Shown: one piece after another, positions 1 to 64,000 of the stretch | Layout of the letters: each line of letters begins with the position of its first letter | Numbering within the stretch: the stretch's first letter is position 1 | IMG/VR virus record: IMGVR_UViG_3300012953_000026 | Location: 1,797-65,796 of that record | Reading direction: 5' to 3' (one strand) | From: a virus | Taxonomy: Duplodnaviria; Caudoviricetes | DNA: 64,000 bases | Position numbers and translations under genes: made by a program | Notes under the pieces: generated by a model | Databases searched by the model: none | Seen by the model: the letters and a program-made list of their open reading frames with translations, nothing else | What the model was told of the DNA's origin: nothing

Positions 1-394
1 GGGCTTTTTTCATTAAGACGTGGTGTCCATGTGCAACATCAACGCACAAAACGCGGGCTCCTGCGCTGTACAGAGCTGCGGCTCTTTCCACGTAATCACC
101 GGACACCCCGATGGCGGCGGCAGAGAAACCGGCTTGAGCTGCGGCTTTTTTGGAAATCTCTACTTGCTCTTTTATAGTGTTGTAGCGATGTATAATCCCG
201 ACACCACCTTGTTCGAACATAGAGATCGCCATCTCTCCCTCTGTGACTGTATCCATCGGGCTCGATACAAAGGGGCAGCTTAGATCTGGTAAATCGTTTC
301 CTAAACCAACAGAAAGACTTATTTCTTTTCTAGAAAGAACCTCAGAATATTTTGGGACTAATAAAACATCTCCAAACGTGATTGTTTTTCTCAA
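1..394 (-). CDS. IMP dehydrogenase / GMP reductase family protein, N-terminal part (runs off the window edge; absent from the ORF track)
   Basis: Manual translation from TTG at 394: MRKTITFGDVLLVPKYSEVLSR...SSPMDTVTEGEMAI...GGVGIIHRYNTIKEQ...AAIGVSGDYVERAAAL...VLCVDVAHGHH. These are IMPDH/GMPR TIM-barrel motifs with no CBS insert. Confidence 0.85.
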   Translation of the reverse strand, partial: MRKTITFGDVLLVPKYSEVLSRKEISLSVGLGNDLPDLSCPFVSSPMDTVTEGEMAISMFEQGGVGIIHRYNTIKEQVEISKKAAAQAGFSAAAIGVSGDYVERAAALYSAGARVLCVDVAHGHHVLMKKA

Positions 395-645
395 CTTGTT
401 ACCCTCTCATATTCATCCATGGCGCAATATTTGTGTAGCTTCTCTTCGCTCAGTATATCAAAAACCATCTTAATCTCCGTGTACTTGAAGCCAGGAGTGA
501 GCCAAGGCTTTAAAGAGTGAATAATGTCAGACACGTTCTTTTCATACGGTCCTCTTACGATGACACCGACATCGCCAACAGGCATCTCATTATAAAATGT
601 CCTGTCGCTCTGTCTCACTCTTCGGACCAGATCATTTTTTCTCAT
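391..645 (-). CDS. hypothetical protein (84 aa)
   Basis: ORF tightly packed with its neighbours (overlapping stop/start); no recognisable motif. Confidence 0.6.
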   Translation of the reverse strand: MRKNDLVRRVRQSDRTFYNEMPVGDVGVIVRGPYEKNVSDIIHSLKPWLTPGFKYTEIKMVFDILSEEKLHKYCAMDEYERVTS

Positions 646-920
646 TAATCTGATCTCATTGACAGACTGTACATGGTTTCGTTCGAGCCCTTAATGATAG
701 AGATGTTGTTAAGGACCTCCTCAAGAATTTCAGGTTGAGCAAAAAACTGCTGTCTTGCCCAATAGCGATAGACAGAAACTTGATAATCATCATCAGGCTT
801 CTTGAACCTGTCTATTGTATTCATCCATTCCTCGACATGCTCAATAGAGGAATCAGTAAGGATGGCAGGACATTTCCCAGACAGAACTAATACTTTTCTT
901 CTCATCACATCGAAACTCAT
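645..920 (-). CDS. hypothetical protein (91 aa)
   Basis: Packed ORF with 1-4 nt overlaps on both sides. Confidence 0.6.
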   Translation of the reverse strand: MSFDVMRRKVLVLSGKCPAILTDSSIEHVEEWMNTIDRFKKPDDDYQVSVYRYWARQQFFAQPEILEEVLNNISIIKGSNETMYSLSMRSD

Positions 921-1522
921 TTTTTACCTGCTTTCCTTTTTAAACGTTTTGCTTTACGGGTTCTTAAAGATTTCTGTTTAGACTTTTCTTCGCTGGTCAT
1001 CCCAGACTCTTTCATCATCGCGGCATTTGACTTCTTAATTCTCTTAAGAACGATTCTCCTGCGTAATTGAGATAACCTATCGAGCGTTAAAACACCGTCT
1101 AGATGATCAATTTCATGCTGAACGCACGCAGCGGGGTATCCTGAAAATTGTTGTTTCTTAGACTCGCCGTCAAGAGTTGTCCAGGAAACTTCAACATCAG
1201 AACTTCTCTCGATATCTAAGCTCATAGAGGGTAAAGAAAAGCATGCCTCTTTAAACACTTCCTTACCTTTTCTAGATTCTATTTTAGGATTTATCATCAG
1301 GAGCTCTCGCTCCATGGATGGATCAGAATACAGAGCGCTCGCGTTCAGGACGATAACTCTGACATTGAAGCCAACCTGAGGAGCTGACAATCCGTAGCCA
1401 CCAGAGACCCTAAAAGTGTCTATTAGATCTGCACAGACTTGGTGATCTTTCTCAGGCTTGTATTCTACAGATACCCTTTTGAGCGTATCGCTTGGCCACT
1501 CTCTAATCTTTCTACAAGCCAT
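917..1522 (-). CDS. def: peptide deformylase
   Basis: Motifs GYGLSAPQVG, EACFSLP and QHEIDHLDG. The likely start is ATG 1522 (MACRKIREWPSDTLK), not the track's GTG 1561. It has a long basic C-terminal tail. Confidence 0.92.
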   Translation of the reverse strand: MACRKIREWPSDTLKRVSVEYKPEKDHQVCADLIDTFRVSGGYGLSAPQVGFNVRVIVLNASALYSDPSMERELLMINPKIESRKGKEVFKEACFSLPSMSLDIERSSDVEVSWTTLDGESKKQQFSGYPAACVQHEIDHLDGVLTLDRLSQLRRRIVLKRIKKSNAAMMKESGMTSEEKSKQKSLRTRKAKRLKRKAGKK

Positions 1523-1658
1523 CCTGTAACCTTTGCGCTTTCCAAGACATGTAACAAACACATGCAGTCAAGAAATTAAGAAGAGCCAGTTTACCGTCGC
1601 CGAAGTACTCATAACTGAGAACACAACACAGCATGTTTAAAACCGCTGCTGGTAACAT
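1512..1658 (-). CDS. small hydrophobic hypothetical protein (48 aa; below the track cut-off)
   Basis: Manual translation MLPAAVLNMLCCVLSYEYFGDGKLALLNFLTACVCYMSWKAQRLQDGL*; it fills the gap and its stop overlaps the def start region. Confidence 0.4.
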   Translation of the reverse strand: MLPAAVLNMLCCVLSYEYFGDGKLALLNFLTACVCYMSWKAQRLQDGL

Positions 1659-1684
1659 TATCTTCTTTAGATATTTCACTTATC

Positions 1685-2020
1685 CTACGTTTTCTTAGTC
1701 GGCGTTTTCTTACGGGGAGTGCGAGGTTTCCGAACTGGCTTCTTGACAGGAGTCTTCGCCTCAGGCTCTTCAACGACCTCTTGTACCTTTGGCTTCGGAG
1801 CGCTCTTGCTAGGCCGCTTATTCACGGCTGGCTTTTGCTTCTTTACCTCAGGAACGTTTGCAGGTTCTGGGGCGGCAAAATACTCCTTGACTGGAGCGGT
1901 CATGCTCTGGGACGCGCAGTAAGCGCGAAGCTCTTCATCGCTAGTAATACCTGCAGCTTCGAAAAATTTCTCAATATCGAAACGACCACGTTCGATAAAC
2001 CTCTCAAATACAATCATCAT
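1685..2020 (-). CDS. hypothetical protein with Lys/Pro-rich basic tail (possible nucleic-acid binding)
   Basis: C-terminus KTPVKKPVRKPRTPRKKTPTKKT. Confidence 0.6.
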   Translation of the reverse strand: MMIVFERFIERGRFDIEKFFEAAGITSDEELRAYCASQSMTAPVKEYFAAPEPANVPEVKKQKPAVNKRPSKSAPKPKVQEVVEEPEAKTPVKKPVRKPRTPRKKTPTKKT

Positions 2021-2030
2021 TATCTCCTAA

Positions 2031-2309
2031 CTAAATCATCGATTCTTCTTCTAAATACGAAGCAACACATTCTTGGAACCTTGGATCACTAGCCACTTTC
2101 GCGATGTCTGCATCAGACATATCATATAGCTCGCATACCCCAACTGCCAATTTTTTCATGGCTTCTAGCAGAATGTTCCTAGCAGCGGAATGCCTCATCT
2201 TGTATCCGCGGTTCGTCATTTCTTCCGCGATGTCTTTATAACTCATTCCACCAGTCTTGACCACGGTCGCGTAACCGTTTGTAGATTTATAACCTTTTGG
2301 CATACTCAT
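2031..2309 (-). CDS. HTH protein resembling sigma-70 region 4.2 (candidate second half of a split sigma factor)
   Basis: MSYKDIAEEM...HSAARNILLEAMKKL aligns by eye with sigma-70 4.2 (YTLEEVGKQF..TRERIRQIEAKALRKL). ATGA overlap with the sigma gene and an AGGAGG SD 8 nt upstream. Confidence 0.6.
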   Translation of the reverse strand: MSMPKGYKSTNGYATVVKTGGMSYKDIAEEMTNRGYKMRHSAARNILLEAMKKLAVGVCELYDMSDADIAKVASDPRFQECVASYLEEESMI

Positions 2310-3073
2310 TTAGCAATCCTCCTAATCTCTTTTACTTCATCTCTGCTTAACGTAAATCGACCTTCTGGCTCATCAGCAGATTCACCGATACCAAAGCGAA
2401 GACGAATAATATTTTCTTCACGGCTAGTAAGACTCTTAAGAGCGTTTCTCATCACGCCTTTGATCTTAACAGAGTCTAGTAAGTCTTCAACAGAGGCAGC
2501 TTGATTATCAGGTACAACCTCTGATATCTTTCTGCCCGCACCACCTGAGCGGTCTCTAATACTTGCGTCCAGAGACGTTTGAGTAGAACATTTTATCATT
2601 GACATCAGGGTACTCGTAGGAATACCAAGAGCTTCAGACACCTCATCGTAAGATGGACGCTGGCCAAACTCTTCTTCATACTCCTTGATCATCACATTCA
2701 TCTTCCAGAGAAGATTCCTTGTGTGAGCCGGGAGCTTGATATCAGAAGCCTGACTAGCTACATGAGTCCGAACAGATTGCTTTATCCACCAATAAGCGTA
2801 CGTACTGAATTTAAAGCCCTTACGCCAATCAAACCGATCAACTGCCTTGATCAACCCCATGTTAGATTCTTGGATCAGATCCTCTAAAGAGCAACCCTTA
2901 CTCTGGTATTTCTTTGCTATTGATATAGCCAGCCTAAGATTAGATTGGATCATCTTATTTTTAGCTCTAGAATCGCCGGCCTCAATTTTTTTAGCCAAAT
3001 CAATTTCTTCTTGCCGAGTAAGAAGTGGATACTTGCCCACCTTTGTAAAGTATGTTTGCAATGCTTCTGACAT
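2306..3073 (-). CDS. RNA polymerase sigma-70 family factor (regions 1.2-4.1; lacks 4.2 HTH)
   Basis: LQTYFTKVGKYPLLTRQEE (1.2), SNLRLAISIAKKY, DLIQESNMGLIKAVDRFD..KGFKFSTYAYWWIKQ (2), RPSYDEVSEALG (3), LTSREENIIRLRFGI (4.1). Confidence 0.9.
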   Translation of the reverse strand: MSEALQTYFTKVGKYPLLTRQEEIDLAKKIEAGDSRAKNKMIQSNLRLAISIAKKYQSKGCSLEDLIQESNMGLIKAVDRFDWRKGFKFSTYAYWWIKQSVRTHVASQASDIKLPAHTRNLLWKMNVMIKEYEEEFGQRPSYDEVSEALGIPTSTLMSMIKCSTQTSLDASIRDRSGGAGRKISEVVPDNQAASVEDLLDSVKIKGVMRNALKSLTSREENIIRLRFGIGESADEPEGRFTLSRDEVKEIRRIAK

Positions 3074-3093
3074 ATGATCTCCTTTTTTGTTTT

Positions 3094-3122
3094 ATTTTAC
3101 CATATCTGGAATTGATTTGCAC
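3094..3122 (-). promoter_or_regulatory. candidate promoter GTGCAA-N17-TAAAAT upstream of the sigma gene
   Basis: Read directly; extended -10 TG present; same class as other sites in the window. Confidence 0.45.
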
Positions 3123-3442
3123 TACTTTCTCAAAAAATTATCGTGAGATCTCCTTCTTCTTGACCGCTGATCTGTCTCTCTTTGAATATAACAAATTTCT
3201 TTCTCAATCAACCTAGACGACTTTTCATCTTTCTTAGTTCGAGCTAAGCGTAAGTTTTTATTTAAACGATCATTGAGATACCTGATCTCATCGTCGCTCT
3301 TATGCGCTAACTCATCAACATTGACATTGATAATGATCACAGGATCATTCTTCCTGTCTTTCCTATCTGTCTTAGACTCTCGCCGATTAGTGTTTCGCGG
3401 TTGTCTTGCTGTCTTACTTCTCATCGTTAACCTCACGTTCAT
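3122..3442 (-). CDS. hypothetical basic protein (106 aa)
   Basis: Packed ORF, Arg/Lys-rich. Confidence 0.55.
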   Translation of the reverse strand: MNVRLTMRSKTARQPRNTNRRESKTDRKDRKNDPVIIINVNVDELAHKSDDEIRYLNDRLNKNLRLARTKKDEKSSRLIEKEICYIQRETDQRSRRRRSHDNFLRK

Positions 3443-5003
3443 TTATAACTGCGGCGCAACCAACAGACAGCAGATTTAAAGCAGCGCTGGTTGCATTTTC
3501 TAAAGCTGATACTGAAACTTTCACTGGATCAATAATCCCTTCTTTCATTACATTCGTGATCTTTCCGGTGCTGGCGTCATAGCCAGTCGTGTCCTTCACA
3601 TTCTTCAACTTCTCTAAAATCACCTCAGGCACATCGCCTGCATTTCTTGATATCTGGTACACGGGCATCTTCAAGGCATGCGATAAGATCTGAAAACCAG
3701 GCTCGGGGCGGTCGTTGAGCTTCTCAGAAACCCTGAGTAGTGCTGCACCCCCTCCGGGAATTATCCCATCCTCTAAAGCAACCCTAGTCGCATTTACAGC
3801 GTCATCAACCCTGTCTCTTCTTTCGTTAACTTCACTCTCTGTTGAACCGCCGACATAGATAACAGCGACGCCGCTGGTCATACGCTTACGCCTGCGATCT
3901 AGAACACTTCTTTCGTCAGCAGAGACGTTAGGTTCTTCGGCACGTAATTCAATGGCTGAAATTCTTTGCTTTACTATATCGGCATCGGAATGACAATCTA
4001 CGAATACGCTCTTGTCTTTGTAGGCCTTAAAGGTCTTGCAGCTACCTGTCATCTTAAAAATTGGCATAGTCGGCCACTCATCTGGGTTATCATGAATCAA
4101 TGTAGCTCCCAAGACAGCAGCTAAATCCTCAAGTGCTTGCTCTCTAGCAACCCCGAACTCAGGTGGTCTCAACACGCAGCATTGTAGATTACCTTTCGAT
4201 TTGTTAAGAATCAGGCCCTGAAGTGCTTCACCAGCCACATCATTCGCCATAATGACTAAAGGCTTACTCTCGCGAACAGACTCCTCTAGAATCGTCATAA
4301 TGCTCTTCAAGCTAGTTATCGTCTGATTTGTGAGAAGTATTAACGGGTTCTTAAACTCAACAGTCTGCTTTGATTGATTCGTCACAAAATAAGGAGAAAT
4401 GTAGCCCCTATCGATCTGGTATCCGTCCACCAGAACCAACTCAGTATTGTAACCCTTAGAGTTCTCTACTGTAACATACCCATGTGATCCAACTTTTCCA
4501 ACAGCTTCAGAAATTATTTCACCCAGAAACTCTTCGCCGTTAGCAGAGATGGTAGCAACATTCTTCAGATCTTTCTCGTTCCTGATATCGATGGCTGTTT
4601 CTCTTAGAGCTGTAATTGCAGTATCCTTTGCCTCTAAAAGAGATTCACGTAAGTCTCGGATATTACCTCCGGTGCTCAGGTACTTGCTACCTTGCTCAAA
4701 AATAGCTTGAGCAAGAACAGTTGACGTTGTTGTACCATCGCCGGCGACCTCCGCAGTTTGACGAGCTGCTTCTTTAACAACTTGAGCACCTAGATTTTCA
4801 AACCTATCCACCAAGTTAATAGCCTCAGCAACAGTGACACCATCCTTGGTTAGGATCGGTGGACGCTCATCGACCTCTATCAAGACGTTCTGTCCTCTTG
4901 GACCCATAGTAATCTTGACCGCATCCGACAATTTCTGGACACCAGCCAGTAGAGAGGACCTAAGTTCATCCGAGTATCTTAAAATTCTTTTTTGCATCAT
5001 CAC
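3414..5003 (-). CDS. groEL: chaperonin GroEL (phage-encoded)
   Basis: TMGPRGQNV, TKDGVTVA, AGDGTTTSTVLA, RVDDAVNATR, IPGGGAAL and GIIDPVKV; no GGM tail. Confidence 0.95.
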   Translation of the reverse strand: MMMQKRILRYSDELRSSLLAGVQKLSDAVKITMGPRGQNVLIEVDERPPILTKDGVTVAEAINLVDRFENLGAQVVKEAARQTAEVAGDGTTTSTVLAQAIFEQGSKYLSTGGNIRDLRESLLEAKDTAITALRETAIDIRNEKDLKNVATISANGEEFLGEIISEAVGKVGSHGYVTVENSKGYNTELVLVDGYQIDRGYISPYFVTNQSKQTVEFKNPLILLTNQTITSLKSIMTILEESVRESKPLVIMANDVAGEALQGLILNKSKGNLQCCVLRPPEFGVAREQALEDLAAVLGATLIHDNPDEWPTMPIFKMTGSCKTFKAYKDKSVFVDCHSDADIVKQRISAIELRAEEPNVSADERSVLDRRRKRMTSGVAVIYVGGSTESEVNERRDRVDDAVNATRVALEDGIIPGGGAALLRVSEKLNDRPEPGFQILSHALKMPVYQISRNAGDVPEVILEKLKNVKDTTGYDASTGKITNVMKEGIIDPVKVSVSALENATSAALNLLSVGCAAVINEREVNDEK

Positions 5004-5194
5004 CCCTTAAGTAAACCTGGCTTTAAAGAATTCTCAACCACATAATCAGGCACACTTTGTAACTGCCTTCTCGCTCCAGTAATAGAATTCTCAGCTATAA
5101 AAAGATCACCAAACCTATAAGCAATTTCTTGCTCGTTTATCATATTGATGTTTCTCAAAAATGCTTGAGACTCATTACTTAAAACAACCTTCAT
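5000..5194 (-). CDS. hypothetical protein (64 aa)
   Basis: Overlaps groEL start and the exonuclease stop; not GroES-like. Confidence 0.55.
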   Translation of the reverse strand: MKVVLSNESQAFLRNINMINEQEIAYRFGDLFIAENSITGARRQLQSVPDYVVENSLKPGLLKG

Positions 5195-6002
5195 TTAAAA
5201 TCCCCTCAAAAGTCTTCTTGTATTTTGCCCAAGATTTCTCATTGACCATACTACGAAAGTTTAATTCTATAAATCTTTGCTTTACTTTTTCAAAGTCTGG
5301 ATCGCTACCACCCACGAAGATCTTGGCTTTGTCAATTGGGTCTCTGAACTTAATCAGCGAGCGATTTCTCTCGTATATCTCTTTGTTCGTTTTATCGCGA
5401 TTTAAAAAACTGTCAAGCTCGCTTAAATCAGAAGCTAACTTCGCTGCAGTCTTGTCTCCAACCCTTGGAATTCCAGGAATGTTATCTGCGCCGTCTCCCC
5501 TTAAGGATTTCCACGTCAAGTAATCATATTCAGGGGCTTCCCTCATTTTCTTGGTAATGGGATTATAGAGCTCACAACTTGAATGCTCCTGAATTAACTG
5601 AACAAAATCTGTGTCCGAAGACACAATTACACAATTATCATCAGCATGCACTTCTAGAACAAGATAAGCGATCAAGTCATCTGCCTCAAGCTCAAGATCT
5701 CTACAAACAGTTATAGGAAAACAGCCATCGACTAACTCTTCTATCTCTTTCTTTTGAGAGAAAAAGTCTTCATCTTTTTCCCTTACTCTGTTCTGCTTAT
5801 ATTCTGGAAGTATATCTAGCCTGTCGCTAGGTGCTCCATCACGAACGAAATAGCAGATGTCTGGATCAAATTTCTCGACCAATGGCCTTAAACTTCTAAA
5901 GAAAGAGTACACAATAGCAGCGTCTCCTTCTCTCGCATATTTTGCTGAATATCTTGCTCTATAGATTAGATTATTTGCGTCTAAAAGAAGTACCTTCTTC
6001 AA
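5175..6002 (-). CDS. 5'-3' exonuclease / flap endonuclease (Pol I N-terminal / T4 RNase H family)
   Basis: LLLDANNLIYRA, EYKQNR, EADDLIA, SSDTDFVQL and GDGADNIPGIPRVGDKTA (H3TH). Confidence 0.9.
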   Translation of the reverse strand: MKKVLLLDANNLIYRARYSAKYAREGDAAIVYSFFRSLRPLVEKFDPDICYFVRDGAPSDRLDILPEYKQNRVREKDEDFFSQKKEIEELVDGCFPITVCRDLELEADDLIAYLVLEVHADDNCVIVSSDTDFVQLIQEHSSCELYNPITKKMREAPEYDYLTWKSLRGDGADNIPGIPRVGDKTAAKLASDLSELDSFLNRDKTNKEIYERNRSLIKFRDPIDKAKIFVGGSDPDFEKVKQRFIELNFRSMVNEKSWAKYKKTFEGILNEGCFK

Positions 6003-6339
6003 TCTTTTTCTCCTCCTGGGTTGTCTTTGCCATGTCTAGAGCCTCCTTACACTCAGCTAGCATCGCTGTCATAGCCATGCTTATATGCTTTTGAAGCTCT
6101 ACCTCAAGCTCGCTAAGTGTCGAAAACATCTTACATTTATCTTCATTATATTTCAACTGCTGAATGACCAATTGTTCTGACTCTTGCTTATAGGCCTCAA
6201 GTATGAACTCGGTCTTTAACCCATCAGAGATTGTTTCTTTCACTGTCTTCTCAAGAACTCTGGCAGAGAATATACTACCTGTCTTGTTAAAAAAGAGAAA
6301 AACGTAATCGCCAACTTTTGTGCTATTCTTCGTCTCCAA
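5971..6339 (-). CDS. hypothetical protein (122 aa)
   Basis: Packed ORF. Confidence 0.55.
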   Translation of the reverse strand: METKNSTKVGDYVFLFFNKTGSIFSARVLEKTVKETISDGLKTEFILEAYKQESEQLVIQQLKYNEDKCKMFSTLSELEVELQKHISMAMTAMLAECKEALDMAKTTQEEKKIEEGTSFRRK

Positions 6340-6997
6340 CTATCTTCTCCAATTTGAAAGAGTACTGCTTTTCTTTCCTACCCCAATTTATAATTCTTTC
6401 CATAGCTTTTTTCTTTTGATACGTAGGTTTTTTATCATCTGTGACAATATTCTTGGCGCGATCAATAATTTCTTGATTCTTATCAATCACCCCACCGTAA
6501 AGCGCTGTACACTTTAGCATGGCTTTTGATTTTCTCATTCTGGACTTTCCACGAGATCCTGCAGCTGGTGGGTGAAAGTCTTCAATCGACAGACTCTCAA
6601 AGTACAGGACGGCGGCATTTTCGAAATCCCTATCTACCAGCATATAAAGAAAATCTAGAGACCCCTTCTTTTGAAGGGTAGCATAATCACACTGCAGTGC
6701 CCATGTCTTATTGCTGTGGGGAGATGTGAGCTTACATTCCAGCTCGGTATCTATTTCACCGATTACAATATCAGGTTGCCCAGAGCGACCGTCGTTTATA
6801 ACATCTGAATATACTTTGGAAAGCTCTTTTGAGAATTCTTTCTCTTGAATAGAGGACATCAAGATATTTCTTCTACCGATATCGGCTTTTATGTCTAACC
6901 CTTCAGAACTGTAAAGGGCAGAAAGTTTTTGATTAAAGTCATACATCTTGTTAAGAGCACGACCAGCCATTTCTTCTGTTATATATGATTTTCTCAT
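6323..6997 (-). CDS. PD-(D/E)XK nuclease, restriction-endonuclease-like
   Basis: GQPDIVIGEIDTELECKLT has PD...ExK spacing. The likely start is ATG 6997, because the track's TTG 7015 lies upstream of/over the -10 box region. Confidence 0.55.
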   Translation of the reverse strand: MRKSYITEEMAGRALNKMYDFNQKLSALYSSEGLDIKADIGRRNILMSSIQEKEFSKELSKVYSDVINDGRSGQPDIVIGEIDTELECKLTSPHSNKTWALQCDYATLQKKGSLDFLYMLVDRDFENAAVLYFESLSIEDFHPPAAGSRGKSRMRKSKAMLKCTALYGGVIDKNQEIIDRAKNIVTDDKKPTYQKKKAMERIINWGRKEKQYSFKLEKIVGDEE

Positions 6998-7003
6998 ATG
7001 TAA

Positions 7004-7032
7004 ATTATACAACATACTGTTGTAAATTACAC
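7004..7032 (-). promoter_or_regulatory. candidate promoter GTGTAA-N17-TATAAT, leaderless (ATG 6 nt after -10)
   Basis: Read directly from the sequence. Confidence 0.55.
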
Positions 7033-7035
7033 GAT

Positions 7036-7374
7036 TTATCCTAGGTTTTCTCTTACTTTTTGAGAGATTTCTTTACCTTTTTTAGCTGCTACCTGAAGAG
7101 GCTCTAAACCTAAGGCGCCTCTTACCTTGTCGAACGTTTCTGGATCCAAGTTGTTTTTTAGTGTCGCCATGTCAGCGTACTGGTGTAAGTCCATATCATA
7201 GATGGGTAGCGGGTTGCCGTCTTCCCCAGGCTCAAATTCCCCTGTTTCTTGACTCTCGAAAATAAACAGAAACCCTGGCATCTCTTGCCCAACAGGAACC
7301 TGAATGAAGGGAATATGCGAGCTAACCCCTTCTGCATCTTCTTCGTAACATATTTCTGGTATCCACTTGTTCAT
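7036..7374 (-). CDS. hypothetical acidic protein (112 aa)
   Basis: ATG start with GAGGG SD-like element. Confidence 0.65.
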   Translation of the reverse strand: MNKWIPEICYEEDAEGVSSHIPFIQVPVGQEMPGFLFIFESQETGEFEPGEDGNPLPIYDMDLHQYADMATLKNNLDPETFDKVRGALGLEPLQVAAKKGKEISQKVRENLG

Positions 7375-7399
7375 AATTAACCCTCGTTCGTTCTACTTT

Positions 7400-7429
7400 A
7401 TTATAAAACACGCTTGAGGTATGTAACAC
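7400..7429 (-). promoter_or_regulatory. candidate promoter GTGTTA-N18-TATAAT
   Basis: Intergenic; shares TAAATCGTGT with the 7004-7038 site. Confidence 0.45.
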
Positions 7430-7440
7430 GATTTAGAGGT

Positions 7441-8643
7441 TTATTTTCCTTGAATCAGATTAACCATGGACTCTATTTTAGAGACTATCTTTTCAGCTTC
7501 AGGACTTGAGCTTCTTAGTCCTGACATCTCTTGTACACTTTTAAATGGCATCAACAATATCTGAGACACTTCTTGCATCTCAGCACCTATATCTGCTATT
7601 ATTTTTTCGCCGTCTTCTTGGAGGTTTGTTTTAAGGGTGTTGAACAAATACTCTTCGGCCGCGCTTTCGTAGTCTTCTTGGGTCGCTTTTTCCCCAAGTT
7701 TCTTGATAGAAGGTAGCTTCTTCATTTGCTTCATTAATTTAGATCCAGACGACTCATCAGAAAATGCAGTCCCTATTTCTTCTTTGCTACGCGTTAATTC
7801 AGACTCAAAGTCTTTCAAGTAGCTACCCATATCGATCTCTGCAGACTTCGCTTTGGAAACTGCAGCGGTCAGCTGCTCATAACTCTGAGCAGCCATCATA
7901 GCAGACAAGGCTTCAATCCTGGCTGGGATACCTTCATCTTCTATTTCTTTTATCGCGTCTTCTTTTGTCTTGATAAAGTCTTCGAATCCAGATTTTATTT
8001 GCCCAAAGTTGAAGTCTATTCCTTGCTTTTTTAACTCTTCCTCTATTTCGACGGCAACATCCAAATTTTCACCTTCAACCTCAAAAAGCATGTCTAGGCT
8101 TTCTATATTTCTAGACTCTCCAAAAAACAGGTTTTTCAAATCAGCTAGTGCTCCCCTGATCGGACCTCTTGTGTCTCCTGTTACTTCCCCACTCGGGCCG
8201 ACACCACCCTCTTCTTGATCTTTGACTGCCTTCCTTTGCTCTTTGAAGGTATCGTTCACAAAGCTCGCTACGTCTACGCCTTTCTTAAGGGCAGCGGCGC
8301 CCATGTACGCAGCCGGGTTTGCCATAAACGCGATCATTTTTACTTCGCTAAAATCGCCTAGACTCTTAACAAACTGTTCATGCTCACTCTTGAATTGCTC
8401 TTGTCTTTGCTTATACGCATTTAATAAGCGCTGCTTCTTGGTCGTGCTGAACGTGAATAAAATTCTCATGTTATACAAAACGCCAACACCGACATCCTTG
8501 AGCGTAAGCTTAACAGCCTTCAAGACGTTCGCAAATGGATCAACGAAGGTCCTCTTTAGATCTGAGCCAGATGCTACCATGCCGTAGCTTTCTTTGACCA
8601 GCGACTCTTCAACAAAAACTTTAGCGTATTTTTCTTCAATCAT
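7441..8643 (-). CDS. hypothetical protein (400 aa), possible virion-internal protein
   Basis: Long helical ORF with N-terminal ...FVEESLVKE motif. Confidence 0.7.
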   Translation of the reverse strand: MIEEKYAKVFVEESLVKESYGMVASGSDLKRTFVDPFANVLKAVKLTLKDVGVGVLYNMRILFTFSTTKKQRLLNAYKQRQEQFKSEHEQFVKSLGDFSEVKMIAFMANPAAYMGAAALKKGVDVASFVNDTFKEQRKAVKDQEEGGVGPSGEVTGDTRGPIRGALADLKNLFFGESRNIESLDMLFEVEGENLDVAVEIEEELKKQGIDFNFGQIKSGFEDFIKTKEDAIKEIEDEGIPARIEALSAMMAAQSYEQLTAAVSKAKSAEIDMGSYLKDFESELTRSKEEIGTAFSDESSGSKLMKQMKKLPSIKKLGEKATQEDYESAAEEYLFNTLKTNLQEDGEKIIADIGAEMQEVSQILLMPFKSVQEMSGLRSSSPEAEKIVSKIESMVNLIQGK

Positions 8644-8872
8644 GTTTGCTCTCCAACCTTAGCTTAATCCCAGTTTCACTGAAATAAGTATCTATCATTT
8701 CTTTCTCAAAACTATTCAAAGCTTGCCTTTTCGTTTTCGGATCACGGGTACTAAAATTTTTTCTCATCTTAGGAGGTAAAGAACGTAGCATGATCTTTTT
8801 AAAATCCATCCAGTCATGATTGTCTTGAAGCATAAGAAACGCAACTTTCATATATCCTCTATACTCCTCCAT
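8636..8872 (-). CDS. hypothetical protein (78 aa)
   Basis: Packed ORF. Confidence 0.6.
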   Translation of the reverse strand: MEEYRGYMKVAFLMLQDNHDWMDFKKIMLRSLPPKMRKNFSTRDPKTKRQALNSFEKEMIDTYFSETGIKLRLESKHD

Positions 8873-9506
8873 CTCTTACCCTCCTAAAAATCCGAAGATT
8901 ACCCTTTTCGGTTGGTATCAAAAACGATTTGCATCGCTCTACATTCCACTCATCGATTTTTGAAATCCCATTAGATAATATAACAGACTCAAGTTTTTGA
9001 AACAATATTTTCTTTAAATTGCCCTCGATCTCTCCTAGCGTTAAGCCCTCGTCAGAACAGAGGTTTTCTATCTCTTCAAGTTCAAGACTTAAATCTTTAG
9101 ATAAGTATGAGAAAACCGCGGGGTTTTTCACAACATGAAAATGCCCATAATGAATATCACCTATTTCGTTCAAAAAATCAAAGCATTTCTTTCTAGTGAG
9201 AGGTACGCCAGTAGATCCGATGCCTACAGTTTGTATCAGTTTTGAGCTTTGATCAAATTTACATTTTAGCCAAATAGACCTAGGATTCACAGTGTCTATA
9301 TTAAAACAATGAAAGATCGCTCGAATCACCCTCAAGCAATCCCTAGAGGGACCCTCGGTCCTTGTCTGTAGGGCTTTGTCTAGGAAAAATGCAGAACCAT
9401 TTAGATCATAACCGAAGTATGCGCTGGGCCCTGCTAGCTCGTAAATGACATTACTCTGACGTAAAGATGAAAACACGTCTTTTATAATAATCTGCTTATG
9501 ATCCAT
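8859..9506 (-). CDS. hypothetical protein (215 aa)
   Basis: Packed ORF. Confidence 0.65.
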   Translation of the reverse strand: MDHKQIIIKDVFSSLRQSNVIYELAGPSAYFGYDLNGSAFFLDKALQTRTEGPSRDCLRVIRAIFHCFNIDTVNPRSIWLKCKFDQSSKLIQTVGIGSTGVPLTRKKCFDFLNEIGDIHYGHFHVVKNPAVFSYLSKDLSLELEEIENLCSDEGLTLGEIEGNLKKILFQKLESVILSNGISKIDEWNVERCKSFLIPTEKGNLRIFRRVRDGGV

Positions 9507-10320
9507 TAACCTTATTGGCTGCTCGTAATTGCATCCTGAGGTATTTTAATAAGCCGTTATAGTGAGACCTTGCCTCCGACCCTCTTGCGCATGTGTTTCT
9601 TGAAGATTCAGCGTCAGATATTCTGCCTTCTATATCCTTTATCGCTCTTGGAGACGCAAAAGGAACAAGCTTCCCATTAGCGCAACGGTGCTTTTCTTTG
9701 GAGTTTTCCAAAACAATTTGTAGCTCGCCTAGCTTTTGAGAACTTTCGCCAACGACAATAGGGGCAGAACCAGCAGTCTTTACTGGTTGCACTTTCGTAT
9801 CACTCTTACCAGAAGGCTTTTTGATATCGTCGGGAATTGGGGCATCCTCAACATCACCTGCTTTATTCATAATTGTGGCGAACCCAGCCATCATAGAAAA
9901 AAGCTCTTGCTTTTCATCAGAGTCCAGATTCTCAAAATACTTTAAGAGACCCTTTTTGACCTCTCCGTCTTTTGTGCTCGCGCCAGAACGTAAAGCGTTC
10001 ATCTGATCTAGTATGTCCTTAAACTGAACATTCTTTGGTACCTTAGAGGGTATCTCGTAAGAAAACTTATTGTCTTTCTTTTCTTCGTCTTCTTTTTTCT
10101 TTACAAGGTCGAGACTGTCATCCTTAGAGTCTTCCTCTGGACTCTCTTCTTCTTCAACCTCGTCTTTGGAAGATTTCTTCTTTCGGACACCCTCATCATC
10201 AATCTCATCAGATATTGCCTGTTGCTTTTCTTTTTCGCCTTGAAGAGCGTCCGGAAACTGCTCTGACAGCAATTTGTACGCCTCTAAAACTGCGCTCTTT
10301 AAAAGATCATCATTAATCAT
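9496..10320 (-). CDS. hypothetical protein (274 aa), possible virion-internal protein
   Basis: N-terminal LLKSAVLEAYKLLSE, followed by an acidic low-complexity region. Confidence 0.65.
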   Translation of the reverse strand: MINDDLLKSAVLEAYKLLSEQFPDALQGEKEKQQAISDEIDDEGVRKKKSSKDEVEEEESPEEDSKDDSLDLVKKKEDEEKKDNKFSYEIPSKVPKNVQFKDILDQMNALRSGASTKDGEVKKGLLKYFENLDSDEKQELFSMMAGFATIMNKAGDVEDAPIPDDIKKPSGKSDTKVQPVKTAGSAPIVVGESSQKLGELQIVLENSKEKHRCANGKLVPFASPRAIKDIEGRISDAESSRNTCARGSEARSHYNGLLKYLRMQLRAANKVNGS

Positions 10321-10708
10321 TTATAACTCCTCTTCTTGTTACCGATAGCTCCAAAACGTAAGTGTCGTTGTTATACTTAAAGCAATCAATCGACTCAAGA
10401 TTATTAGACGTAATATAAATATCGGGAGTTGTGCAGTTAACAGCGAACTCTTTACCGGACAACAGCAAACCAACCAGCTCAAGACCTATAAGAAGGGAAA
10501 CCCTAGATAGTCCTAGGCTGGAATCCATCGAGAATGAGTCTAGGGAGCACTCAAATACATCATCCCCAAAAGATACGCTAAGATCTATAGCGTTTGGGAC
10601 CGGTCCGAGACGAGACTTAAGAGATTCAGAAATTATTTCATTCTCTGGATTACCTAAGATCCTCTGAAATTCTTGGTTTACGTTTTCATTCATTCCTAAA
10701 GCTTTCAA
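10313..10708 (-). CDS. hypothetical protein (131 aa)
   Basis: Packed ORF. Confidence 0.55.
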   Translation of the reverse strand: MKALGMNENVNQEFQRILGNPENEIISESLKSRLGPVPNAIDLSVSFGDDVFECSLDSFSMDSSLGLSRVSLLIGLELVGLLLSGKEFAVNCTTPDIYITSNNLESIDCFKYNNDTYVLELSVTRRGVIND

Positions 10709-11063
10709 TCACGTCATAATAAATGTTGTCAACTTCCTTAAAGAAAGCATGAAAATGGTCGCCACCTAACAGTTGATGCGGTACCTCTAACGACACCTTG
10801 TCAGAAGTGGAATTATAAGACAGAGAAACAGGTACACCGTGCTGTTGTTCTAAATCGAATATATACTCACAGAATGAATGCATTGATCTACGGTTAGAAA
10901 AGCCAAAACTCTTTCTTGAGGTACCTTCAACGTCAGACCAGCTAGTATCACCAGAAACATTACAGGGAGAACCTACTTCTTCGTTCGGTAATTTATAAGG
11001 CAAAAAAGAGGGGGTATTAGCTTCTCTTAAAAGACCCTCTCTCATTACAGCTTTCAGCTTCAT
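10686..11063 (-). CDS. pterin-4-alpha-carbinolamine dehydratase-like fold protein (degenerate)
   Basis: W.....RKSFGFSN....F......EQQHGVP.....V...V.H pattern resembles PCD, but the HHP motif is HGVP. Confidence 0.4.
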   Translation of the reverse strand: MKLKAVMREGLLREANTPSFLPYKLPNEEVGSPCNVSGDTSWSDVEGTSRKSFGFSNRRSMHSFCEYIFDLEQQHGVPVSLSYNSTSDKVSLEVPHQLLGGDHFHAFFKEVDNIYYDVIESFRNE

Positions 11064-12256
11064 CTCAGCCCTATTTTCTTAGCAGACTTATCAAAATCCT
11101 CGATGTCGTCTATGGCTGCGTAGGTTATGTCCATCTTCTCTTTTGTCGGTTTCTTACTCCACGCATCCTTAACCGCTGCCATAAAATCCGTATCTGACAA
11201 ATATTCTTTTTGATATTTTTCCGTGTTAGACTTTACGAAGTCTTTCGCTTTACGAACCACGCCATCCATCTCTTCGAGATTCATATCGGGAAATTCTCTA
11301 TTCAACTTGAGCCTGATCTTTCTGTCACTCACTGGAGAGTTACCTGTGAGTTGGTTGAAGACCATCGTCTCTATTTGAGGGGGCAGTTCCAAAGAAGCAA
11401 TTTCTTTTTTGGCGTCTTTATCCCTCTGCACTCTGATTGGTTTCAGCGCTGGTTCGAGAAAGCCAAAATTAAAAAAGCTCAAGAATGCCGGGTTGGTCAA
11501 AGTATAATCTGATTTCTTTAAAGCTTCTGCTTCCTCGGGCTTGACTGCCTCAGTAGCTTCTAGCGCGCCGACCCAGATATCTCTTGCGTAGTTTTTGGCT
11601 TTTTGGATCTGCTTATCACCCACAAGGTGGATTGCAGCCATCTTCTTTTGCTTTCTGCCAATGTACTGCTTCGCACCGGACTCACCGGAAACGCCAGGCA
11701 TCAAACCAGTACTGACTAAATCAGAAAGTGAGGCTTCACCAGATGACTTTGATGCCTGAAATGTCTTAGTTTCTTCAGGCTCCTCATCAGGCTCATCTTC
11801 TATCGAATATCCAGACCTAAACTCTTCTGGCATGTCGCTATCATCAGGGAGTTCAAACTCATCATAGTCGTCATACGCCTCATTCACATTTTCTGGATCG
11901 CCGCCCTTTTTCATCATCTTCTTGATCTGAATATACATTTCAGCGATTTCATCATTTCCCATGAGTTCAGACAAAGCTTTCACGGCAGCAGATAAATCTG
12001 AAGGAGTCTTAGGAACGTAGCTATCATCCTCGACAGGGGGTCTAGACATTATCGCATTTAAGCTAGTCGTGTCATCTGGCTGGAGAGGTACTTCACTCGG
12101 TAAGCCGGGTGTTTCCTCATTCTTCTCTTCAGGCGGAGCCTGGTGAGCCGCGAATTGGCCAGCGCGGTGGTCATCGGTTGATCTTATGTTATAGGTCGTT
12201 TCGAAAAGAATATTATTAATAATTTTTCTAACATTTTTATATTTCATGGTATGCAC
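11060..12256 (-). CDS. hypothetical protein (398 aa), possible virion-internal protein
   Basis: N-terminal VRKIINNILFE; ATAATTA motif upstream. Confidence 0.7.
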   Translation of the reverse strand: MHTMKYKNVRKIINNILFETTYNIRSTDDHRAGQFAAHQAPPEEKNEETPGLPSEVPLQPDDTTSLNAIMSRPPVEDDSYVPKTPSDLSAAVKALSELMGNDEIAEMYIQIKKMMKKGGDPENVNEAYDDYDEFELPDDSDMPEEFRSGYSIEDEPDEEPEETKTFQASKSSGEASLSDLVSTGLMPGVSGESGAKQYIGRKQKKMAAIHLVGDKQIQKAKNYARDIWVGALEATEAVKPEEAEALKKSDYTLTNPAFLSFFNFGFLEPALKPIRVQRDKDAKKEIASLELPPQIETMVFNQLTGNSPVSDRKIRLKLNREFPDMNLEEMDGVVRKAKDFVKSNTEKYQKEYLSDTDFMAAVKDAWSKKPTKEKMDITYAAIDDIEDFDKSAKKIGLR

Positions 12257-12265
12257 CTCAAAGAT

Positions 12266-12272
12266 TAATTAT
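12266..12272 (-). promoter_or_regulatory. ATANTTA motif (candidate late promoter)
   Basis: ATAATTA about 10 nt upstream of start 12256. Confidence 0.35.
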
Positions 12273-12296
12273 CATCATGGTAGACTAATGATTACC

Positions 12297-12737
12297 CTAA
12301 TCAGAAATTTTATGTGTAAGGTAGCCGGCCCCTATTGTGATAAGTGCCCCTAGAGTAAACCCTCCAACGAACCACCACTCTGTTGCGGATGACTTCCTCT
12401 TTACTTCTTTAACAGACAAATCTATTTGCTCACGTAGAAAATCATTTTGAGATTTGTAGACAGATACTTCAAACAGATTCGCGTTTTTGAGCTTATCCAA
12501 ACTTAGCTTGCAATTCGCATCAGAAATATCAATCTCTTTTTTCACTCTTAGATTGCACTTCTCTTCAAAGCTGTTAGCCTTAACAAGGATCTCTGCTATC
12601 GCATCCTTATTTAATAGAGTACCAGTAAATGGAGCAGCCTCACCCTCACGAAGAGTCTTTACTTTTGCTTCCTGCGCAAAGCATACGCTACACAGCAGAT
12701 TTAAGGACAAAAATACACAAAAAATCTTTTTAGTCAT
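12297..12737 (-). CDS. secreted/membrane protein: signal peptide, coiled coil, C-terminal TM (spanin-like architecture)
   Basis: MTKKIFCVFLSLNLLCSVCFAQE signal; C-terminal WWFVGGFTLGALITIGAGYL. Confidence 0.5.
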   Translation of the reverse strand: MTKKIFCVFLSLNLLCSVCFAQEAKVKTLREGEAAPFTGTLLNKDAIAEILVKANSFEEKCNLRVKKEIDISDANCKLSLDKLKNANLFEVSVYKSQNDFLREQIDLSVKEVKRKSSATEWWFVGGFTLGALITIGAGYLTHKISD

Positions 12738-12779
12738 AATCTAGATAATATCAAAATCCAAGAAAAGTTTAGGTAAGTT

Positions 12780-13145
12780 TCAGATGTCGTCTAGATTATC
12801 AGCGCCCAAAAACTCTGCCAATAGCGCTGTCGCTTTTTCAGCATTTCCCGCCTTGATCTGGCGCTTTATTTTTGCTCTCATCTTTAAGTTTAGATTGGAT
12901 TCGTTCTGTATAAACTTAGTCCCAATACGAGCAAGTCTTTCTTTATGCACGCTCTCGGCCTCTTCGTCTTTCTCAACGCGGACTTTGTTGGCTGTCTTTA
13001 CAGCCTCCAGAGCAGAATCCCCAGACTCGGTAGACTTCTCTATTATCTCGCCGGCGTTATCTTTTCTGAATAGGAGCATACCGCCGAGGACAGTCACGCC
13101 GATGCCTAACAGAAACTTCCAGCTTTTTTGAAGAAACTTTATCAT
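12780..13145 (-). CDS. membrane-anchored coiled-coil protein (i-spanin-like architecture)
   Basis: N-terminal TM WKFLLGIGVTVLGGMLLF followed by a charged helix. Confidence 0.5.
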   Translation of the reverse strand: MIKFLQKSWKFLLGIGVTVLGGMLLFRKDNAGEIIEKSTESGDSALEAVKTANKVRVEKDEEAESVHKERLARIGTKFIQNESNLNLKMRAKIKRQIKAGNAEKATALLAEFLGADNLDDI

Positions 13146-13360
13146 GTCTGATCCTTTTTCGCTAATTTACCATGCTTCCATTGAACCGCTAAGTCTACGA
13201 GAGCTTGTGAACCTATATAGGCCAGCGTCACAGCCACCCAGTCCCCACTGGTCACAGTACCCACAAAACATAACACCGTTGCTGTAATCCACGCTAAAAA
13301 TTTTCTAGAAATAAACCTCTCGAGATGTTTGTCGGCGAAAGCCTTTGCCATTTGTGTCAT
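13142..13360 (-). CDS. small two-TM membrane protein, holin-like
   Basis: ISRKFLAWITATVLCFVG...WVAVTLAYIGSQALVD with a basic C-terminus. Confidence 0.5.
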   Translation of the reverse strand: MTQMAKAFADKHLERFISRKFLAWITATVLCFVGTVTSGDWVAVTLAYIGSQALVDLAVQWKHGKLAKKDQT

Positions 13361-13381
13361 TGAGCACCTCCATGCTATTAT

Positions 13382-13388
13382 TAACTAT
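13382..13388 (-). promoter_or_regulatory. ATANTTA motif (candidate late promoter)
   Basis: ATAGTTA about 22 nt upstream of start 13360, before a GGAGG SD. Confidence 0.35.
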
Positions 13389-13414
13389 CAGGTGCGGCAC
13401 AAAGTAACTAGATA

Positions 13415-13681
13415 CTATTCTTCTACTTTCCAGGGTGATCCAGAGACTATCTCATCAAAAATGTCTATAGACTCAACATTGGTGATTTTCTTTAAATCTT
13501 TATTACGCTTATCTGCCTTAAGCTTCTGAATTAGCTCTTCTAGGTAGGGATCTTTGTCAACTAGATTAGTAATGAGGCCTGAAATTATCTCTTGCATCGA
13601 AAGCTTGTTCTTAAATGCAAGTATCCTAAATTCAGAATGTACACTTTCGTTGAGGTTGATATGAACAGATTTTCGGTTCAC
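13415..13681 (-). CDS. ribbon-helix-helix-like DNA-binding protein
   Basis: RKSVHINL strand followed by two helices (ESVHSEFRILAF / SMQEIISGLITNL). Confidence 0.5.
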   Translation of the reverse strand: MNRKSVHINLNESVHSEFRILAFKNKLSMQEIISGLITNLVDKDPYLEELIQKLKADKRNKDLKKITNVESIDIFDEIVSGSPWKVEE

Positions 13682-14280
13682 CCGCCACCGCCGTCGCCAC
13701 CGCCGGCGCCAACTGCGATCGGAGTCGGTAACTCCCTCTGAGCCTGTTCTTTCTCATGGTCATCGCGAGGATCAACGTGGAATCTCGTCTTCATGATTTC
13801 TAAAAAGCTAGACTCTGCATCTTCATCGTACTTGGAGAGTAGATAGTCTCTAGCCTTAGCCATGATGATTTCTTCGATGTCTAAAAGAACGTCGGCATTC
13901 TTTATAATCCTAGCTGTCTCTGCAGCAAATTTCTCTATATCAAGATCTGGAGCCTCGGACTCATTCAATAAAGCTGCGCGTAGTGAATAGGATTCTTCTT
14001 GTTTTTGGACAGCCGCGCTCTTTAAGGCGTCTGTTTCGATATCAACAAAAAGAGCAGTCAAAGAATCATCGAGGCTCTTGCTTAGCTCAATCTCCTCGTC
14101 TTTAGAGACCTTGACATCTTCATCGGAATCTTCTTCACTTTCTTCCTCAGCACCCTCTTCTTCAGTGCCTTCTTCTTCAGTGCCTTCTTCTTCGTCGTCC
14201 TCAGCTTCTGCTAACATACGACTACTCTTCTTTAGACCAGCTGCAAGCTCTAAGAACTCTTTGATATCGTCTCTATTCAT
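13678..14280 (-). CDS. acidic hypothetical protein (200 aa), possible virion-internal/scaffold protein
   Basis: EEEGT repeats; LLNE motif. Confidence 0.65.
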   Translation of the reverse strand: MNRDDIKEFLELAAGLKKSSRMLAEAEDDEEEGTEEEGTEEEGAEEESEEDSDEDVKVSKDEEIELSKSLDDSLTALFVDIETDALKSAAVQKQEESYSLRAALLNESEAPDLDIEKFAAETARIIKNADVLLDIEEIIMAKARDYLLSKYDEDAESSFLEIMKTRFHVDPRDDHEKEQAQRELPTPIAVGAGGGDGGGG

Positions 14281-14966
14281 TTCACTTTTCCTTGTCCTGC
14301 CTTCGACATCGATTCAACTTTCTTAACTCGCTCCTCGATCCTTGACCACCTGAGTTCTTTCATCATAGCAAAAATGAACGATCTTTTGTCTCTTAGGTAA
14401 TCCCTAAAATATGCATGCTCGCAACAATCAATAACAATGATTGGGAACGAACCTATCGGGATACCTTTATCGTGAGAATCAATCACAACATTCATGTATC
14501 GATTTAAAAAGAAGTTGTAAACAGTAACGACCCACCCATGCCTGGAGCTTAAAGCGCACGCAATAAAGTCTTTTTGCCAAGCGTCAAATGAACCAAAGTC
14601 TCTCTCTAAACGCATAAAAGCAATAGAATCCATATTAATAACGGAATTTTGATCGCTAATATTCTCAAAGTAGTAAGCGTGTAGAAAAGATGCATTAAGA
14701 TTATAAACTTCGTCCTGCTTTAAAGAGCGAATTTTAGAATTATTGTTATGAGCTAGTTCTCTCTCAGCAGTGTCCAGGAAAGCAGAGACTTCATTTAATT
14801 TCTTAACATGATCTTCTAAAATCTCTTGATGACTATTCTTCGTCTTCTCGCTTAAGAGCTCTGTCGATAACTCATATTTCTTAGCCTGTGTAACATAGGC
14901 TTCGTCTAAATTATCACCGAGAGATTTCTTGATTTCTGATACAATTTCTTTCTTTAGATCTTTCAT
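14277..14966 (-). CDS. Fe/Mn superoxide dismutase family protein with N-terminal extension
   Basis: All four metal ligands appear present: H (NSHQ), H (NASFLHAYYFENI), and D and H (IDCCEHAY, canonical DxWEHAY); also RDFGSFDAW and GWVV. Confidence 0.8.
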   Translation of the reverse strand: MKDLKKEIVSEIKKSLGDNLDEAYVTQAKKYELSTELLSEKTKNSHQEILEDHVKKLNEVSAFLDTAERELAHNNNSKIRSLKQDEVYNLNASFLHAYYFENISDQNSVINMDSIAFMRLERDFGSFDAWQKDFIACALSSRHGWVVTVYNFFLNRYMNVVIDSHDKGIPIGSFPIIVIDCCEHAYFRDYLRDKRSFIFAMMKELRWSRIEERVKKVESMSKAGQGKVK

Positions 14967-15331
14967 TAATCAACCTCGTAATTTTTTTCAAACTCGTCTT
15001 TGTCAACTGAGAATTCTGAGTCTTCTGAATCTGGTACTGGAATTAACTCTTCTTCTTGACCAGCAATAACATGCTGCTGAGAAGGTGAAGCTTTTACGCG
15101 GGGTGCATCTGGGGTCCTTAGGGTAATATTGACATTACCCTTGTCGTCTGCGACTTTTTTTATCGTATATTCGAAGCCAGAACTTTTATGACGTACTTTT
15201 AAATCAGGCTCTAAGACAACTCTGCCCTTTTTGTCTGTCACGGCTGTCTCCCTAAGTAGGGAAACTGTCTTGAGTCTGTCTTCGTATTCTTTTAACAAAA
15301 GAGCCTTTAAAAAAGCTTCAGGTTTATTCAT
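14966..15331 (-). CDS. hypothetical protein, possible virion-internal protein
   Basis: LKALLLKE and LLRE motifs. Probable start ATG 15331; the track starts at 15346. Confidence 0.6.
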   Translation of the reverse strand: MNKPEAFLKALLLKEYEDRLKTVSLLRETAVTDKKGRVVLEPDLKVRHKSSGFEYTIKKVADDKGNVNITLRTPDAPRVKASPSQQHVIAGQEEELIPVPDSEDSEFSVDKDEFEKNYEVD

Positions 15332-15764
15332 GTTGCACCCCATCACTAAATAAGTATTTTCGACACTTTATTCCTGCTCCCTCTAAAATGCGTAAACCGG
15401 TTTCATCGCGATAGCTATCCAAATAAACCAGTTCAGATATGTCAGCATTGACTATAGCTTTGGCACACATCCTACAGGGGCTAAGTGTTAAATACATCAC
15501 TTTTTTCTTTGGGTTATTATAGTCCATCTTCAGCAAACAGTTTATTTCTGCGTGAATAAAACCTGATTGACCCGGATCTTCGGACTCAACTTCGTTGGGG
15601 CCGCCGGCGTAGTTTCCGTTATACCCAACAGATAATACTTGAGTGTTATCGGATGTCACCACTATCGCCCCAACTTGGTAACGAGGATCGTAGGACCTTC
15701 TAGAAATCTCTCTTGCGACGTTTGCCCAAACGCTATCCCAGGACGGTCTGTGATTATTTCCCAT
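15324..15764 (-). CDS. dCMP deaminase family protein
   Basis: VGAIVV, GYNG, HAEINCL and SPCRMCAKAI zinc motif. Confidence 0.88.
   Translation of the reverse strand: MGNNHRPSWDSVWANVAREISRRSYDPRYQVGAIVVTSDNTQVLSVGYNGNYAGGPNEVESEDPGQSGFIHAEINCLLKMDYNNPKKKVMYLTLSPCRMCAKAIVNADISELVYLDSYRDETGLRILEGAGIKCRKYLFSDGVQHE
15351..15357 (-). promoter_or_regulatory. ATANTTA motif (candidate late promoter)
   Basis: ATACTTA upstream of the 15331/15346 start. Confidence 0.3.
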
Positions 15765-15765
15765 G

Positions 15766-17202
15766 TTAGTCTTTTAGCAAACCTGCGTTCTTGGACCAGG
15801 TCTCGTATAAGCGGCTTTGAGGATAGAACTTACTATCCAGCCTCTTATTGACAAAGCGCTTGATTTCACCAGTCGTGATCTTCCTCTGTCTTGTTTCTTT
15901 TGTCTGGGCCAAGACCTGTGCTGCAAGAGATGGGATCATCTGCTCTAAAGAGTCAAAATTCTTTTTAGCAAATTTCTTAGACTTGATCAGCGTCTCCTCA
16001 TGAGAGGCGCGCCAGGCCTTGACTGCTTTTGCGACCGCTCGCTGTACAGCTTCTTTACCCTTATCAATCCCTTGGAATATCCCATCCTTTAGCTCTTGAT
16101 TTCTGTTTTTAGCCTTAAGCGACTTTTGGCTAGAGGCTGAAAGCGAGGCCTCCCAGTCTGATAAGGCTTTGGATATCGCGTCCTTTGGAGACATTGACTT
16201 AGAGCCTGCTTCGGCTGCTGCAGCCTTGATACCTTGAGCAGGATCAGATTCTTCTTCAGGATTCTTGGGTAATTCGTCACCTGCTTCATCCTTGGCGGGC
16301 TCTCCCTCTTTGCCTTCGCCTTCTTTACCTTCACCTTCTTTATCTTCGGCGGGTTCAGCAGAGGCCGCAACAGGACCTCCTTCTGATTCCTTACCAGGAG
16401 GAGGAGCTTCTTCGGCGGAAGACTGAACACCTTGAATAACATCAGTAGGTACAATTGCTTTCTCGGCAGCGGAGGCACTTTTAGCGGTTTGTGATCCTAG
16501 GTTCTTTAACTCCCCGTAAGTTAATTGCATCAACTCATCGGAGAGCTTATCGACAGGAAGCTCATCTATCTTTTCTGCACCAGGGATGTCCGCAACAAAT
16601 TTTGATTTACTCATCAAAGATCCAAGCTTAGCCATAAACCCCTTTGGTTTAGCACCCTTAAAGGCTTTAGCTACACCCTTCTTGAGATCATCTGAGCTCA
16701 GGCCATGCTTATCAGGGTTTAGCTCGCCTAACTTCACATCATCTTCTACCTTACCTTCTAGGTTCTTAGAAAGAAGCTCAATTGCCTGAGACATCGTTCC
16801 TGCAGCGGTATTAGATTTATTCTGTAGATCTATTACTGCTTGAAGCGCTCTCGATACGTCCATCTTTTTTCCAAAGAAAGATTTGATTTGAGCACCCACA
16901 CCTTCTGGGTCATCGAGGTCTAACTTAGAAGCAAGTATGTCAGCTTTCTTTAGAGAGTTTTGAAGAGCCCCAAAATACTGCGCCACCGAATCTAGCTTCA
17001 TGCTGTTCGCTGCCGACACGTTCTGTGTGACAGCGGCCATCGCTGTCTTGACTGCTTTCTTTAATTTGTCTATGTCTTCCTGGTTAATGTCTTCCATCAA
17101 CATTCCGTACACAGACCGGTTGGCCATCGAATACTCTAGGAGAGTGTTATCATCAGCTAGCTTTAAGGCTAGCTCGTACATTGTCTCAGAATTCTTCTTC
17201 AT
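15766..17202 (-). CDS. hypothetical protein (478 aa), possible virion-internal protein
   Basis: TLLE/MLME motifs, EGEGK linker repeats, C-terminal LYETWSKNAGLLKD. Confidence 0.7.
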   Translation of the reverse strand: MKKNSETMYELALKLADDNTLLEYSMANRSVYGMLMEDINQEDIDKLKKAVKTAMAAVTQNVSAANSMKLDSVAQYFGALQNSLKKADILASKLDLDDPEGVGAQIKSFFGKKMDVSRALQAVIDLQNKSNTAAGTMSQAIELLSKNLEGKVEDDVKLGELNPDKHGLSSDDLKKGVAKAFKGAKPKGFMAKLGSLMSKSKFVADIPGAEKIDELPVDKLSDELMQLTYGELKNLGSQTAKSASAAEKAIVPTDVIQGVQSSAEEAPPPGKESEGGPVAASAEPAEDKEGEGKEGEGKEGEPAKDEAGDELPKNPEEESDPAQGIKAAAAEAGSKSMSPKDAISKALSDWEASLSASSQKSLKAKNRNQELKDGIFQGIDKGKEAVQRAVAKAVKAWRASHEETLIKSKKFAKKNFDSLEQMIPSLAAQVLAQTKETRQRKITTGEIKRFVNKRLDSKFYPQSRLYETWSKNAGLLKD

Positions 17203-17219
17203 ATATTCCTCCGCATAAT

Positions 17220-17226
17220 TAATTAT
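17220..17226 (-). promoter_or_regulatory. ATANTTA motif within the 14-bp palindrome CATAATTAATTATG (17214-17227)
   Basis: 18 nt upstream of start 17202. Confidence 0.35.
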
Positions 17227-18083
17227 GAAGGCTCCTCTTCTTTTTCTGGCTCTAGGGTAAATAAGTCGTCTATATGCTGATCTTTTGTCAAGGTAAAACC
17301 AGCAGCCTTTTTATGACCACCACCCCCAAATTTTTTCGCAAACTCGCTAACGTCCACATTATCATGAAAAGATCTTAGGCTTGCCTTCGTGATCCCAGCG
17401 TCATGATCAAAATACCAAATGACAGCAAAATCACAATCAGGGGACAGCCTTGTACCGATCTCTGACATCCAATGAGAAGCGTTTACTATCATAATCTTTC
17501 TGTTCTCAAAGTAACGGACAACCGCTTTTTCACACACCTTTTTGATCACAGTCTTCGAGTAAGCCAGTATGTAGCTCCCCCTCTTGACTGCATCATCAAA
17601 CACTGAGTCATCTTCGAATTTCTCAAATTCTTCAAACTCAAAAGGCACCATATCAAAAGCAGCGCTAAACTCTTTAGAGTATTCAAGCTCCCAGGTCCAC
17701 AGATCTCTATCCTGGATATACCTAATAAACTTAGGAGACTCTTTTCCTGGATGGAAAAATTCCCACGCTAAAATTGCACCTGACTTTGTCATATCGAAAT
17801 GAGTGTTCGATATATCGTGCAGCTCAACCATCGCCGACTTGTGGTGGTCTATAACCATGAGACCATCAGCGTCTTCTATCATTTGTTTTGTTGTCGCATT
17901 ATTAAAAGAAAAATCTAATATGACGACAACCTTACCTTCTACATCTGGAGGAGTCTGGCCATGCTTACAAGCATGATACTCCGCCCTATTACCTAACAGC
18001 TTCCAAGCCGCATAAGCTGCACCAAAGCCGTCTGTACAGTCTGCGTGATAAATTACACAGTTTACTTGACTGGGTTCAACCAT
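17223..18083 (-). CDS. DHH/DHHA1 phosphoesterase (nanoRNase-like)
   Basis: YHADCTDG, LDFS, DHHKS, DRDLW, SLRS and GGGGHKKAAGF. Confidence 0.88.
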   Translation of the reverse strand: MVEPSQVNCVIYHADCTDGFGAAYAAWKLLGNRAEYHACKHGQTPPDVEGKVVVILDFSFNNATTKQMIEDADGLMVIDHHKSAMVELHDISNTHFDMTKSGAILAWEFFHPGKESPKFIRYIQDRDLWTWELEYSKEFSAAFDMVPFEFEEFEKFEDDSVFDDAVKRGSYILAYSKTVIKKVCEKAVVRYFENRKIMIVNASHWMSEIGTRLSPDCDFAVIWYFDHDAGITKASLRSFHDNVDVSEFAKKFGGGGHKKAAGFTLTKDQHIDDLFTLEPEKEEEPS

Positions 18084-18492
18084 CTTTATCCCTCTGTCCA
18101 GTTATACTAAAATGCCCGTCATTCAACACACAAAAATCTGAGTTTCCAGACGAACTGATTTCATAAATATTACAGTCTGTCAAAGCTTTCAAGGTGTAAG
18201 GACACCCCGATTGTATCTGTAATACGTCACCCCTAACCAAAACCTTTCTAGAAACCAACTGAACATCTTTACTCTTTAAATAAGACTCTGGGGCGAAAAC
18301 CGCCTCAAGCCGTCCTTCTTCGACAAAGAATGTTTCGTTTTTGTTGGTGAAATACTTGGCTCTCGTGGAGTATCCTCTTTTGATAAAAATCTTCTTACCG
18401 AATATCTGTTGGTTTACAAAGTCCCAGCGAACCTCATGCCCCCAGTTCTTTTCAATACTTTCAGATTTTAAAACCCAAGAGCTTTTATTCAT
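18076..18492 (-). CDS. cupin-fold protein (sugar isomerase-like, metal ligands degenerate)
   Basis: EKNWGHE, KKIFIKRG, KNETFFVEEG and GDVLQI..G.PYTLKA; the His ligands are absent. Probable start ATG 18492. Confidence 0.6.
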   Translation of the reverse strand: MNKSSWVLKSESIEKNWGHEVRWDFVNQQIFGKKIFIKRGYSTRAKYFTNKNETFFVEEGRLEAVFAPESYLKSKDVQLVSRKVLVRGDVLQIQSGCPYTLKALTDCNIYEISSSGNSDFCVLNDGHFSITGQRDKDG

Positions 18493-19084
18493 GACCCCCC
18501 CTAGGATCAAAATGACTGTGGCACCTAGGCTGGTATAATTCGGAACCCCCAATCTCGAGCTTTCCAGGATCGTTATTACCTGCTACCTTCTGGGTAAAAT
18601 AAGCGTCCTCTCCACAGACCGAACATACTGCAGGACAGATATGAACGCCAGTAGCCCAAGGTAGCAATTCTTGCAACTCGTCGTATGGATCACCAGAAGA
18701 TGATAACTGAAGACTGGAAACAAGAACTGTTTTACCACGGTTGTATATCTTCTTCAGGGCCGCGGCCGCGCCAGGAATCATAAAAGCCTCATCGACAGCA
18801 ACAACATCTAAATCGTGACCTGAATTACATGCATTGAATCTTTGCAGGAGTTCCTTACCGGTGGATATTCTCTCGACCCGACTAAACCCTACAGCTCTAG
18901 ACGACAAACTTAGCCCGCTATGCGTGACAATGGAGTCTCTATCATAACGCTCGTCTATTTTGGGCTTGAATAGCAAGATGCTCTTGTTTTGATACTGGTA
19001 TCGATCTAAGGCGGCAATCAATCGAGTTGTCTTTCCGCCGAACATAGGACCAGTAAAAATCTCGAAACGGGGATTCCTGTTCAT
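18485..19084 (-). CDS. tdk: thymidine kinase
   Basis: GPMFGGKTT, LLFKPKIDERY, VDEAFM and lasso Zn motifs CSVCG...RCHSH. Probable start ATG 19084. Confidence 0.9.
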   Translation of the reverse strand: MNRNPRFEIFTGPMFGGKTTRLIAALDRYQYQNKSILLFKPKIDERYDRDSIVTHSGLSLSSRAVGFSRVERISTGKELLQRFNACNSGHDLDVVAVDEAFMIPGAAAALKKIYNRGKTVLVSSLQLSSSGDPYDELQELLPWATGVHICPAVCSVCGEDAYFTQKVAGNNDPGKLEIGGSELYQPRCHSHFDPRGGHE

Positions 19085-20088
19085 TATGAGTTTTCTTTCA
19101 ATCCCCACCACTCAATTGTCTTATTTAACCCGGAAATAAAATCCCACTCAGGCTGGAAACCTAGATCTTCTGCAATCTTCGTCATGTCAGCTTTCGTATG
19201 CTTCACATCTCCGGGTCGAGCAGGTGCATTCACGATCTCTAAATCACCGAACCTCGCCTTTAACATATTCAGTATTTCATTATTGCTAAAGGTTTCTCCA
19301 GTCCCTACGTTATAGGCATCACCTGACATCACACCCGGGGCTTGGGCAGCTGCGATATTCGCACCGACCACATCATCGATGTAAACAATATCTCTAGTCT
19401 GCTCACCATCCCCATCACTTCTCAGCGATTGGTCTGTGGCAATCTTGTCAAGCCACGCGGAGACTGCGGTAGAGTACGGGCTGTCACCCGGCTGGCCAGG
19501 TCCGAAAACGTTAAAGTAGCGCAAGCAGACTGACTGTAAATCATACAGCTTAAAAAACAACCGGCAGAAATTTTCAACGACAAGCTTCTGTAAGGCGTAC
19601 GGAGAGGCTGGCTCTAAAGACCCGGACTCTTTTGAAGGAAAATTGTCAGGCACGTCTCCATAAACTGAAGAGGAGGAACTAAACACTAACCTATCTATGT
19701 TCGAGACGCATGCTGTCATCAAAGAGACAGTCTTCATTACATTCTGGTCTGTTGTCAAAACTGGGTTTTCAACAGAAAACTGCACTCTGGGTAATGCTGC
19801 AAGGTGAAAGACATAGTCATATTTTTTATCTGCAATTCTTGACAGTACGTAGGGACTGGCAAAATCGCCAGTAATGACCAGCGCCTTGTCTTCCACAATT
19901 CCTGACTCTTCATATTGCAAAAGAAGCTCAGGAGTAACAGTCCTGATGTCTATTGCATCTAAAGCAGCGATATCTCCGCTCGAAAGATCATCGACAACCT
20001 CAACATCCCAACCTTTTTTGATCAAGGCAACTGCAAGATTTGAGCCAATAAATCCGCAGCCACCAGTAACTAAAGCTCTCTTTTTCAT
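19084..20088 (-). CDS. NAD-dependent NDP-sugar epimerase/dehydratase (GalE/WbpP-like extended SDR)
   Basis: TGGCGFIGS, HLAA, FSSSSSVYG, SPYALQK (YxxxK), LRYFNVFGP and RDIVYIDDV. Confidence 0.9.
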   Translation of the reverse strand: MKKRALVTGGCGFIGSNLAVALIKKGWDVEVVDDLSSGDIAALDAIDIRTVTPELLLQYEESGIVEDKALVITGDFASPYVLSRIADKKYDYVFHLAALPRVQFSVENPVLTTDQNVMKTVSLMTACVSNIDRLVFSSSSSVYGDVPDNFPSKESGSLEPASPYALQKLVVENFCRLFFKLYDLQSVCLRYFNVFGPGQPGDSPYSTAVSAWLDKIATDQSLRSDGDGEQTRDIVYIDDVVGANIAAAQAPGVMSGDAYNVGTGETFSNNEILNMLKARFGDLEIVNAPARPGDVKHTKADMTKIAEDLGFQPEWDFISGLNKTIEWWGLKENS

Positions 20089-20089
20089 T

Positions 20090-20611
20090 TTAATCAACTC
20101 CTAAAAAACACTTAATTTCTGAAACTTGCTTTTCTAAATTCATATCAGAAGTTTCCAGAAACAAAACATCACAATTTGTTTTGCCCAAAAACATTCTATA
20201 CCGTTCTTCAATTTTTTTTAAAGTTTTATCGTTTATTTCGTCTGGAAACAAGTCATCCTGTACGCCCTCGTAGCTCTTCTTGTAGCAGAATATTAACTTT
20301 CCATCAATAGAAGAAAACTTTTCATCGAGTCTTGATATCAGGTCTTCATTGGTTTCACGACCAAATATTGCAGAATATGCATACTCACAAGGGTAGAACC
20401 TATCAAGAATTGCAGTTGGCCTCACTTGCACCAAAAAATCCATGAGAAAAGTGCCACCAAATTTGAGCAGGTTTAAATAGTAATCATCACCGCTCAAATC
20501 TGCTTTCCACTCCCCAGTATTTTTAAAAACAGGTATACCTAGGTCTTTCGATAGCTGACCAGCTATATTAGACTTTCCTGTCATGTCAGGACCGATGAAA
20601 GCTAAAATCAT
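20090..20611 (-). CDS. deoxynucleoside monophosphate kinase (thymidylate-kinase-like)
   Basis: P-loop GPDMTGKS and LDRF motif. Confidence 0.75.
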   Translation of the reverse strand: MILAFIGPDMTGKSNIAGQLSKDLGIPVFKNTGEWKADLSGDDYYLNLLKFGGTFLMDFLVQVRPTAILDRFYPCEYAYSAIFGRETNEDLISRLDEKFSSIDGKLIFCYKKSYEGVQDDLFPDEINDKTLKKIEERYRMFLGKTNCDVLFLETSDMNLEKQVSEIKCFLGVD

Positions 20612-20615
20612 TACC

Positions 20616-21659
20616 CTACCCGCAAAGATGTTCCAGAAGGTCTACCCGAGACTCTGGACGGGGATCAATTACTGTCCGCAAAGCCTCTTCTTGCAGATTC
20701 ACCAAACCCAAGCGGTCTTCAGCTGATAGTGTGGATAACCACTTCGTCTTATTAACAACATCCTCTGTGGACCTCACGATTAGGGACTCGTCTTTTAAGC
20801 CAACAGGACGAGCGTGCTCATATTCCCATGGAATCAGTGCAGGTACCCCGCTCTTTATCGCTTCGAAAAAGCGGCCCGTAATGTTCCCGAAAGGAGTATA
20901 GTCATCCTTTGTGATATGAGTTACAGTAATAGAGGAATTCAAGACAGAAAAGATATCCTTGTACGCCAAGCGTGGGCCGAATGCGACGTTTGGCGCGTTA
21001 ATGATCCTAACAGCTGGATCTTCTCTTTCCGGAGACCTAGCTAGCCAATTACCACAAACGTACGTTTGGATCCCTTGCTCCCTGAGGGGCGTGCTCGGAT
21101 CTACGTAGTATTTCTTAAACTGGTTTTCTCTCTCGTAATTGTTTCCGACGTACGTGTAATTGTAAGAATACTCGACTGGAGAGAAGTAGCGATGCATGTA
21201 GTTGCACCAGGGGATTGAAATTCTTTTTCTAGTCAACATTCGAGGATTCACACACGCATCGGAAATTACTGCGTTAGGCCAGCGTTGCTCTTCTTCAGCG
21301 GTCATTTTAAGATCACCGTCATGAATGATGATGGGTACTCCGGCTGCGTGATAGTGATCTAAAACTTCACATTGTCTTGTATAGTCTGACTCTTGAGAAT
21401 TGCTGCCAGAATTTTTCCACGTTGGCCAGCGCCACTCACAATACACGATATCACCTTCTGGAAAACCAACTGGGTGATACTCAACGCCCGGGAACTGCTC
21501 TTCATCTCGCATCTTCTGCAATTGAATCACAGTGTGGTCTCTTCCTTGAAGTTCTCTTACAAAGTCAACTCGATTTCCTCGCTCGCCATCAGGTGTATTC
21601 ACCATAGAATTTTTCTCTAAAGGAGTAATGAAACCCCAGAAACTGTAAAGTACCCTCAT
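20616..21659 (-). CDS. GT-B glycosyltransferase, T4 DNA beta-glucosyltransferase-like
   Basis: C-terminal domain YTYVGNNYERE...ITKDDY..GNITGRFFEAIKSGVPALI parallels T4 BGT (VIYGGSFRSGQRE...IGDKNYNDNFITLRVWETMAS) from my recollection; same size (about 350 aa). The track start is 21671. Confidence 0.7.
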   Translation of the reverse strand: MRVLYSFWGFITPLEKNSMVNTPDGERGNRVDFVRELQGRDHTVIQLQKMRDEEQFPGVEYHPVGFPEGDIVYCEWRWPTWKNSGSNSQESDYTRQCEVLDHYHAAGVPIIIHDGDLKMTAEEEQRWPNAVISDACVNPRMLTRKRISIPWCNYMHRYFSPVEYSYNYTYVGNNYERENQFKKYYVDPSTPLREQGIQTYVCGNWLARSPEREDPAVRIINAPNVAFGPRLAYKDIFSVLNSSITVTHITKDDYTPFGNITGRFFEAIKSGVPALIPWEYEHARPVGLKDESLIVRSTEDVVNKTKWLSTLSAEDRLGLVNLQEEALRTVIDPRPESRVDLLEHLCG

Positions 21660-21660
21660 A

Positions 21661-22770
21661 TTATTCTCCATCCTTTTTTAATTCTTTCTTTACCTTATAC
21701 AAGGCCGAACCTATTACTTGGTGCATATCATAATATCGATATTCTGCCAATCTACCTCCAAATATTATATCACTATTTTTCGCAAGAACAGAATACTTCT
21801 TGAACATGTCGCTGTTTTTCTTATCGTTGACTGGGTAATATGGGACCTTACTCGGCGTCCAGTCTTGCGGATATTCTTTCGTTATAACTGTCTTTTTGAT
21901 GCTAGGTGCATCCTGCGGTTGGAAATGCTTGTGTTCTACAATCCTTGTATACGGGACTTCGTAATCCGTATAGTTTACAACAGCGTTACCCTGGTAATCC
22001 CCATCGTAGACTTCGTGTTCGAACCGTAGAGATCTATATTCAAGATACCCATGCTCGTAGCCAAAAAACTCGTCAATCTTACCAGTGAAAACAGTCTTAT
22101 CAGCCAGAGAGTCCCACTTCTCTCTATCTTCTAAATAATCGATACCCAGTTGGACCTCTGCTCCTTCTAGCATTTTAGAGATCATTCCGGTGTAACCATC
22201 GACTGGAATCCCTTGGTATTTATCAAAGAAGTAATTCTCTTCAAAGATCATTCTAATCGGTAAGCGTTTTATGATTGAGGCTGGTAGCTCACTTGGGTGA
22301 CGCTTCCACTGCTTCATAGTGTACCCCTTGATGAACGTCTCGTAGACCTCTCGACCCACTTGTGACAAAATCCACTCTTCTAAATTTTGCGGATTCTCAC
22401 AAGGAATTCTGACCTCTTGAAGCTTTGCCTCAGCTTCGGCCGGGGTTGTCACTCCCCACAGCTGGTGAAGAGTCATTAGATTAATAGGGAAAGAATATAT
22501 ATTACCGCGAAAATTCACCTTAGGCTTATTGATATATTGATTGAACTCGGTGAACCGGTTTACAAAATCCCAAATCTTTTCATTGTTTGTGTGAAATATA
22601 TGCGGACCATAAACATGGACGTCGACACCGTCTCGCTTTTCGGTATAGCAGTTTCCACCGATGTGGTCTCGCTTATCTAAAACAAGAACAGACTTACCGC
22701 TGTCCATCATCTCCCTTGCGAAAGTAGCACCGAACATACCGGCACCCACTATCAAATAATCATACTTCAT
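21661..22770 (-). CDS. glf: UDP-galactopyranose mutase
   Basis: IVGAGMFGA (FAD), HIGGNCY, HVYGPHIFHT, KGYTMKQW, YTRIVEHKHF, YYPVN and GRLAEYRYYDMHQVI. Confidence 0.95.
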   Translation of the reverse strand: MKYDYLIVGAGMFGATFAREMMDSGKSVLVLDKRDHIGGNCYTEKRDGVDVHVYGPHIFHTNNEKIWDFVNRFTEFNQYINKPKVNFRGNIYSFPINLMTLHQLWGVTTPAEAEAKLQEVRIPCENPQNLEEWILSQVGREVYETFIKGYTMKQWKRHPSELPASIIKRLPIRMIFEENYFFDKYQGIPVDGYTGMISKMLEGAEVQLGIDYLEDREKWDSLADKTVFTGKIDEFFGYEHGYLEYRSLRFEHEVYDGDYQGNAVVNYTDYEVPYTRIVEHKHFQPQDAPSIKKTVITKEYPQDWTPSKVPYYPVNDKKNSDMFKKYSVLAKNSDIIFGGRLAEYRYYDMHQVIGSALYKVKKELKKDGE

Positions 22771-23785
22771 TTCTTCTCCTTAAATCAACTTCATAACCAG
22801 AATAGTCAAAATCTATATTTTCTAAAACCCGCTTGCCAAAACCTAGCTTCTTCGCCCTGTGGTAAGCCAGCAGGCTGGCAAAATCTGTCCAAACGTTTTT
22901 ATCGCCATTTGAATACAGCTCTTGCAATAACGTTACTAATTCACTCTCTGTGCTGGATGACCTGACGTCTTTCTCAAATGTCAAGATCTTCTGTAACCAT
23001 CTCTCTTTCCCACCGTTTAGAAAGTCATCAGGTGCAAAGTTAGGCATCTCCCCGTTATGAACTGAACCCATGGCTGACTCATGCTCTCCACGGTCTGTTA
23101 GGATCACCCTGCACATCTTAAAGTGTCTCTCATAAATGTGCAGAGAATTACTACAGTGTGTATAGGTCCCTAACTCGACCCCAAGCTCTAGAGCAAGCAT
23201 CTCTTGAAAAAAAGTAAAAGCTGGAATATCGTAAGCAATTCCAAAAATAAGATCAGAACTTCTCATATTAACGATCATGTGAAGTTGAGCATCTCTTATA
23301 AAGAACTGAAGACTTAGTGTACAGGGCACATCTAGCTTTGCATCGACACTATCATCAGGAGTTCTTAAATGAATGATCGCTCTTCTTGAATCTGGATCCC
23401 TTGTTAACTCATCTTTTACAAAATCCCACTGATTCAACCTTCCACCGGCGATGATAGGATTTGTATGAAATATCCTAGCCCCATAAGCGGAATTAGCAGT
23501 CTTACCGTCATCACTGATATTTGACCAGAACTTTGAATAATTTGATATCCATTCTGTAGAATTGTTACCAGACAAATACCAGACCATCTCAGCCGCAAGG
23601 TACGTCGGGCTAAAGTTTCTACCCCACACAAAAGGGTACCTGTGTCGAGGGTTGTCTATTGTAAAAGACACTCCTAGTTTTTCTCTTATCTTCTGACCTC
23701 GAGGAGAGGACTCGTACTCATAATCGTTGTAGACCTCCCTAATTAGTGCGAGGTAACAGTCGGTGAAGTTCTTAAATTTTCTCAT
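22760..23785 (-). CDS. thymidylate-synthase-fold enzyme, probably dCMP-specific (dCMP hydroxymethylase-like)
   Basis: SRRAII, catalytic VPCT, MRSSDLIFGIAYD and SLHIYERH. Asp occupies the position of ThyA Asn177. Confidence 0.8.
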   Translation of the reverse strand: MRKFKNFTDCYLALIREVYNDYEYESSPRGQKIREKLGVSFTIDNPRHRYPFVWGRNFSPTYLAAEMVWYLSGNNSTEWISNYSKFWSNISDDGKTANSAYGARIFHTNPIIAGGRLNQWDFVKDELTRDPDSRRAIIHLRTPDDSVDAKLDVPCTLSLQFFIRDAQLHMIVNMRSSDLIFGIAYDIPAFTFFQEMLALELGVELGTYTHCSNSLHIYERHFKMCRVILTDRGEHESAMGSVHNGEMPNFAPDDFLNGGKERWLQKILTFEKDVRSSSTESELVTLLQELYSNGDKNVWTDFASLLAYHRAKKLGFGKRVLENIDFDYSGYEVDLRRRNEV

Positions 23786-23790
23786 ATTTT

Positions 23791-23819
23791 ATTATACTCT
23801 AAGGACCTTAATTTTTCTC
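23791..23819 (-). promoter_or_regulatory. candidate promoter GAGAAA-N17-TATAAT, leaderless (ATG 5 nt after -10)
   Basis: Read directly from the sequence. Confidence 0.4.
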
Positions 23820-26800
23820 ATAGATGTTTGAAATCCGAAATCATTTTTATTTAGCTCTCCTACGCACAAACTGTATTTTGCCATTTCTGTCTTGCCATCC
23901 CAGCTCCAGCAGAAGATCCTAAACTGCTGTCCAGAAGTACCAGCAACTGTCAGCAACAAGTAGGGTTTGTTGTTCTTGGTTACCTTTTCTTTGACGTCCA
24001 TTACAAGAAACCAATGCAAATCAACCCCGTTATAGTCATCAATGACGCTGATCTCTTTCTCATCAAGACGCTGAATTACTTCTGGAGATATAAGAGTTGA
24101 CACGTTAAATGACCCAAGGTGAGCGACGCTGTTTTGGACCTGTTCGTGTCTAGACCACTCTCCTTCCCCTTGGGTCTCTAAAGTCAACCTCTTAAAAGCG
24201 TCTTGGCCACGGGTCGGGTCTTTCTTTGTCCACTTCTTGATCTCAGTGTTGTTGTTAATGATAACCTCACTCATTTGCTTATAGCTATCAAAAGTCGAAT
24301 CAGGCCCAATACAGTTAACAGATCCAAAGGCCTTGATAGCTATCAGGGCTTGCATGGCTCTCTTATTAAACTTCGAATGTTTCCACTTACCGTCCTCATT
24401 CCACAACAAGTCCTCAACGTTATTATACGGTCTATTACCTAGTATCTCTTCAATAGCAGCTTCACCAACGCCCTTACAGGAGAGAAAAGACGGCATGAAT
24501 TTCTTACCATCTAAAATGGTCCACGACTTTGTTGCATAATTGATGTCAATAGGAACGATCTTATAACCTAGCGCTTTCACTTCGGAAAATGCCTTGGCAC
24601 GTTTTTTATCATTACCAGACATTGATTCAAGATAGGCGCACAGCCATTCTTCTTCGAAGTAAGTTAAAAGCCACGCACAGTAATAAGAATCAATCGCGTA
24701 ACAAACAGCATGAGACTTATTGAAACCGTAACCTGCAAAGAATAATATCTTCTCATAAAGATCATCAGCCAGCTGTTCATCAACTCCGTTCTTTACAGAG
24801 CCAGCGACAAATTGTTCCTTGATTGCACGAGCCTTAGCAAGGGACTCTGCAGCTTCTGACGCCTTACGCTTCATAATATTACGGCGTACTGTGTCTGTTT
24901 CCTCCTCCGGGAAACCAGCCACCACAGAACACAGCTTCATAATCTGTTCCTGAAACACGATCAAGCCGTATGTCTCTTCTAAAACCTCTCTGATAAGAGG
25001 GTGACCATAATCAATGTCATCAGGATTGTTCTTGGCATTTATATACAGCTTGTCAACCTTCGCAGTCAAAGGACCCGGGCGATATATCGAAGTTAGAGTG
25101 GCAATATCGACAATGCTCTTCGGCTTAGCTTTCTTAAATAGGTTTTGTGCACCGCGGCCAGCCAGTTGAAATATGCCGGCCCAGCGGCCCTTTGCATAGA
25201 CGTGTTCATAAACGTGTTGATCATCCATATCAAGAACTTTTGGATCCATATTGGAATTAAACCATTCATACACTTGTTCGAACGTTGGGTTCTCAATCCC
25301 TTCCTTACGCTGCAGAATCAGTTCGATGGTACGCTGAATTACACGAAGAGTTTCGAGGCCTAGCAGATCAAACTTAATCCAACCGAAAGTTTCAAGGTGC
25401 TTATAATTCATGCCTTCAGCCCAAGGAGTTTGGAGTTCGCCGCGGGCTTTGATAAGGGGCATTCTTTCTGCAATATTTTCTGCTACAATACAACCACCAG
25501 CATGTCGACCAAGCGCTTTGTTTTGCTTAAATAAGACCTGGATTGGATCAGCAACTTCTGGGTACTTTTCAATAAAGTCTCTAAAAGTTTTTGAGTGTGC
25601 TATTGCGTCTTCGTAAAGTAACACAAATAGATTCTTATCAGTTCCCTGCTTGAAAACAGCACGCTTTACATCATTCTCAACAGGCGCTAGCGCCTTATTC
25701 ACTTCGCTGAATGGGATCCCATAAAAACGAGATATATCTTTAACGAGAGACTTAAGCTTAAAAGTGTTGTAATTGGAAATCGGAACGATGTTTTCGTCAC
25801 CCCACTTGTCTTTCATCATGTTGATAAGCAGATCACGATCACCCACGTCGGTGTCAATATCTGGCGCACCTTCACGAGACGGGTTTAAAAAGCGACCAAA
25901 CATAAGATCATATTCGAACGGATCAACGTCGGTTAATCTGAGTACGTATGCAACAAGACTACCCGCAGCAGAGCCGCGACCTGGTCCTACAAGCATCGCT
26001 TTCTTAGCAATTTCAATGATGGCTTCCATAGTCAAAAAGTAGCGAGAAAAATTCTTGTCTTTAATAATCTTAAGCTCATGCTTTATTCGCTCAACGTACT
26101 TAGGATCCTTTTCAAGACCGCGGGCGATCAAACCTTTCTTACATGCTTCAAGCAGAGCCTTATCATCAGACATGCCTTTCGGCACAACATACGACGGAAG
26201 CTTCATACTTCTGTCAGGATGAATGTCAGAAATTGTTTGGTGAACAATATCATGTGGCCTTTCAACCGCGTCCCTGATCATTTCATTATTGTAAAAGTTC
26301 ATGCCATCAGTGGTCTCGAGATAAGTGTCCCATACCTGCTCGGCGTTCTTTGGATAGAGCTCACACTTTAGCTCATCCCTTGACTGGGGCAACTTGGAAG
26401 GATCAAAGTCACGATAGTTCAGCCACCCCAGTTTCTTGTACAGTTCACGCTCTTTCCAGTGTTCAGGTCGAGCATAATGAGAGTCTGTCGTCACGACTAG
26501 CTTATCAGTAATACCTTGCGATTCTGCAAACTGAATAATGGCTCTATTCACAAGGTGCTGCGCAGGCAATTTGTTGAATTGTATTTCTAACATCACATCA
26601 TCAATACCAACTGAATCGACTAGACCTTGATACGCGTTGCCAACACCGTTCATGACCTTGGAGTGAAAAGAGGGATCATCTAGGAGCTTATGGCTTAAGT
26701 CATCGAATTCTACCTGTTGAGCGTGGCGAAAAACCTCATAAGCTATAGGACCGCCAATACACGCGGTGGAGACCATCAGGTGGCCACCCTCAGACGCTTC

Positions 26801-27397
26801 CCGGAGCATTTTGTAGTCTATCCTAGGAAATCGGTAAAAGCCTTCTCTGTAGCCACGACTCACTAAGTGAAATAACCTCTGTAGTCCTTCACTGGTCTTA
26901 GGAAGAACGACAAGGTGATGGCGTCTCTTGATAGGATCATAAAACTTGGCCGACTTTGTTTCTTCCTCGTTCTCCACAGTCAGCCCAGCCTCTTCGACTG
27001 CGACGTCAACTACTTCATCATCGCCATCGACAACAGCTGTTAGCGGAGTCACGATGGCTTCTCGTTGTGCTTTCAGTATGGCGATAGATTCCTTGTCACC
27101 CTTCTTGGCAGCTTGACGAATTTGACGATCAAGTTCCCATACTTGTAGATCAGGGTGAACGTACATTTCGCAACCTGGAACAAATTTAAAACCAGGATTC
27201 TTCTTTCTAATTTTTTCTGCGTGAAGATACGCATGGCCGAATGAATTCATATGACCATGGTTAGTTAGGCACCAGCTATCCATTCCGTTTTCTAGAACAA
27301 AGTCTATATGTTCTTGAGGATAGCCTAGACCATCAAATGTCGAAAACCCATCATGAGAATGTAAAGAAGTAAAATTCTTGGGGGGTATAATAGCCAT
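23792..27397 (-). CDS. dnaE: DNA polymerase III alpha subunit (family C) with intact-looking PHP domain
   Basis: PHP HSH..D, GPGRGSAAGSLVAY, PDIDTD, RHAGG, KFDLLGL, RPGP, VFQEQIM and YGFNKSHA; no intein. Confidence 0.95.
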   Translation of the reverse strand: MAIIPPKNFTSLHSHDGFSTFDGLGYPQEHIDFVLENGMDSWCLTNHGHMNSFGHAYLHAEKIRKKNPGFKFVPGCEMYVHPDLQVWELDRQIRQAAKKGDKESIAILKAQREAIVTPLTAVVDGDDEVVDVAVEEAGLTVENEEETKSAKFYDPIKRRHHLVVLPKTSEGLQRLFHLVSRGYREGFYRFPRIDYKMLREASEGGHLMVSTACIGGPIAYEVFRHAQQVEFDDLSHKLLDDPSFHSKVMNGVGNAYQGLVDSVGIDDVMLEIQFNKLPAQHLVNRAIIQFAESQGITDKLVVTTDSHYARPEHWKERELYKKLGWLNYRDFDPSKLPQSRDELKCELYPKNAEQVWDTYLETTDGMNFYNNEMIRDAVERPHDIVHQTISDIHPDRSMKLPSYVVPKGMSDDKALLEACKKGLIARGLEKDPKYVERIKHELKIIKDKNFSRYFLTMEAIIEIAKKAMLVGPGRGSAAGSLVAYVLRLTDVDPFEYDLMFGRFLNPSREGAPDIDTDVGDRDLLINMMKDKWGDENIVPISNYNTFKLKSLVKDISRFYGIPFSEVNKALAPVENDVKRAVFKQGTDKNLFVLLYEDAIAHSKTFRDFIEKYPEVADPIQVLFKQNKALGRHAGGCIVAENIAERMPLIKARGELQTPWAEGMNYKHLETFGWIKFDLLGLETLRVIQRTIELILQRKEGIENPTFEQVYEWFNSNMDPKVLDMDDQHVYEHVYAKGRWAGIFQLAGRGAQNLFKKAKPKSIVDIATLTSIYRPGPLTAKVDKLYINAKNNPDDIDYGHPLIREVLEETYGLIVFQEQIMKLCSVVAGFPEEETDTVRRNIMKRKASEAAESLAKARAIKEQFVAGSVKNGVDEQLADDLYEKILFFAGYGFNKSHAVCYAIDSYYCAWLLTYFEEEWLCAYLESMSGNDKKRAKAFSEVKALGYKIVPIDINYATKSWTILDGKKFMPSFLSCKGVGEAAIEEILGNRPYNNVEDLLWNEDGKWKHSKFNKRAMQALIAIKAFGSVNCIGPDSTFDSYKQMSEVIINNNTEIKKWTKKDPTRGQDAFKRLTLETQGEGEWSRHEQVQNSVAHLGSFNVSTLISPEVIQRLDEKEISVIDDYNGVDLHWFLVMDVKEKVTKNNKPYLLLTVAGTSGQQFRIFCWSWDGKTEMAKYSLCVGELNKNDFGFQTSMRKIKVLRV

Positions 27398-27443
27398 TCA
27401 TTTCCCTATTCTATTGCATTTTTGTGGTTAGGCGAATATGAAT

Positions 27444-27472
27444 ATTATAAAGGAATGTAGCAAGTTATTCAG
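27444..27472 (-). promoter_or_regulatory. candidate promoter CTGAAT-N17-TATAAT upstream of dnaE
   Basis: Read directly from the sequence. Confidence 0.5.
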
Positions 27473-27477
27473 TTTTT

Positions 27478-27852
27478 TTAGGGTTTAATTTCAGACAATC
27501 TATCAGTTATTATCTTGTGTTTGCGAGTGTAGGCTTCAAAAAATTCTTCTGAATCTACACCTGTCAAAACCAGTATTGCCAAGAAATAATTAAAAGCGTC
27601 TATCATTTCCTCCAGGTATTCCTGCCTGTCGAATTCTTTCTTAGAAGCCCTGTGATCTTTCCAGTTCTTCAGGTGTAGCAGCGCCTCAAAAAGCTCTTCA
27701 ACACTTCTAAACGTTATTTCTCGCAAGACCTTTTGGGAAGCCTTATCCTCCAGGTTTACTGGCCACTCCGGATACGCTCCTCCGACTTTCTCAGAGATTG
27801 TTCGCATAAAATCTTGCCTGAGCGCAAAAAGTAAATCTAATCTATCATCCAT
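27478..27852 (-). CDS. all-alpha NTP pyrophosphohydrolase (dUTPase/dCTPase/MazG-like)
   Basis: EELFEALLHLKNWKDH...EEMIDAFNYF acidic metal motif (EExxE...ExxD). Confidence 0.75.
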   Translation of the reverse strand: MDDRLDLLFALRQDFMRTISEKVGGAYPEWPVNLEDKASQKVLREITFRSVEELFEALLHLKNWKDHRASKKEFDRQEYLEEMIDAFNYFLAILVLTGVDSEEFFEAYTRKHKIITDRLSEIKP

Positions 27853-27872
27853 AGTCTAACTCCTAAAATTGA

Positions 27873-27901
27873 ATATTAGACTGGTAGACTAGTTTTTACA
27901 C
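27873..27901 (-). promoter_or_regulatory. candidate promoter GTGTAA-N17-TAATAT
   Basis: Intergenic; a GGAG SD follows. Confidence 0.4.
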
Positions 27902-27902
27902 T

Positions 27903-28622
27903 TTAAGATTGAGACAAAGATTCCAGGACTTCAGAGATTTTCTCTTCAGTCACATTCCGCAGGCCGTACTTCGGAAGTATTGTAATAAGCAGAGATTTTC
28001 TAACCTGAACATTATCGCAAGACTCTCCCCAGACCCAAGGAAGGGTACTGGTTAATTTATCAAGCTCTTTCCTTACAAGATCTTGCCTTTTGCAGTTGTA
28101 CTGCAACTCTATTTCCGGATCTAAACTATTTTCGATTGAAAGCTTTTCACATATCTCTATAAGCAGATCATAATTTTCTTCTTCAACTGCTCTGTTGGCT
28201 TGAGAATATAACTCTTGTAACTCTTCAAGATTCTCGCTGTCCCCCACTTTGTCAGGATGTGTTTTCAATGCAATCTTCCGAAAAGCTTTTTTCGCCCAGT
28301 CTGGAGTGTTTGGTTTTACGACGTCTTCGAAGGGAGGCTTCTCATTCGAGTCCTCGAACTTAAAGTCTCGAAAATTGTTATCACCCACTTCCTGTTTATC
28401 CGATCTTTGCTCTTCCTCTTGATCTTGAGGATTTTCTTCATCGGCTGGAGGTTCTTTTAATTTATCGATTATAAATTTCATGTCCGATGTCCATTCAGCA
28501 GAATAGTCGGACATTATTTCACTACAGTCTTCTAGGTATGATAAAAGCATGGAGAGCTCAGCTTTCGCTCTCCTTAACTCTCTAAGCGCTTTTCTTTTCT
28601 TTATTTTGTCTTTGTGCTTCAC
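27903..28622 (-). CDS. J-domain (DnaJ-like) protein with central J domain
   Basis: KKAFRKIALKTHPDKV with the HPD motif intact. Confidence 0.75.
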   Translation of the reverse strand: MKHKDKIKKRKALRELRRAKAELSMLLSYLEDCSEIMSDYSAEWTSDMKFIIDKLKEPPADEENPQDQEEEQRSDKQEVGDNNFRDFKFEDSNEKPPFEDVVKPNTPDWAKKAFRKIALKTHPDKVGDSENLEELQELYSQANRAVEEENYDLLIEICEKLSIENSLDPEIELQYNCKRQDLVRKELDKLTSTLPWVWGESCDNVQVRKSLLITILPKYGLRNVTEEKISEVLESLSQS

Positions 28623-28627
28623 AAAGA

Positions 28628-28634
28628 TAAGTAT
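28628..28634 (-). promoter_or_regulatory. ATANTTA motif (candidate late promoter, leaderless spacing)
   Basis: ATACTTA 5 nt before GTG 28622. Confidence 0.35.
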
Positions 28635-28640
28635 TGAAAG

Positions 28641-28874
28641 CTAAGCCTCAGGTTCTTCTAAATCATCAGAATTATCGATCTCTGTCAATAATTTTTCTAC
28701 GCTTGCGTCTAGAGACTCTTTAAAGTTGCCGTGTACCTCAAGGACCCCGGATTCTCCTTCAACTAATCTCATCATCCTTAAGTTATCTACGATGTCTGTT
28801 CCGGTGATAATTGCGATTTGCAGCACCTTTGCTACGTTTGCGATCACTTCATCACTAAGTCTTAATTCTTTCAT
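28641..28874 (-). CDS. hypothetical protein
   Basis: Probable start ATG 28874 (MKELRLSDEVIA); the track starts at 28901. Confidence 0.6.
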   Translation of the reverse strand: MKELRLSDEVIANVAKVLQIAIITGTDIVDNLRMMRLVEGESGVLEVHGNFKESLDASVEKLLTEIDNSDDLEEPEA

Positions 28875-28876
28875 TT

Positions 28877-29683
28877 TCACCCCTGAATTTCTGGTACCCA
28901 ATGAGTCGTTCGACCATCAGGTGTTTTTTCTTTTTTTACGGTATTACCGTCTGGATCATTTTTCTGATTATATACTAAGAAACGAGAACTGTAATTGCCA
29001 ATTTCACCATAAAAATCTCGATAAGAGTTAATGGTTGCACCGCCTGTCTGAAAGGATTCTCTCATAACAGACTTTATCGACTTGTTGAGCATTTTTAAAT
29101 TAGAGTCAGAAAGATCGCTAACTTTCTTGAACGGGCTTATTCTGGCAAGATACAGAGCTTCTGCTTTTACGTAGTTACCCACTCCAGCAACAACTGATTG
29201 ATCCATTAAAGCCTTTGTGATATTTACATCATCTTTTTTTCTTATCGAAGAAAGAAACAAGTCGTTGCTAACATCTTCAGCCAGCATATCCGGGCCGAAT
29301 GAGGCGAGCTTTGAAGAGAGCTGTTTTGGATCAAAAGAGAATTTAATTGTTCCAAAGTTGCGCATATCGTTGAAGTAGACAGTCTTACCGTTGTTAAACT
29401 TCAGCGACACCCGTGTGTGTTGAGTTGATTCTTTTTGCCAAGCCCCAGTCATGCCTAGGGTTGACCACATACTGCTCTTATCCTGGAATATGAAATATAT
29501 GAATTTACCATGAACGCCTACACCCTGAACCTGAAGCGGAAGTCTTTGCTTTAGTGTGTCTAAGCCCGGAAGCTCTTTTTTCAAATATCTCCCTGACACT
29601 ATCTCTATTTCCTGTAAAACATCTCCGCCGACGCTCTCTCCCAAGAACATTGCATATCTTCTACACTCTGGACCTTCAGGCAT
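28877..29683 (-). CDS. Fpg/Nei family DNA glycosylase/AP lyase with zincless finger
   Basis: N-terminal PEGPE, HGKF, LGMTG, FNDMRNFG, H2TH ALMDQSVVAGVGNYVKAEAL, C-terminal GRTTHWVPEIQ with no Cys. Confidence 0.9.
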   Translation of the reverse strand: MPEGPECRRYAMFLGESVGGDVLQEIEIVSGRYLKKELPGLDTLKQRLPLQVQGVGVHGKFIYFIFQDKSSMWSTLGMTGAWQKESTQHTRVSLKFNNGKTVYFNDMRNFGTIKFSFDPKQLSSKLASFGPDMLAEDVSNDLFLSSIRKKDDVNITKALMDQSVVAGVGNYVKAEALYLARISPFKKVSDLSDSNLKMLNKSIKSVMRESFQTGGATINSYRDFYGEIGNYSSRFLVYNQKNDPDGNTVKKEKTPDGRTTHWVPEIQG

Positions 29684-30116
29684 TTTGGCACCCTCCGTAG
29701 TTGTCTAGTAAAAAACTGTGGTAATCTACCAGAGCATGATCATTAGGCTCTAGTAACCGCCACTCTCCTTTTATGAAAATGTTATACGCATCGTCAGCGT
29801 ATTTTCCACACCCATAAAGCTCCTTGGCATCCGACCATTCTTCGCCGAGGTACTCTTCGCAAAACCTCTTTAAGATCTTTACTCTTCTGTTTACGAGACC
29901 TAGAGAACAAAGCTCTTCTCGTAATCTATCTTCAGGCGCAGAAATAAGAGAGATCGGATCAGGGTATTGAGAAAAAAAATCTTGTATCATCGGCTCGACT
30001 TGCTTTCTAGAAGTTTGGTTCAATAATAAGCAAGTGACAAGGATCTTCCAACCATCTGGCCAGAACCTCTCCTGGAGCAGGTCATAAGGTGATTTAGGGG
30101 GTATCCACTCATTCAT
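29676..30116 (-). CDS. MBD4-like G:T/G:U mismatch DNA glycosylase (stand-alone HhH catalytic domain)
   Basis: WIPPKSPYDLLQE...WKILVTCLLLNQTS...LGL...GCGKYADDAY.IF..GEW...PNDHAL..Y matches the MBD4 glycosylase domain pattern; the catalytic Asp position is retained. Confidence 0.85.
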   Translation of the reverse strand: MNEWIPPKSPYDLLQERFWPDGWKILVTCLLLNQTSRKQVEPMIQDFFSQYPDPISLISAPEDRLREELCSLGLVNRRVKILKRFCEEYLGEEWSDAKELYGCGKYADDAYNIFIKGEWRLLEPNDHALVDYHSFLLDNYGGCQNA

Positions 30117-30122
30117 GGATAA

Positions 30123-30151
30123 ATTATATCAACCCTGGATATTTTTTTCAG
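30123..30151 (-). promoter_or_regulatory. candidate promoter CTGAAA-N17-TATAAT, leaderless (ATG 6 nt after -10)
   Basis: Read directly from the sequence. Confidence 0.55.
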
Positions 30152-30154
30152 GTA

Positions 30155-30475
30155 TTACTTGATAAACTTCATGGCGAACATGACTGCTGCCATGGCAAAT
30201 TGAACTACAGCGAATATTGTGACTGCTTTGGTTTTAAAAGTCTTAAGATCCTCGACTTCTTCCGTTAAGTTCTTGAGCTGGGTAGGCGACGCAACTTCGT
30301 CAATTTTTTCTTTCCATTGCCTTAGTTCTGTTACCCTGTCTTCTCTGTCTCGGAGAAGAGCGATATCTTGCTTGATATCATGCATCTCGTCTTTAAGAGA
30401 TTCAATTCCCGTTGAAAGGGTTTCTAGCTCTTTTAGGACTAACTTTGAGTATTCCGCCCAACCGTTTTCAGACAT
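30155..30475 (-). CDS. coiled-coil protein with C-terminal TM helix
   Basis: MSENGWAEYSKLVLKEL..., C-terminal AVTIFAVVQFAMAAVMFAM. Probable start ATG 30475. Confidence 0.6.
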   Translation of the reverse strand: MSENGWAEYSKLVLKELETLSTGIESLKDEMHDIKQDIALLRDREDRVTELRQWKEKIDEVASPTQLKNLTEEVEDLKTFKTKAVTIFAVVQFAMAAVMFAMKFIK

Positions 30476-30692
30476 TGTCTTCGGCTCCACCACTTATAGT
30501 TTCCTTTATTGAAGCCTGAATTTCTCTCAACTCTTGAATGATGTCATCATTCTCTTTGCAACTAGGCTTGTACTTATCTAAACATTCATCAAACTGTAAC
30601 CAGAGAGAAACTAAAGCAGAGCTGACTTTTTTACCTCTTGCTCGAGAAGCAAGTTTTACTCGAAGCGCCTCTAAATGATCATATTTCCCCAT
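30468..30692 (-). CDS. hypothetical protein (74 aa)
   Basis: Packed ORF; ATATTTA upstream. Confidence 0.55.
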   Translation of the reverse strand: MGKYDHLEALRVKLASRARGKKVSSALVSLWLQFDECLDKYKPSCKENDDIIQELREIQASIKETISGGAEDNV

Positions 30693-30697
30693 GAATT

Positions 30698-30704
30698 TAA
30701 ATAT
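30698..30704 (-). promoter_or_regulatory. ATANTTA motif (candidate late promoter, leaderless spacing)
   Basis: ATATTTA 5 nt before ATG 30692. Confidence 0.35.
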
Positions 30705-30718
30705 GGAGAAAATTTCAT

Positions 30719-31321
30719 TTATTCTAGCTCGATGTCTACAGAAACTTCGATAGTTATTTTCGGAACGCGAAGTTGATTTACCATCCCGTGCTTCTTTGCT
30801 TCTTCTGCATCAAGAAACCAATCAGCGTGTTTTTTCTTATCGACAATCTTCATAAAATAATCATCTTTTTTTCCACAATTTCTCGCCATCATAGTGTAGA
30901 TTGTAGTGTTCAAACGATCAGCTTCTTTCGCGCCGGCTTTCAGTTCCTCGACTTTTCCAAAGTCCATACTTGAAACGTCATGAATCATGATGGTTGCGTG
31001 AGGATCCATAAACCTAAGGCCTTCTTCACCAAAAGAAAACAGAACAGCACCGCAGCTCATGGCTTTTCCTTCTACTATGGTCGCGATAGGTAACTCTGAA
31101 TGCTTTATCGCAGAAATCATAGACATGAGGCTATAGACCTGGCCGCCATAAGAGTCAATAACAACGGGTATCACTTTCTGGCCAGTGTTGTGAGCCCTTG
31201 CGATTTCTTGATCAAATTTCTTAGCTGCATCTTCATCAAATTTATTGACTCTCACAATCACTGGATTGTGTCGCATTTCCACTTCTTTTATTAAAGGTGA
31301 TACCTTTGTCGTCCACTTCAT
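30719..31321 (-). CDS. clpP: ClpP-family serine protease subunit
   Basis: IDSYGG, catalytic Ser (AMSCGA), His (IMIHD) and Asp (DWFLDAEEA). Confidence 0.85.
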   Translation of the reverse strand: MKWTTKVSPLIKEVEMRHNPVIVRVNKFDEDAAKKFDQEIARAHNTGQKVIPVVIDSYGGQVYSLMSMISAIKHSELPIATIVEGKAMSCGAVLFSFGEEGLRFMDPHATIMIHDVSSMDFGKVEELKAGAKEADRLNTTIYTMMARNCGKKDDYFMKIVDKKKHADWFLDAEEAKKHGMVNQLRVPKITIEVSVDIELE

Positions 31322-31334
31322 CTAAATTCTCTCC

Positions 31335-33830
31335 TTAAGAACACTTGGAATATCCACAAGATGTACATGCCACACAGCCCTCTTGGTACTTCATAGAGTC
31401 TTCAGCTCCGCACTCTGGGCACACTTTGCTACCACCCGGGATTGTTCCATCGTTTATATATTTCTTTAATACTCTAGACACGACCCTCGCAAAAGAAAAC
31501 AAGTGGGCGTCTCTATCTTTTTGTAGTTGCTCAACAATATAATGTATTGGGGCTCCGTGACGTAACGCCAAAGATATAATTCTAGTAAAGCCTGCATGAT
31601 CTGGATTGTCAAACACCTTAACTATGTCCTTGACAACTACCTCACTGCCATTTTCACCGAAATGTAAATCGTACTTGGAAGGCATGGTCTTACGAACTCG
31701 TTTTGTGATCTTGCCAGCTGTATAAGCTGATGGGATTTCAATAAATTCAGACTTTCCTCCAAGCACCTCATACGGTTTTCCATCCATCAGACCAACAAGT
31801 ATCGTCCAGGCTTCACCCTTTACTTGGGATCGATGAATTTCGCAGTCTAGGTTCTCAGGTCTGCGGGGGGCATTGATATCCTTAATCGTCTGATCGGTAG
31901 CACTTTGAGCGTCGTTACTAACCAGAACACCTGACCTGCACCCATCTCTGTAGATTGTTAGTCCCTTACAGCCTGATTCCCACCCAGCCATGTAAACCTG
32001 CTTCACAGTCTCAATGTCGATATCTGCAGGCAGGTTTGTTGTATTAGAGATCGCGTGACACACCCATTTCTGAGCGACAGACTGCATTTTAACTTTTGCG
32101 ACCCAATCAATCTCATTTGCTGTGGCGCCTGAATATGGACTAGCCGATACAAGCTCGCTATTATCCGTGTCTGCCTCAGCGCCTGTTGCGGTCATCCATT
32201 GCCTGAACCCGTGATGGTAGACTGTATATTCTTGCCACCTGTCGCCACTGTCATCTGTAAAGTCTACACGACCGTCGAGATCATTCTCTGTTAGCTTCTT
32301 TCTTCTTGTATAATGAAGCATAAAAGCCGGTTCGATACCAGACGTTGTTTGGGTCAAAACAGAGACGGAGCCAGCTGGAGCTGTGGTTGTAATTGCGATG
32401 TTTCTTCTACCAAACTTTTCACTTAACTCACGCACCTCTGGATCTTTTTCCCAAATGCGACTTAGGAAGGGGTGATCTTCTTCGGCGGCATGATCGTGAA
32501 TAGGGAAAGCACCACGCTCAGAAGCCAATATGCAAGAAGACTTGTATGCATTTACGGCTAGCCCGGAATAAATTGACTCTGTGATCTCTATGGATTCCTG
32601 TGATCCATAAATGACACCTAGCGCGGCAAGCATGTCGCCTAAGCCTGTTACTCCAAGCCCTGTTCTTCTTCCTTGCGTGGCTTGCTTTTTGACATTATTC
32701 CACATGTCAAGCTCAATTGCTTTTACATGCTCAGGTTCTGGATCAGAGCTGATTTTTTCTATAATCTTCTCTATTTGCTCCAGTTCGATGTCTATCATAT
32801 CATCCATCAAACGTTGCGCTTTAATCACAACTTCTGAAAATTTATTCTCATCGAACTTTGCGTCAGGTGTAAACGGGCTATCCACGAACGACGTCAAGTT
32901 AACCAGCATCAAGCGGCAACTGTCATAGGGAGAGAGTATAATTTCTCCGCAAGGATTAGTGGAAGTAGAACCAAAACCAGCAGAAGTGTAGATGTCAGCG
33001 GGGGTCATCTTCTTTGCAGTGTCCCAGAAAAGAATACCCGGTTCTGCACATGCGTGCGCAGACTCAATAATCTCATCCCATAACGTCGCTGCAGATACCA
33101 TTTCTGCGACCTCTGGGTCCTCACTATCAACAGGCCACCTAAGCTGCACTTGTTGATCATTCTTTACAGCGCTCATAAACTCGTCTGTCAACCTCACGCT
33201 GATATTCGCACCGGTAATCCTGTTTAGATTACGTTTAATCCTAATGAAGTCTAGTATCTGTGGATGGTGGACAGAAATCGTTAACATCAAGGCCCCACGT
33301 CGACCGTTCTGGGCTACTTCTCGACAGGAATTTGAAAACCTATCCATGAAAACTTCAATACCATCAGTCGTCCTTGCACAGTTGCCGGTCGCTCTACCCT
33401 TCGGTCTAATAGTAGAAATATCAAAACCCACTCCACCGCGGCGCTTGGCAATTTGAACCAGCTCCTGATCTACTTTTAAAATACCCCCGTAAGAATCGAA
33501 AGGGCTCTCAATAACAAAGCAGTTCGATATCGACTGGACCTGGAATGGATTTCCGATACCAGACATCGGAGAACCTTGCGGTACGACATATTTGAAATTG
33601 TCGAATAGCTCGAATATCTCTTCATAAGTCAAAGGGTTCTTATATTTCGATTCGATCCTGTGGTACTCTGCAGCTAACCGGGCATGCATATGCTTCGGAC
33701 TGGACTCAAGAATATTACCGTCGCGATCTGTTAACGCGTACTTGGTGACGAAAACATTGGCTGCCAGTTCGTCACCCTCAAAATATTTTAAGCTGTCGCT
33801 TAACGCTTTCTCGAAATTATACATTACCAC
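31335..33830 (-). CDS. nrdJ: class II (adenosylcobalamin-dependent) ribonucleotide reductase
   Basis: SNCFV, RRGGVGFD, RRGALM, TNPCGE, CRL, TTAPAGS, TTSGIEP, KGLTIYRDG; C-terminal TSCPD-like domain and Zn ribbon. Confidence 0.92.
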   Translation of the reverse strand: MVMYNFEKALSDSLKYFEGDELAANVFVTKYALTDRDGNILESSPKHMHARLAAEYHRIESKYKNPLTYEEIFELFDNFKYVVPQGSPMSGIGNPFQVQSISNCFVIESPFDSYGGILKVDQELVQIAKRRGGVGFDISTIRPKGRATGNCARTTDGIEVFMDRFSNSCREVAQNGRRGALMLTISVHHPQILDFIRIKRNLNRITGANISVRLTDEFMSAVKNDQQVQLRWPVDSEDPEVAEMVSAATLWDEIIESAHACAEPGILFWDTAKKMTPADIYTSAGFGSTSTNPCGEIILSPYDSCRLMLVNLTSFVDSPFTPDAKFDENKFSEVVIKAQRLMDDMIDIELEQIEKIIEKISSDPEPEHVKAIELDMWNNVKKQATQGRRTGLGVTGLGDMLAALGVIYGSQESIEITESIYSGLAVNAYKSSCILASERGAFPIHDHAAEEDHPFLSRIWEKDPEVRELSEKFGRRNIAITTTAPAGSVSVLTQTTSGIEPAFMLHYTRRKKLTENDLDGRVDFTDDSGDRWQEYTVYHHGFRQWMTATGAEADTDNSELVSASPYSGATANEIDWVAKVKMQSVAQKWVCHAISNTTNLPADIDIETVKQVYMAGWESGCKGLTIYRDGCRSGVLVSNDAQSATDQTIKDINAPRRPENLDCEIHRSQVKGEAWTILVGLMDGKPYEVLGGKSEFIEIPSAYTAGKITKRVRKTMPSKYDLHFGENGSEVVVKDIVKVFDNPDHAGFTRIISLALRHGAPIHYIVEQLQKDRDAHLFSFARVVSRVLKKYINDGTIPGGSKVCPECGAEDSMKYQEGCVACTSCGYSKCS

Positions 33831-35240
33831 TTAACCCTTCAACTCGTCCCATTTCTTTTTAAGGTTTTCCTTCATAACTTTTTCATCACTCTGCACAGCC
33901 TCAGCCAGAGTCTGTACTTCTTCATCTAATATTTCAATTTTAGACATACTTGTGTCTATGTGAACAGGAAAAACGATTCCGTCCTTTCCGGCTCGATTTT
34001 TTGCCACGAACAGACGGCCATGGCCGGTCGCTTTCTCCATCGGTTTTCTAGAAAGAGAAACAACAAAGTCTGCCACCATCGCCTTCCCATAAGCTTCTGA
34101 CATGTTTTCTAGACCAACAATATCAGAGTTTGCCGAGTCACGATTGGCTTGAGAAGCTGTCCAGACTGGTATCTTCATTTCCATGGCAAGATTTCTAAGC
34201 TCCTCATAAATTAACTTAAGTTCATGACGTAACGAGTCATATGCTCTAGTTGATCTCATGATATCAGCATAATCTATAATAATCACGCTCGGCTTAAACC
34301 CCCTCAGCGTCAACTTATCGATATGGTTTCTAAGTGTTACCACAGAAGCGGAGTTCGTCGGATACTCTTTGATTATTAATCGACCAAGATCTTCATTACT
34401 TTCATAAAATTTAATCACTTTTTCTTTGTGGTTTATTACATCAGAAGAATTAATGCCACATAGGTTAGAGTCGTACCTCAAACCGACAGCTTGCTCGGTT
34501 AACTCGAAAGTGTAGTGTAGAACATTCTTACCAACCCTCATTGCGTTTGCACCCATGGCAACTAGCCAATGAGACTTACCAACACCGGTATTTGCTGTAA
34601 CAATTCCGATCTCACCGCGGCCCAAGCCACCGTTAAGAACCTCAGAGGCATCAAGCTTATCGATACCCGTTGGGCAGACTTGGCGGTTTATCTTGATAAA
34701 CCTAGCCTCGATATCCTCAAAGAAGTCATGACCAGCTGAGTTTGGCAATCCAATGGAGACTGCATTTTTCATTAATGTCAGGACATGATCAAATTTGTCT
34801 TCAGAAATTAATTCAACAGACTTCTCCAAAGCTTCCTTAAAAGCTTGTCGCTTACAGAAGTCTAGGATCTTTTCTTTTACGTACGCAACGTCACCAGGAC
34901 TTGGATTTCTCTTCATCCTATGCAGAAAATCAATCACCTGAGTCTTTAACAGATCGTCGTTTTCTTCCTGCAAAGACTCCTTTATAATTGATATCAAGAG
35001 TTGGGTCGTCGGAAAGCACTTATACCTAAAATAGTAGTTAAAATGCTTTTCGCACAAGAACTTTAGGTAAACTAACTCAAAAAAGTCAGACCTCATCACT
35101 TCAACCATCTGAGCAGCCCATCCGTGGTCTGTCAGCAAGCCTTGTAATATTTTTTCTTGAAACTGCTTGTTGTATTTTGAAAATTGTCCTGCAGGGACGT
35201 ACCCTAGAACATTGGATTCCTGTGTGTTACTTTCTTCCAT
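33831..35240 (-). CDS. replicative helicase (DnaB / T4 gp41 type)
   Basis: Walker A ANTGVGKS, IIKEYPT, IIDYADI, WTASQANR and VAKNRAG. Confidence 0.9.
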   Translation of the reverse strand: MEESNTQESNVLGYVPAGQFSKYNKQFQEKILQGLLTDHGWAAQMVEVMRSDFFELVYLKFLCEKHFNYYFRYKCFPTTQLLISIIKESLQEENDDLLKTQVIDFLHRMKRNPSPGDVAYVKEKILDFCKRQAFKEALEKSVELISEDKFDHVLTLMKNAVSIGLPNSAGHDFFEDIEARFIKINRQVCPTGIDKLDASEVLNGGLGRGEIGIVTANTGVGKSHWLVAMGANAMRVGKNVLHYTFELTEQAVGLRYDSNLCGINSSDVINHKEKVIKFYESNEDLGRLIIKEYPTNSASVVTLRNHIDKLTLRGFKPSVIIIDYADIMRSTRAYDSLRHELKLIYEELRNLAMEMKIPVWTASQANRDSANSDIVGLENMSEAYGKAMVADFVVSLSRKPMEKATGHGRLFVAKNRAGKDGIVFPVHIDTSMSKIEILDEEVQTLAEAVQSDEKVMKENLKKKWDELKG

Positions 35241-36202
35241 TACCGACCTAAATTCCTAATCGCCAAAAAAAATCTTTCTACATCAAAATTTTTAACACCA
35301 ATTGCGTTTTGTTCACGAATAAACCCAAGTTTATCTCTTTTTTTCTGCTCTGAAGTTTGTAAGAAACTATCTACCTTTTGAGTCTGAAAAGCTGACAAGT
35401 TTCTAACACCTAAATTCATAAGCCTCCAATTTTTCTTCGGTATTTCTGAGTTATTCGCAATCTCTGAGTAGAGCTTTAACTTGCTATTTTCGCTTTTTTG
35501 CTTAGCTAGTTTAATTAGATCATCCATCAGCAAGCTTCTTTCATTAATTTCTGGAAACCGCTTAGTCATGCTCTTAAAACCAGCTCCTTTTATACCCTGC
35601 AGGTTGTCTGATGCATCTCCAACAAAGCTCCTTACTAAACAAAAATTTTCTGGATAAACCTGAAACTTCTCTTTTACAGCATCACGATCCACAATCTTCT
35701 TTTGACCGGGAGACCACTGGAGAGTCTTTTCGTTTATTAACTGGTATAGGTCTTTGTCTGATGATATTACAACCTTATTCTGCTCAGTAAAAATGTCATT
35801 GCACATGTAGGCGATGATATCATCAGCTTCGCAGTCAGACACATACAGCTGCTTTACACCAGCCTTGTTTAATAGTTTTATAATCGTAGCAATTTGCCAA
35901 TTTCGATTCTCAAAAGTGTCTGGCATCTCATCTTCAGAATAAAACCGGTTAAGTCTTTGGGGCCTTCTCATATTCTTGTAAGAAGACTGCAGTGCCCTTC
36001 TACGAGGTGATCCCCCGCCTTCCCATACAACATATACGTCGCGAGGCGTAAACCTCTCAGACAAAAGCTGGATGGCTTTTAAAAACCCAACAACACCACC
36101 AACGTGCTCTCCGTTATCTGATATTGTTGGGTTTGCAATAAAATGTCTGGTAAAAAGGTTCAGGGAGTCAATCAACAGCAGTGGATTGGAAAATTGTCTC
36201 AC
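35240..36202 (-). CDS. 5'-3' exonuclease (T4 RNase H / Pol I N-terminal type), second copy
   Basis: LIDSLNLF, VWEG, SYK..R, CEADDIIA, SSDKDLYQL and GDASDNLQGIKGAG. Confidence 0.9.
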   Translation of the reverse strand: MRQFSNPLLLIDSLNLFTRHFIANPTISDNGEHVGGVVGFLKAIQLLSERFTPRDVYVVWEGGGSPRRRALQSSYKNMRRPQRLNRFYSEDEMPDTFENRNWQIATIIKLLNKAGVKQLYVSDCEADDIIAYMCNDIFTEQNKVVISSDKDLYQLINEKTLQWSPGQKKIVDRDAVKEKFQVYPENFCLVRSFVGDASDNLQGIKGAGFKSMTKRFPEINERSLLMDDLIKLAKQKSENSKLKLYSEIANNSEIPKKNWRLMNLGVRNLSAFQTQKVDSFLQTSEQKKRDKLGFIREQNAIGVKNFDVERFFLAIRNLGR

Positions 36203-37392
36203 GTATCCAGTTCCAAGAAATCCTGTTCCGAACCTAAAGAAATTGATCTAATCTCTTCGTATGACTCTGGATCTATATCCACGGATTCTACATCTGACAT
36301 TTTTCTGACCATGGTTGCCTCCAGAAGATCGTCAATATAAGTAGAGAACTCCGGATCATCCCACACTTCTCCAAAATCAGCTTTATAGAACTTTTTCTCA
36401 GCCAACACTTCACCTGTCTTTTGGTTATGGACAAAAAGAGTCTTCCAGGCGCCTGTGCCTGCTAACTCAATCTTATTCATACCTACAACCGCAGGGCCTG
36501 CTTTTCTAAGCTCATCAAAAACTTGCTCATGCTCCATGATACCTTTACCGAAATGAATTTCAAAATTCACGCTCCTGAAAGGAGGGGCGACCTTGTTCTT
36601 GATAGTCTTCGCTGACACGTTTATCCCTATCACTTCTTTCTTCTTGTTTTCTATCCGCTGACCTGCGCCAAGCTTTATTCTTACAGAAGAATGAAAAGGT
36701 ATCGCCTTGCCACCAGGAGTTGTTGTTGGATCTCCATACATGACGCCGATATTCGTCCTAATCTGGTTTAGACAAATCAACAAAGTGTTAGTCTGTCCTA
36801 TAACCCCAGTGATTTTTCTCATACCTTTCGAGATTGCCCTAGCCTGTAGACCGATAGAATTCTGATCATAATCGCCTACCAACTCTGCCTTTGGTGAAGA
36901 AGCAGCGACAGAATCCCAAATAATCGTAATCGGAACGTCCTTGTCCATTGCTTTTGCCTTTATAATAGTCGCTTCAGCAATGGACAAGACCTCCTCTGTA
37001 CAGTGAGTATCAACGTACACAAAACGTTTTGTTATATCCACGCCCAACAACCCTAGGTTCTCAACACTAGTCGCGTTCTCTGTATCAATATAAACAACAA
37101 TTCCGCCCATCTGCTGAGTGGACCTTGCTATCTGGATTGCTATATGAGACTTACCGATTGAGGGAGGACCAAAGATTTCTATGATCCTACCCTCTGGAAG
37201 ACCACCTTCTCTCTTATTCGAGATAATGTAGTCAAGCTGTCTTGATCCAGTACTGACCCACCTTTTTACATGCGTCGGAGATGAGTCAGTATGCAGATTA
37301 TAGGCCACCTTAGATCCATGTTCTTTATTTAAAGAAGAGATCAAATCAGAGGTAAAATTGTCTGTCTGGTTTTTCGTTTTTCTCTTTGCCAT
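36199..37392 (-). CDS. recA: RecA/UvsX recombinase
   Basis: GLPEGRIIEIFGPPSIGKS, YIDTENA, IWDSVAA, NQIR and PGGKAIPFHSSVRI. Confidence 0.92.
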   Translation of the reverse strand: MAKRKTKNQTDNFTSDLISSLNKEHGSKVAYNLHTDSSPTHVKRWVSTGSRQLDYIISNKREGGLPEGRIIEIFGPPSIGKSHIAIQIARSTQQMGGIVVYIDTENATSVENLGLLGVDITKRFVYVDTHCTEEVLSIAEATIIKAKAMDKDVPITIIWDSVAASSPKAELVGDYDQNSIGLQARAISKGMRKITGVIGQTNTLLICLNQIRTNIGVMYGDPTTTPGGKAIPFHSSVRIKLGAGQRIENKKKEVIGINVSAKTIKNKVAPPFRSVNFEIHFGKGIMEHEQVFDELRKAGPAVVGMNKIELAGTGAWKTLFVHNQKTGEVLAEKKFYKADFGEVWDDPEFSTYIDDLLEATMVRKMSDVESVDIDPESYEEIRSISLGSEQDFLELDT

Positions 37393-37404
37393 TTATTATC
37401 GTTC

Positions 37405-38208
37405 CTAGAAGTCACTTTCAAGATCTGCGAATGCGTCATCAAGACTATTAAACTTTTTCTGAGTATCTGTTGTCTCGGTACGCTTCTCGTTGTTCTGGAA
37501 ACCAGCGCCCCTCGTTGTACCTGAACTATTCTCAGTTCCGGAATCTTCTAAGTCTCCGTTAAGCCAGTCGTTTATAATCTTCTCGAGCTCATCACTAGAC
37601 TTAGTGGAATACATATCATCTATATTCGGAATACTAGACGTCCAATTTTTTACCTGGTCATTGTTCTCAGAAAGCCGACTCTGCTTCCCACGTGGTCGAA
37701 CTTCCGTCGTTGCCCACATTCTACCTGGAGCCTTGGTACAGATCACTTTGACGTCACGACCTTCAGCGATGTCAGTGATGTCTCCATAGTCCTCATCTAA
37801 CATGATGTTTAGCAAAGACTGATACACCATCTTACCAAAAGACCAGACACGCACACCCTTATCTTCTTCACCGCGAACAATGACTGGAGCGTAATAACGA
37901 GGCTTTGGGTAAAGCTTCTTAGCAAGCTCGTACGACTCCTTCGTACCTTCGTCACGAAGCTTATTGATCAAATCCTGAATTGGATCGGGCTTACTAAACT
38001 GGTACGGCGCCAGAAGCCCTGGGTTATTTCCGATGTTGTAATAGAACCAGCGCTCTGTAAACGGTAACCCGTCGTCATTATTGGGAAATGACAAAATACG
38101 AACTGTGACTTCTTCTCCTTCTTGTGGACGCCACATCGAGTTTCTCTTATTACCTTGACCGCTAAGCTGGTTAAGTTTTCTTCTAATTGCTTCAAAATCT
38201 ACTGCCAT
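37405..38208 (-). CDS. single-stranded DNA-binding protein (T4 gp32-like)
   Basis: W.P.EG...VRIL, RYYAPVIVR, VWSFGK, DITD..EGRD and an acidic C-terminus; AGGAGG SD. Confidence 0.85.
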   Translation of the reverse strand: MAVDFEAIRRKLNQLSGQGNKRNSMWRPQEGEEVTVRILSFPNNDDGLPFTERWFYYNIGNNPGLLAPYQFSKPDPIQDLINKLRDEGTKESYELAKKLYPKPRYYAPVIVRGEEDKGVRVWSFGKMVYQSLLNIMLDEDYGDITDIAEGRDVKVICTKAPGRMWATTEVRPRGKQSRLSENNDQVKNWTSSIPNIDDMYSTKSSDELEKIINDWLNGDLEDSGTENSSGTTRGAGFQNNEKRTETTDTQKKFNSLDDAFADLESDF

Positions 38209-38250
38209 GGTTCAACCTCCTAGTTTGGCAAATTATCAACTTGTATTTTG

Positions 38251-38279
38251 ATTATATGCTTAGGAAATCGAGTTTTCAG
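38251..38279 (-). promoter_or_regulatory. candidate promoter CTGAAA-N17-TATAAT upstream of SSB
   Basis: Read directly from the sequence. Confidence 0.55.
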
Positions 38280-38288
38280 TGAGTTTGG

Positions 38289-38540
38289 TTATTTTGTTTT
38301 TTTCTTTTTCTTAGTGCGCTTAATAACTTTGGCGGGGTATGTCGGACCGGTACCTAGTGGGGTGGTTGCGCCAGGCACACCACCAGCAGACATTTCGTCT
38401 GGAGAGGCCTTTTTGTCTCCGCTGGTATCGTCCTTCTTTTCTTTATCTCTACCGTCCTGATTACTAAGATCGGGTTCACCAAGAACGTCTTTCTTTTCTA
38501 GGACTAGCCTTATAAATTCTCTGATCAGTTTTATATTCAT
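38289..38540 (-). CDS. hypothetical protein (83 aa), possible virion-internal protein
   Basis: MNIKLIREFIRLVLE motif; basic C-terminus. Confidence 0.6.
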   Translation of the reverse strand: MNIKLIREFIRLVLEKKDVLGEPDLSNQDGRDKEKKDDTSGDKKASPDEMSAGGVPGATTPLGTGPTYPAKVIKRTKKKKKTK

Positions 38541-38545
38541 ATCAT

Positions 38546-38552
38546 TAATTAT
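38546..38552 (-). promoter_or_regulatory. ATANTTA motif (candidate late promoter, leaderless spacing)
   Basis: ATAATTA 5 nt before ATG 38540. Confidence 0.35.
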
Positions 38553-39367
38553 TTCGAAAATCTGAATTTAGGATCAATTTCAAAAATTTGTGGCTCTGTA
38601 CCGGGTAAATTTTCTTTTAGCCACTCTGATTCTTTCTCACCCTGCTCTCTATTTTTTATGGCCAGCCACCAACAACCGACGTCTGGGTTCCAGCGGTATC
38701 GTCTCTCTTTTAATAAGTGATTCATATCTCTCGGGGCGTTAGCTGCAAACACTTGCAGATCTGGAGCCTTGGCGTTCTTGAGTAAAGAAGAAATCACGTC
38801 ATTGATCTCGAGTGTTTGAGTCAAGGCAGAGAGGGCCTGGCACGAGTCATTAAAATCGTAGAAAAAACCAGAAAATACCGAAAGTACGCTTAAGCTCCTC
38901 GAAGGGAAACCCAGCTCCGACCAATCTACTTGATCCATGCTACACCCCCACAGCGTTTTTATCTCGCCGGTGTATTTCTCTATCCACGGTTTAGTGAATG
39001 AAGAATTATGAGAAACAATTAAGTCAGCGCTTGATAAAAGTTTTGTCACCAATGGCCAGTCTATACTTTCTCCTCTAGATTCTTCCGCAGAAAAATCAAC
39101 GAACCTAACCTCATCGCTCGTTAACTCTCTGCCCGGATCCTGAAAGAAAGAAACTGTTTTTCTACATTTTGAAAATCTGTCTTTATCGTCAGTGTAACAG
39201 AGCTTTAAATTGATTCTTAGAATATCACCCGAGGTTGGGTTTAGAGACGTTGTTACAACGCTACAGAATATTAAGGCATTTACGCTTGCCGCCTCTGGAT
39301 CTCCAATCGGAGGTATCTCAGAAATGTTCTTTAAATTTATGTTCTTCTTTTTAGATTCAAAAATCAC
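38549..39367 (-). CDS. DNA polymerase III epsilon-like DEDDh protein with degenerate catalytic residues
   Basis: ExoI is CSVVTTSL instead of DxETTGL, ExoII is SHNSSFT instead of AHNAxFD, and the ExoIII H/D are absent; C-terminal RYRWN...W domain. Confidence 0.65.
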   Translation of the reverse strand: MIFESKKKNINLKNISEIPPIGDPEAASVNALIFCSVVTTSLNPTSGDILRINLKLCYTDDKDRFSKCRKTVSFFQDPGRELTSDEVRFVDFSAEESRGESIDWPLVTKLLSSADLIVSHNSSFTKPWIEKYTGEIKTLWGCSMDQVDWSELGFPSRSLSVLSVFSGFFYDFNDSCQALSALTQTLEINDVISSLLKNAKAPDLQVFAANAPRDMNHLLKERRYRWNPDVGCWWLAIKNREQGEKESEWLKENLPGTEPQIFEIDPKFRFSK

Positions 39368-39868
39368 TTACCAGCTTTTCCTTTCTCCAGAATAAATCAC
39401 GACTCCACCACCGAGATTCTCGACTTGTATCAAAGAATCGAGACTCAACATTCCTGCATTTTGAGCGCCTATCATCGTGTGATATATGTATTTTATACCG
39501 TCACGTACGTTTATCGCAGAAACTTCCACCTTAAGACCCACCATTGATCCCTTTGTAACCTGTGACAGTCCGGTGTACACTTTTTGCATCGCGTCAGTGC
39601 CTGTGAAAGCCTGCTTTAAAATAGACTTGATCTTATCAATGTCGTCCCCACCACCGCCACCTGAGATTCTTAGGTTCTTCATCAGCTTTTGTGGATTTTC
39701 ACTAGCAAGAGCTCCTGCTTCGTTAACCCCAGCAGAAAAACGACCAGAGCCTGTCGAGGCTTCTATCCCAGTTTTCTTCTTTTTCTTCTTTTTCTTCTTT
39801 GGCTTCTTTTCTTCTTCATTCTCTTCCTTAAGAATGTCTAAAACCACATCTTTAACACTTACTTTCAT
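39368..39868 (-). CDS. hypothetical protein (166 aa) with poly-Lys tract
   Basis: VLDILKE motif; KKPKKKKKKKK. Confidence 0.6.
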   Translation of the reverse strand: MKVSVKDVVLDILKEENEEEKKPKKKKKKKKKTGIEASTGSGRFSAGVNEAGALASENPQKLMKNLRISGGGGGDDIDKIKSILKQAFTGTDAMQKVYTGLSQVTKGSMVGLKVEVSAINVRDGIKYIYHTMIGAQNAGMLSLDSLIQVENLGGGVVIYSGERKSW

Positions 39869-41031
39869 AACACGTCGTACTCCAAGAAAAAATGACCTAC
39901 GTCTTTAATGTCTATTCCTTCATTAATTATTTTGTTGAGTTGCGGGATGTCATCATTTCTGACATCTAGGACCAGCGCATCATGTATTACGCACAATGGC
40001 TTTACTGATGGTGGCATACGAAAATCCTTCATTAGGTTAGAGAATCCTATCAAAGATACATCAACGCTAGAACTTTGTACAAAGTTATTGACAGCCACGT
40101 TAGAGCTACACTTTTTAAGAGAAATCGGTCGACCAAAATAGTTTTTGATGTTTCCACTCTTATAGTCACCTGCCGCCTGTAGAATCTTTCCTAAACTGAA
40201 ATACTCATCTATGGCTTTCTTTATCAGCATCGCTTCTTTACCAACAATCTCTGTCAGCTTAGTTAAACCGGCGCCGAAAAGAGTCGATAAAACTGCAGCC
40301 TTCACTTTGTCTCTACCACATTCCAGCTTGTACTCATCCATAACATCGGTATAGATATCTCTCTCTGTCGAATCAGAGGTCAGAAGTTTTGCGAATCTAG
40401 GCTCTAGGGAAACAAAATCAACCCAGACTATGCTACCATTCTCATACCTGCTCTTAAAAATATTCTTCATGCTTCTAGGCAAAAGTAAAACCTGAGGTCC
40501 TGATCCAACGACTAAACGACCAGTGACTGTTTTCATCCTGTTATATGTTAACTCTCTAGAAAAACCGTCGGCGGCAGGAGCAAACGAACTTACTATTTTT
40601 CTGATTGTTGGGTTCTCTATTTCTAAACCTAGTACTTCTTGATTGGGAACTATCCTGCTGAAGTTTTGAAGAATGTAGTTTCCCTCAGAATATACGCTGG
40701 GATAGCCGTCTGAATCAAAAAAAGCAGACAGCTCCTTTATAGAGGCAAACAAGTTGCTTATCTTACCGGCATAAATCTCACGAGGTAAAGAGAACTTCCA
40801 ATTGGGATTCTTGGCCCCAACTTCTAACAGCGATTTTCTATACTTTTCCTCAATAAAGACTATCGGATCTATCCCGTATAGACCATTAAACAAATTTAGA
40901 GAATTTTCTTCTTCACAACTTAAGAAAAGATCATGATCGGTTTGAGCTGAGTTTACCCATGCGCAATCGCTGCCATGGACTAAAAGATGGCTATCACCGC
41001 CGAATATAGATCGATCAATTAAAATCTTCAT
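39865..41031 (-). CDS. minimal family A DNA polymerase (polymerase domain only)
   Basis: TVTGRL, motif A DFVSLEPR, motif B RDKVKAAVLSTLFG, NNFVQSS and motif C IHDAL. Confidence 0.75.
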   Translation of the reverse strand: MKILIDRSIFGGDSHLLVHGSDCAWVNSAQTDHDLFLSCEEENSLNLFNGLYGIDPIVFIEEKYRKSLLEVGAKNPNWKFSLPREIYAGKISNLFASIKELSAFFDSDGYPSVYSEGNYILQNFSRIVPNQEVLGLEIENPTIRKIVSSFAPAADGFSRELTYNRMKTVTGRLVVGSGPQVLLLPRSMKNIFKSRYENGSIVWVDFVSLEPRFAKLLTSDSTERDIYTDVMDEYKLECGRDKVKAAVLSTLFGAGLTKLTEIVGKEAMLIKKAIDEYFSLGKILQAAGDYKSGNIKNYFGRPISLKKCSSNVAVNNFVQSSSVDVSLIGFSNLMKDFRMPPSVKPLCVIHDALVLDVRNDDIPQLNKIINEGIDIKDVGHFFLEYDVL

Positions 41032-41036
41032 GATTA

Positions 41037-41065
41037 ATTCTATATAGATGATCTCTGTTTTTCAG
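41037..41065 (-). promoter_or_regulatory. candidate promoter CTGAAA-N17-TAGAAT, leaderless (ATG 5 nt after -10)
   Basis: Read directly from the sequence. Confidence 0.5.
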
Positions 41066-41066
41066 A

Positions 41067-44048
41067 TTAATCAGACTCTATCTCGGCTATGGCTTGATTG
41101 ACAGAGTTACCGATGTTGGTATAGGCTCCATACGCATTTAAGGGCTGAAATTCCCAGCTAGTCTTAAACTCACCAGATGTTATTGAGTGAGAAACCTTGG
41201 AAGCGCAGTAGATGTTATCTGCGCTTGTACCCGTACCAAAATCAACAAAAAATGTCTGTCCTATGGCAGCGGTGGGCATGCCCATTGTTGTCATGGAAAG
41301 CCGAGTAGGAGCTATCTGCAGCGGCAGGCCGGACTCTCTTAACCCTAAAGCCGAGGTCCCAGATCCTAATCCTGATCTTCTCATATTGATACTAGTCATC
41401 GCTGGATTATTCATCGAACCCAAGCTCGCTTCGAGCACGTTGGTCGTACTTGTACCATAAATTATCGTAGGCATAATAGATTTTAAAAAATCCTTGACAT
41501 ACGTGAAGTCTTTCTTCACTCGAAATCTCACTTTGCCAGATTCGACATCTGACTCCTCTATCTTTGTTGTGGCAGGGATGGCTTCTAATATCCCACTTTC
41601 TAGCGCGTAGTTTATAGCAGTCACAAAAGCTTGCTTACTACCGCTCTTGTCTTTCTCTTTTCTAGCTGCCTTCCCGACGCCACTGGTGAAAGGAGTGATC
41701 ATGTCTTGTTGAGAAGCCTGCCATATCTGGTTCAGGGTTGTATATGACGTAGAATTCTGGTCGAAGACATGTATCCTATAAATAGATTTACCATCAGTGT
41801 CACCTGTCAGGCATTCAGCTTGCATCTGGATTTTTGGAACCCTAAAATTTAAATCAGCATCAGGACCTAAATCGTACGCGTCTTGTAAACGTATGTCTTT
41901 AGCATCTTTCAACAGAGTCTTTCCGTGATCCTTATCTTGATATATCTTTTTAAGCTTTAGTTTCCCCGGGTTCTCCTTATCTTTTTCATAAAGATCAGTC
42001 AAGCCATAGGCTTCAGCGGTCTGACTTGAAACAAACTCTTTAGCAAGAAACCTGATAAAAGCCCCTATTGGCATGTTCGTAGTAGTCTTACATTTTTCTG
42101 CAAACTTCTCTGTAAAAGTCTGAATGCCTATTGGGAAGCTAGAGATTGGAGCGTCTTTCATGTAGGAAGCGTGACTATTAAAAGTGTAAAATACAAATTG
42201 CACTTCATCAAACTGACCAGTCCCGCAAAGGGGGTAACCACAAAAAGCCAGTAGCAGATTTCCGAATGTAGTGTACTGAGAAAACTCCGCAAGTCCGACA
42301 GCTCCTCCAGAGTTAGCCACTTTTTCGTCTGCCTTAACGTGCACAAATTGTTTCTGGTGACCTATAAATTCTTTTCGAAAAGGATCGAGTATGTCTTTTT
42401 GAATTTCACCCTTTGGATTTAGCCCTGCACTTTGCATCCGCTTAGCAGGGACATCACTAACCTTTGAGCCTACTATTGCCGCCATACTCTCTTGAGCTTT
42501 CGGTATTACAGTCTTTAACTCTTTAAGAAGAGGTAAGATCTTCTTTAAGTTGCCAGGATTACCGGCCTTGTTAGCACTGGCAATAAACTTATCCAGCTCC
42601 TTTGAGGTCTTTTTTGTGAAACCCATTGCCGAAGTTGTGTCTGACATCCTGGACAGTATCTGGCTTCCCTCTATCTTCTTTGAGCCTTTTTTTCCTCCTG
42701 GCTTAAGTTTACGTGCCGCTTTTATAGCTTCAGTAAGTCGCTCTACCTCTTTTAGGGCATCTTTGACAGCTGCTCCCTCTGTTATCTTGGATAGCTGAAC
42801 TTGACCAGAGCCCTTCAGCGATAACTTTAGACTTATGTTTACTTGGCCGACGGTGTCAAACGAAAAACTAGAATTAACCACCCCGTACTTCTCGGTACAC
42901 TTCAAACTATCCAAAAACCTACCGTAAACGTTATTGAGAAGATATCCGTCTGGATGAGACCATCCATACGTGATCAACATTTGAGTCTTACCATACAAGT
43001 CTGGCTTTACGAACTCTGAGATTTCTGACAACCTAGAACGGTCATGTAGCACCAAGCTCATCTCAGCTGTCTTGTAGGTTAATAATCCAGCGGACGGCAC
43101 TAGATTCACCTTAAAGTCTTTTAGACTCATGAATGGGCGAAAGCGATCGATCACTGGCGCACCACGATTTTGAGGCGCATGGTTTGTATAAGATTCATCA
43201 CCCATGACCAGCGTCTGTGGAGATGTAAAGATCTCCATACCAGCCGATGTTGTCGAAGGATCTTCTTTCTTTTTTTCTTCGTCGTCTACTTTCGGGGGTG
43301 GAGTGTTAAGGATATTTTTGCGAACTCTAAGATCAATCCCCTTTGCAATCGTCTCATCAGCAGAACCAGCGGCCGGCTTAAAGTTACCCTTTAAAAATTG
43401 TAACAAAGAGATAGTCTGGACGCGTCCGTCTTCAGATAAAGCAGGAACAGAAGGTATTAAGGTGACGTCTAAAAAAGGGACGCACCTCGACATCTCTATT
43501 GTCGGAATACAATTTAAAAATATTTCAGCCTCTGCTGTTCCTCTTTTTGAAGGGTTTAGGGTGTTGTTTTTCACGACAAAAGCAGAAAGAGCCGGTTTTT
43601 CTTTACTGGGGTTCTTGGGATCTAAATTAGGTCTGATCGGAGCTGTGTCTTTCAGGTTTATAGCAAAAGGAATAACCAGATTCTGTATAGATGTTGTCGA
43701 ACCAATCTTGTCCCCCACTACATCAGAAGCTGACTCATACACAATGTGGATCGCATCAGCGATCTCATCCTCCCCAGTTTTACTATTGGTCTTGTACTCG
43801 TTAACCTTCTTCATAATCTCGTGTGCGAAGTACGCAGTCTCCGACGACTGGAGCATCCCTATTATAGAGGAGACGCCGGCTTCTGGTGGTGGTTTACCTT
43901 CTACAATATCGAAGTTCGCCTTTTGTACATCGCTTACTTTTGTAGAGCCCAACAATACACTGAATAGATCGTCTTGAGATAAAATGCCGTAATAAGCCTT
44001 GAGATCTTCAACAGCTTGATTTATTCTTGTTTTTGATCCTCTTGCCAT
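41067..44048 (-). CDS. large tail/baseplate hub-like protein (993 aa)
   Basis: Position in the tail module; C-terminal hub-type strands (LSMTTMGMP..IGQTFFVDFGT....NIY...VSHSI..GEFKT). Confidence 0.55.
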   Translation of the reverse strand: MARGSKTRINQAVEDLKAYYGILSQDDLFSVLLGSTKVSDVQKANFDIVEGKPPPEAGVSSIIGMLQSSETAYFAHEIMKKVNEYKTNSKTGEDEIADAIHIVYESASDVVGDKIGSTTSIQNLVIPFAINLKDTAPIRPNLDPKNPSKEKPALSAFVVKNNTLNPSKRGTAEAEIFLNCIPTIEMSRCVPFLDVTLIPSVPALSEDGRVQTISLLQFLKGNFKPAAGSADETIAKGIDLRVRKNILNTPPPKVDDEEKKKEDPSTTSAGMEIFTSPQTLVMGDESYTNHAPQNRGAPVIDRFRPFMSLKDFKVNLVPSAGLLTYKTAEMSLVLHDRSRLSEISEFVKPDLYGKTQMLITYGWSHPDGYLLNNVYGRFLDSLKCTEKYGVVNSSFSFDTVGQVNISLKLSLKGSGQVQLSKITEGAAVKDALKEVERLTEAIKAARKLKPGGKKGSKKIEGSQILSRMSDTTSAMGFTKKTSKELDKFIASANKAGNPGNLKKILPLLKELKTVIPKAQESMAAIVGSKVSDVPAKRMQSAGLNPKGEIQKDILDPFRKEFIGHQKQFVHVKADEKVANSGGAVGLAEFSQYTTFGNLLLAFCGYPLCGTGQFDEVQFVFYTFNSHASYMKDAPISSFPIGIQTFTEKFAEKCKTTTNMPIGAFIRFLAKEFVSSQTAEAYGLTDLYEKDKENPGKLKLKKIYQDKDHGKTLLKDAKDIRLQDAYDLGPDADLNFRVPKIQMQAECLTGDTDGKSIYRIHVFDQNSTSYTTLNQIWQASQQDMITPFTSGVGKAARKEKDKSGSKQAFVTAINYALESGILEAIPATTKIEESDVESGKVRFRVKKDFTYVKDFLKSIMPTIIYGTSTTNVLEASLGSMNNPAMTSINMRRSGLGSGTSALGLRESGLPLQIAPTRLSMTTMGMPTAAIGQTFFVDFGTGTSADNIYCASKVSHSITSGEFKTSWEFQPLNAYGAYTNIGNSVNQAIAEIESD

Positions 44049-44058
44049 AAACCCAACC

Positions 44059-44346
44059 CTAAACTAAAGCAGCTACTTGCATCAAGTTAATGGGCACAAG
44101 AACATAGGTACCGGGCGGAACTTGAAGACTCCATCCAATCCCACTAGCGCCAGCTATAACCCACCAAAGTCTTGAATCCCCATATTCGATACCAGCGATT
44201 GTATCAAGACGTTCGCCTTCTCGAATATAGTCTTTTCTAACAGAAATTGTGCCCCTTAAGGCGGCATCTCTTAAGATCTTACTAGGAATATAGGTCCCGT
44301 AGAATGTACCACCTCCCAATACAGGGGCTGCTCCATACCTTCTCAA
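44059..44346 (-). CDS. LysM-like baseplate wedge / tail X protein
   Basis: REGERLDTIAGIEYGDSRLWWVIAGASGI...VPPGT..LVP. Confidence 0.75.
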   Translation of the reverse strand: MRRYGAAPVLGGGTFYGTYIPSKILRDAALRGTISVRKDYIREGERLDTIAGIEYGDSRLWWVIAGASGIGWSLQVPPGTYVLVPINLMQVAALV

Positions 44347-44358
44347 ACTAAACCCCCT

Positions 44359-47300
44359 TTATTCTTCTTGCCGTTTACCAAGCGAGGCCTGGTTTTTCTT
44401 AAAATCATCTTGAGCCGCTGAAGACTTTATACCGTATTCTTCAACATTCGCTAGCTCATCACCCGCCAGATGCGCAGAGATATCGCCGACAGGGTAGAGA
44501 GGTGCTCTCATTCCGCCCTGGCTATCCATACCTGGGGCGACATCATGGACAGGAGCGAAGCTGATGTTTACTCTTATCATCTTGGGGGCGCGCCTGGTTA
44601 TTGATCCTGTCTCGTAAGTAGCATCAGCATAATCAAAATCCAGACTAGTAATAAATCCTGCAAGGCCTCGGCCTTGAGTCGATTCATAGGCCTGCATTAT
44701 GGAGTTCTTCTTTGAATCAAAAAACTCACCTGCCTTAGCCGCTTTGGAGAGATCGTTTAAAGTGTTCTCAATTGGTGCCGCTTCTGTAACTACCGGTCGT
44801 AGATCGGAAGCCAGTACGATCATTTCAAAATCTGCCTTGTCGTGAGGATTAGCGGGATCTTTTGGGTTCTGAAACTCAACCCTATACTGGAATGGTTTCT
44901 TTATGACTTGACCCTCATGATCTAGATCTGAAACGTCTGGTCCACCTGGCCGATCTTCTGCTTTGGAAATCTTAACGACAGCTTCAGCTCTAGTCCAGGT
45001 GTAAAACGGCACTTTAGGAGGACCAAACAGCCCTCCACCAGCCTTCTTCAGAGTAACATAGGGATGAGAAGTTGACCTCTTTAATATCGCAAAACTGCCA
45101 GCGCCTAAACTGTCTTGCTCGAATAACGTATCAGCCGCAAGATCTGTAACAGTCTCAAATTTGGTTACCTGTTCATTGGCCTTACCTTCTTCGATACCCG
45201 GGCTGGAACCGAAACTAAACTTTGGCTCTTCTCCCCCAGTTTCTTGAAGGCCGAATAGTTTCATCAAGTTAAACTTACTACCATTCGATCTAATAAAGTC
45301 TCCAATCCTTAACCTGATCATTGGACTGGCTGTCGGGATTTGTGAAAACGGCATTATGAAACTCTTTTTGCCAGAAGCCAGTTGTCTACCCTCAGACCAC
45401 TGGGGATAAACCATGTTCGTCAGCTTATTCACGCTTAACCACATAGAATCAAAATCGTCTTGTGAAGTCGCGACGAGCCAAAACCCGACGTTGATAGAGC
45501 GAGATGTCTTATTGTAGATCTTAACAGGATCGATCCTGCCATAAGCGTCAGTATCAGAATACGACACAGAGAAAGAGTCTTTCATATCGGTGATAAAAGC
45601 GTGAAAACTTATGATCTCGTTTGTTCTAAGATCATGAAAATAAAACGGCATGTACTCTGACTCTAATTCGTTTTCAAATTCGCGGGCGGATTCCGAAGTC
45701 AATCTTCCATTTGCAACAAAGTTTATTTTTCTTCTATGATCTTCTGAGCCCTCGAAATCGCCGGCTTTGGCAGCTACAGCTTGCATCACGTCTGGGCCAT
45801 TATTGACTATCCCTTTAGCGTTCAGCAGCTCTACCGGTAAAATCATTCTCGCGGGTGCTGCTCGATGCCGCCAAACCAATGCATTAGAAACTCGATTGAC
45901 TCGGCTCTTTGTAACTCTTGTCGCACCGTTATCTTCCATGGAGTCTATCAGCTGACCGCCTAGGCCTGAGAAGTCACTAATCTCTCCCATCTTGCAGCGC
46001 TCACCGACGATGGCGACAGCCATAAAAAACCGGAACGACGATAAACCAGAAAACAGCGAAAGCAACTTTACCAGAACAGCCTTGACAGACCCCCCTAGAA
46101 GGGCTGCTTCGCCAATAGCACCTAAAACCATTAGGGGGTCGGTGAAAGTAGCTATAATCTTCGAATTGTCCCTCATAATGTTACGCATCAGGTTAACATA
46201 GAAACCTTTTGACTCATTAATCCTGTCAATAAATTCAAAAATGTTAATTGCCTCACCGGCGAACCAGAGACCTAGAGAAAGAAAATTGCCAAGATCATCA
46301 TCCGGGCGGGCTTTTGGCCACTTCATTCGAAAAAAAGCAGCCAAACCATAAGCGATGCATGTAAAAACCGGGAAGCGTAAATTTGGTACACCTATGTCGA
46401 TAAGAGCTGCTGCAGGTGCGTCAGTAGAGCGGCCCATTGGTAATGAGCCAGGATCTTTACCTTGCGCTCTTTCATCGGTAAACTCTTTAAACAAAAACTC
46501 TAAGAATATGCCGATCACAAAGCTCAGCCCAAAAAGAGTTATCAGACCTTGAAGTATAAAAGTGGTGGCCGCTAATGGGTTACCTGTGAAGGTTTCAAGA
46601 TAAGAGTTTGTGGCACCGAATGATTTACCGTCGTTTATAGATACAAAATGATCTTCGTCGCCTTCATCACCAACGGTGGCATCCAATAAGGGGCGTCCGA
46701 GCTCTCCGTCCGGACCGGTTCTATTAGATCCGTTATGGGCATTGGAGGCCAGAGTGTCCCTTATAGGGATCCGGGTGTCGACGAAAGATCCAGGAGCCAC
46801 TGTTATAAAGTTCTCGCCGTCCGGATCATCATCAGGACCAGCGTGGCCAGTCTGCTTAAGCATTAAAGAGGTAGCGACTTTCCTGAGCTTGCTTACAGCT
46901 AGGTCCCCTAGAGGAGTATTTTTGGTGTATACCCCTAGCTCTGGCTGGATTGATCCATAAGCGGCACCGGGATTTGTGAACTGGCCGTCTCGAATATAGG
47001 GAGATTCTTCTGAGGGCGAAAATCTATTATGCTGAGTCAATATTGAAGAAATTCTTTTTTGAACGACTGGTGCGTCATCAGGTAACTTGTATGACTCTTT
47101 ATCGACCCCAGTCGGATCAGTCAACGCTGCGTCTTCGTTTTTCCTGGTGGGCTTTATCTCTCTAAGGAGACTGTGGCCTGGACCTCTTTGGTTTTTATCA
47201 AAAAAAGTCTTAAGTGTTGCTGTTCTATCTTCAAGCTCAGTGAATCTTCCAGAATCAGAATAACTCCGCAGAGCATTGGCTTCTTGAGAATCTTCTGATA

Positions 47301-47607
47301 GTGACACAAACTGAGCGTCGTTTGTATCGACCCTGATCTCTGCGACACGATCTCCTGAATTTGTTTGAGTGTCTATTTCATCGTCTAAGCTTTTCTTTTC
47401 TTTTGTCTTAGGATCTATCAAGGATTCATGTGATATCGGGAATGCATTCTTTTTTTCGTGAGTTAACCCGCTTAGGAAATCTTTCAGAGTGGCCTTCGTG
47501 TGGGAGGATAGATCATCCTTATCTATTTCGACCCTACCGGGCCGACCGTTATCAGGGGCACCGAATTCACCGGAAGCCTCCGGATATATCTTCTTCTCGT
47601 CAGACAC
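44359..47607 (-). CDS. large baseplate protein with tube-initiator-like C-terminal domain and hydrophobic central segments (1082 aa)
   Basis: MPFYFHDLRTNEIISFHAFITDMKDSFSV.Y....YGRIDPVKIYNKTSRSINVGFW resembles tube-like baseplate domains; follows the tape measure. Confidence 0.55.
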   Translation of the reverse strand: MSDEKKIYPEASGEFGAPDNGRPGRVEIDKDDLSSHTKATLKDFLSGLTHEKKNAFPISHESLIDPKTKEKKSLDDEIDTQTNSGDRVAEIRVDTNDAQFVSLSEDSQEANALRSYSDSGRFTELEDRTATLKTFFDKNQRGPGHSLLREIKPTRKNEDAALTDPTGVDKESYKLPDDAPVVQKRISSILTQHNRFSPSEESPYIRDGQFTNPGAAYGSIQPELGVYTKNTPLGDLAVSKLRKVATSLMLKQTGHAGPDDDPDGENFITVAPGSFVDTRIPIRDTLASNAHNGSNRTGPDGELGRPLLDATVGDEGDEDHFVSINDGKSFGATNSYLETFTGNPLAATTFILQGLITLFGLSFVIGIFLEFLFKEFTDERAQGKDPGSLPMGRSTDAPAAALIDIGVPNLRFPVFTCIAYGLAAFFRMKWPKARPDDDLGNFLSLGLWFAGEAINIFEFIDRINESKGFYVNLMRNIMRDNSKIIATFTDPLMVLGAIGEAALLGGSVKAVLVKLLSLFSGLSSFRFFMAVAIVGERCKMGEISDFSGLGGQLIDSMEDNGATRVTKSRVNRVSNALVWRHRAAPARMILPVELLNAKGIVNNGPDVMQAVAAKAGDFEGSEDHRRKINFVANGRLTSESAREFENELESEYMPFYFHDLRTNEIISFHAFITDMKDSFSVSYSDTDAYGRIDPVKIYNKTSRSINVGFWLVATSQDDFDSMWLSVNKLTNMVYPQWSEGRQLASGKKSFIMPFSQIPTASPMIRLRIGDFIRSNGSKFNLMKLFGLQETGGEEPKFSFGSSPGIEEGKANEQVTKFETVTDLAADTLFEQDSLGAGSFAILKRSTSHPYVTLKKAGGGLFGPPKVPFYTWTRAEAVVKISKAEDRPGGPDVSDLDHEGQVIKKPFQYRVEFQNPKDPANPHDKADFEMIVLASDLRPVVTEAAPIENTLNDLSKAAKAGEFFDSKKNSIMQAYESTQGRGLAGFITSLDFDYADATYETGSITRRAPKMIRVNISFAPVHDVAPGMDSQGGMRAPLYPVGDISAHLAGDELANVEEYGIKSSAAQDDFKKNQASLGKRQEE

Positions 47608-47780
47608 TATTTCTTATCCACAACTTCTTCTTTTATGTGCTTTAAGAGACCGCGCTTTGTCGACGGATGCTCAAAAAGCCTCTTTATATTATCTATTATT
47701 TCATCATACTTGTCAAAAGGAAAACTTTCTAAAAGATTTCCATAAACTTTCTCTATTTTTTCTTTCTCTTCTTTTGTCAT
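47607..47780 (-). CDS. small hypothetical protein (57 aa; below the track cut-off)
   Basis: Manual translation MTKEEKEKIEKVYGNLLESFPFDKYDEIIDNIKRLFEHPSTKRGLLKHIKEEVVDKK*; its TAG overlaps the next GTG. Confidence 0.6.
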   Translation of the reverse strand: MTKEEKEKIEKVYGNLLESFPFDKYDEIIDNIKRLFEHPSTKRGLLKHIKEEVVDKK

Positions 47781-47795
47781 TCTATTTAATATCCG

Positions 47796-50700
47796 TTAGG
47801 CTAGCTGTAGTGTTCTTTCTCTCATCTGCACATTATCTGTCAAGACGTCAACCAGTTTGTTTGCGTCGAGCTGGACGGTCATATTAACAGTAAAATTAAG
47901 GGCTTCGTTTTGGACCGTGAACGTGTCTCCAGAGATGCCCATCGCGTCAGCAAACGTCTGTAATTTGACACTCATGTCTATTGGGTTATTGCTGATTTGC
48001 ATTAGCGCTGTTACGGTGGTCTCATAAGCTTCTACGATTCCGCCTACAGCTGCAGCCACCTGGCCGTCAGGACCAAAATACTCAGCCTTAAACCCATTGA
48101 CTATAGATATCATGTTGGTCATGGCAGTTGCGAGTACACCAAAAGGAGCCCCAACGTCAGAGATACCTGTGAGGTGTGCACCTGCCTCTTTTATGAGTTC
48201 AGCCATCTGCTTGACAGCTGTCACTAGAACATCCTTTAGAGATTTACCACTTCTGCCGCTGAACATGCCACCCTGCTCGTCTATATTAACAAACTCCATA
48301 GTCGAAATTTTCTGCATAGCTTTGTTTATGGATGGAAGCACCTTATCAGCTACCAAAGCGATCTTGTCTAATTGAGTTTGTATCGCTGATATATCTATTT
48401 TGTCAGCCTTTGCCAATTCTTTACCTAACGTGACCATACCTTCGATAGCTTTACTAATCGCGCCGCCTGGCTGGACCATGTTAGATATTGTATCAAACAT
48501 CTGCTCCACTTCTTTCATCGCGGTCTGAGTGCTGGTTGTCACGCCGTCTTGCTTCTCGACCATACCTTGGAATTTCTCGATGGAGCTCATAACTTTTACA
48601 ATAGCGCCCATAATTGCGTCAAGAGCTTTTGCTTGCTCAGCGACCTTTTTAGGATCTTTGCCTTTCATCGCTTTCGTCATGACGTTGACTAAGCCAGTAA
48701 TGAACGGAGGAAGCTTTTTATTCAACACGTCAAAAACGCCAACCATACCATCAAGAACAGCATTGGTATTAGGAGCTATCGTACCACCAGAGAGGTACTT
48801 CATAGTGGATGCGTAACTGGCATCATCGGATATCATCTTAAGCGTTGGTGCAAGGGCACCCGCCAATTTTGCTATCGCTCCTATTATTGTAGCAATAGGG
48901 CCTACATTTTTAAGCTCTTGTGCGCTAAATTTCTGAGAAAGCTCTACCAGGTTTGCGACCGTTTGTTCAAGTTGGAACATGATGTCGGAAATGAAGCTAC
49001 CCATAGAATCGATCATGGCAGAAGGTGACCCGCCAGATAGAAGTGTAGCGACTGTTCCAAACATGCCCTGCTGCGGCGCTAGCTCACTCAGTTTGGCCAT
49101 GGCAGAGATTATGTCTTTAACGATACCAACTACCGCAGCAGTCTTCTTTGGATTAGGCACTTTGATCTTGTCTATGCTCTGAACCATGTTGAGTATAGTG
49201 GGGCCAGACTTTATAAAGAACTCTGCGGCCGCGTCGATAGAGGGGCCACCGAACCCTAAAAGAGTAGCGAGGCCGAACTTACCAGACATTTTCAACATCG
49301 TAGCTGTTGTCCCAACAACTTGAGCAATAATTTCAAGTTTTTTCTCAAAGTCCTTGGGGACTGTGAACGCGGCGTCGACAGTAGCAACTGCGCCGGCGAA
49401 AGTCAGCATTCCGCCTGTAAATAAGGCAGCGGCGCCGAGTAGACCAGCTATTATCAGAGGATAACCAATACCAGCTAGTATGCCGAGAGCAGCCATCCCC
49501 AGCAGCCCAACAGTCGCCAGCATCGCCAGGCCGATGGTTTTCATTACCTCTGGGAACGCTTTTATCGCTTCATCAGGAAGAGCCTTACTTAAAGTCCATA
49601 TAGCAGCACCGTAAACCAGCATTCCGCCCGTAAATAAAGCAGCCGCAGCGACCGCACCCACGACAGCTAACGCTATCGCAGCCAAGCTTGTGGGTACGCC
49701 TAGCGGAGCTGCAAGTAGCAACAATCCGACAGTCGCAGTCATGGCAAGACCGATCACTGCCAGCTGACCTATTAACTTCATTAGTGGTATACCTGCCATA
49801 ATCTTTGAGACAGCAAGGAGGCCAGCTGCATAGGCAACCATACCAACAACGAACAAAGTGCCAGCGCCTAACAAACCTAAGAGAGCCAGACCCATAGTCG
49901 CGCCACCGTCAGCGACTAGTAGCGCGGCACCCACCATCATAACAGCTGTCGCGATCATCAAGCCGCCTATGATCGCCATAACAGCAATCAACCGCAGCAA
50001 AGGAATACCCTTTAATATGGCCATCGTCGCAGCGATACCTAGGGCGTAGGCGACCATACCAACCGCGAAAACTAAGCCCGCGCCGATGAGGCCTAAGAGG
50101 GCGTTCGGTATCTGGCCCTTCATTTGAGCAAGAACGTTAGCGGCAATGATCAGTTGTGATGTGGCGTATATGGCTAGCGTTACCACCGCTATTGTCTTTA
50201 TTATACCGCCCCAGCTAACCTTACTTAACATCATAGCGGAAACAGCTACGGCTGCTGCGAACATCACAACACCGACAGAGAATACACCAGCGAGCATGAG
50301 AAGAACAAAGCCTGCTCTCACAATTACCGGCCCAGGAATCGCGCCTATGGATTTGAGGAATGCTGCGATACCTTTTGAGGCAGGTGCGGCTTTCATACCA
50401 GAAGCGCCGGCGGCAGAGGCTGCTTTTGTGGCGACAAGGACCTTAAGCATGCCTGCAGCCACCATCTTTACCAGACCACCAGCCATAGCAAAGGCCAGAC
50501 CCTTTATAAAAGCAAGAATAAACATTGGAGCGATAACATACTTAGCGAAACCCATCGCAATCGGCTTCCAGTTTTCAGAAGCGTATTTCTTGACTTTCTC
50601 AAACATATCCATGACAAGAGGACTAATCTTTTTCCAGACCCAAGAAGTTAGCATCACAAAAAGCTTAAGCATCATTTCGCCTAACTTCTTAAAAGCTTTG

Positions 50701-52460
50701 CCTAGACCTTTCACTGCGCCTTTTTTGTCACCAAAAAACTTTGCAAACTTGTCAGCAAACCCCTGCAAAATCACGTTCGGATCACCCTTGCCGGTGAAAA
50801 GAAAATTCACAAGAGACTTGATATCTGTCTTGATAGTCTTGGCAAAGGCCGCAAACTTCCCTGGATCGAAAATCTTCTTTAGATCTCCGATTATCCCAAG
50901 ATCATTGAGTACCGTACCGAAAATATTACCAATCATCTTACCGAAATTATAGACTTCACGTAAAAACTGCCTGATGGTCTTCATAAGAGAATTGAAGTCT
51001 TTTTGGTAGTAAAGACCTTTACCAAAGCCCTTAAAGAAAGCATCAAAAATACCAGTGAAAGCAGGGCCAGTCTGGACTACTTTCTCAATTGCTTTGGCCA
51101 GCTTAAGCATGACCTCTTTTTCTGACATTTGAGCTTCTTCGGACTCGGCGGCGGCATCAGCAAAATCTGCATAAGCTACACCCTGGTTCTCAGCAGCGAA
51201 TGCGTTCTTTAACGCAGCTTCAGTCAAGCCAGTTTGAGCCATCAAAAGTTTCTTTTCTTGGCGAGTCATTGTCTCCACAGATTTACCCGCAGCGTGAAAA
51301 GAATTTCTTAACATGTCAATACGCTCAGCAGGATTCTCAGCGTTCATCATCTTCATGGTGTCTAGCTGCATGCCGAAAGCTTGGTTTAGCTGAGACACGC
51401 TATCTGCAGCGCTTTCAAAGTCGTCAAACTTGTCGACAACTCCCTTCAGATCTTTCATGTCCATACCGAGTTTTCTGGCGTAAGCTGAAACTGCACCCAT
51501 CTGAGTAGTGGTTATATTACCAAAACTAACAAAATCACCCTTCATGTCAGCAATATCACGTGCAATATCTTTGGAGCTTAAGTTAAACCTGTCAGCCATT
51601 TGAAGAGACATGCTACCGACTTCTGTCATCATATCAGTCTGGGACTTGCCTGATAACTTGGCATCTTTCATGAGCTTACCCATTTGCTCACCAGTCAGCC
51701 CTAGACCCTTTTTAACCATCGCGGCTTTTGCAGCGACTTCCTTAAACTCATCACCAAGTAGATTCATTGCTGGGCCTAGGCCCTTGGCAATCTCGGCGAC
51801 GTCTTTCATCGCTGCTGCCATACCATCTGGGCCGTAACCGTATACCTTACTTAAAGATAAACCGGTGCCAGCAAGGTTACCGGCAGAGCTGCGCATGTCT
51901 TTAAACCCAGCTACGATGTTCTTAGCAGGCCCTTCGGTAAATGAACCAAATTCTTTACGGACGTCTTCGTACGCCTGTCTCAACGCAATACCAGCGCCGG
52001 CGCCTCGGTTAGCCATACCGATCAGTCCGCCCAGGATATCAAATGGCAGCTTAAGAATCGCGGCGCCAATGCTGAATAGACCACTGGTGAAGCTCTTTAT
52101 CATTCCACCGAGGCCGCCCATACTTGCACCGAAATCTTTAAATCCCTGAACAAGACCAACCATGCCACCAGCTGCGGCTGCTTGACCTGTTGAGATCTTA
52201 CTAAAGAATCCGTCAGCTGACTTTGCGTTTTTATCTTGAGACTTGCGAGAAGCTTCTTGGGCTTGAGTTATTTTTTCTTGGCCGGCGACTTGCTTTTGCT
52301 GGTTGGCTGTGGCTTGCTCTGCCGCGGCGTTCATCTCGGCGCCGGCGGCGCACTGTTTTCCACAGGCTTCGTTTAGTTTGTTCTGGAGCTTGATTCGATC
52401 TTGTAGTAGTTTATTAAGCTGGGCTTGTAGTTCAACTTGTTTTCCTAAATCTTCAGCCAC
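47796..52460 (-). CDS. tail tape measure protein (1554 aa)
   Basis: Long Ala/Gly/Met-rich helical protein with a hydrophobic core; follows the tube and chaperone genes. Confidence 0.85.
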   Translation of the reverse strand: MAEDLGKQVELQAQLNKLLQDRIKLQNKLNEACGKQCAAGAEMNAAAEQATANQQKQVAGQEKITQAQEASRKSQDKNAKSADGFFSKISTGQAAAAGGMVGLVQGFKDFGASMGGLGGMIKSFTSGLFSIGAAILKLPFDILGGLIGMANRGAGAGIALRQAYEDVRKEFGSFTEGPAKNIVAGFKDMRSSAGNLAGTGLSLSKVYGYGPDGMAAAMKDVAEIAKGLGPAMNLLGDEFKEVAAKAAMVKKGLGLTGEQMGKLMKDAKLSGKSQTDMMTEVGSMSLQMADRFNLSSKDIARDIADMKGDFVSFGNITTTQMGAVSAYARKLGMDMKDLKGVVDKFDDFESAADSVSQLNQAFGMQLDTMKMMNAENPAERIDMLRNSFHAAGKSVETMTRQEKKLLMAQTGLTEAALKNAFAAENQGVAYADFADAAAESEEAQMSEKEVMLKLAKAIEKVVQTGPAFTGIFDAFFKGFGKGLYYQKDFNSLMKTIRQFLREVYNFGKMIGNIFGTVLNDLGIIGDLKKIFDPGKFAAFAKTIKTDIKSLVNFLFTGKGDPNVILQGFADKFAKFFGDKKGAVKGLGKAFKKLGEMMLKLFVMLTSWVWKKISPLVMDMFEKVKKYASENWKPIAMGFAKYVIAPMFILAFIKGLAFAMAGGLVKMVAAGMLKVLVATKAASAAGASGMKAAPASKGIAAFLKSIGAIPGPVIVRAGFVLLMLAGVFSVGVVMFAAAVAVSAMMLSKVSWGGIIKTIAVVTLAIYATSQLIIAANVLAQMKGQIPNALLGLIGAGLVFAVGMVAYALGIAATMAILKGIPLLRLIAVMAIIGGLMIATAVMMVGAALLVADGGATMGLALLGLLGAGTLFVVGMVAYAAGLLAVSKIMAGIPLMKLIGQLAVIGLAMTATVGLLLLAAPLGVPTSLAAIALAVVGAVAAAALFTGGMLVYGAAIWTLSKALPDEAIKAFPEVMKTIGLAMLATVGLLGMAALGILAGIGYPLIIAGLLGAAALFTGGMLTFAGAVATVDAAFTVPKDFEKKLEIIAQVVGTTATMLKMSGKFGLATLLGFGGPSIDAAAEFFIKSGPTILNMVQSIDKIKVPNPKKTAAVVGIVKDIISAMAKLSELAPQQGMFGTVATLLSGGSPSAMIDSMGSFISDIMFQLEQTVANLVELSQKFSAQELKNVGPIATIIGAIAKLAGALAPTLKMISDDASYASTMKYLSGGTIAPNTNAVLDGMVGVFDVLNKKLPPFITGLVNVMTKAMKGKDPKKVAEQAKALDAIMGAIVKVMSSIEKFQGMVEKQDGVTTSTQTAMKEVEQMFDTISNMVQPGGAISKAIEGMVTLGKELAKADKIDISAIQTQLDKIALVADKVLPSINKAMQKISTMEFVNIDEQGGMFSGRSGKSLKDVLVTAVKQMAELIKEAGAHLTGISDVGAPFGVLATAMTNMISIVNGFKAEYFGPDGQVAAAVGGIVEAYETTVTALMQISNNPIDMSVKLQTFADAMGISGDTFTVQNEALNFTVNMTVQLDANKLVDVLTDNVQMRERTLQLA

Positions 52461-52489
52461 AATGCCCCCAAAAGGTTAACTACTAGATT

Positions 52490-52496
52490 TAATTAT
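52490..52496 (-). promoter_or_regulatory. ATANTTA motif (candidate late promoter)
   Basis: ATAATTA 30 nt upstream of the tape measure start. Confidence 0.35.
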
Positions 52497-52526
52497 TACG
52501 CACAGCAAAAATACATACGTAATAGG

Positions 52527-52784
52527 CTAGAAGGGCCAACAAATGCCTGTCGTTTTTAAGAAATGATTCGCTGCCCTTTTCTTTGTGATAATGGCAGTCT
52601 TTACTTCCAGGATAGTCGCCTGGTCTGAACATAGCGCGTTATATAGCTTCCTGGAGCTAGAAAGGGCTTCTGCGGTGGCTTCTGCAATCTGTTTATCACC
52701 GTTTATTTTGAAGCTCTTATTCTCGCTCATAACATAGGAAGCGCAGTCAGCGAAAAAATCTTTCCATTTTATTTCATTAAGCAT
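52527..52784 (-). CDS. hypothetical protein (85 aa)
   Basis: Located between the chaperone and tape measure genes. Confidence 0.6.
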   Translation of the reverse strand: MLNEIKWKDFFADCASYVMSENKSFKINGDKQIAEATAEALSSSRKLYNALCSDQATILEVKTAIITKKRAANHFLKTTGICWPF

Positions 52785-52789
52785 AACTT

Positions 52790-52796
52790 TAATTAT
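52790..52796 (-). promoter_or_regulatory. ATANTTA motif (candidate late promoter, leaderless spacing)
   Basis: ATAATTA 5 nt before ATG 52784. Confidence 0.3.
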
Positions 52797-53071
52797 GTGA
52801 ATCTTCTCAATTTTGCCGGTACTTGTGCTCGGTGACGCCCCATTAGCGCTCGAGTCTGCGCATCATTTTGATGCGCGGCTCTTGAAGCGGCACCTTCGCC
52901 GCCATTCTTTTTGTTTGTTTCCTTGATCTCTTTGTTGATTCTTTCTATGAACCACAGCCTTTGCCATACGGGAAGTAAATAACACTCTCTATACCCGAAC
53001 CCCATATAGTACATCAATAAGAATATCTGATTTAAGAATACTTCTTTATGATCAGGCGTCAGGCCAAAAAA
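52793..53071 (-). CDS. tail assembly chaperone, C-terminal frameshift extension (GT-like)
   Basis: The frame is open from the T7 run: FFGLTPDHKEVFLNQIFLLMYYMGFGYRECYLLPVWQRLWFIERI... The track reports only 52793-53017. Confidence 0.65.
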   Translation of the reverse strand, partial: FFGLTPDHKEVFLNQIFLLMYYMGFGYRECYLLPVWQRLWFIERINKEIKETNKKNGGEGAASRAAHQNDAQTRALMGRHRAQVPAKLRRFT

Positions 53072-53903
53072 ACGAGGCTCCCAGAGGGAGCTTTACCTCC
53101 GAACTTTCAGTACAATGCGGACACTCCATCCACCCTGAAAGATCTATTCCGGGTTCATTATTATCTAGAAACCTTCTAAGAGCCAAAGAATCTCTTGCCG
53201 GCATGTTTTTCACAAACATCTGGATCTTCGTCTTTTCTCTGATTCCGTTCACTTCAACAAGGGAGTAGATAAGACGCTGGGTTACCATATTGTCTCCAGA
53301 GATGCCTTTCTTTTTCCTTCTTTCAGCTACAGTCATAATCTCTTGCTCTTCAGCACCAGTAAGAAACTTGACCCTGACTGGTAGTTTGGTTACTGGGAGT
53401 GTAAACTCAAACACGTTAGATCCATCCGCTACCGGATTTGTCTCAAGCGTATTTATTGGCATGTCTGTCAGATCAAAGCTTTGCTTTGACCTTTCGCCGC
53501 ACGCGGGACAGTCTACTTCCACCTTATATTCAGGACCATAACCAGTAACTCTTAAAGCAGTCATGATTGCGTTACGATCACCAGACAGCATGCTGGTTGG
53601 ATCAATAGTCTTATCTATTAGACAAGAGCGAAGGAGTTCTGTTATAACTGTCCCCTTTTTGATAAGAGCGCGGGAAGTCAAGATGTCTTCATCCTTGGCT
53701 GTCATCGCTTTTATCTCTAAAGTCTCTTTACCATAGAGCGGACTATCGGCGTTATAGACCTTACCTTTTGATGGTAGTGGTACAGACTCAATTGGTACCT
53801 CGAAACCGAAGTCATCCCTCATTACATTGTTTGTTGGCATACTCGGATTCGGGGAATTGGAGCCAAACAGCTCTTTTCGAGCCTCATCATTACCTTCACT
53901 CAT
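53052..53903 (-). CDS. tail assembly chaperone / T4 gp26-like baseplate hub assembly protein
   Basis: VPLPSKG..Y, MTAKDEDILT, SGDRNAIM.ALR..GYG..Y, two CxxC motifs, ends FFWPDA. Confidence 0.8.
   Translation of the reverse strand: MSEGNDEARKELFGSNSPNPSMPTNNVMRDDFGFEVPIESVPLPSKGKVYNADSPLYGKETLEIKAMTAKDEDILTSRALIKKGTVITELLRSCLIDKTIDPTSMLSGDRNAIMTALRVTGYGPEYKVEVDCPACGERSKQSFDLTDMPINTLETNPVADGSNVFEFTLPVTKLPVRVKFLTGAEEQEIMTVAERRKKKGISGDNMVTQRLIYSLVEVNGIREKTKIQMFVKNMPARDSLALRRFLDNNEPGIDLSGWMECPHCTESSEVKLPLGASFFWPDA
53066..53072 (-). other. candidate programmed ribosomal frameshift site (TTT TTT T; +1 or -2)
   Basis: TCG TTT TTT TGG (..SFFW PDA*) in frame 0 versus TTT TTT GGC CTG (FFGL..) in the shifted open frame. 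Confidence 0.65.
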
Positions 53904-53965
53904 ATAAGCACCTCACTAGTGTTTTGTTAGTAATAAATTTAAAAGGAAAATTAGGGAGCGTAAAT

Positions 53966-54000
53966 AAAAAAAAGTCAAGAAGCGGCAAGCGCTTCTTGAC
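53966..54000 (-). terminator. rho-independent terminator downstream of the tail tube gene
   Basis: 11-bp stem GTCAAGAAGCG / CGCTTCTTGAC with a 5-nt loop, followed by T8 on the minus strand. Confidence 0.8.
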
Positions 54001-54034
54001 AGATTTCTAATTTAAAAGAAAATTATTTTTTGAA

Positions 54035-54523
54035 TTAGTACTGCAGTACGCAGTTATCAAACCTGATTGTAAGGGAAATTTCCGCGGGGTCTTCTGAACC
54101 ATAGTCCAGATCACCAAAACTTGCAGATTCAAGAAAGCAACCCTTGATATCCCAAAGCTCCACAACTGTTCCCACAGCGTCAAGCAGCTTGAGTTGGCAA
54201 TCTCTCTTATAGAAGTCTGCGTATCCTGATCGGCCAGATACGGACTCGAAATGTGTTCTCACCCACTCCATGACCTGCTGAGCACCTGAAGGTGCAATTG
54301 GATCATGAATCGTACAGCTGATTGCGTCAAACTTGGTCTTACCTGCGATATAGCGAGTCGAGTTCATGAATGGAATCTCGATGTTCGCCGTATTAATGGT
54401 AGGTCGGTTTGCTGTCTTAATTAGATAAGCATCGATACCTTCAATCGCAAAGACCCATCTAAACTTTCGTTTTGGTTCAAATTTGTTTGGCAACATGCTT
54501 GAGACATTTAATGTTTCGGCCAT
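54035..54523 (-). CDS. tail tube protein (T4 gp19-like)
   Basis: FEPKRKFRW, TANRP, IPFMN, TIHDPI and GDLDY...EISLTIRFD; directly downstream of the sheath. Confidence 0.9.
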   Translation of the reverse strand: MAETLNVSSMLPNKFEPKRKFRWVFAIEGIDAYLIKTANRPTINTANIEIPFMNSTRYIAGKTKFDAISCTIHDPIAPSGAQQVMEWVRTHFESVSGRSGYADFYKRDCQLKLLDAVGTVVELWDIKGCFLESASFGDLDYGSEDPAEISLTIRFDNCVLQY

Positions 54524-54544
54524 TTTTTTCTCCTAATCTCCTTT

Positions 54545-54551
54545 TAAATAT
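54545..54551 (-). promoter_or_regulatory. ATANTTA motif (candidate late promoter)
   Basis: ATATTTA 22 nt upstream of the tube gene, before a GGAG SD. Confidence 0.4.
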
Positions 54552-54559
54552 ACTCTAAA

Positions 54560-57500
54560 TTAGATTTCTGCACCTGCATTTGTAATAACAAAGTCAAGTG
54601 AAATAAATTCAACAGAACGTGTTGGCTGTAAGAATATCTTTCCACGTAGTGTGTTGTTCTCCACGTCCGTCTGTGTTGTTGTAGTCGTGTCTATCTTCAC
54701 AAGGAATCTATCAACACCCTGCTGCTGTTGAATCTGTCGTAAAATCGGATTCACTCTAGCAGAGAACCTTGCGAGAGTCGCCTCTCTGTTCGGTTCGAAG
54801 ATGAAACTGTTCGCCACTCTTCTAACTCTTCTACGTAGTTCGATAAGCAATCTACGTACGTTAACTCTATCGAGCGAGCTCTGTGTTCTAAGCAGTGTCT
54901 TTTGGCCGAATACCACAACTCCCTCAGTGTGTGGGAATGACGTAATCGGGTTAATATCAACATCATATAGAGAATCCAGATTATCGCGATTAAGCTTCAC
55001 TTGAGTCTCAGCCACGTTGGCCATAGCGCCTCGTGTAAAGCCCGCTGGTGCAAACCATGGGTGTGCCAACTGGTCATTAAGGGAGAAGGCTCCCAGGACC
55101 GGTACAGATGGCGGAACCTGGATGTTTTGACCTGTCGATGGGTCGCTTAAAATCACATCAGGAAAATAGGCAGCTGCAAAGCTCGTATCTAAGACTCTGT
55201 TATTGAATCTCTGAACTGTATTTGTAACACTAACTTTCTGCATTGAGCCTGTAACCACTGTGTTCTCAGTATCATACACGATCGCGTCCATGATATACAT
55301 GGCGTCGAATCTTTCTTCGACAGCATCGATCGCTCTATCAGTTACCAGCGACTGCCTGATGCCTGGAATTGCAAGAAGCTGGATATCTACATCGCTTCTT
55401 TCAGCCAGCACATCAATCGCCCTCATGTATGTCGCGGCGGTTGCACCGTCCTTACCACCCTGCTTTTCAGAATCGCTAACTTCTCTCATTACGGCAACAT
55501 CAGAAAGAGCGGCTTTTTCTTTATCGAAAATTTCTACTCCGTCGAATCCACCAGCGACGTGAACATTGTACTTAAGGTACCGTCTAACTGATCCTAAGTC
55601 CAAGTCTCCTTGCGCGTTCAAGAATCTTGTCCTAAGACCAGCAGAGTTACCATCTACATCTTTGATGCTCAGGTCTAAAACGGCGTTTCTTCGGTAAGAA
55701 GCTGCAGCCCACTCTGCGGAGTCTGGATTACCAGAGCTTGCAGTTAAGACCTGGATATTCTCCAGGGTAAACTTGTTGTTATTGTAAGAGTCGGCAGCAG
55801 CCGAGCCTTTCCTTGCGGATACCAAAGACAGCGAGTCTTGATCAAAGTCTGGGAAGTATTTTGTCCAAGACCTAGATGAACCCACCAGCTTGCTATTCTT
55901 GTTTGGTTCAACTGAATAATCATCAGCCTCAAACTGGACACCCCAGTTCAGAGCCGAAACCACTCTCTTCTTTGGCGTTACCCCAACAGCCAGTGATCTT
56001 CGCATTGGAAGAGGCGGAGCAATCACTGACTGAACAGCTACGTTAGATGAGTCTAATAAAGCTGCGCCAGCAGTATCTACAACAGTAGGAGCATGCAGCG
56101 CCTGGGCATTATCGATATTCAACTTCTGTGGACCTCTAAAGCCAAACGGCAGAGCCGTTGGATCGGTAATGCCGGTCTCAACATCAGCTTCTACCTCAAC
56201 CCTAATATAATTCGAGTTGTTAGCAAATTTCCCAGAAAGAGTCAGCTTTTGTCCACCGGCTCGTTTATCGAAATCGTAGAACAATCTTTGATCACCGATG
56301 ATTCTAGAAATAAATCTTTCAGAATTTGGATCCAGATTTAGGCTGGAGTATCGTTCCAGAACAACTGGCTCACGGTCGTTATCATCGAACTTTCTTACAA
56401 GAAGATCAAAGGTACCATAGCGATTTTTGTCTGATTGTGATCTTCTTAAATTCTCAATCGTTAATTTGTAAACGCTGTTCCCACCCGCACCGTCATCTAG
56501 TGAGTGAACCCTAAAGAGCGGTTGGTTAACTCCACCAAACTTCTGTGATATAAAAGTTGGGGAGACCGCGGTACGAAATCTGTCAGAAAAAGATTCAGCA
56601 TTCGCTCTATCAGCTTTACCAGTGTTTCTTTCTGCCTTGGTCGGTAGAAGAAAAGCGATGTCTGTACCTGCTTGACCTGCAGTGGTCAAGTATGGGTTAG
56701 CAGTGCCGACTGGGGTTGCGTATGTACTAAACACGTCGTAATTAACATGTAAGTAGTGGCCCGCTGTCTGGATTGCTTGAGGATCAGTATTGAATACATT
56801 CGGAAAATAATTGGATGACTGTGGATCAAATGACGCAGTCAGAGCGCTTGGATAAGCAGCTGTTGGTTTATGACCATTCAAGATCATAATAAATTCTTGC
56901 TTGCCATCCGAAGTCGTTACATTACCCAAATGAGACCCGCCGTTATCGACGCCTTGAACACTTGGTGTAATACCCATAGACGCAGTGACGGAACTCGCTG
57001 CCATTTGGAGCACCGAATCAGATCCTCCAGTAAAGACAGTTGGAATCTCTGCTTCGGAGCGTACTACGTCTGTAGCAATAACTCGGTTTCCGGCGGCGCC
57101 TGGAGCAACCATACCTAGAGTGACCGAGTCGCCTTGAGCAATAGCCCTAATTGTTCCGAACTTGCCACCGTGACCGCCATTACTGTTAATCATCTTAGCA
57201 AGACTTGCCGCCGTTGAAGCAGCTGTACCTCCTCTCGCGAAGGTGAGAGTGCCATCGTCGGTGGCGTCTTCGGCGTCTGCGGTGTCGTAGTTGATCACGT
57301 TTGTGCCATCTGTCAATGTAATTCTTTTGCCGGTGGTGGTTGTGGCGGTGAGAAACTTAATTACCGCGGTGGCGGTACCCTTCAATCCAGCTTTACCAAC
57401 CGGTGCGTTGTTTATTGCCGCCCGGGCAGATGATAGAGCCGGTACGACACCGGATGGATACATAAGGACACCACGAAGAACGTTGGCATACTTGTCACCA

Positions 57501-58900
57501 TTACCGCCGCCATCAGCAGCGCCTGTGCCGGCTTCTGAGAATATTCTCTCGCCTGCTCCACCTGAGAAGGCTGGAATCGTAAAGCCTGCGATACTATCTC
57601 CGCCAGCAGCTGCTCTCATCACGATCGGAGTATTACCTGTGCGACCTTTAGCTGTTTGCGTCAAAGTAATCACCGTCGCGGAAGTCGCGGCGACTGTTAA
57701 TCCAGGTTGCTTCGCATCTATTTGAGTGCGTAGAGCAACATGAGTGTCGTTCCCGGCGGCGACAATCTCAACCGCTACCCCTCCAACTCTCGAATCGCCT
57801 GCAGCCAGTGCAGTGCCGGCATTTACCAGCACATCTCCCGCAACCAGGACATCACCGTCAGTGTGACCTGCATTATCATTAACAAACACATACTGAGTGG
57901 TTTGTCCGTCAGTTGTGGTTATCTTAATGGAATCGCCGACAGATGGCTGAATGCCTACCGCGGCTCTTGTTATTGTTGTTGAAGCCGCGGCGGAGGCGGT
58001 TTCTTTCATTAAGACACTCAAGAAGTGTGTTCGACCAGGAACAGCGTTGGCGTCGATGCCACCAGAAAATTGACCTTCGGTTTCTCCGCGAGGGAGAGTA
58101 ACAGTCAGGTGGTCGTCGTCTATATTCTTTATTATGTGAGCATTACCAGCAGCGCCACCAGTCTTCTGCGTTAATAAAATTGCATGGTCGTCAGCATTAC
58201 CAGCGCTGCCCGAAGCGTCTGATGCGTCTATATCAATTGTGTGGGAATCAATCGCTTCCACAATTTTAGCAGAAATAGCGTCGGCATGGGCAGCGTTATT
58301 AAGGTTGATAGTCGCGTTACCAGTGGTGGCAGATGGGTTGGCAGCGTTGGCGCTTGCGAACGTAAACACAACCGTCGTGCCGGCAGAGTCCGTAAGTGTT
58401 AAGGTTTCACCGGCGATATCACCATGGGCCGCACCCGCTTTGACCGTAATGGTTGCCGTCGCGGATTGAGCCGCCCTTGTCGTACCTGCCTTTGTATTCG
58501 GTCCAATTCGGCCCGTATCAGGATTAACAATCTCGGAACCAACAACGAAACCAGCGTTCTTGACCGCACCGGCGGCAATTGCGTTACCCCGTGAGTCCGA
58601 ACCAGCGACGTCTAGACGAGCCTTACCGTCACCAGCACCAAGAACCTTTAAATAAAGGCCAGCGCGCGCGTTTGAAAACCATTCTCGTAAAGCCATCGGG
58701 CCAAATTTGTCTGGGCCAACGGCGCCAAACTCAGCCACAAACTCTGAGAGGTTTGCAAATACGAGAGGAACGAAGGCACGACCCTTGGCGGATGTACCAA
58801 TAACGCCAGCCGGCGTTCCAACCGGGCCAACTCTAGAAGGACCAGAAAGGTCGATCTCTCTAGTGCTTACACCTGGACTTTTAAATGTCAGTTCTGCCAT
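54560..58900 (-). CDS. tail sheath protein 2 (1446 aa) with three inserted domains
   Basis: SPGVSTREIDLS; C-terminal WFAPAGFTRG, INPI..F, VFGQKTL, LDRVNVRRLL, FEPN and EFISLDF. Confidence 0.92.
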   Translation of the reverse strand: MAELTFKSPGVSTREIDLSGPSRVGPVGTPAGVIGTSAKGRAFVPLVFANLSEFVAEFGAVGPDKFGPMALREWFSNARAGLYLKVLGAGDGKARLDVAGSDSRGNAIAAGAVKNAGFVVGSEIVNPDTGRIGPNTKAGTTRAAQSATATITVKAGAAHGDIAGETLTLTDSAGTTVVFTFASANAANPSATTGNATINLNNAAHADAISAKIVEAIDSHTIDIDASDASGSAGNADDHAILLTQKTGGAAGNAHIIKNIDDDHLTVTLPRGETEGQFSGGIDANAVPGRTHFLSVLMKETASAAASTTITRAAVGIQPSVGDSIKITTTDGQTTQYVFVNDNAGHTDGDVLVAGDVLVNAGTALAAGDSRVGGVAVEIVAAGNDTHVALRTQIDAKQPGLTVAATSATVITLTQTAKGRTGNTPIVMRAAAGGDSIAGFTIPAFSGGAGERIFSEAGTGAADGGGNGDKYANVLRGVLMYPSGVVPALSSARAAINNAPVGKAGLKGTATAVIKFLTATTTTGKRITLTDGTNVINYDTADAEDATDDGTLTFARGGTAASTAASLAKMINSNGGHGGKFGTIRAIAQGDSVTLGMVAPGAAGNRVIATDVVRSEAEIPTVFTGGSDSVLQMAASSVTASMGITPSVQGVDNGGSHLGNVTTSDGKQEFIMILNGHKPTAAYPSALTASFDPQSSNYFPNVFNTDPQAIQTAGHYLHVNYDVFSTYATPVGTANPYLTTAGQAGTDIAFLLPTKAERNTGKADRANAESFSDRFRTAVSPTFISQKFGGVNQPLFRVHSLDDGAGGNSVYKLTIENLRRSQSDKNRYGTFDLLVRKFDDNDREPVVLERYSSLNLDPNSERFISRIIGDQRLFYDFDKRAGGQKLTLSGKFANNSNYIRVEVEADVETGITDPTALPFGFRGPQKLNIDNAQALHAPTVVDTAGAALLDSSNVAVQSVIAPPLPMRRSLAVGVTPKKRVVSALNWGVQFEADDYSVEPNKNSKLVGSSRSWTKYFPDFDQDSLSLVSARKGSAAADSYNNNKFTLENIQVLTASSGNPDSAEWAAASYRRNAVLDLSIKDVDGNSAGLRTRFLNAQGDLDLGSVRRYLKYNVHVAGGFDGVEIFDKEKAALSDVAVMREVSDSEKQGGKDGATAATYMRAIDVLAERSDVDIQLLAIPGIRQSLVTDRAIDAVEERFDAMYIMDAIVYDTENTVVTGSMQKVSVTNTVQRFNNRVLDTSFAAAYFPDVILSDPSTGQNIQVPPSVPVLGAFSLNDQLAHPWFAPAGFTRGAMANVAETQVKLNRDNLDSLYDVDINPITSFPHTEGVVVFGQKTLLRTQSSLDRVNVRRLLIELRRRVRRVANSFIFEPNREATLARFSARVNPILRQIQQQQGVDRFLVKIDTTTTTQTDVENNTLRGKIFLQPTRSVEFISLDFVITNAGAEI

Positions 58901-58924
58901 TTGTTAACTTCTCCTGTTATACTC

Positions 58925-61900
58925 TTATTCAAAAGAAACTCCACTATTAGTTATCACGAAATCAATCGCGATGAACTCGATTGCTCTGGTCGGTACAACG
59001 ACGATGCGACCATTCAATCTATTATTCTCAACATCTTGCGGACTATTATTCGAATCATCCATTACGACTCTGAAGCTGTCGATACCCGCTTGGGCCTGGA
59101 CAGTCGCCAATAATGGAGTTACCAAGTTAATAAACCGAGCTCTTGTCTCAGCGTTGTTTGGTTCGAATAATAATCTTTGTGCGATGCCTGTAATCAACCT
59201 CTTAATTTCTAGAAGTAATCTTCTTACGTTCACTCTATCCAGAGCGCTCTTAGCCATCTGTAATGTCTTCTGGCCGAAGATTACAAATCCACCATTGGGG
59301 AAATTTGCGATCGGATTGATTCGGGCATCATAAAGTTCGTCTCTGTCACCAGCTGTCAACCTTACGTCGACGTTGGTTACATTATCCAGAGCGCCTCGAT
59401 TAAAACCAGCAGGAGCAAACCATGGGAATGATACCGAATCGCTGAATGCCAATGCTTTCATGGCAGCCACCGAGGCAGGTAATGCAACCTGGGTTGAGTT
59501 TGAATCATCTGCTAACACAACGTCTGGAAAGTAAGCCGCTGTGTAATTGTTATCGATTACTCTGGATGAAAGCTGTTCCGAAGTTTCTCTAATGTCCGGG
59601 ACAGACTTTCTTAGTTTTGTAAACGCTGTTCTATCCTCAGTACCAAACAAGCGAGTGGCATCTTCGGAGAAAGCTGGGATATCCATCAAGTAGAGTGCCA
59701 ATGAGTACTCTCGAGTTCTTTCAGACGCGAAATCTGTTACGAAAGAATCTCTGATATCTGGGATAGCCAATATGTTATGTCTTACTGTCATCGGGTCGGT
59801 CATGATTGAAACAGCCTGTCGATAAGAAATAACCATGCTGTTATTCTTACCTGAGCCAGGAGCTCCAGCGTTCAACCCGGTGTTTGCTGCGAAAGCGCTA
59901 TTGAACTCGACAGATGCTTTACCCTCAAATCCTGAAGGAGCGTCTGATGATGTGCTTCTGTCATTCATCAACGATGAGTCCTTATCGAGGACGTTCAAGC
60001 CGTCAAACCCGCCAAAGAGCGGTAGGGTAAATTTATTATAAGCTACGAAACGATTGAATCTGACTGATGAGCTATTCAAGAGGGTCGCCATTGAAACGCG
60101 ACCAGCGTAGCTACCGTCTTGGATTGTATAATCGCTGGTGTTTACCACACCATGGCGTAAATACACAGCTTCCAGCATATGCTCCTTGGCGGAGCCTGTA
60201 ACGTACTGAGCGATGGTCTGAGGAGTTGAACCTGTTGAATTCAATACGACTCTCGCGAGGGTAAACTTATTTGAGTTGAAGGCGTCAACCGCAGAACCTG
60301 ATAATAGAGCTCCTGTCTTAGCTAGCCCCTGGAATTTTGTGTAACCAGCGATCAGATCGTTGAACGCCTCACCTGCGTTAGGGTTTCTAGAAGCCCCGGC
60401 CACAGAAGCAGTTCTTGGCATCTTGGCGGACTTCATACCCCAATATAATTTGGAATCTACTTTCTCCGTTAATGCCGGATCACCCGATGGTGTTGCTGCA
60501 GCGAATTCAGATACCGCCCTTGTTTGCCCGCGGGTAAGCTTGTACCGAAGAGGAAACGGAGGGAAGATAGGAGAGTTGAGGGTTACACTTGCTCGGTCGT
60601 CAAAATCGACCAACGGCGCCATGTGAATTCGGCAAAGAGATGACGTTCTAGACTTGAGAGCGGCATGCTTTAGCGTTCCTGCTGTAGCGTTGTCCCCTAC
60701 TGCGACTGCATTTCCGATTGGGCCTGATGAACCTGTAAGAGCTAGAGTAGCATTGTCTGTAAGCGACTCAGATGTCTTAAGAACAGGAATACCTCTAAAA
60801 CCGAATGGTAAGGACTCAGCAGGGATTTCTCCTCGCTCGTACTTGTCGCTCATAACCACTCTAACATGAAGAGAACGGTTAGGATATTTACCTGAAACAA
60901 TCAAACGACGTTCTTCTTCTAAGTCGGCGTCAAAATTAAACTGTGCTTTGTAATCGCCAATCTTTCTAGCGACAAAATCTTCAGAGTTTGGATCCAGTGT
61001 GCAGCCTGGGTAGGATTCAAGTATCTCAGGATCAGTGTCCAGATCTCTTAATTTACGGACCTGGACTTCGAATGTGCCATAAGGCTGCTTTGGATCAAGT
61101 GACGCTTTGATATTTGCGATACTGACCTTGACGTCTTTATTTCCAGCCTCACCGTCAGATAGAGACTCAAAATGCATAAGATCAAACTCTTGAGATCCAA
61201 AAGGCTGACTGATAATTGCTGGTGAGCGTGCGGTTGAGTATCGTGTGTCAAGGCGGCCCATTGTAGAATGGACTTTAGCATCGTCTCCAGTAAAAGGAGA
61301 ATCTGCAATCGCTTTTGTTGATGCAGTTGAAACAAACACGCTAGTAGCCGAAGCTAACTCATTCTCGACTGGAAGGTCAAGGTATAGTAAGTGCTTTTCT
61401 TCCAAAAACTTGTGCGGGTTTGTGTTCAGCACTTTAGAAATGTAAGAAGGATGCTCAGGATCAAGACTAGCCTTTGTGTTCTTGACAACGGCGTTGGTAG
61501 CGTCTAAAATTACTAACCTGAACTCCGATAGGATCACAGCTGCTTTTACATCGGTTTGGACCTCTTGGCCGGTGAGAGTAAAAGACTCCGTGACGCCCAT
61601 ACAGATCAAACGGTGATCTTTCGAAGTGTAAACAACACCTCTTAAGAGCTGAGTTTGGTTTGCAGCAGTAACACTGTCATTCTGAACGAATATCGGATAA
61701 GACTCGCGGGCTTCTTGAGAAGCGCCGGCAACGTTAGTGGAATGAGTTGCTGTAATCAGGTTTACACCACCGCGTACATATAGCCCAGCCAGGTTGCCGG
61801 TATCATCCTCGGCGTTGGCTTCGTTAATGTTCTTTCTGTCAGAATTTGCGTCCTCAGCAGACTCAATACCTTTGATTCTGAAACCAGCCCCTTTTACAGC

Positions 61901-62212
61901 ACCTGATGTTCTTGTGGCATCGCGATCGGCAGCGGTGAGGTTACCACCTGCGCCCAGAACCCTCATGAAAGTCAGAGCTCTTTTATTCTTTAGGAATTCG
62001 AACGCAGCATAAACAGCTGGACGATCGGGGTCAAGGCCCCCGAATCTGTTAACGAAATCTGTGAAATCACCGACGGTTACCGGTACAAAGGCGGGCCCTT
62101 TTGCTGAGGTACCAATTACACCGCCAGGTACTCCAGAAACTGTTTGGCGCCGTGCCGCAAGGTCAATTTCCCTTTCAAAAAATCCGGGGGATCTGAATGT
62201 TTGCTCTGCCAT
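58925..62212 (-). CDS. tail sheath protein 1 (1095 aa)
   Basis: SPGFFEREIDL; WFAPAGFNRG, INPIANF, FGQKTLQ, LDRVNVRRLL, FEPN and EFIAIDF. Confidence 0.92.
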   Translation of the reverse strand: MAEQTFRSPGFFEREIDLAARRQTVSGVPGGVIGTSAKGPAFVPVTVGDFTDFVNRFGGLDPDRPAVYAAFEFLKNKRALTFMRVLGAGGNLTAADRDATRTSGAVKGAGFRIKGIESAEDANSDRKNINEANAEDDTGNLAGLYVRGGVNLITATHSTNVAGASQEARESYPIFVQNDSVTAANQTQLLRGVVYTSKDHRLICMGVTESFTLTGQEVQTDVKAAVILSEFRLVILDATNAVVKNTKASLDPEHPSYISKVLNTNPHKFLEEKHLLYLDLPVENELASATSVFVSTASTKAIADSPFTGDDAKVHSTMGRLDTRYSTARSPAIISQPFGSQEFDLMHFESLSDGEAGNKDVKVSIANIKASLDPKQPYGTFEVQVRKLRDLDTDPEILESYPGCTLDPNSEDFVARKIGDYKAQFNFDADLEEERRLIVSGKYPNRSLHVRVVMSDKYERGEIPAESLPFGFRGIPVLKTSESLTDNATLALTGSSGPIGNAVAVGDNATAGTLKHAALKSRTSSLCRIHMAPLVDFDDRASVTLNSPIFPPFPLRYKLTRGQTRAVSEFAAATPSGDPALTEKVDSKLYWGMKSAKMPRTASVAGASRNPNAGEAFNDLIAGYTKFQGLAKTGALLSGSAVDAFNSNKFTLARVVLNSTGSTPQTIAQYVTGSAKEHMLEAVYLRHGVVNTSDYTIQDGSYAGRVSMATLLNSSSVRFNRFVAYNKFTLPLFGGFDGLNVLDKDSSLMNDRSTSSDAPSGFEGKASVEFNSAFAANTGLNAGAPGSGKNNSMVISYRQAVSIMTDPMTVRHNILAIPDIRDSFVTDFASERTREYSLALYLMDIPAFSEDATRLFGTEDRTAFTKLRKSVPDIRETSEQLSSRVIDNNYTAAYFPDVVLADDSNSTQVALPASVAAMKALAFSDSVSFPWFAPAGFNRGALDNVTNVDVRLTAGDRDELYDARINPIANFPNGGFVIFGQKTLQMAKSALDRVNVRRLLLEIKRLITGIAQRLLFEPNNAETRARFINLVTPLLATVQAQAGIDSFRVVMDDSNNSPQDVENNRLNGRIVVVPTRAIEFIAIDFVITNSGVSFE

Positions 62213-62252
62213 ATTATGGATTCTCCTGTGATTTACTTATGCAACCACATAA

Positions 62253-62259
62253 TAACTAT
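62253..62259 (-). promoter_or_regulatory. ATANTTA motif (candidate late promoter)
   Basis: ATAGTTA about 40 nt upstream of sheath 1. Confidence 0.35.
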
Positions 62260-62296
62260 TTTCTAAAAACTCTAGTTTCTCGTGGTTCGTCATATT

Positions 62297-63562
62297 TTAT
62301 TTCTTAATTAGGTCTTCTAGTTTAATTATAAAGTCATATGCCCTCAAGACAGTCTCACCAGTTTTTCTGTTTTGATCGGCGACTCTTACTTCCACGTTGC
62401 GTTCTCTTCCTGTCACTGGATCACGACCCCTTACTTTTCGTAAAGTGCCTAGCGACCCTATATTATTATTTAATGTCGTAGTACCCAAAGAATCCAAATT
62501 ACTATCAATTTGTTGGTATATAGTTTCCGCAACGCCCCTCTTCGGCCCACCATCCAGCTCGTGTGTAAGATCACTTAACACATGATCTTCCGTTTTATTA
62601 GAGTCGACAACGGGTGTTACACCGGATCCCACAACATCAAACCCTTCGTGAACTGTAAATGAAATATTAGGAGCCGACACATATCTTCTTACCGGTGAGG
62701 GCTGACCAATTGATCTAGGAGCGACCAAGTAGGCGTGCACCCTCATATTAACAGTACATTTTACCAAGCGCTCATCTTCTGTAAAGTCATCGAAATTTAC
62801 GTCAGGAGAAAAGCCGTCTTCTACGAACCCAGTGAAATAATAACCCTTGTCAGTGTCCAGCCTAAAAGATGGACGGTTATTATTTGTATAGCCACCCATT
62901 AAGATGGTAAGCATGCTGTTCATCTGCTGAGTATATTGACACCAAAACGTAACTTCATAGGTAGCGTTATAGTGCTTTACTGGAGGTATTTCAAATATCT
63001 CAAAAATATTGTAGCCAATATTGGAGCCGATTAGAGGATTTGAAGGAGTTGGGTTTTCTATTCCCTCTTTAAGCATCTTAGCCCCGTCCTCTGATTCTCC
63101 GTCACCCGTCTCAAGCTTGGGCTGTTTGGCTAACTCATCGCTGTTCTTTATACCCTGCTTATTAACAAAGTTCTGAAATTCTGCATCCTCTGGCGCCAGG
63201 CGTCTTTTGACAATCAAGGGAACATTCTCGCCAATACCTTGAGCTTGCTCGACACCTGTTCTCATAATAGAAATAAGAGGTAAAATTAAAGCCGAAGATG
63301 AATCTCTTAGAGGTTTTTTTCTGGCCAGTAGAGCAAAGCGCTCACCTGTTGCAAAAATGACTGGTACCTTGATAGGCTTTTTGTTACTTTTAACAGTAAA
63401 GTTTATTTCATGCTCAAAAAGATTAAAGACAGAACGATCAACGTCCTCGATAGTGCATGAGGGAATGTCTAGTCCTGTTACTTGCTCACCCTCTTGGTAC
63501 CCCAAGTCTGCCTTACCACCGGCGCCTTTTTTAGCGTTATATCTAGTTGTCATAATCGTCAC
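62297..63562 (-). CDS. tail completion / sheath terminator-like protein (gp15-like)
   Basis: IEDVDRSV, VPVIFATGERF, LILPLISIMRT, YEVTFWCQY..QMN; upstream of the sheaths. Confidence 0.6.
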   Translation of the reverse strand: MTIMTTRYNAKKGAGGKADLGYQEGEQVTGLDIPSCTIEDVDRSVFNLFEHEINFTVKSNKKPIKVPVIFATGERFALLARKKPLRDSSSALILPLISIMRTGVEQAQGIGENVPLIVKRRLAPEDAEFQNFVNKQGIKNSDELAKQPKLETGDGESEDGAKMLKEGIENPTPSNPLIGSNIGYNIFEIFEIPPVKHYNATYEVTFWCQYTQQMNSMLTILMGGYTNNNRPSFRLDTDKGYYFTGFVEDGFSPDVNFDDFTEDERLVKCTVNMRVHAYLVAPRSIGQPSPVRRYVSAPNISFTVHEGFDVVGSGVTPVVDSNKTEDHVLSDLTHELDGGPKRGVAETIYQQIDSNLDSLGTTTLNNNIGSLGTLRKVRGRDPVTGRERNVEVRVADQNRKTGETVLRAYDFIIKLEDLIKK

Positions 63563-64000
63563 CGTAGAAAGATGAGCTTATGCCAGCACTGTCCCCTCTT
63601 TCAGATACCTCAGCGGGCTGTTCAGCGGGAGCCTCAACCTTACCTTGTTCTATTAGGGCGCGTTTATCAGCTGTCTCACCCTGGCTATTGACAGCTTTGC
63701 CACGTTGTTGCGCAAATTCTTTCTGTACCGCGTCTGGCTCCTCATTACCCATATCTGTCGGGCCGTGAAACTTAAAGTCAATTTGTCCCTTACGAGCCTG
63801 CTTACAAGCCAACTTGAGACCAGTCTTATATTCAACTTGCCCGAAGATAAGAGATGTAAAGACAGAACTAGTGATCTCAAAGAAAGTGTCGCCATAACTG
63901 ACATAGTCACCTTCCTTTGCCTCCAGGTTTCTGTCTAGCAAGTCTCTATAATGAATATAGACCTGGATCGTCTTAAAGGTCTCGGAACCAAATTTAGTTG
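63543..64000 (-). CDS. neck / head-closure protein (gp14-like), N-terminus outside the window
   Basis: The frame is open to the window edge: ..VYIHYRDLLDRNLEAKEGDYVSYGDTFFEI... Confidence 0.55.
   Translation of the reverse strand, partial: TKFGSETFKTIQVYIHYRDLLDRNLEAKEGDYVSYGDTFFEITSSVFTSLIFGQVEYKTGLKLACKQARKGQIDFKFHGPTDMGNEEPDAVQKEFAQQRGKAVNSQGETADKRALIEQGKVEAPAEQPAEVSERGDSAGISSSFYGDDYDN

Follow-up and report, generated by a model that had tools for sequence, protein, structure and literature searches.

Organisation and recurrence of the gene cluster

The question raised by this locus is whether a phage might replace the cytosine of its genome with a base bearing a furanose sugar and, if so, which base and which sugar would be involved. 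The window (the whole stretch of 64,000 nucleotides analysed in the present study) originates from an uncultured marine jumbo phage, the record of which spans 65.8 kb and is ~21% complete. Seven contiguous and co-oriented genes had been listed in a preliminary description, and 7/7 ORFs were found at the coordinates noted earlier; all lie on the minus strand, either tightly spaced or overlapping, within the phage replication and nucleotide block. The first gene encodes a MazG-like all-alpha NTP pyrophosphatase (27478..27852; PF01503 9.5e-6; phrog_12184 3.9e-15), whose family profile (A4) aligned with T4 gp56 dCTPase over 69 columns (hhalign 94%, E 8.8e-8); the predicted counterpart of gp56 is thus related to it by profile, and is a candidate dCTPase. 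A DnaE-type replicative polymerase of 1201 aa follows (23792..27397; PF07733 6e-55; PF17657 3e-39; PF02811 1.9e-22), with PHP, pol III alpha, finger and HhH domains, and is spaced 6 nt from a thymidylate-synthase (TS) homolog. Beyond the UDP-galactopyranose mutase (Glf) and the glycosyltransferase (GT) lie a P-loop nucleotide kinase (20090..20611), a candidate hm-dCMP kinase, and an SDR NDP-sugar 4-epimerase (19084..20097; PF01370 9e-51), which overlap by 8 nt. The kinase, first taken to be T4 gp1-like, proved instead to be YorR/RB69-gp45-like: its profile (A3) matched YorR (2axp, 1e-7) and deoxyguanosine kinase (2e-4) in the PDB and RB69 gp45 by hhalign (96%, E 4.4e-9), and kinases of the same class are listed for the RB69, DLP3 and RL38J1 clusters (PMC13326640, Table 1). 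The epimerase retains the Ser-Tyr-Lys triad, scores under the GalE cut-off, has Thr at the position of E. coli GalE Tyr299, and finds its closest solved structures in 6dnt, PelX, a T. maritima epimerase, WbgU and WbpP; it thus resembles the WbpP/PelX/WbgU type more closely than the E. coli GalE type first described. A thymidine kinase (18485..19111, minus strand; PF00265 1.3e-35) is a conserved downstream neighbour.

Recurrence of the module in related loci is far above chance. DnaE, GT, kinase and epimerase were present in 46/46 related IMG/VR loci, which were retrieved via the GT, and the TS homolog was present in 43; in two of the three others (L019 and L047) the available DNA stops ~0.6 and 2.3 kb beyond the GT, and the third (L033) is a 7.9-kb contig. 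The GT, the kinase and the cytosine-type TS homolog stayed together in these 43 loci though the gene order was rearranged, and the module always lay among replication genes, far from the glycan island. The epimerase adjoins the module in all related clades, and the sugar cassette beside the conserved GT differs by clade: the epimerase stands alone, is joined by Glf or is joined by a second SDR. Most relatives that do not belong to the near Glf-carrying subclade have the thymidine kinase 3' of the module; within that subclade, it was seen in L002 only.

Herein, we propose that the phage follows a T4-style pathway in which cytosine is replaced and the new base is glycosylated. First, the MazG-like enzyme would deplete dCTP, giving dCMP, which the TS homolog, judging from its active-site residues, would convert to 5-hydroxymethyl-dCMP. 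Second, the YorR-like kinase, together with a host NDP kinase, may convert this product to hm-dCTP, which would be built into DNA by the phage DnaE. Third, the BGT-related GT-B enzyme would move a sugar after replication from a UDP-sugar onto the 5-hydroxymethyl group in DNA. The donor would be supplied by the cluster: the epimerase would convert UDP-glucose to UDP-galactose and, in the Glf-carrying subclade, Glf would contract UDP-galactose to UDP-galactofuranose (UDP-Galf). The predicted product is galactofuranosyl-5hmC, which would be beta-linked if the GT inverts like BGT. The TS signature, the ThyX of relatives, the relation to BGT and gp56, the replication context and the conservation all support the pathway as first outlined, which is less secure in the use of a Galf donor by the GT. 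In other words, a 5hmC-plus-sugar pathway is likely from the sequences, and the complete scheme ending in galactofuranosyl-5hmC is proposed tentatively, at slightly less than an even chance.

Glf and the identity of the sugar

Glf (21661..22770, minus strand; PF03275 6.8e-76) scored 387 bits against TIGR00031, for which the UGM equivalog cut-off is 304 bits, and matched E. coli UGM (1i8t) with an E value of 2e-133. It has E. coli-type specificity residues, with His and Lys at the sites taken by Arg in C. jejuni UNGM. The proposal that Galf is placed on DNA is at its weakest with Glf. Within the module, Glf was found in one GT subclade and in L043 only, and the expected recurrence of glf with a BGT-like gene and an Asp-type TS homolog was seen in this subclade, in L043 and in phage ATCCB, but not in most clades with the same GT. 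No GT positions separate Glf-carrying from Glf-lacking members. The nearest relatives of the window Glf, which are 62-67% identical and form its sister group, come from sister phages and lie in a separate, distant glycan island. There, Glf has sugar-nucleotide genes on one side and PD-(D/E)XK-GT1a-GT1b on the other, its neighbours including a PD-(D/E)XK nuclease and two enzymes of the GT4 family. The relatives of the window also carry this island, which in G002 (92% complete) holds four GT2, one GT10 and two GT4 genes, and therefore UDP-Galf may feed other transferases. G004 and G005 carry the island and lack Glf, indicating that the island does not need it. Among the best 80 viral Glf loci, 6, all of this clade, had a TS homolog or a GT no more than 10 kb away.

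The strongest alternative retains the 5hmC pathway and the DNA GT, and holds that the GT transfers a pyranose (galactose, glucose or an epimerase-made HexNAc) while Glf feeds a second-step DNA GT, or island GT4/GT2 enzymes whose probable targets are virion proteins or some other glycan. Unlike Glf, the epimerase accompanies the GT in all loci, a pattern that, together with the lack of Glf-linked GT residues, the island position of the sister Glf genes and the many transferases of the G002 island, is consistent with a pyranose; moreover, epimerase-dependent transfer of hexose and HexNAc onto 5hmC is experimentally known (bioRxiv 10.1101/2023.12.21.572611). However, Glf is wedged between the TS homolog and the GT, with coding ends overlapping by 11 nt on either side, a second, distinct Glf lineage occurs inside the same cluster in L043, in phage ATCCB Glf adjoins genes for TS and BGT homologs, and G004 and G005 have the island but lack Glf. 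We regard a pyranose as possible but rather unlikely, and Galf as a plausible, if still doubtful, identity of the sugar.

Several phages offer comparisons. Galactosyl-(glucosyl)-5-hydroxycytosine occurs in the DNA of Rhizobium phage RL38J1 and other Pootjesviridae. RL38J1 also encodes Glf, and has the genes for a TS homolog, a GT and a YorR/TMPK-like kinase next to one another in the order found here; its base-proximal sugar is galactose, the furanose ring form on DNA being a proposal (Lee et al. 2026, PMC13326640). Unlike the present cluster, RL38J1 has Glf ~60 kb from the TS-GT-kinase block, and its GT, RL38J1_215, showed no relation to the present family by profile comparison; in RL2RES, the genes around Glf are hypothetical, and neither a TS nor a GT is close by. 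In certain gene clusters of metagenomic phages, a GT is paired with an SDR epimerase as here, the transfer to 5hmC needs the epimerase, and transfer of hexose, HexNAc and HexA was measured, although 5hmC is made post-replicatively by a methyltransferase and a TET-like dioxygenase rather than by a TS homolog, and neither mutase nor furanose is mentioned (bioRxiv 10.1101/2023.12.21.572611). In the cultured Lactobacillus phage ATCCB (MK504445), three neighbouring genes encode Glf, a true BGT homolog and a TS homolog bearing Asp143/Asp169/Asp177; no account of its modification chemistry was found in the literature searched. Enterococcus phages VPE25/VFW have cytosine-modified DNA and encode a BGT homolog and a WbbI-like putative galactofuranosyltransferase (PMC4999554). 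These phages of Firmicutes differ from the present one in being siphoviruses of 80-86 kb with GTs that are close homologs of T4 BGT (31% identical, E 5e-49 for ATCCB) and, by BLASTP, not members of the GT family described herein. The novelty at first claimed for galactofuranosylated DNA is overstated: Lee et al. 2026 proposed phage-made UDP-Galf for the galactosyl-5-hydroxycytosine of RL38J1 (PMC13326640), which lessens the novelty, Duerkop et al. 2016 speculated on a galactofuranosyltransferase acting on phage DNA (PMC4999554), and GTs that need an epimerase to modify 5hmC are known from experiment (bioRxiv 10.1101/2023.12.21.572611).

The glycosyltransferase and its acceptor

The GT (20616..21671, minus strand) gave an AF2 model with a pLDDT of 94 and a compact GT-B fold, which aligned with T4 BGT (1qkj) over 306 aa (Z 23.1, rmsd 3.6). 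In a wide structure search with this model, T4 BGT tied with many other GT-B enzymes, including BshA, PimA and tetrahydrobiopterin glucosyltransferase, which act on small molecules or lipids. Against Pfam, the GT had no PF09198 match and a weak CgeB-type match (PF13524, 1.9e-4) alone; its protein-atlas neighbours bear PF09198. The comparison of the GT family profile with that of the BGT family gave an hhalign probability of 95.5% (E 1.5e-8), against 0.2-15% for four other GTs used as negative controls, and placed R181/R267/E270/Q327 opposite BGT R195/R269/E272/Q327, with the UDP-binding Arg and Glu matching. By these profiles, the GT has a specific relation to the T4 BGT family through its C-terminal half; no BGT similarity was detectable in the N-terminal half, and the earlier label "T4 BGT-like" is apt for the C-terminal half only.

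These results suggest that the GT is likely to act on DNA. Alternatively, the GT, epimerase and Glf might serve to attach sugar to a small molecule, a protein of the virion or a component of the host envelope, with the 5hmC of the TS homolog left unglycosylated or serving nucleotide metabolism only. The structural ties and the Pfam result are compatible with such a role, as are the acidity of the GT family (pI 4.9-6.7 except in L027, where it is 8.3, compared with 9.05 for T4 BGT) and the distance of most viral Glf genes from DNA-modification genes. Nevertheless, the specific match to a DNA-acting family, the constant position in the replication block away from the glycan island, and the linkage to the TS homolog and kinase in every locus except the truncated or short ones make a non-DNA acceptor improbable.

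The predicted modified base and comparison with phage T4

The MilA/gp42-type TS homolog (22760..23785, minus strand; PF00303 1.9e-32), a predicted dCMP 5-hydroxymethylase, has MilA CMP hydroxymethylase (5jnh, E 5e-46) as its closest solved structure and carries a ~100-aa C-terminal extension. An alignment with E. coli ThyA, T4 gp42, RB69 gp48 and the ATCCB protein revealed the catalytic Cys, Asp in place of L143 and N177 (ThyA numbering), and a retained Asp169, bearing out the cytosine-type Asp first described. This signature agrees with T4 gp42 and MilA and was observed in 42/43 TS homologs of the relatives, the one of L028 being gp42-like, and Asp169 was observed in all 43; RB69 gp48 and RL38J1_216 have Asn169, as does every tested 5-hydroxy-dCMP synthase (PMC13326640). 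Each relative has a single ThyA-fold gene, and 4/5 encode a separate ThyX as well, suggesting that dTMP synthesis is covered elsewhere. The residues thus constitute a cytosine-hydroxymethylase signature, hence not the 5-hydroxycytosine type of RB69/RL38J1, and 5hmC is very probably the base made by this pathway. That the sugar sits on another base (5-hydroxycytosine as in RB69/RL38J1, 5hmU or thymine) is highly improbable, for although MilA is also the best PDB match of the DLP3 and RL38J1 5-hydroxy-dCMP synthases (PMC13326640, Table 1) and the gene order matches RL38J1_216-215-214, the invariant Asp169 and the ThyX of the relatives argue otherwise, and Asp177 speaks against dUMP as substrate.

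The cluster shares the logic of T4, in which gp56 dCTPase, gp42 dCMP hydroxymethylase, gp1 kinase and beta-glucosyltransferase yield glucosyl-5hmC: a pyrophosphatase homologous to gp56, a TS-fold hydroxymethylase with Asp143/Asp177, a nucleotide kinase, and a DNA GT with a C-terminal domain homologous to BGT. It differs from T4 in its MilA-like hydroxymethylase with a C-terminal extension, its YorR-like kinase, its DnaE in place of a family B polymerase, the unrelated sequence of the N-terminal half of the GT, and its own epimerase and Glf, which suggest that the donor is not plain UDP-glucose. The arabinosyl-5-hydroxycytosine clusters of RB69/DLP3 likewise combine a dCTPase, a TS homolog, a YorR-like kinase (RB69 gp45 being homologous to the present kinase), GT-B transferases and a phage furanose-donor pathway; however, their base is 5-hydroxycytosine (Asn169), and their arabinofuranose comes from ribulose-5-phosphate via an unrelated enzyme set. 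The scheme is most likely, as far as can be judged from sequence, a variant of phage T4 DNA camouflage, in which the sugar would protect the phage DNA from restriction and CRISPR nucleases.

Gene block and genome setting

Seven contiguous and co-oriented genes had been proposed in the preliminary description, and all of the open reading frames were found exactly as it had them. Using Pfam, PHROGs, and NCBIfam, these minus-strand genes were annotated as encoding a MazG-like pyrophosphatase (27478-27852), DnaE (23792-27397), a thymidylate synthase (TS)-fold protein (22760-23785), the UDP-galactopyranose mutase Glf (21661-22770), a glycosyltransferase (GT) of 351 aa (20616-21671), a P-loop kinase of 173 aa (20090-20611), and an SDR epimerase (19084-20097). 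The TS homolog and Glf genes, as well as the Glf and GT genes, overlap by 11 nt, the other neighbours overlapping or lying a few bases apart, and Glf is translationally coupled to the TS homolog and the GT in the window. Downstream of the block are genes for a thymidine kinase, a cupin, and a DHH phosphoesterase; the product of the middle gene (18076-18552, minus strand; 158 aa) has PHROG 7851 ('cysteine dioxygenase', cupin) as the sole match, and the position of this gene between the thymidine kinase and the phosphoesterase is kept in most relatives.

The replication and nucleotide metabolism surroundings encode RNR, DnaB, two FEN nucleases, RecA, a gp32-like SSB, ClpP, GroEL, Fpg, and an HhH glycosylase. 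The last two are overlapping minus-strand genes immediately upstream of the MazG-like gene, one for an Fpg/Nei-type glycosylase (28877-29683; TIGR00577, 6e-47) and one for a small EndoIII/MBD4-like HhH glycosylase (29676-30116), and many relatives have either or both in the corresponding position. This pair may be a repair system adapted to modified cytosine that has been deaminated or oxidised. The source contig of 65.8 kb is 21% complete according to CheckV, and the phage is therefore jumbo-sized. Near-identical DNA was contained in marine metagenome runs from several studies, and no RNA run was among the sequencing runs listed as containing this stretch. Promoter-like and terminator-like sites within 17000-30500 did not exceed the shuffled expectation, and the 8.8-kb stretch had no match by megablast against 50,697 phage records.

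Probable synthesis of the base, and the glycosyltransferase

A T4-like pathway, in which 5hmC is made and subsequently glycosylated on DNA, is the best explanation for this gene block. First, the TS homolog has the TS fold (PF00303, 1.9e-32), and the best solved relative is the MilA CMP hydroxymethylase (E 5e-46). In an alignment (A2) with E. coli ThyA, T4 gp42, RB69 gp48, and the homolog of Lactobacillus phage ATCCB, the catalytic Cys of 'DVPC' is opposite ThyA C146, Asp replaces Leu143 in 'LDVPC', and Asp replaces Asn177 in 'AYD', in agreement with the cytosine-type Asp previously ascribed to this enzyme; both Asp residues are kept across the TS homologs of 43 relatives. Among TS-fold enzymes, Asp177 points to cytosine as the substrate, acidity at position 143 points to a product other than methyl, and Asn169 is the mark of flavin-dependent 5-hydroxy-dCMP synthases (Lee et al. 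2026, PMC13326640). Asp169 is retained in the window and in all 43 relatives ('RSSD', or 'RSND' in locus L028), whereas both RB69 gp48 and RL38J1_216 have 'RSQN' with Asn169; thus, the predicted product is 5-hydroxymethyl-dCMP and not 5-hydroxy-dCMP. The same residue argues against an identity as a flavin-dependent 5-hydroxy-dCMP synthase, like RB69 gp48, DLP3 gp80, and RL38J1_216. The motifs 'SRRA' and 'RSSD' of the TS homolog correspond to 'SKRA' and 'RAND' of MilA, in which Lys133 and Ala176, as opposed to Arg and Ser, reportedly set the preference for CMP versus deoxyribonucleotides. Moreover, each of five large relatives has one ThyA-fold gene and four of these also have a separate ThyX, so that dTMP synthesis is independent of the TS homolog, in parallel with td and gp42 of T4. 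Taken together, 5hmC is probably made.

Two additional features of the TS homologs were observed. The C-terminal approximately 100 aa (window 22760-23050) form an extension past the TS fold, which is also present in Bacillus phage G gp319 and similar in length to that of MilA. In L028, where the epimerase gene is positioned upstream of DnaE, a T4 gp42-like TS homolog (11595-12359; 'MRSNDAIIGYKNDRAWQ'), 30% identical to that of the window, is found instead of a MilA-like one, and the hydroxymethylase looks to have been swapped inside the same module.

Second, the pyrophosphatase and the kinase were compared with the T4 enzymes. The assignment of an all-alpha dNTP pyrophosphatase was upheld by the MazG fold (PF01503) and by homology between the family profile (A4) and the T4 gp56 dCTPase (hhalign 94.4%, E 8.8e-8, over the C-terminal 69 columns), and a role as dCTPase is predicted from the sequence; this profile had no meaningful match in the PDB. 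To our knowledge, there is no sequence rule for the dCTP specificity of gp56-type pyrophosphatases. The supposed dNMP kinase of the T4 scheme is a P-loop nucleotide kinase, although one resembling YorR and RB69 gp45 instead of T4 gp1. In the PDB, the kinase profile (A3) matched YorR (2axp, 1e-7) as well as deoxynucleoside kinases; it also matched RB69 gp45 (hhalign 96%, E 4.4e-9), and the match to RL38J1_214 (81%) covered only the P-loop. The same 'nucleotide kinase' class has been listed for the RB69, DLP3, and RL38J1 clusters (Lee et al. 2026, PMC13326640).

Third, the GT belongs to a family with 138 homologs in a set of 5.8 billion proteins and with 256 representative clusters, nearly all without a name and many on contigs of 100-290 kb. 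The description of this enzyme as T4 beta-glucosyltransferase (BGT)-like was sustained for the C-terminal half. The GT family profile (A1) matched a profile (A5) of seven BGT homologs with an hhalign value of 95.5% (E 1.5e-8; 180-338 of the query against 194-339 of BGT), the value against T4 BGT alone being 33%, and the controls RL38J1_215, Aeromonas phage 25 p227, and GT1a and GT1b, the two GT4 enzymes of a separate glycan island in related phages, gave 0.2-15%. In this alignment, the family-invariant R181, R267, E270, and Q327 of the GT (the first three invariant in 43 family members) are opposite the BGT-invariant R195, R269, E272, and Q327, of which R195, R269, and E272 are UDP-binding residues. 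A strand at 114-117 is followed by the invariant D118 and by D120, conserved in at least 90% of the members, and by eye only this region resembles BGT 'YYLFTD', where the catalytic D100 of BGT follows the fourth strand of the N-domain.

In contrast, the N-terminal acceptor half had no sequence similarity to BGT, and PF09198 (BGT family, CAZy GT63) was not matched by the GT in a Pfam scan at E<=0.01, the sole Pfam match being PF13524 (1.9e-4, under the cut-off of the model). Protein-atlas neighbours of the GT with PF09198 provide a lead only. No match to the GT was obtained by tblastn against 50,697 phage records or by BLASTP against the 'beta-glucosyltransferase' of ATCCB. The AlphaFold model, for which 43 sequences were used, is confident (pLDDT 94) and predicts a compact GT-B fold. 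In a second-look structural alignment, T4 BGT 1qkj nominally ranked highest (Z 23.1, rmsd 3.6, 306 aa; next family, 21.9). In an unbiased wide structure search, however, BGT 1c3j (Z 21.3) was tied with BshA (21.7), sucrose-phosphate synthase (21.6), PimA (21.4), and T4 AGT (ties ranging from 21.2 to 21.7), and Foldseek against the PDB and BFVD yielded generic GT-B matches only; because of these ties, the fold alone assigns no family. Considering the lack of a PF09198 match and the dissimilar N-terminal half, the GT is therefore called BGT-related and not a strict member of the BGT family. The GT family has an acidic character that T4 BGT lacks; since the ATCCB BGT homolog and RL38J1_215 are also acidic, the net charge is not decisive. 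We consider it likely that the GT acts on DNA.

Possible source and fate of the sugar

The identification of Glf as a UDP-galactopyranose mutase was secured by a TIGR00031 score of 387.3 bits, above the equivalog cut-off of 303.75, together with an FAD-binding N-terminus (PF13450, 7e-22) and similarity to E. coli UGM 1i8t (E 2e-133). The His of 'IFHTN' and the Lys of 'SIIKRL' are as in the E. coli enzyme, in contrast to C. jejuni UNGM 4mo2, which has Arg at both positions; these residues, Arg59 and Arg168, are said to be functionally meaningful for the UDP-GalNAc type. The His and Lys favour plain UDP-galactose as the predicted substrate. The NDP-sugar 4-epimerase assignment was also supported, as the Ser-Tyr-Lys triad is kept ('FSSSSSVYG' and 'SPYALQK' opposite GalE S124, Y149, and K153) and the dehydratase Asp-Glu pair is absent. 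Thr is found at the GalE Tyr299 gate, the score for the GalE equivalog TIGR01179 is 160 bits (cut-off, 262), a TviC model scores slightly higher and is likewise under its own cut-off, and the nearest solved structures are GlcNAc-type or bifunctional 4-epimerases.

To describe the recurrence of the block, 46 IMG/VR loci were fetched through the GT. DnaE, GT, kinase, and epimerase genes were within a few kb of each other in every locus, in several gene orders, and a cytosine-type TS homolog was present in 43, the others being L033, a contig of 7.9 kb, and L019 and L047, in which the DNA ends soon after the GT. Outside the near Glf-carrying subclade, most loci also have thymidine kinase. Glf lies between the TS homolog and the GT in a single GT subclade, which is well supported and comprises 11 distinct sequences, that of the window among them. 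L043 belongs to the opposite half of the GT tree, and its gene order is Glf-kinase-GT-epimerase-TS. Recurrence of Glf with a BGT-like GT and an Asp-type TS homolog was thus observed in one GT subclade, L043, and ATCCB, but most GT-carrying clades are without Glf. Several clades have the epimerase alone, and others have a second SDR adjoining the GT. In Glf-lacking clades, this SDR, additional to the conserved epimerase, is GalE-like in L032 (11043-12032) and L038 (11047-12039) and dehydratase/UXS-like in L027 (9021-10007), which suggests different sugars on the same scaffold. DnaE in L027 (527-5275) is apparently split into three consecutive open reading frames of 959, 319, and 341 aa, the last with HHH_6, and DnaE matches are only partial in several other relatives.

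An alternative is that UDP-Galf may serve the transferases of the glycan island. Among the best 80 Glf loci in IMG/VR, a TS homolog or related GT was within 10 kb in six, all of the window's clade. The next-closest Glf genes (62-67% identical) are in sister jumbo phages, inside an island with GDP-mannose dehydratase (GMD), UDP-glucose dehydrogenase, SDR, Glf, PD-(D/E)XK nuclease, and two GT4 genes. In L082, L084-L088, and L113, Glf is at about 10001-11100 wherever the locus is of full length, and is placed between the UDP-glucose dehydrogenase/SDR genes and PD-(D/E)XK-GT1a-GT1b, and not in the DNA-metabolism block. Island Glf and window-clade Glf are sister groups, the joining branch being weakly supported (SH-aLRT 87, drawn unresolved), and this relatedness places Glf at two loci within one phage group, one of them the island. 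The GT was not found in five records with island-type Glf, which are 17-45% complete and hence uninformative. Furthermore, no GT residues track the presence of Glf, as only one marginal column was common to both Glf-carrying lineages and absent from Glf-lacking ones. The island is shared by relatives of the window (GMD 70% and GT1a 62% identical), where it also has four GT2, GT10, aminotransferase, and tail-fibre-like genes without Glf. In locus L064 of a relative (G002:C1:35000-54500), the island spans approximately 19 kb. Its genes encode a tail-fibre-like protein with an S74 chaperone domain, four GT2, a GT10 fucosyltransferase-like protein, GDP-mannose 4,6-dehydratase, a reductase, and two aminotransferases of the DegT type, together with a PD-(D/E)XK nuclease and the pair of GT4 enzymes, which match PF20706 'GT4-conflict' as well.

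Several results argue against the island as the destination of UDP-Galf. Two island-carrying relatives are entirely without Glf, the window Glf is coupled to its TS homolog and GT, and the triad of TS homolog, GT, and Glf is repeated in ATCCB. In addition, the Glf that L043 has in this cluster is of a second lineage, which groups with those of phage ATCCB and Pootjesviridae (SH-aLRT 99), although the AU test did not formally reject a common origin with window-clade Glf (p 0.07). Of the furanose-glycosylated cytosine pathway suggested earlier, 5hmC carrying a sugar on DNA stands as the best explanation, and Galf as that sugar is not secured. That Galf ends up on DNA is plausible, if short of probable.

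Relation to known systems and significance

The principle of 5hmC glycosylation is already known in T4, and epimerase-dependent sugar transfer to 5hmC by GTs of metagenomic phages has been shown (bioRxiv 10.1101/2023.12.21.572611). The cultured phage ATCCB has in a row a TS homolog with the same three Asp residues, a BGT homolog, and Glf; its GT is a genuine homolog of T4 BGT (31% identity, E 5e-49), whereas that of the window is BGT-related only, and the isolation paper makes no mention of modification. Galactofuranosylated DNA had been presented as undescribed. No description of galactofuranosyl-5hmC was found in the literature searched; however, a phage-made UDP-Galf donor has been proposed for the galactosyl-5-hydroxycytosine of RL38J1 (Lee et al. 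2026, PMC13326640), and a galactofuranosyltransferase acting on VPE25 DNA was speculated upon by Duerkop et al. 2016 (PMC4999554). In RL38J1, Glf is approximately 60 kb from the TS-GT-kinase block, instead of between TS and GT as in the window, and the GT is unrelated to the window GT family. In Aeromonas phage 25 (NC_008208; 4992-8263 of locus L072), Glf is followed by two unannotated open reading frames of approximately 350 aa; such frames 3' of Glf in cultured T4-like Aeromonas phages have been labelled 'not conserved in 44RR', and by hhalign the first was not clearly related to either BGT or the window GT.

Herein, we tentatively propose that abundant marine and aquatic jumbo phages might contain an undescribed base, beta-D-galactofuranosyl-5-hydroxymethylcytosine, formed by a divergent GT63-related enzyme that would be without precedent both as a GT-B galactofuranosyltransferase and as a galactofuranosyltransferase shown to act on DNA, and that neighbouring clades might exchange sugar cassettes (the epimerase either by itself or together with a second SDR) to place different sugars on the same 5hmC scaffold. 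Given that the principle is established and that a DNA sugar supplied through Glf was proposed earlier for Rhizobium phages, the value lies in a testable variant and not in a new type of system. If true, the furanose hexose would be a new sugar among phage hydroxymethylcytosine modifications, the GT family would be a large, virus-only branch of BGT-related putative DNA glycosyltransferases, and the compact, self-sufficient seven-gene cassette could be transferred to E. coli for producing such DNA. The variable sugar cassettes beside the GTs are useful for the study of donor specificity, and clade-wise swapping would provide a natural series of glyco-diverse DNA. Resistance to both restriction enzymes and Cas nucleases would be expected of such DNA, which type IV systems would in turn be expected to target. 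The proposal, if true, would be relevant to enzymatic tools for reading or writing 5hmC and to marine phage-host ecology.

Follow-up and report, generated by a model that had tools for sequence, protein, structure and literature searches.

Background

Sugars on the cytosines of phage DNA protect it against restriction enzymes and several CRISPR effectors, and sugar-coated cytosines are in turn targeted by type IV restriction systems and glycosylases. Among the described enzymes, the closest to the glycosyltransferase (GT) analysed here is the beta-glucosyltransferase (BGT) of phage T4 (CAZy GT63; Pfam PF09198; PDB 1bgt, 1qkj, 1j39 and 1c3j). Further members of the BGT family are b-gt of Enterococcus phage VPE25, ATCCB_0046 of Lactobacillus phage ATCCB, RsoM2USA_2 of a Ralstonia jumbo phage, and an enzyme of the uncultured jumbo phage LR756500. 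It has been shown experimentally that the DNA of VPE25 is glycosylated at cytosine, and its authors speculated that a separate ORF, similar to the galactofuranose (Galf) transferase WbbI, adds a further sugar to the BGT-glycosylated DNA (PMC4999554).

A glycosyl-5-hydroxycytosine system, consisting of the gp216 synthase, gp215 ('galactosyltransferase 1'), the gp214 kinase and the Glf protein gp84, was reported in Rhizobium phage RL38J1 and the Pootjesviridae (Lee et al. 2026, PMC13326640). Galactose is the sugar next to the base in RL38J1, a supply of UDP-Galf by the phage was proposed, and the D169N exchange in the ThyA homologue is the signature of 5-hydroxy-dCMP synthases (PMC13326640). Metaviromes have yielded GT-B glycosyltransferases acting on 5-hydroxymethylcytosine (5hmC), for example GT53 and GT94, which are associated with C5-MT/TET clusters, as well as 'subclass II' cassettes of a GT plus an epimerase; these T4-betaGT-like GT-B enzymes put sugars other than glucose (hexose, HexNAc, heptose or Kdo) on 5hmC, and the sugar-nucleotide enzymes adjacent to the GT decide the product (bioRxiv 10.1101/2023.12.21.572611).

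The gene and its sequence relationship to T4 BGT

The original prediction for the window, by which we mean the whole 64-kb stretch of DNA from an uncultured giant phage that was analysed, was that an ORF of about 350 aa encodes a BGT-like enzyme directly downstream of glf. Such an ORF is present on the minus strand (20616..21671, 351 aa from the first ATG; P0001) and is annotated here as a BGT-related GT-B glycosyltransferase. It contains all three motifs quoted for it (NYTYVGNNYERE, ITKDDYTPFGNITGRFFEAIKSGVPALI and VRSTEDVVNKTKWL...LVNLQEEAL), and the T4 BGT strings that had been given for comparison were accurate, as they were found in the aligned T4 b-gt translation. The position relative to glf was also as described, with the Glf stop codon TAA at 21663-21661, 1 nt before the codon of Met5. 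This Met5, at 21659, is probably the true start, which would give a protein of 347 aa; a GGAG Shine-Dalgarno sequence is found 6 nt ahead of its ATG, and the same position is the start in most homologues, such as P0002 (347 aa, 95% identical). The ORF is a real gene, because there are at least 138 close homologues and the family comprises 446 representative clusters, all of them unnamed or 'hypothetical'. A tblastn search of 50,697 phage records with the protein (E<=1e-3) and a megablast search with the 6-kb region found no match, no family was assigned by PHROGs and NCBIfam, and scans for promoters and terminators did no better than on shuffled sequence.

Profile comparison indicates a distant relationship between the protein and T4 BGT, in which the protein has a BGT-type UDP-binding C-domain and a strongly diverged N-domain. 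When the family profile was searched with hmmsearch against 177,635 distinct PDB sequences, T4 BGT was the sole match (E 7.1e-5), and neither a GT4 nor an AGT sequence was matched. With hhalign, the alignment to a 9-member BGT-family profile reached 96.8% probability (E 2.9e-10, 153 columns), and the global alignment reached 98% (E 1.5e-12, 310 columns), which places the proposed resemblance well above chance. The C-domains alone gave 97.7% (E 1.4e-12), whereas the N-domains alone gave 3.4%, which is not significant; this is the pattern of a similar C-domain and a divergent N-domain that had been anticipated. The link is clear only when a BGT-family profile is used, since ATCCB_0046 as a single sequence reached no more than 1.9% in hhalign, and a phmmer search of PDB with the single target sequence returned a chance match only. 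The family HMM detected the homologues of VPE25 (E 1e-8) and RsoM2USA (E 2e-7). Other phage DNA-associated GTs, which served as negative controls for hhalign, remained below 1%; RL38J1 gp215 (0.06%), the Glf-adjacent GT of phage DSL-LC01 and ORF26/27 of phiAS4 had no relationship to the family by this method; Pfam matched nothing in these proteins or in three hypothetical proteins of ATCCB.

The residues that align with T4 BGT are R181 (R195), G207/N208 (G214/N215), Y258 (Y261), R267 (R269), E270 (E272) and Q327 (Q327), and in the target family these are invariant or nearly so. The conserved Arg, Glu and Tyr contacts of BGT to UDP (R195, Y261, R269 and E272) are all matched. One difference is at BGT R191, in place of which the target family has an invariant Asn177. 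The N-domain differs further, as it is beyond profile detection. PF09198 (T4-Gluco-transf), which models BGT residues 1-167, did not match P0001, any of 67 family members (E<=1) or 10 distant representatives, whereas in the control the BGTs of T4, VPE25, ATCCB, RsoM2USA and LR756500 all matched (E 1e-22 to 1e-98). The four non-T4 enzymes, with E 1e-22 to 1e-62 and 26-41% identity to T4 BGT, are thus unlike the target family in both respects. The sole Pfam match of the target was to PF13524, at a sub-threshold 21.8 bits (cut-off 25 bits), and the T4 BGT C-domain alone gave the same weak match; PF00534 and PF13692, of the GT4 Glycos_transf_1 type, matched nothing in the family.

Fold and candidate catalytic residues

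In the AlphaFold2 model (pLDDT 94), the two-Rossmann GT-B fold superposes on BGT over its full length. The structural scores were 21.9-22.0 for BshA, 21.7 for SPS, 21.4 for PglA and 21.3-21.5 for AGT, and the similarity of the model to GT4 enzymes is high but generic. The original prediction had named best structural matches to non-DNA GTs as the outcome that would speak against it, and what was found is a tie, in which BGT and AGT score about equal to BshA, PglA and PimA. Overall pI was considered as an indicator of a surface that binds DNA and discarded as not diagnostic, because the values of 5.4 for the target and 9.05 for T4 BGT compare with family medians of 6.2 and 6.6. Eighteen of the 39 Lys/Arg residues of this otherwise acidic protein are at least 90% conserved.

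The global hhalign alignment places GD120LKM..QxWPN of the target on TD100IRL..QxWPN of BGT and E30 on E22. D118 is invariant, the D120 position is acidic in all 67 aligned members, and both residues come after beta-strand 4, where BGT has D100. The pairing of D120 with D100 rests on a forced global alignment, because neither the N-domain homology nor PF09198 is significant. We infer the stereochemistry and the catalytic base by analogy with BGT, in which case the enzyme would be inverting and form a beta linkage, and either Asp118 or Asp120 would act as general base.

Gene neighbourhood

The genes around the GT, all on the minus strand, were compared across 46 related phage loci from IMG/VR. 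The UDP-galactopyranose mutase gene glf (21661..22770; Pfam GLF E 6.8e-76) encodes a protein that scores 387 bits against the NCBIfam equivalog TIGR00031 (UGM), for which the cut-off is 304, and it overlaps by 11 nt the upstream gene for a ThyA-fold dCMP 5-hydroxymethylase of the MilA/gp42 type (22760..23785; MilA is the best PDB match, E 5e-46). The hydroxymethylase, which is below all thymidylate synthase (TS) equivalog cut-offs of NCBIfam, has the catalytic Cys and, at the positions of E. coli ThyA 169 and 177, the Asp residues of the gp42 type (D169/D177). Its alignment shows PCT, MRSSD and YD as in T4 gp42, and relatives of the window's enzyme have them as well, whereas the 5-hydroxy-dCMP synthase gp216 of RL38J1 has MRSQN. 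A modification of the glycosyl-5-hydroxycytosine type, known from RL38J1, RB69 and DLP3, was therefore rejected, as the D169 position is Asp (MRSSD) and not Asn. The hydroxymethylase gene accompanies the GT in about 42 of the 46 loci.

On the other side of the GT, a small P-loop kinase gene (20090..20611), a candidate hm-dCMP (dNMP) kinase, adjoins the GT in every one of the 46 loci, and it is followed by the gene for an SDR NDP-sugar 4-epimerase-like protein of the GalE/WbpP-like kind (19084..20097; Pfam Epimerase E 9e-51), present with the GT in about 43. The closest PDB entries of the epimerase are 6dnt, 6wjb, 4zrm, WbgU and WbpP, with E. coli GalE reaching only 1e-24; by sequence, the protein is nearer to UDP-HexNAc (UDP-GlcNAc/GalNAc) 4-epimerases than to E. 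coli GalE, and it reaches the cut-off of no NCBIfam equivalog model. A PolIII-alpha-type replicative DNA polymerase gene (23792..27397; Pfam DNA_pol3_alpha, finger and PHP domains) is located immediately upstream of the modification genes, and in nearly all related loci it is upstream of the GT module. A MazG-like all-alpha NTP pyrophosphohydrolase gene (27478..27852; Pfam PRA-PH E 9.5e-6), a candidate dCTPase analogous to gp56, is syntenic in many loci, and a dCMP deaminase gene (15324..15764; Pfam dCMP_cyt_deam_1 E 1.9e-19), analogous to T4 Cd, is syntenic in most and is part of the conserved nucleotide module. Because the family matches of the kinase (AAA_28 E 5e-4; PHROG thymidylate kinase) and of the MazG-like protein are weak, their specificities are assigned from synteny.

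T4 has a parallel gene order, gp43 (polymerase)-gp42-b-gt, so that in both phages the GT gene closely follows the genes for a replicative polymerase and a dCMP hydroxymethylase. The target differs from T4 BGT in being acidic and in being flanked by Glf and the epimerase. The genes for the BGTs of VPE25, ATCCB, RsoM2USA and LR756500 are likewise near genes for ThyA-fold hydroxymethylases, with Glf immediately adjacent in ATCCB. In RL38J1, too, the genes for a ThyA homologue, a GT and a kinase are neighbours and the phage encodes a Glf, but RL38J1 makes 5-hydroxycytosine (D169N), its GT is unrelated and its Glf is distant from its GTs.

Taken together with the T4 precedent, this neighbourhood would fit pre-replicative cytosine replacement in the T4 style. 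The MazG-like enzyme and the hydroxymethylase may turn the dC pool into hm-dCMP, which the adjacent kinase would channel towards hm-dCTP, and the PolIII-type polymerase would then build 5hmC into phage DNA, where the GT could move the sugar from a UDP-sugar to the 5-hydroxymethyl oxygen. The metavirome enzymes, compared here by description only, differ in that their 5hmC is made post-replicatively by a methyltransferase and TET, and not by such a nucleotide-level route.

Acceptor, linkage and donor sugar

We infer that DNA is the acceptor, which is supported by the gene context, and the protein is very probably a DNA 5hmC glycosyltransferase. It is quite improbable that the enzyme does not modify DNA and acts instead on a virion or host protein, an acceptor of the lipid or teichoic-acid type, a small molecule or a free nucleotide. 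The many non-DNA GT4 neighbours at equal Z (BshA, PglA, PimA and tll1591), the lack of significant BGT similarity in the acceptor-binding N-domain, the overall acidity of the protein and the separate sugar clusters carried by jumbo phages of this group would be consistent with such an acceptor. However, the sole protein of solved structure to which the family has significant sequence similarity is a DNA glycosyltransferase, the gene is in a replication module with the kinase and hydroxymethylase genes at the frequencies given above and in the same order as in T4, and the GT module contains no flippase, glycan polymerase or carrier-lipid genes. The tie in structural score also bears on the linkage, as BshA, AGT, PimA and tll1591 are retaining GT-B enzymes, and the assignment of the catalytic base in the N-domain has no statistical support. 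A 5hmC glycosyltransferase that is retaining, like GT4 enzymes and T4 AGT, and forms an alpha linkage is nevertheless unlikely, since the profile signal is specific to BGT and absent for all GT4 and AGT sequences in PDB, Glycos_transf_1 is not matched, and behind beta-strand 4, where BGT has D100, the target has D118, which is invariant, and D120, which is nearly so.

The transferred sugar is most likely of the galactose type and possibly has a five-membered ring. A galactose-derived sugar is suggested because the epimerase is a near-universal neighbour, and the donor is probably not UDP-Glc because the GT is flanked by Glf and the epimerase. In the window's clade the sugar would most likely be galactofuranose, with UDP-Galf provided by Glf, whose gene is translationally coupled to that of the GT. 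The full reading, in which the BGT-related GT adds a sugar to 5hmC in DNA and in this clade adds Galf from UDP-Galf, has in our view almost an even chance of being correct. It competes with the possibility that the same class of enzyme, acting on the same acceptor, uses a pyranose donor throughout the family (UDP-Gal, UDP-GalNAc or UDP-Glc), while Glf feeds another transferase, for example one for a second DNA-glycan sugar, or another phage process; this is a serious contender, although clearly short of even. Glf occurs with the GT only in the window's clade and in one independent lineage (L044), unlike the epimerase, and it is absent from five large Glf-less relatives whose contigs are 59-84% complete. 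No GT residue tracks with Glf, none being common to both Glf-associated lineages and absent elsewhere, and the only fixed differences in the window's clade are V7/I and L18/F. A pyranose donor is also favoured by the HexNAc-type affinity of the epimerase, by the additional GTs in related genomes (a GT4 pair with weak 'GT4-conflict' matches, and GT11), by the speculation about a second transferase in VPE25 and by the distance of Glf from the GTs in RL38J1. On the other hand, according to the GT tree Glf and GT became neighbours on two separate occasions, the distal GT4 pair is found both with and without Glf, and no further GT could be recognised within the 64-kb window. Furthermore, tblastn with the VPE25 WbbI-like ORF found no such second transferase in the window or in the related loci searched, the cultured phage ATCCB combines a hydroxymethylase with a BGT-family GT and Glf and has no further annotated GT, and in phage DSL-LC01 a GT overlaps Glf in a similar module. 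Of the new donor specificity proposed originally, the coupling of the GT to a glf gene that passes the UGM model speaks in favour, whereas the absence of Glf from most clades, as seen in contigs 59-84% complete, the lack of co-varying residues and the HexNAc-like epimerase speak against.

To our knowledge, the characterised galactofuranosyltransferases are of GT-A or DUF4422 types and not of GT-B type. In tblastn the VPE25 WbbI-like ORF, which represents the WbbI/DUF4422-like galactofuranosyltransferases, gave no match to the target, whose fold is GT-B. If Galf is transferred, the enzyme could be the first galactofuranosyltransferase with a GT-B (BGT-type) fold, its product beta-D-galactofuranosyl-5-hydroxymethylcytosine with full replacement of cytosine, and the system widespread in uncultured jumbo phages, a combination that we propose tentatively and rate somewhat below an even chance.

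Implications

With the target family, the lineage of T4 BGT reaches into jumbo phages, where it is linked to enzymes of galactose-type sugar-nucleotide metabolism. If the furanose reading is true, the known DNA glycans would gain a new ring form and the galactofuranosyltransferases a new fold, beta-D-galactofuranosyl-5-hydroxymethylcytosine would be a base whose chemistry in DNA has yet to be described, and the enzyme might become a new tool for the selective labelling of 5hmC. Even on a conservative reading, hundreds of phage 'hypothetical proteins' can be annotated as BGT-related DNA glycosyltransferases.

The glycosyltransferase gene and its family

The open reading frame at 20616-21671 is on the minus strand, which carries nearly all genes of the window, and its translation contained the motifs quoted in the original prediction. 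The source fragment, a 65.8-kb IMG/VR virus record, was estimated to be 21% complete, which places the whole genome at roughly 300 kb, that of a jumbo phage. The product has 351 amino acids from the annotated first ATG (21671; window 21657-21671), which is probably not the true start. An ATG at 21659 (Met5) is 1 nt past the stop codon (TAA, 21663-21661) of the gene for UDP-galactopyranose mutase (Glf), is preceded by GGAG with 6-nt spacing, and corresponds to the N-terminus in most homologs, for instance P0002 (347 aa, 95% identical), suggesting that the protein is 347 aa long and translationally coupled to glf. A word-indexed search found at least 138 homologs, every one unnamed or named "hypothetical", and 446 representative clusters matched the profile at E ≤ 1e-3 in an exhaustive search, 121 of them at E ≤ 1e-30. 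This is a genuine, conserved gene.

Relationship to T4 beta-glucosyltransferase

The AlphaFold2 model made from a 67-sequence alignment (pLDDT 94.2, pTM 0.91) has two Rossmann-like domains, the GT-B fold. The Foldseek comparison with T4 DNA beta-glucosyltransferase (BGT) that had been suggested did recover BGT, but at rank 11, with GT4-type enzymes on top, and an independent wide structure search returned the same tied GT-B group. Structure alone does not tell GT-B families apart, whereas sequence profiles do. When the family profile was searched against 177,635 distinct PDB sequences, T4 BGT was the sole match (E 7.1e-5; query 227-331 versus BGT 234-336), and GT4, AGT and other GT-B entries were not matched. 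Alignment by hhalign with a nine-member BGT-family profile (T4, Acinetobacter AB1I1T, KMB26, PS2, CC31, VPE25, ATCCB, RsoM2USA and LR756500) gave 96.8% probability (E 2.9e-10, 153 columns), or 98% (E 1.5e-12, 310 columns) in global mode, while all four negative controls, other phage glycosyltransferases adjoining Glf or ThyA homologs, scored below 1%.

The similarity was in the C-domains (97.7%, E 1.4e-12, when aligned on their own), and the N-domains gave just 3.4%. The Pfam BGT model PF09198, which spans the N-domain alone (residues 1-167), matched all true BGT-family proteins and none of the target, 66 relatives and 10 distant representatives. A weak PF13524 match was common to the C-domain of T4 BGT (21.3 bits, residues 197-324) and the target (21.8 bits, residues 196-310). 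These results agree with the earlier description of a similar donor domain and a divergent acceptor domain. T4 BGT is the closest known protein, and the target is a remote relative that fails the curated family model.

In the alignments, R181, G207/N208, Y258, R267, E270 and Q327 of the target, all invariant or nearly so in its family, were equivalent to R195, G214/N215, Y261, R269, E272 and Q327 of BGT, whereas the position of BGT R191 is an invariant Asn177. Forced global hhalign placed GD(120)LKM...Q-R-WPN of the target opposite TD(100)IRL...Q-S-WPN of BGT. D118 is invariant and D120 is acidic in all 67 aligned members, both just past beta-strand 4, and D120 might tentatively be regarded as the equivalent of BGT D100.

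The hydroxymethylase and the predicted acceptor

Directly upstream of glf is a gene for a ThyA-fold protein (22760-23785, minus strand), predicted to be a dCMP hydroxymethylase. Its best solved relative is the CMP 5-hydroxymethylase MilA (E 5e-46), ahead of thymidylate synthases (about 1e-20) and T4 gp42 (1.7e-17). It has the catalytic Cys (PCT) and Asp at the positions of E. coli ThyA 169 (MRSSD) and 177 (YD), a signature identical to that of gp42 in an alignment with gp42 and RL38J1 gp216. In contrast, gp216, shown experimentally to be a 5-hydroxy-dCMP synthase, has the diagnostic Asn (MRSQN) (PMC13326640). The Asp signature therefore indicates 5-hydroxymethyl-dCMP, and not 5-hydroxy-dCMP, as the pathway product.

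The module is transcribed from the minus strand in the order MazG-like pyrophosphatase, PolIII-alpha polymerase, dCMP hydroxymethylase, Glf, glycosyltransferase, P-loop kinase, SDR epimerase, thymidine kinase, cupin, DHH phosphoesterase, 478-aa protein and dCMP deaminase, and from the hydroxymethylase to the epimerase the start and stop codons overlap or are 1-4 nt apart. The local order in T4 (gp43 polymerase, gp42, b-gt) is the same. Among 46 IMG/VR loci encoding relatives, which are 38-95% identical and lie on contigs of at most 281 kb, the kinase adjoins the glycosyltransferase in all, the epimerase was found in about 43, the hydroxymethylase is within the locus in about 42, and PolIII-alpha is usually upstream. 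No flippase, polymerase or carrier-lipid family was matched among the scanned genes of the module. The ThyA-homolog signature, gene order, synteny and lack of lipid-carrier-type genes in the module together suggest that the acceptor is 5-hydroxymethylcytosine (5hmC) in DNA.

The 478-aa ORF (15766-17202), between the DHH phosphoesterase and dCMP deaminase genes, has no Pfam or PHROG match and has a homolog in only one of the 46 loci, that of the closest relative, L002 (70% identity). Just upstream of the module, an Fpg/Nei-type DNA glycosylase gene (28877-29683) overlaps a short HhH-GPD glycosylase gene (29676-30116), and this pair (28877-30116) is syntenic in several relatives. Some relatives carry IMP dehydrogenase/GMP reductase-family genes within the nucleotide-metabolism module (L044:11257-12291, L028:13239-14300).

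The donor sugar

The Glf of the window passes the NCBIfam UDP-galactopyranose mutase equivalog model (387 bits; cut-off 304 bits). Its coupling to the glycosyltransferase is kept throughout the clade of the window (glycosyltransferases at least 72% identical) and recurs independently in the relative L044, whose enzyme is 39% identical and nested among Glf-less relatives. Neither a second glycosyltransferase nor a WbbI-like ORF was found in the window, and the presence of a distal GT4-type gene pair is independent of Glf, since both Glf-bearing and Glf-less genomes have it. We give Galf as the sugar transferred by this enzyme somewhat under an even chance. A pyranose donor is a lesser but substantial possibility. 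Several results speak against a furanose-specific enzyme. Glf is missing from most clades and was found nowhere in five large contigs (59-84% complete), and in the Glf-less clades the glycosyltransferase instead neighbors a second SDR epimerase/dehydratase. Furthermore, no residue is exclusive to both Glf-associated lineages, the only fixed differences in the clade of the window being V7/I and L18/F. The epimerase of the window also argues against furanose specificity: although it passed no NCBIfam equivalog cut-off, it is nearest to UDP-GlcNAc/GalNAc 4-epimerases (6dnt, 2e-52; 6wjb, WbgU and WbpP, about 1e-40) and matches E. coli GalE less well (1e-24), and for this reason the sugar may be an N-acetylhexosamine.

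This leaves three scenarios. All members of the family may transfer Galf, host Glf filling in where the phage has none; all may use a pyranose donor, with Glf serving another step; or the donor may differ clade by clade, which is disfavored by the residue comparison, as it gave no Glf-correlated signature. The observation behind the original prediction is confirmed, and its interpretation, a BGT-like DNA glycosyltransferase of new donor specificity, is partly supported.

The sugar-nucleotide genes around the conserved glycosyltransferase vary by clade. The second SDR gene is directly beside it at L033:9043-10032, L039:9047-10039, L028:7021-8007 and L044:5379-6371, and in Glf-less clades is often accompanied by a 258-aa ORF without a Pfam match (L033:10029-10805); L044 combines the second SDR (5379-6371) with Glf and the usual epimerase. 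On the 281-kb contig of another relative, a separate sugar cluster (L064, G006:C1:44000-62000), about 100 kb from the glycosyltransferase module, encodes an SDR epimerase, a GT11 fucosyltransferase-like protein, a DegT aminotransferase, a GDP-mannose 4,6-dehydratase, a PD-(D/E)XK nuclease and two GT4-type glycosyltransferases with weak "GT4-conflict" matches. A similar pair is also found in Glf-less genomes. This cluster may serve DNA glycan extension, a virion glycan or a host glycan.

Comparison with other phages

Among published systems, the T-even glucosyl-hmC pathway and the galactosyl-5-hydroxycytosine system of RL38J1 come closest. For RL38J1 it was proposed that the phage itself supplies UDP-Galf for glycosylating its DNA (PMC13326640); there the base differs (5-hydroxycytosine) and the first glycosyltransferase is unrelated to the target. 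GT-B 5hmC glycosyltransferases from metaviromes that are paired with epimerases add diverse sugars (bioRxiv 10.1101/2023.12.21.572611), and VPE25-type phages have BGT homologs and experimentally glycosylated cytosines (PMC4999554). We found no description of galactofuranosyl-hmC in the literature.

In Actinomycetia phage DSL-LC01 (OQ999401.1 93284-96429), Glf overlaps an annotated glycosyltransferase unrelated to the target, inside a replication module that also encodes a kinase, a ThyA homolog, dCMP deaminase and MazG. In T4-like Aeromonas phage phiAS4 (L071, 14224-17496), two ORFs of ~350 aa without a Pfam match come after Glf. Two jumbo phages (L050, LR756500.1, 462 kb; L051, Ralstonia phage RsoM2USA, 344 kb) encode PF09198 BGT-family proteins, and their ThyA homologs, a few kb away, rank with the top matches from phages to the hydroxymethylase of the window.

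Cultured Lactobacillus phage ATCCB (MK504445.1 34336-37391; complete 80.5-kb genome) has consecutive genes for a hydroxymethylase (a ThyA homolog of the dCMP-hydroxymethylase type), a BGT-family glycosyltransferase matching PF09198, and Glf, with no other annotated glycosyltransferase; its isolation paper does not mention DNA modification (PMC6563214). ATCCB is an experimental proxy at hand. The target family itself is a large BGT-related subfamily that has no name and is associated with donor genes of the galactose type.

Follow-up and report, generated by a model that had tools for sequence, protein, structure and literature searches.

The window, that is the whole stretch of 64,000 nucleotides that was analysed, comes from a 65.8 kb viral contig of IMG/VR (IMGVR_UViG_3300012953_000026), which CheckV estimates to be ~21% complete. 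Structural genes for a tail sheath, a baseplate and a tail tube were found on the contig together with replication and metabolism genes encoding Pol III alpha, DnaB, RecA, a gp32-like protein and ribonucleotide reductase, and further genes encode a sigma-70, a GroEL-like chaperonin and a peptide deformylase; the contig represents part of a giant myovirus genome. A gene of the thymidylate synthase (TS) fold is the first in a series of genes that point in the same direction and overlap their neighbours or leave almost no gap; those that follow it encode a UDP-galactopyranose mutase (Glf), a GT-B glycosyltransferase, a small kinase-like protein and an SDR protein, as shown in Table 1. The start of the Glf gene overlaps the stop of the TS gene by 11 nt.

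Table 1. Genes of the locus and residues of the TS-fold protein, with positions in the window.
Feature	Position	Strand	Details
TS-fold gene, predicted deoxycytidylate 5-hydroxymethylase	22760..23785	-	open ORF, 341 aa
MilA-like C-terminal helical domain of the TS-fold protein (as modelled)	~residues 230-341		MilA Z 34.2 over 304 residues
Cys155 codon TGT	23321..23323	-	ThyA C146, catalytic nucleophile
Asp186 codon GAT	23228..23230	-	ThyA N177, T4 gp42 D179; cytosine specificity
Asp152 codon	23330..23332	-	ThyA L143; acidic, correlated with hydroxymethyl and not with methyl products
Asp178 codon	23252..23254	-	ThyA D169, kept; 5-hydroxy-dCMP synthase signature D169N absent
Ser176 codon	23258..23260	-	ThyA S167, MilA A176; deoxyribose-type
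Arg134 codon	23384..23386	-	ThyA R126, MilA K133; deoxyribose-type
UDP-galactopyranose mutase (Glf)	21661..22770	-	TIGR00031 387 bits vs cut-off 303.75; PF03275 6.8e-76
GT-B glycosyltransferase, candidate DNA glycosyltransferase	20616..21671	-	351 aa; AF2 pLDDT 93.7
Small P-loop dNK/dNMP-kinase-like protein, candidate hm-dCMP kinase (T4 gp1 role)	20090..20611	-	173 aa
Extended-SDR NDP-sugar epimerase/dehydratase (GalE/TviC-like)	19084..20097	-	PF01370 9.3e-51
Thymidine kinase	18485..19111	-	PF00265 1.3e-35
dCMP deaminase, would supply dUMP for ThyX	15324..15764	-	PF00383 1.9e-19
MazG/PRA-PH-like all-alpha NTP pyrophosphatase	27478..27852	-	PF01503 E 9.5e-6, above cut-off

The GT-B transferase was identified from its modelled fold alone. 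T4 BGT ranked first among the structures matched to the model (Z 23.0, rmsd 3.7, 306 aligned), but BshA, PimA and T4 alpha-glucosyltransferase came within one Z unit of it, in effect a tie, and a BFVD search returned generic phage GT-B matches. Neither a tblastn search of 50,697 phage records nor a sequence search of the PDB gave a match for the protein, and BLASTP revealed no similarity to T4 BGT or to the glycosyltransferase of Lactobacillus phage ATCCB. For the small P-loop protein, the family profile searched against the PDB hit SPbeta YorR (6.6e-6) and deoxyguanosine kinase (1.6e-4); AAA_28 and thymidylate-kinase leads were also recorded for this protein. The SDR protein scores 160 bits for GalE, which lies under the GalE cut-off. 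The MazG-like gene is located upstream of the TS gene, past Pol III alpha, and its product may act as a dCTPase in the role of T4 gp56; PF01503 has been found to co-occur with TS on cytosine-modified contigs (PMC8670742). Among 80 related loci, the genes detected within 10 kb of TS were the SDR (64), the deaminase (61), Pol III alpha (59), the kinase (55), the glycosyltransferase family of the window (42), the MazG-like gene (31) and Glf (21), so that a core of the predicted hydroxymethylase, kinase and SDR is conserved, with the transferase and the mutase varying around it.

The Pfam model PF00303 matches the TS-fold protein with an E-value of 1.9e-32, well beyond chance. By sequence, the best solved relative was MilA (E 5e-46, 32-33% identity), followed by ThyA (2e-20) and T4 gp42 (1.7e-17). 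The earlier note on this DNA, made from the sequence alone, had warned that an annotation as thyA would probably be wrong, and the label proved to be misleading, as the sources call homologues 'thymidylate synthase', yet the protein failed every NCBIfam thymidylate-synthase equivalog cut-off, its best score being 92.6 bits against 327. An AlphaFold2 model was built on 46 homologues and reached a mean pLDDT of 90.1. The structure match of this model to MilA covered 304/316 residues over the model range 1-340 (Z 34.2, rmsd 2.7), more than 11 Z units higher than the next matches, which were the dCMP hydroxylase AfhB (Z 22.7) and ThyA (~21.8). The C-terminal helical domain of ~100 residues is, as modelled, the five-helix domain of MilA, a domain of a type which T4 gp42 and ThyA do not possess (PMC5175136). 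In the loop around Asp152 (residues 148-153) the pLDDT is <50, so the modelled geometry of this loop is unsupported.

The active site was compared in an alignment with E. coli ThyA, T4 gp42, RB69 gp48, RL38J1_216, SPO1 gp29, a phage ThyA of the canonical type and homologues of cultured phages, while the residues of MilA were read from a HMMER alignment. The general base E66 of the window protein aligns to ThyA E58 and C155 to C146. The earlier note had located an Asp 11 residues past a conserved Arg and an intact catalytic Cys codon in this gene, and both coordinates were exact: the Asp is Asp186, 11 residues after Arg175 in the motif N-M-R-S-S-D-L-I-F-G-I-A-Y-D, and the Cys is Cys155, within D-V-P-C-T. 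The comparison motifs which it had quoted were likewise recovered from the fetched sequences, reading R166-SCDVFLGLPF-N177 in E. coli ThyA and R168-SNDVVFGFRN-D179 in T4 gp42. In E. coli numbering, which is used below unless a MilA residue is named, the window protein carries E58, W80, Y94, R126, R127, D143, C146, T147, M165, R166, S167, S168, D169, G173, D177, H207 and Y209. T4 gp42 is identical at 16 of these 17 positions, including D143, T147, M165, S167, D169 and D177, and differs only at position 168, which is Ser in the window protein and Asn in T4.

Published work attaches substrate and product to several of these positions. The N177D exchange shifts the TS substrate from dUMP to dCMP and confers cytosine specificity (PMC13326640), and positions 177 and 147 best separate the TS homologues of cytosine-modified contigs from those of unmodified ones (PMC8670742); the D177/T147/M165 triad of the window protein is that of T4 gp42, whereas ThyA has N/H/Q and the SPO1 dUMP hydroxymethylase N/N/N. 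A bulky residue at 143 keeps water out, and an Asp or Glu at this position accompanies hydroxymethyl products (PMC13326640). The D169N exchange is the mark of the flavin-dependent 5-hydroxy-dCMP synthases, and all D169N homologues tested made 5hoC (PMC13326640); D169, W80 and G173 are kept by the window protein, where these synthases have N169, A80 and V173. The CMP preference of MilA is due to A176 and K133, and its A176S/K133R double mutant reverses to dCMP (PMC5175136); the deoxyribose-type Ser and Arg were observed at these two positions of the window protein. Read by these rules, which are correlative and derive from a small number of characterised enzymes, the residues suggest a dCMP substrate and a 5-hydroxymethyl product, and they argue against the methyl, hydroxy and ribonucleotide readings. 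The full signature was invariant in the 119 nearest homologues (119/119, 52-87% identity), save one S168T, and it was kept in 80/80 related IMG/VR viral loci, where position 168 was always S or N and a small number of substitutions occurred at positions 126 and 127, which bind phosphate. The Asp at 177 was without exception in both sets.

The IQ-TREE program was used with the LG+C20 model to construct a maximum-likelihood tree of 25 sequences, which did not include MilA, BcmA and Xp12. Canonical ThyA was split from all modifying homologues at 100/100, the 5-hydroxy-dCMP synthases RB69 gp48 and RL38J1_216 formed their own clade (100/99) without the window protein, and the window protein was placed in a metagenomic clade with a support of 85/89. 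The deep nodes were unresolved, the branch of T4 gp42 was very long, and the two proteins were not resolved as sisters, so the tree offers no basis for assigning the window protein to the T4 gp42 lineage. The phylogeny proposed in the earlier note therefore sets the protein outside the ThyA and 5hoC-synthase clades and does not reveal a specific relationship with T4 gp42. A megablast search with 8.4 kb around the TS-fold gene against a phage collection returned no match.

A second line of evidence concerns the supply of dTMP. The thymidine kinase and the dCMP deaminase which had been pointed out near the TS-fold gene are both real (Table 1), and the same proposal had counted on a host or unseen ThyA or ThyX. 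Neither ThyX nor a second TS gene is present in the record of the window itself, a fragment at ~21% completeness. A contig whose TS is 88% identical shows complete synteny over 14 genes and encodes a ThyX (E 5.7e-51) ~42 kb from its TS gene, a distance at which the equivalent place would fall beyond the end of the window contig. ThyX was found in 6/7 large related contigs, including this syntenic one and both of those that are at least 90% complete, and each of the seven harbors a single PF00303 gene, which is of the Asp type. It is very likely that the unseen ThyX of the window phage is real, and the ThyX of the relatives indicates that the TS-fold gene is dispensable for dTMP.

Direct observations cover the fold and the residues, how far these are conserved, the order of the genes and the presence of ThyX in relatives, and the gene very probably encodes a folate-dependent deoxycytidylate 5-hydroxymethylase (EC 2.1.2.8 type) with MilA architecture. 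The conversion of dCMP to 5hm-dCMP, as originally proposed for this gene, thus finds sequence-level support in the Asn177-to-Asp exchange, in the further residues and in the gene context. Of the three products that had been offered, 5hm-dCMP is favoured, while D143 speaks against 5-methyl-dCMP, and D169, W80 and G173 speak against 5-hydroxy-dCMP.

A flavin-dependent 5-hydroxy-dCMP synthase of the RB69 gp48 or HY126 AfhB type, with 5hoC as the sugar acceptor, appears very unlikely. The described enzymes of this kind (RB69 gp48, DLP3 gp80, RL38J1_216 and HY126 AfhB; PMC13326640) are phage-encoded, start a glycosyl-cytosine pathway and have the TS fold, the cytosine-specific D177, T147 and M165 in common with the window protein, AfhB being its second-best structural match; Rhizobium phage RL38J1, a 5hoC maker, also has a similar kinase-GT-TS block together with a phage Glf. 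However, these enzymes use flavin and O2 and carry N169, A80, V173 and Q168, and the TS of RL38J1 is itself of the D169N hydroxylase type, whereas the diagnostic D169N is missing from the window protein, W80 and G173 are retained in it, and the clade of RB69 gp48 and RL38J1_216 leaves it outside. There is also a very slim chance that the enzyme is a dCMP methyltransferase yielding 5-methyl-dCMP (Xp12 type): N177D alone makes ThyA a dCMP methylase, according to work cited in PMC8670742, but position 143 of the window protein is Asp and not bulky hydrophobic, and a methyl group would be no acceptor for the co-transcribed glycosyltransferase.

It seems extremely improbable that the protein hydroxymethylates the ribonucleotide CMP in the manner of MilA and BcmA, with a nucleoside metabolite or a precursor of modified RNA as the outcome. 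MilA, the CMP 5-hydroxymethylase of mildiomycin biosynthesis in Streptomyces rimofaciens (PDB 5jnh, 5b6d, 5b6e, 5jp9), is by far its closest solved structure in sequence as well as in fold, including the C-terminal domain, and has D at 143, 169 and 177 as the window protein does. It differs in preferring CMP and in serving an antibiotic pathway, whereas the window gene lies in a phage DNA-metabolism operon, within a block of DNA-replication and dNTP-metabolism genes, and the ribose-preference residues A176 and K133 of MilA are Ser and Arg in the window protein, the combination that switches the preference of MilA to dCMP. A reading as ordinary thymidylate synthase or as dUMP hydroxymethylase, to which the passed Pfam TS model and the labels of homologues in the sources would point, has next to no probability given D177, T147 and M165 in place of the uracil-specific N, H/N and Q/N, the failed NCBIfam equivalog cut-offs, the ThyX of relatives and the separation from the ThyA clade. 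ThyA (EC 2.1.1.45) was rejected as an assignment with Asn177, His147 and Gln165 absent and the score far under the cut-off, and the SPO1 gp29 type of dUMP hydroxymethylase, defined by N177 with an acidic 143, was rejected with N147/N165/N177 in SPO1 against T/M/D in the window protein.

The synthesis of 5hmC in giant phages by specialised enzymes of the TS superfamily is well recognised (PMC7824862), and the deoxycytidylate 5-hydroxymethylase predicted here was compared with known systems. T4 gp42 (EC 2.1.2.8; PDB 1b49, 1b5e, 6a9a) has the same TS fold, and the predicted roles of the neighbouring genes in the window (NTPase, kinase, DNA glycosyltransferase and dCMP deaminase) match those of T4. 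However, the identity to T4 gp42 is ~30% over 208 residues, and T4 gp42 is a protein of 246 aa without the C-terminal helical domain. Three cultured phages, Enterococcus phage VPE25, Lactobacillus phage ATCCB and Bacillus phage G, have TS homologues with 34-40% identity to the window protein, each beside a DNA glycosyltransferase gene; they carry the signature of the window protein except at 168, and additionally at 127 in gp319 of phage G. The VPE25 homologue (~40% identical) adjoins a beta-glucosyltransferase gene, and the cytosines of VPE25 have been found experimentally to be modified (PMC4999554); the TS, glycosyltransferase and Glf genes of ATCCB lie side by side, and phage G holds a glucosyltransferase, a kinase, a deaminase and the TS gp319 together. 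The VPE25 and ATCCB proteins differ in having shorter C-termini than the window protein, and the glycosyltransferases of these two phages are T4 BGT-like by annotation, with no detectable sequence similarity to that of the window.

From sequence, fold and context we infer the substrate, the product and all downstream steps as follows. Cys155 would attack C6 of dCMP, methylene-tetrahydrofolate would give its methylene to C5, and Asp186 would read the N3/N4 face of the cytosine. The exocyclic methylene would then be trapped by water and not reduced, with Asp152 permitting the access of water, and the resulting 5-hydroxymethyl-dCMP would be phosphorylated by the adjoining small kinase. The hm-dCTP would be incorporated by the Pol III-type replicase of the phage, and the 5hmC in DNA would subsequently be glycosylated by the neighbouring GT-B transferase. 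The dTMP would come from ThyX instead, fed by the dCMP deaminase and the thymidine kinase.

Galactofuranose is predicted as the sugar placed on the hydroxymethyl group because the Glf gene overlaps the TS gene. The hydroxymethylase might accordingly feed an undescribed hypermodification, in which galactofuranose provided in situ via Glf and the SDR protein is attached to 5hmC by the GT-B transferase, a scheme that we consider possible though rather doubtful. In the papers searched, a phage Glf was linked only to 5-hydroxycytosine, in RL38J1. The identity of the sugar concerns the whole operon and not the TS-fold gene alone.

The MilA-shaped architecture ties phage dCMP hydroxymethylases to an enzyme of an antibiotic pathway, and a panel of six residues (143, 147, 165, 167, 169 and 177) separates the hydroxymethylase, hydroxylase, methylase and ThyA readings of such genes. 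A thyA label would misreport both the thymidylate supply of the phage, which would depend on ThyX, and the chemistry of its DNA. The conversion of dCMP to 5-hydroxymethyl-dCMP opens the route by which phages come to have sugar-coated cytosine in their DNA. If the reading is true, derivatives of 5hmC take the place of cytosine throughout a widespread group of giant phages that are uncultured, which would affect the sensitivity of these phages to restriction, CRISPR and type IV systems, as well as the behaviour of their DNA in sequencing and cloning.

The sugar genes accompanying the TS gene, which encodes the predicted dCMP 5-hydroxymethylase, were observed to vary among the 80 related IMG/VR viral loci, with the UDP-galactopyranose mutase gene (Glf) found in 21 of them, versus 64 for the SDR epimerase gene. 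In the related locus L005, the place of the GT-B glycosyltransferase is taken by a 430-aa protein, for which no Pfam match was obtained. The sugar part of the pathway seems to have been exchanged between lineages.

Overlapping genes for base-excision glycosylases of the Fpg/Nei and HhH-GPD types adjoin the nucleotide-modification block of the window, as shown in the table, and such enzymes are notable in a phage whose cytosine is probably modified. The Pol III alpha gene forms one uninterrupted ORF of 1201 aa in the window and was recovered by tblastn as three pieces in the relatives L004 and L005 (positions 1-6003; 51% identity), where the intervening gaps of ~2.9 kb and ~1.3 kb suggest inteins or the insertion of mobile elements. 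In the phage of the window, Pol III alpha co-occurs with a weak match to family-A DNA polymerase. The window also carries the other genes listed in the table and two side-by-side tail-sheath paralogues, both of which much exceed the usual length of sheath proteins.

Features of the window and of phage ATCCB
Feature	Location	Strand	Remarks
Peptide deformylase	window 917-1561	-	
Sigma-70 factor	window 2306-3073	-	
GroEL-like chaperonin	window 3414-5003	-	
Protein with Fe/Mn superoxide dismutase domain	window 14277-14966	-	domain C-terminal
Fpg/Nei-type glycosylase	window 28877-29683	-	overlaps HhH-GPD gene
HhH-GPD glycosylase	window 29676-30116	-	small; overlaps Fpg/Nei-type gene
ClpP	window 30719-31321	-	
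Family-A DNA polymerase match	window 39865-41031	-	388-aa ORF; E 1.3e-8, at Pfam cut-off
Giant tail-sheath paralogue	window 54560-58900	-	1446 aa; Phage_sheath_1C domain at end
Giant tail-sheath paralogue	window 58925-62212	-	1095 aa; Phage_sheath_1C domain at end
Small ORF, TS homologue, 'beta-glucosyltransferase', UDP-galactopyranose mutase	MK504445.1 (L012) 5828-9392		adjacent genes

The TS homologue of Lactobacillus phage ATCCB shares the active-site signature of the window protein at every position except 168. This cultured phage offers a ready-made experimental system for the tentatively proposed galactofuranosyl-5hmC modification.
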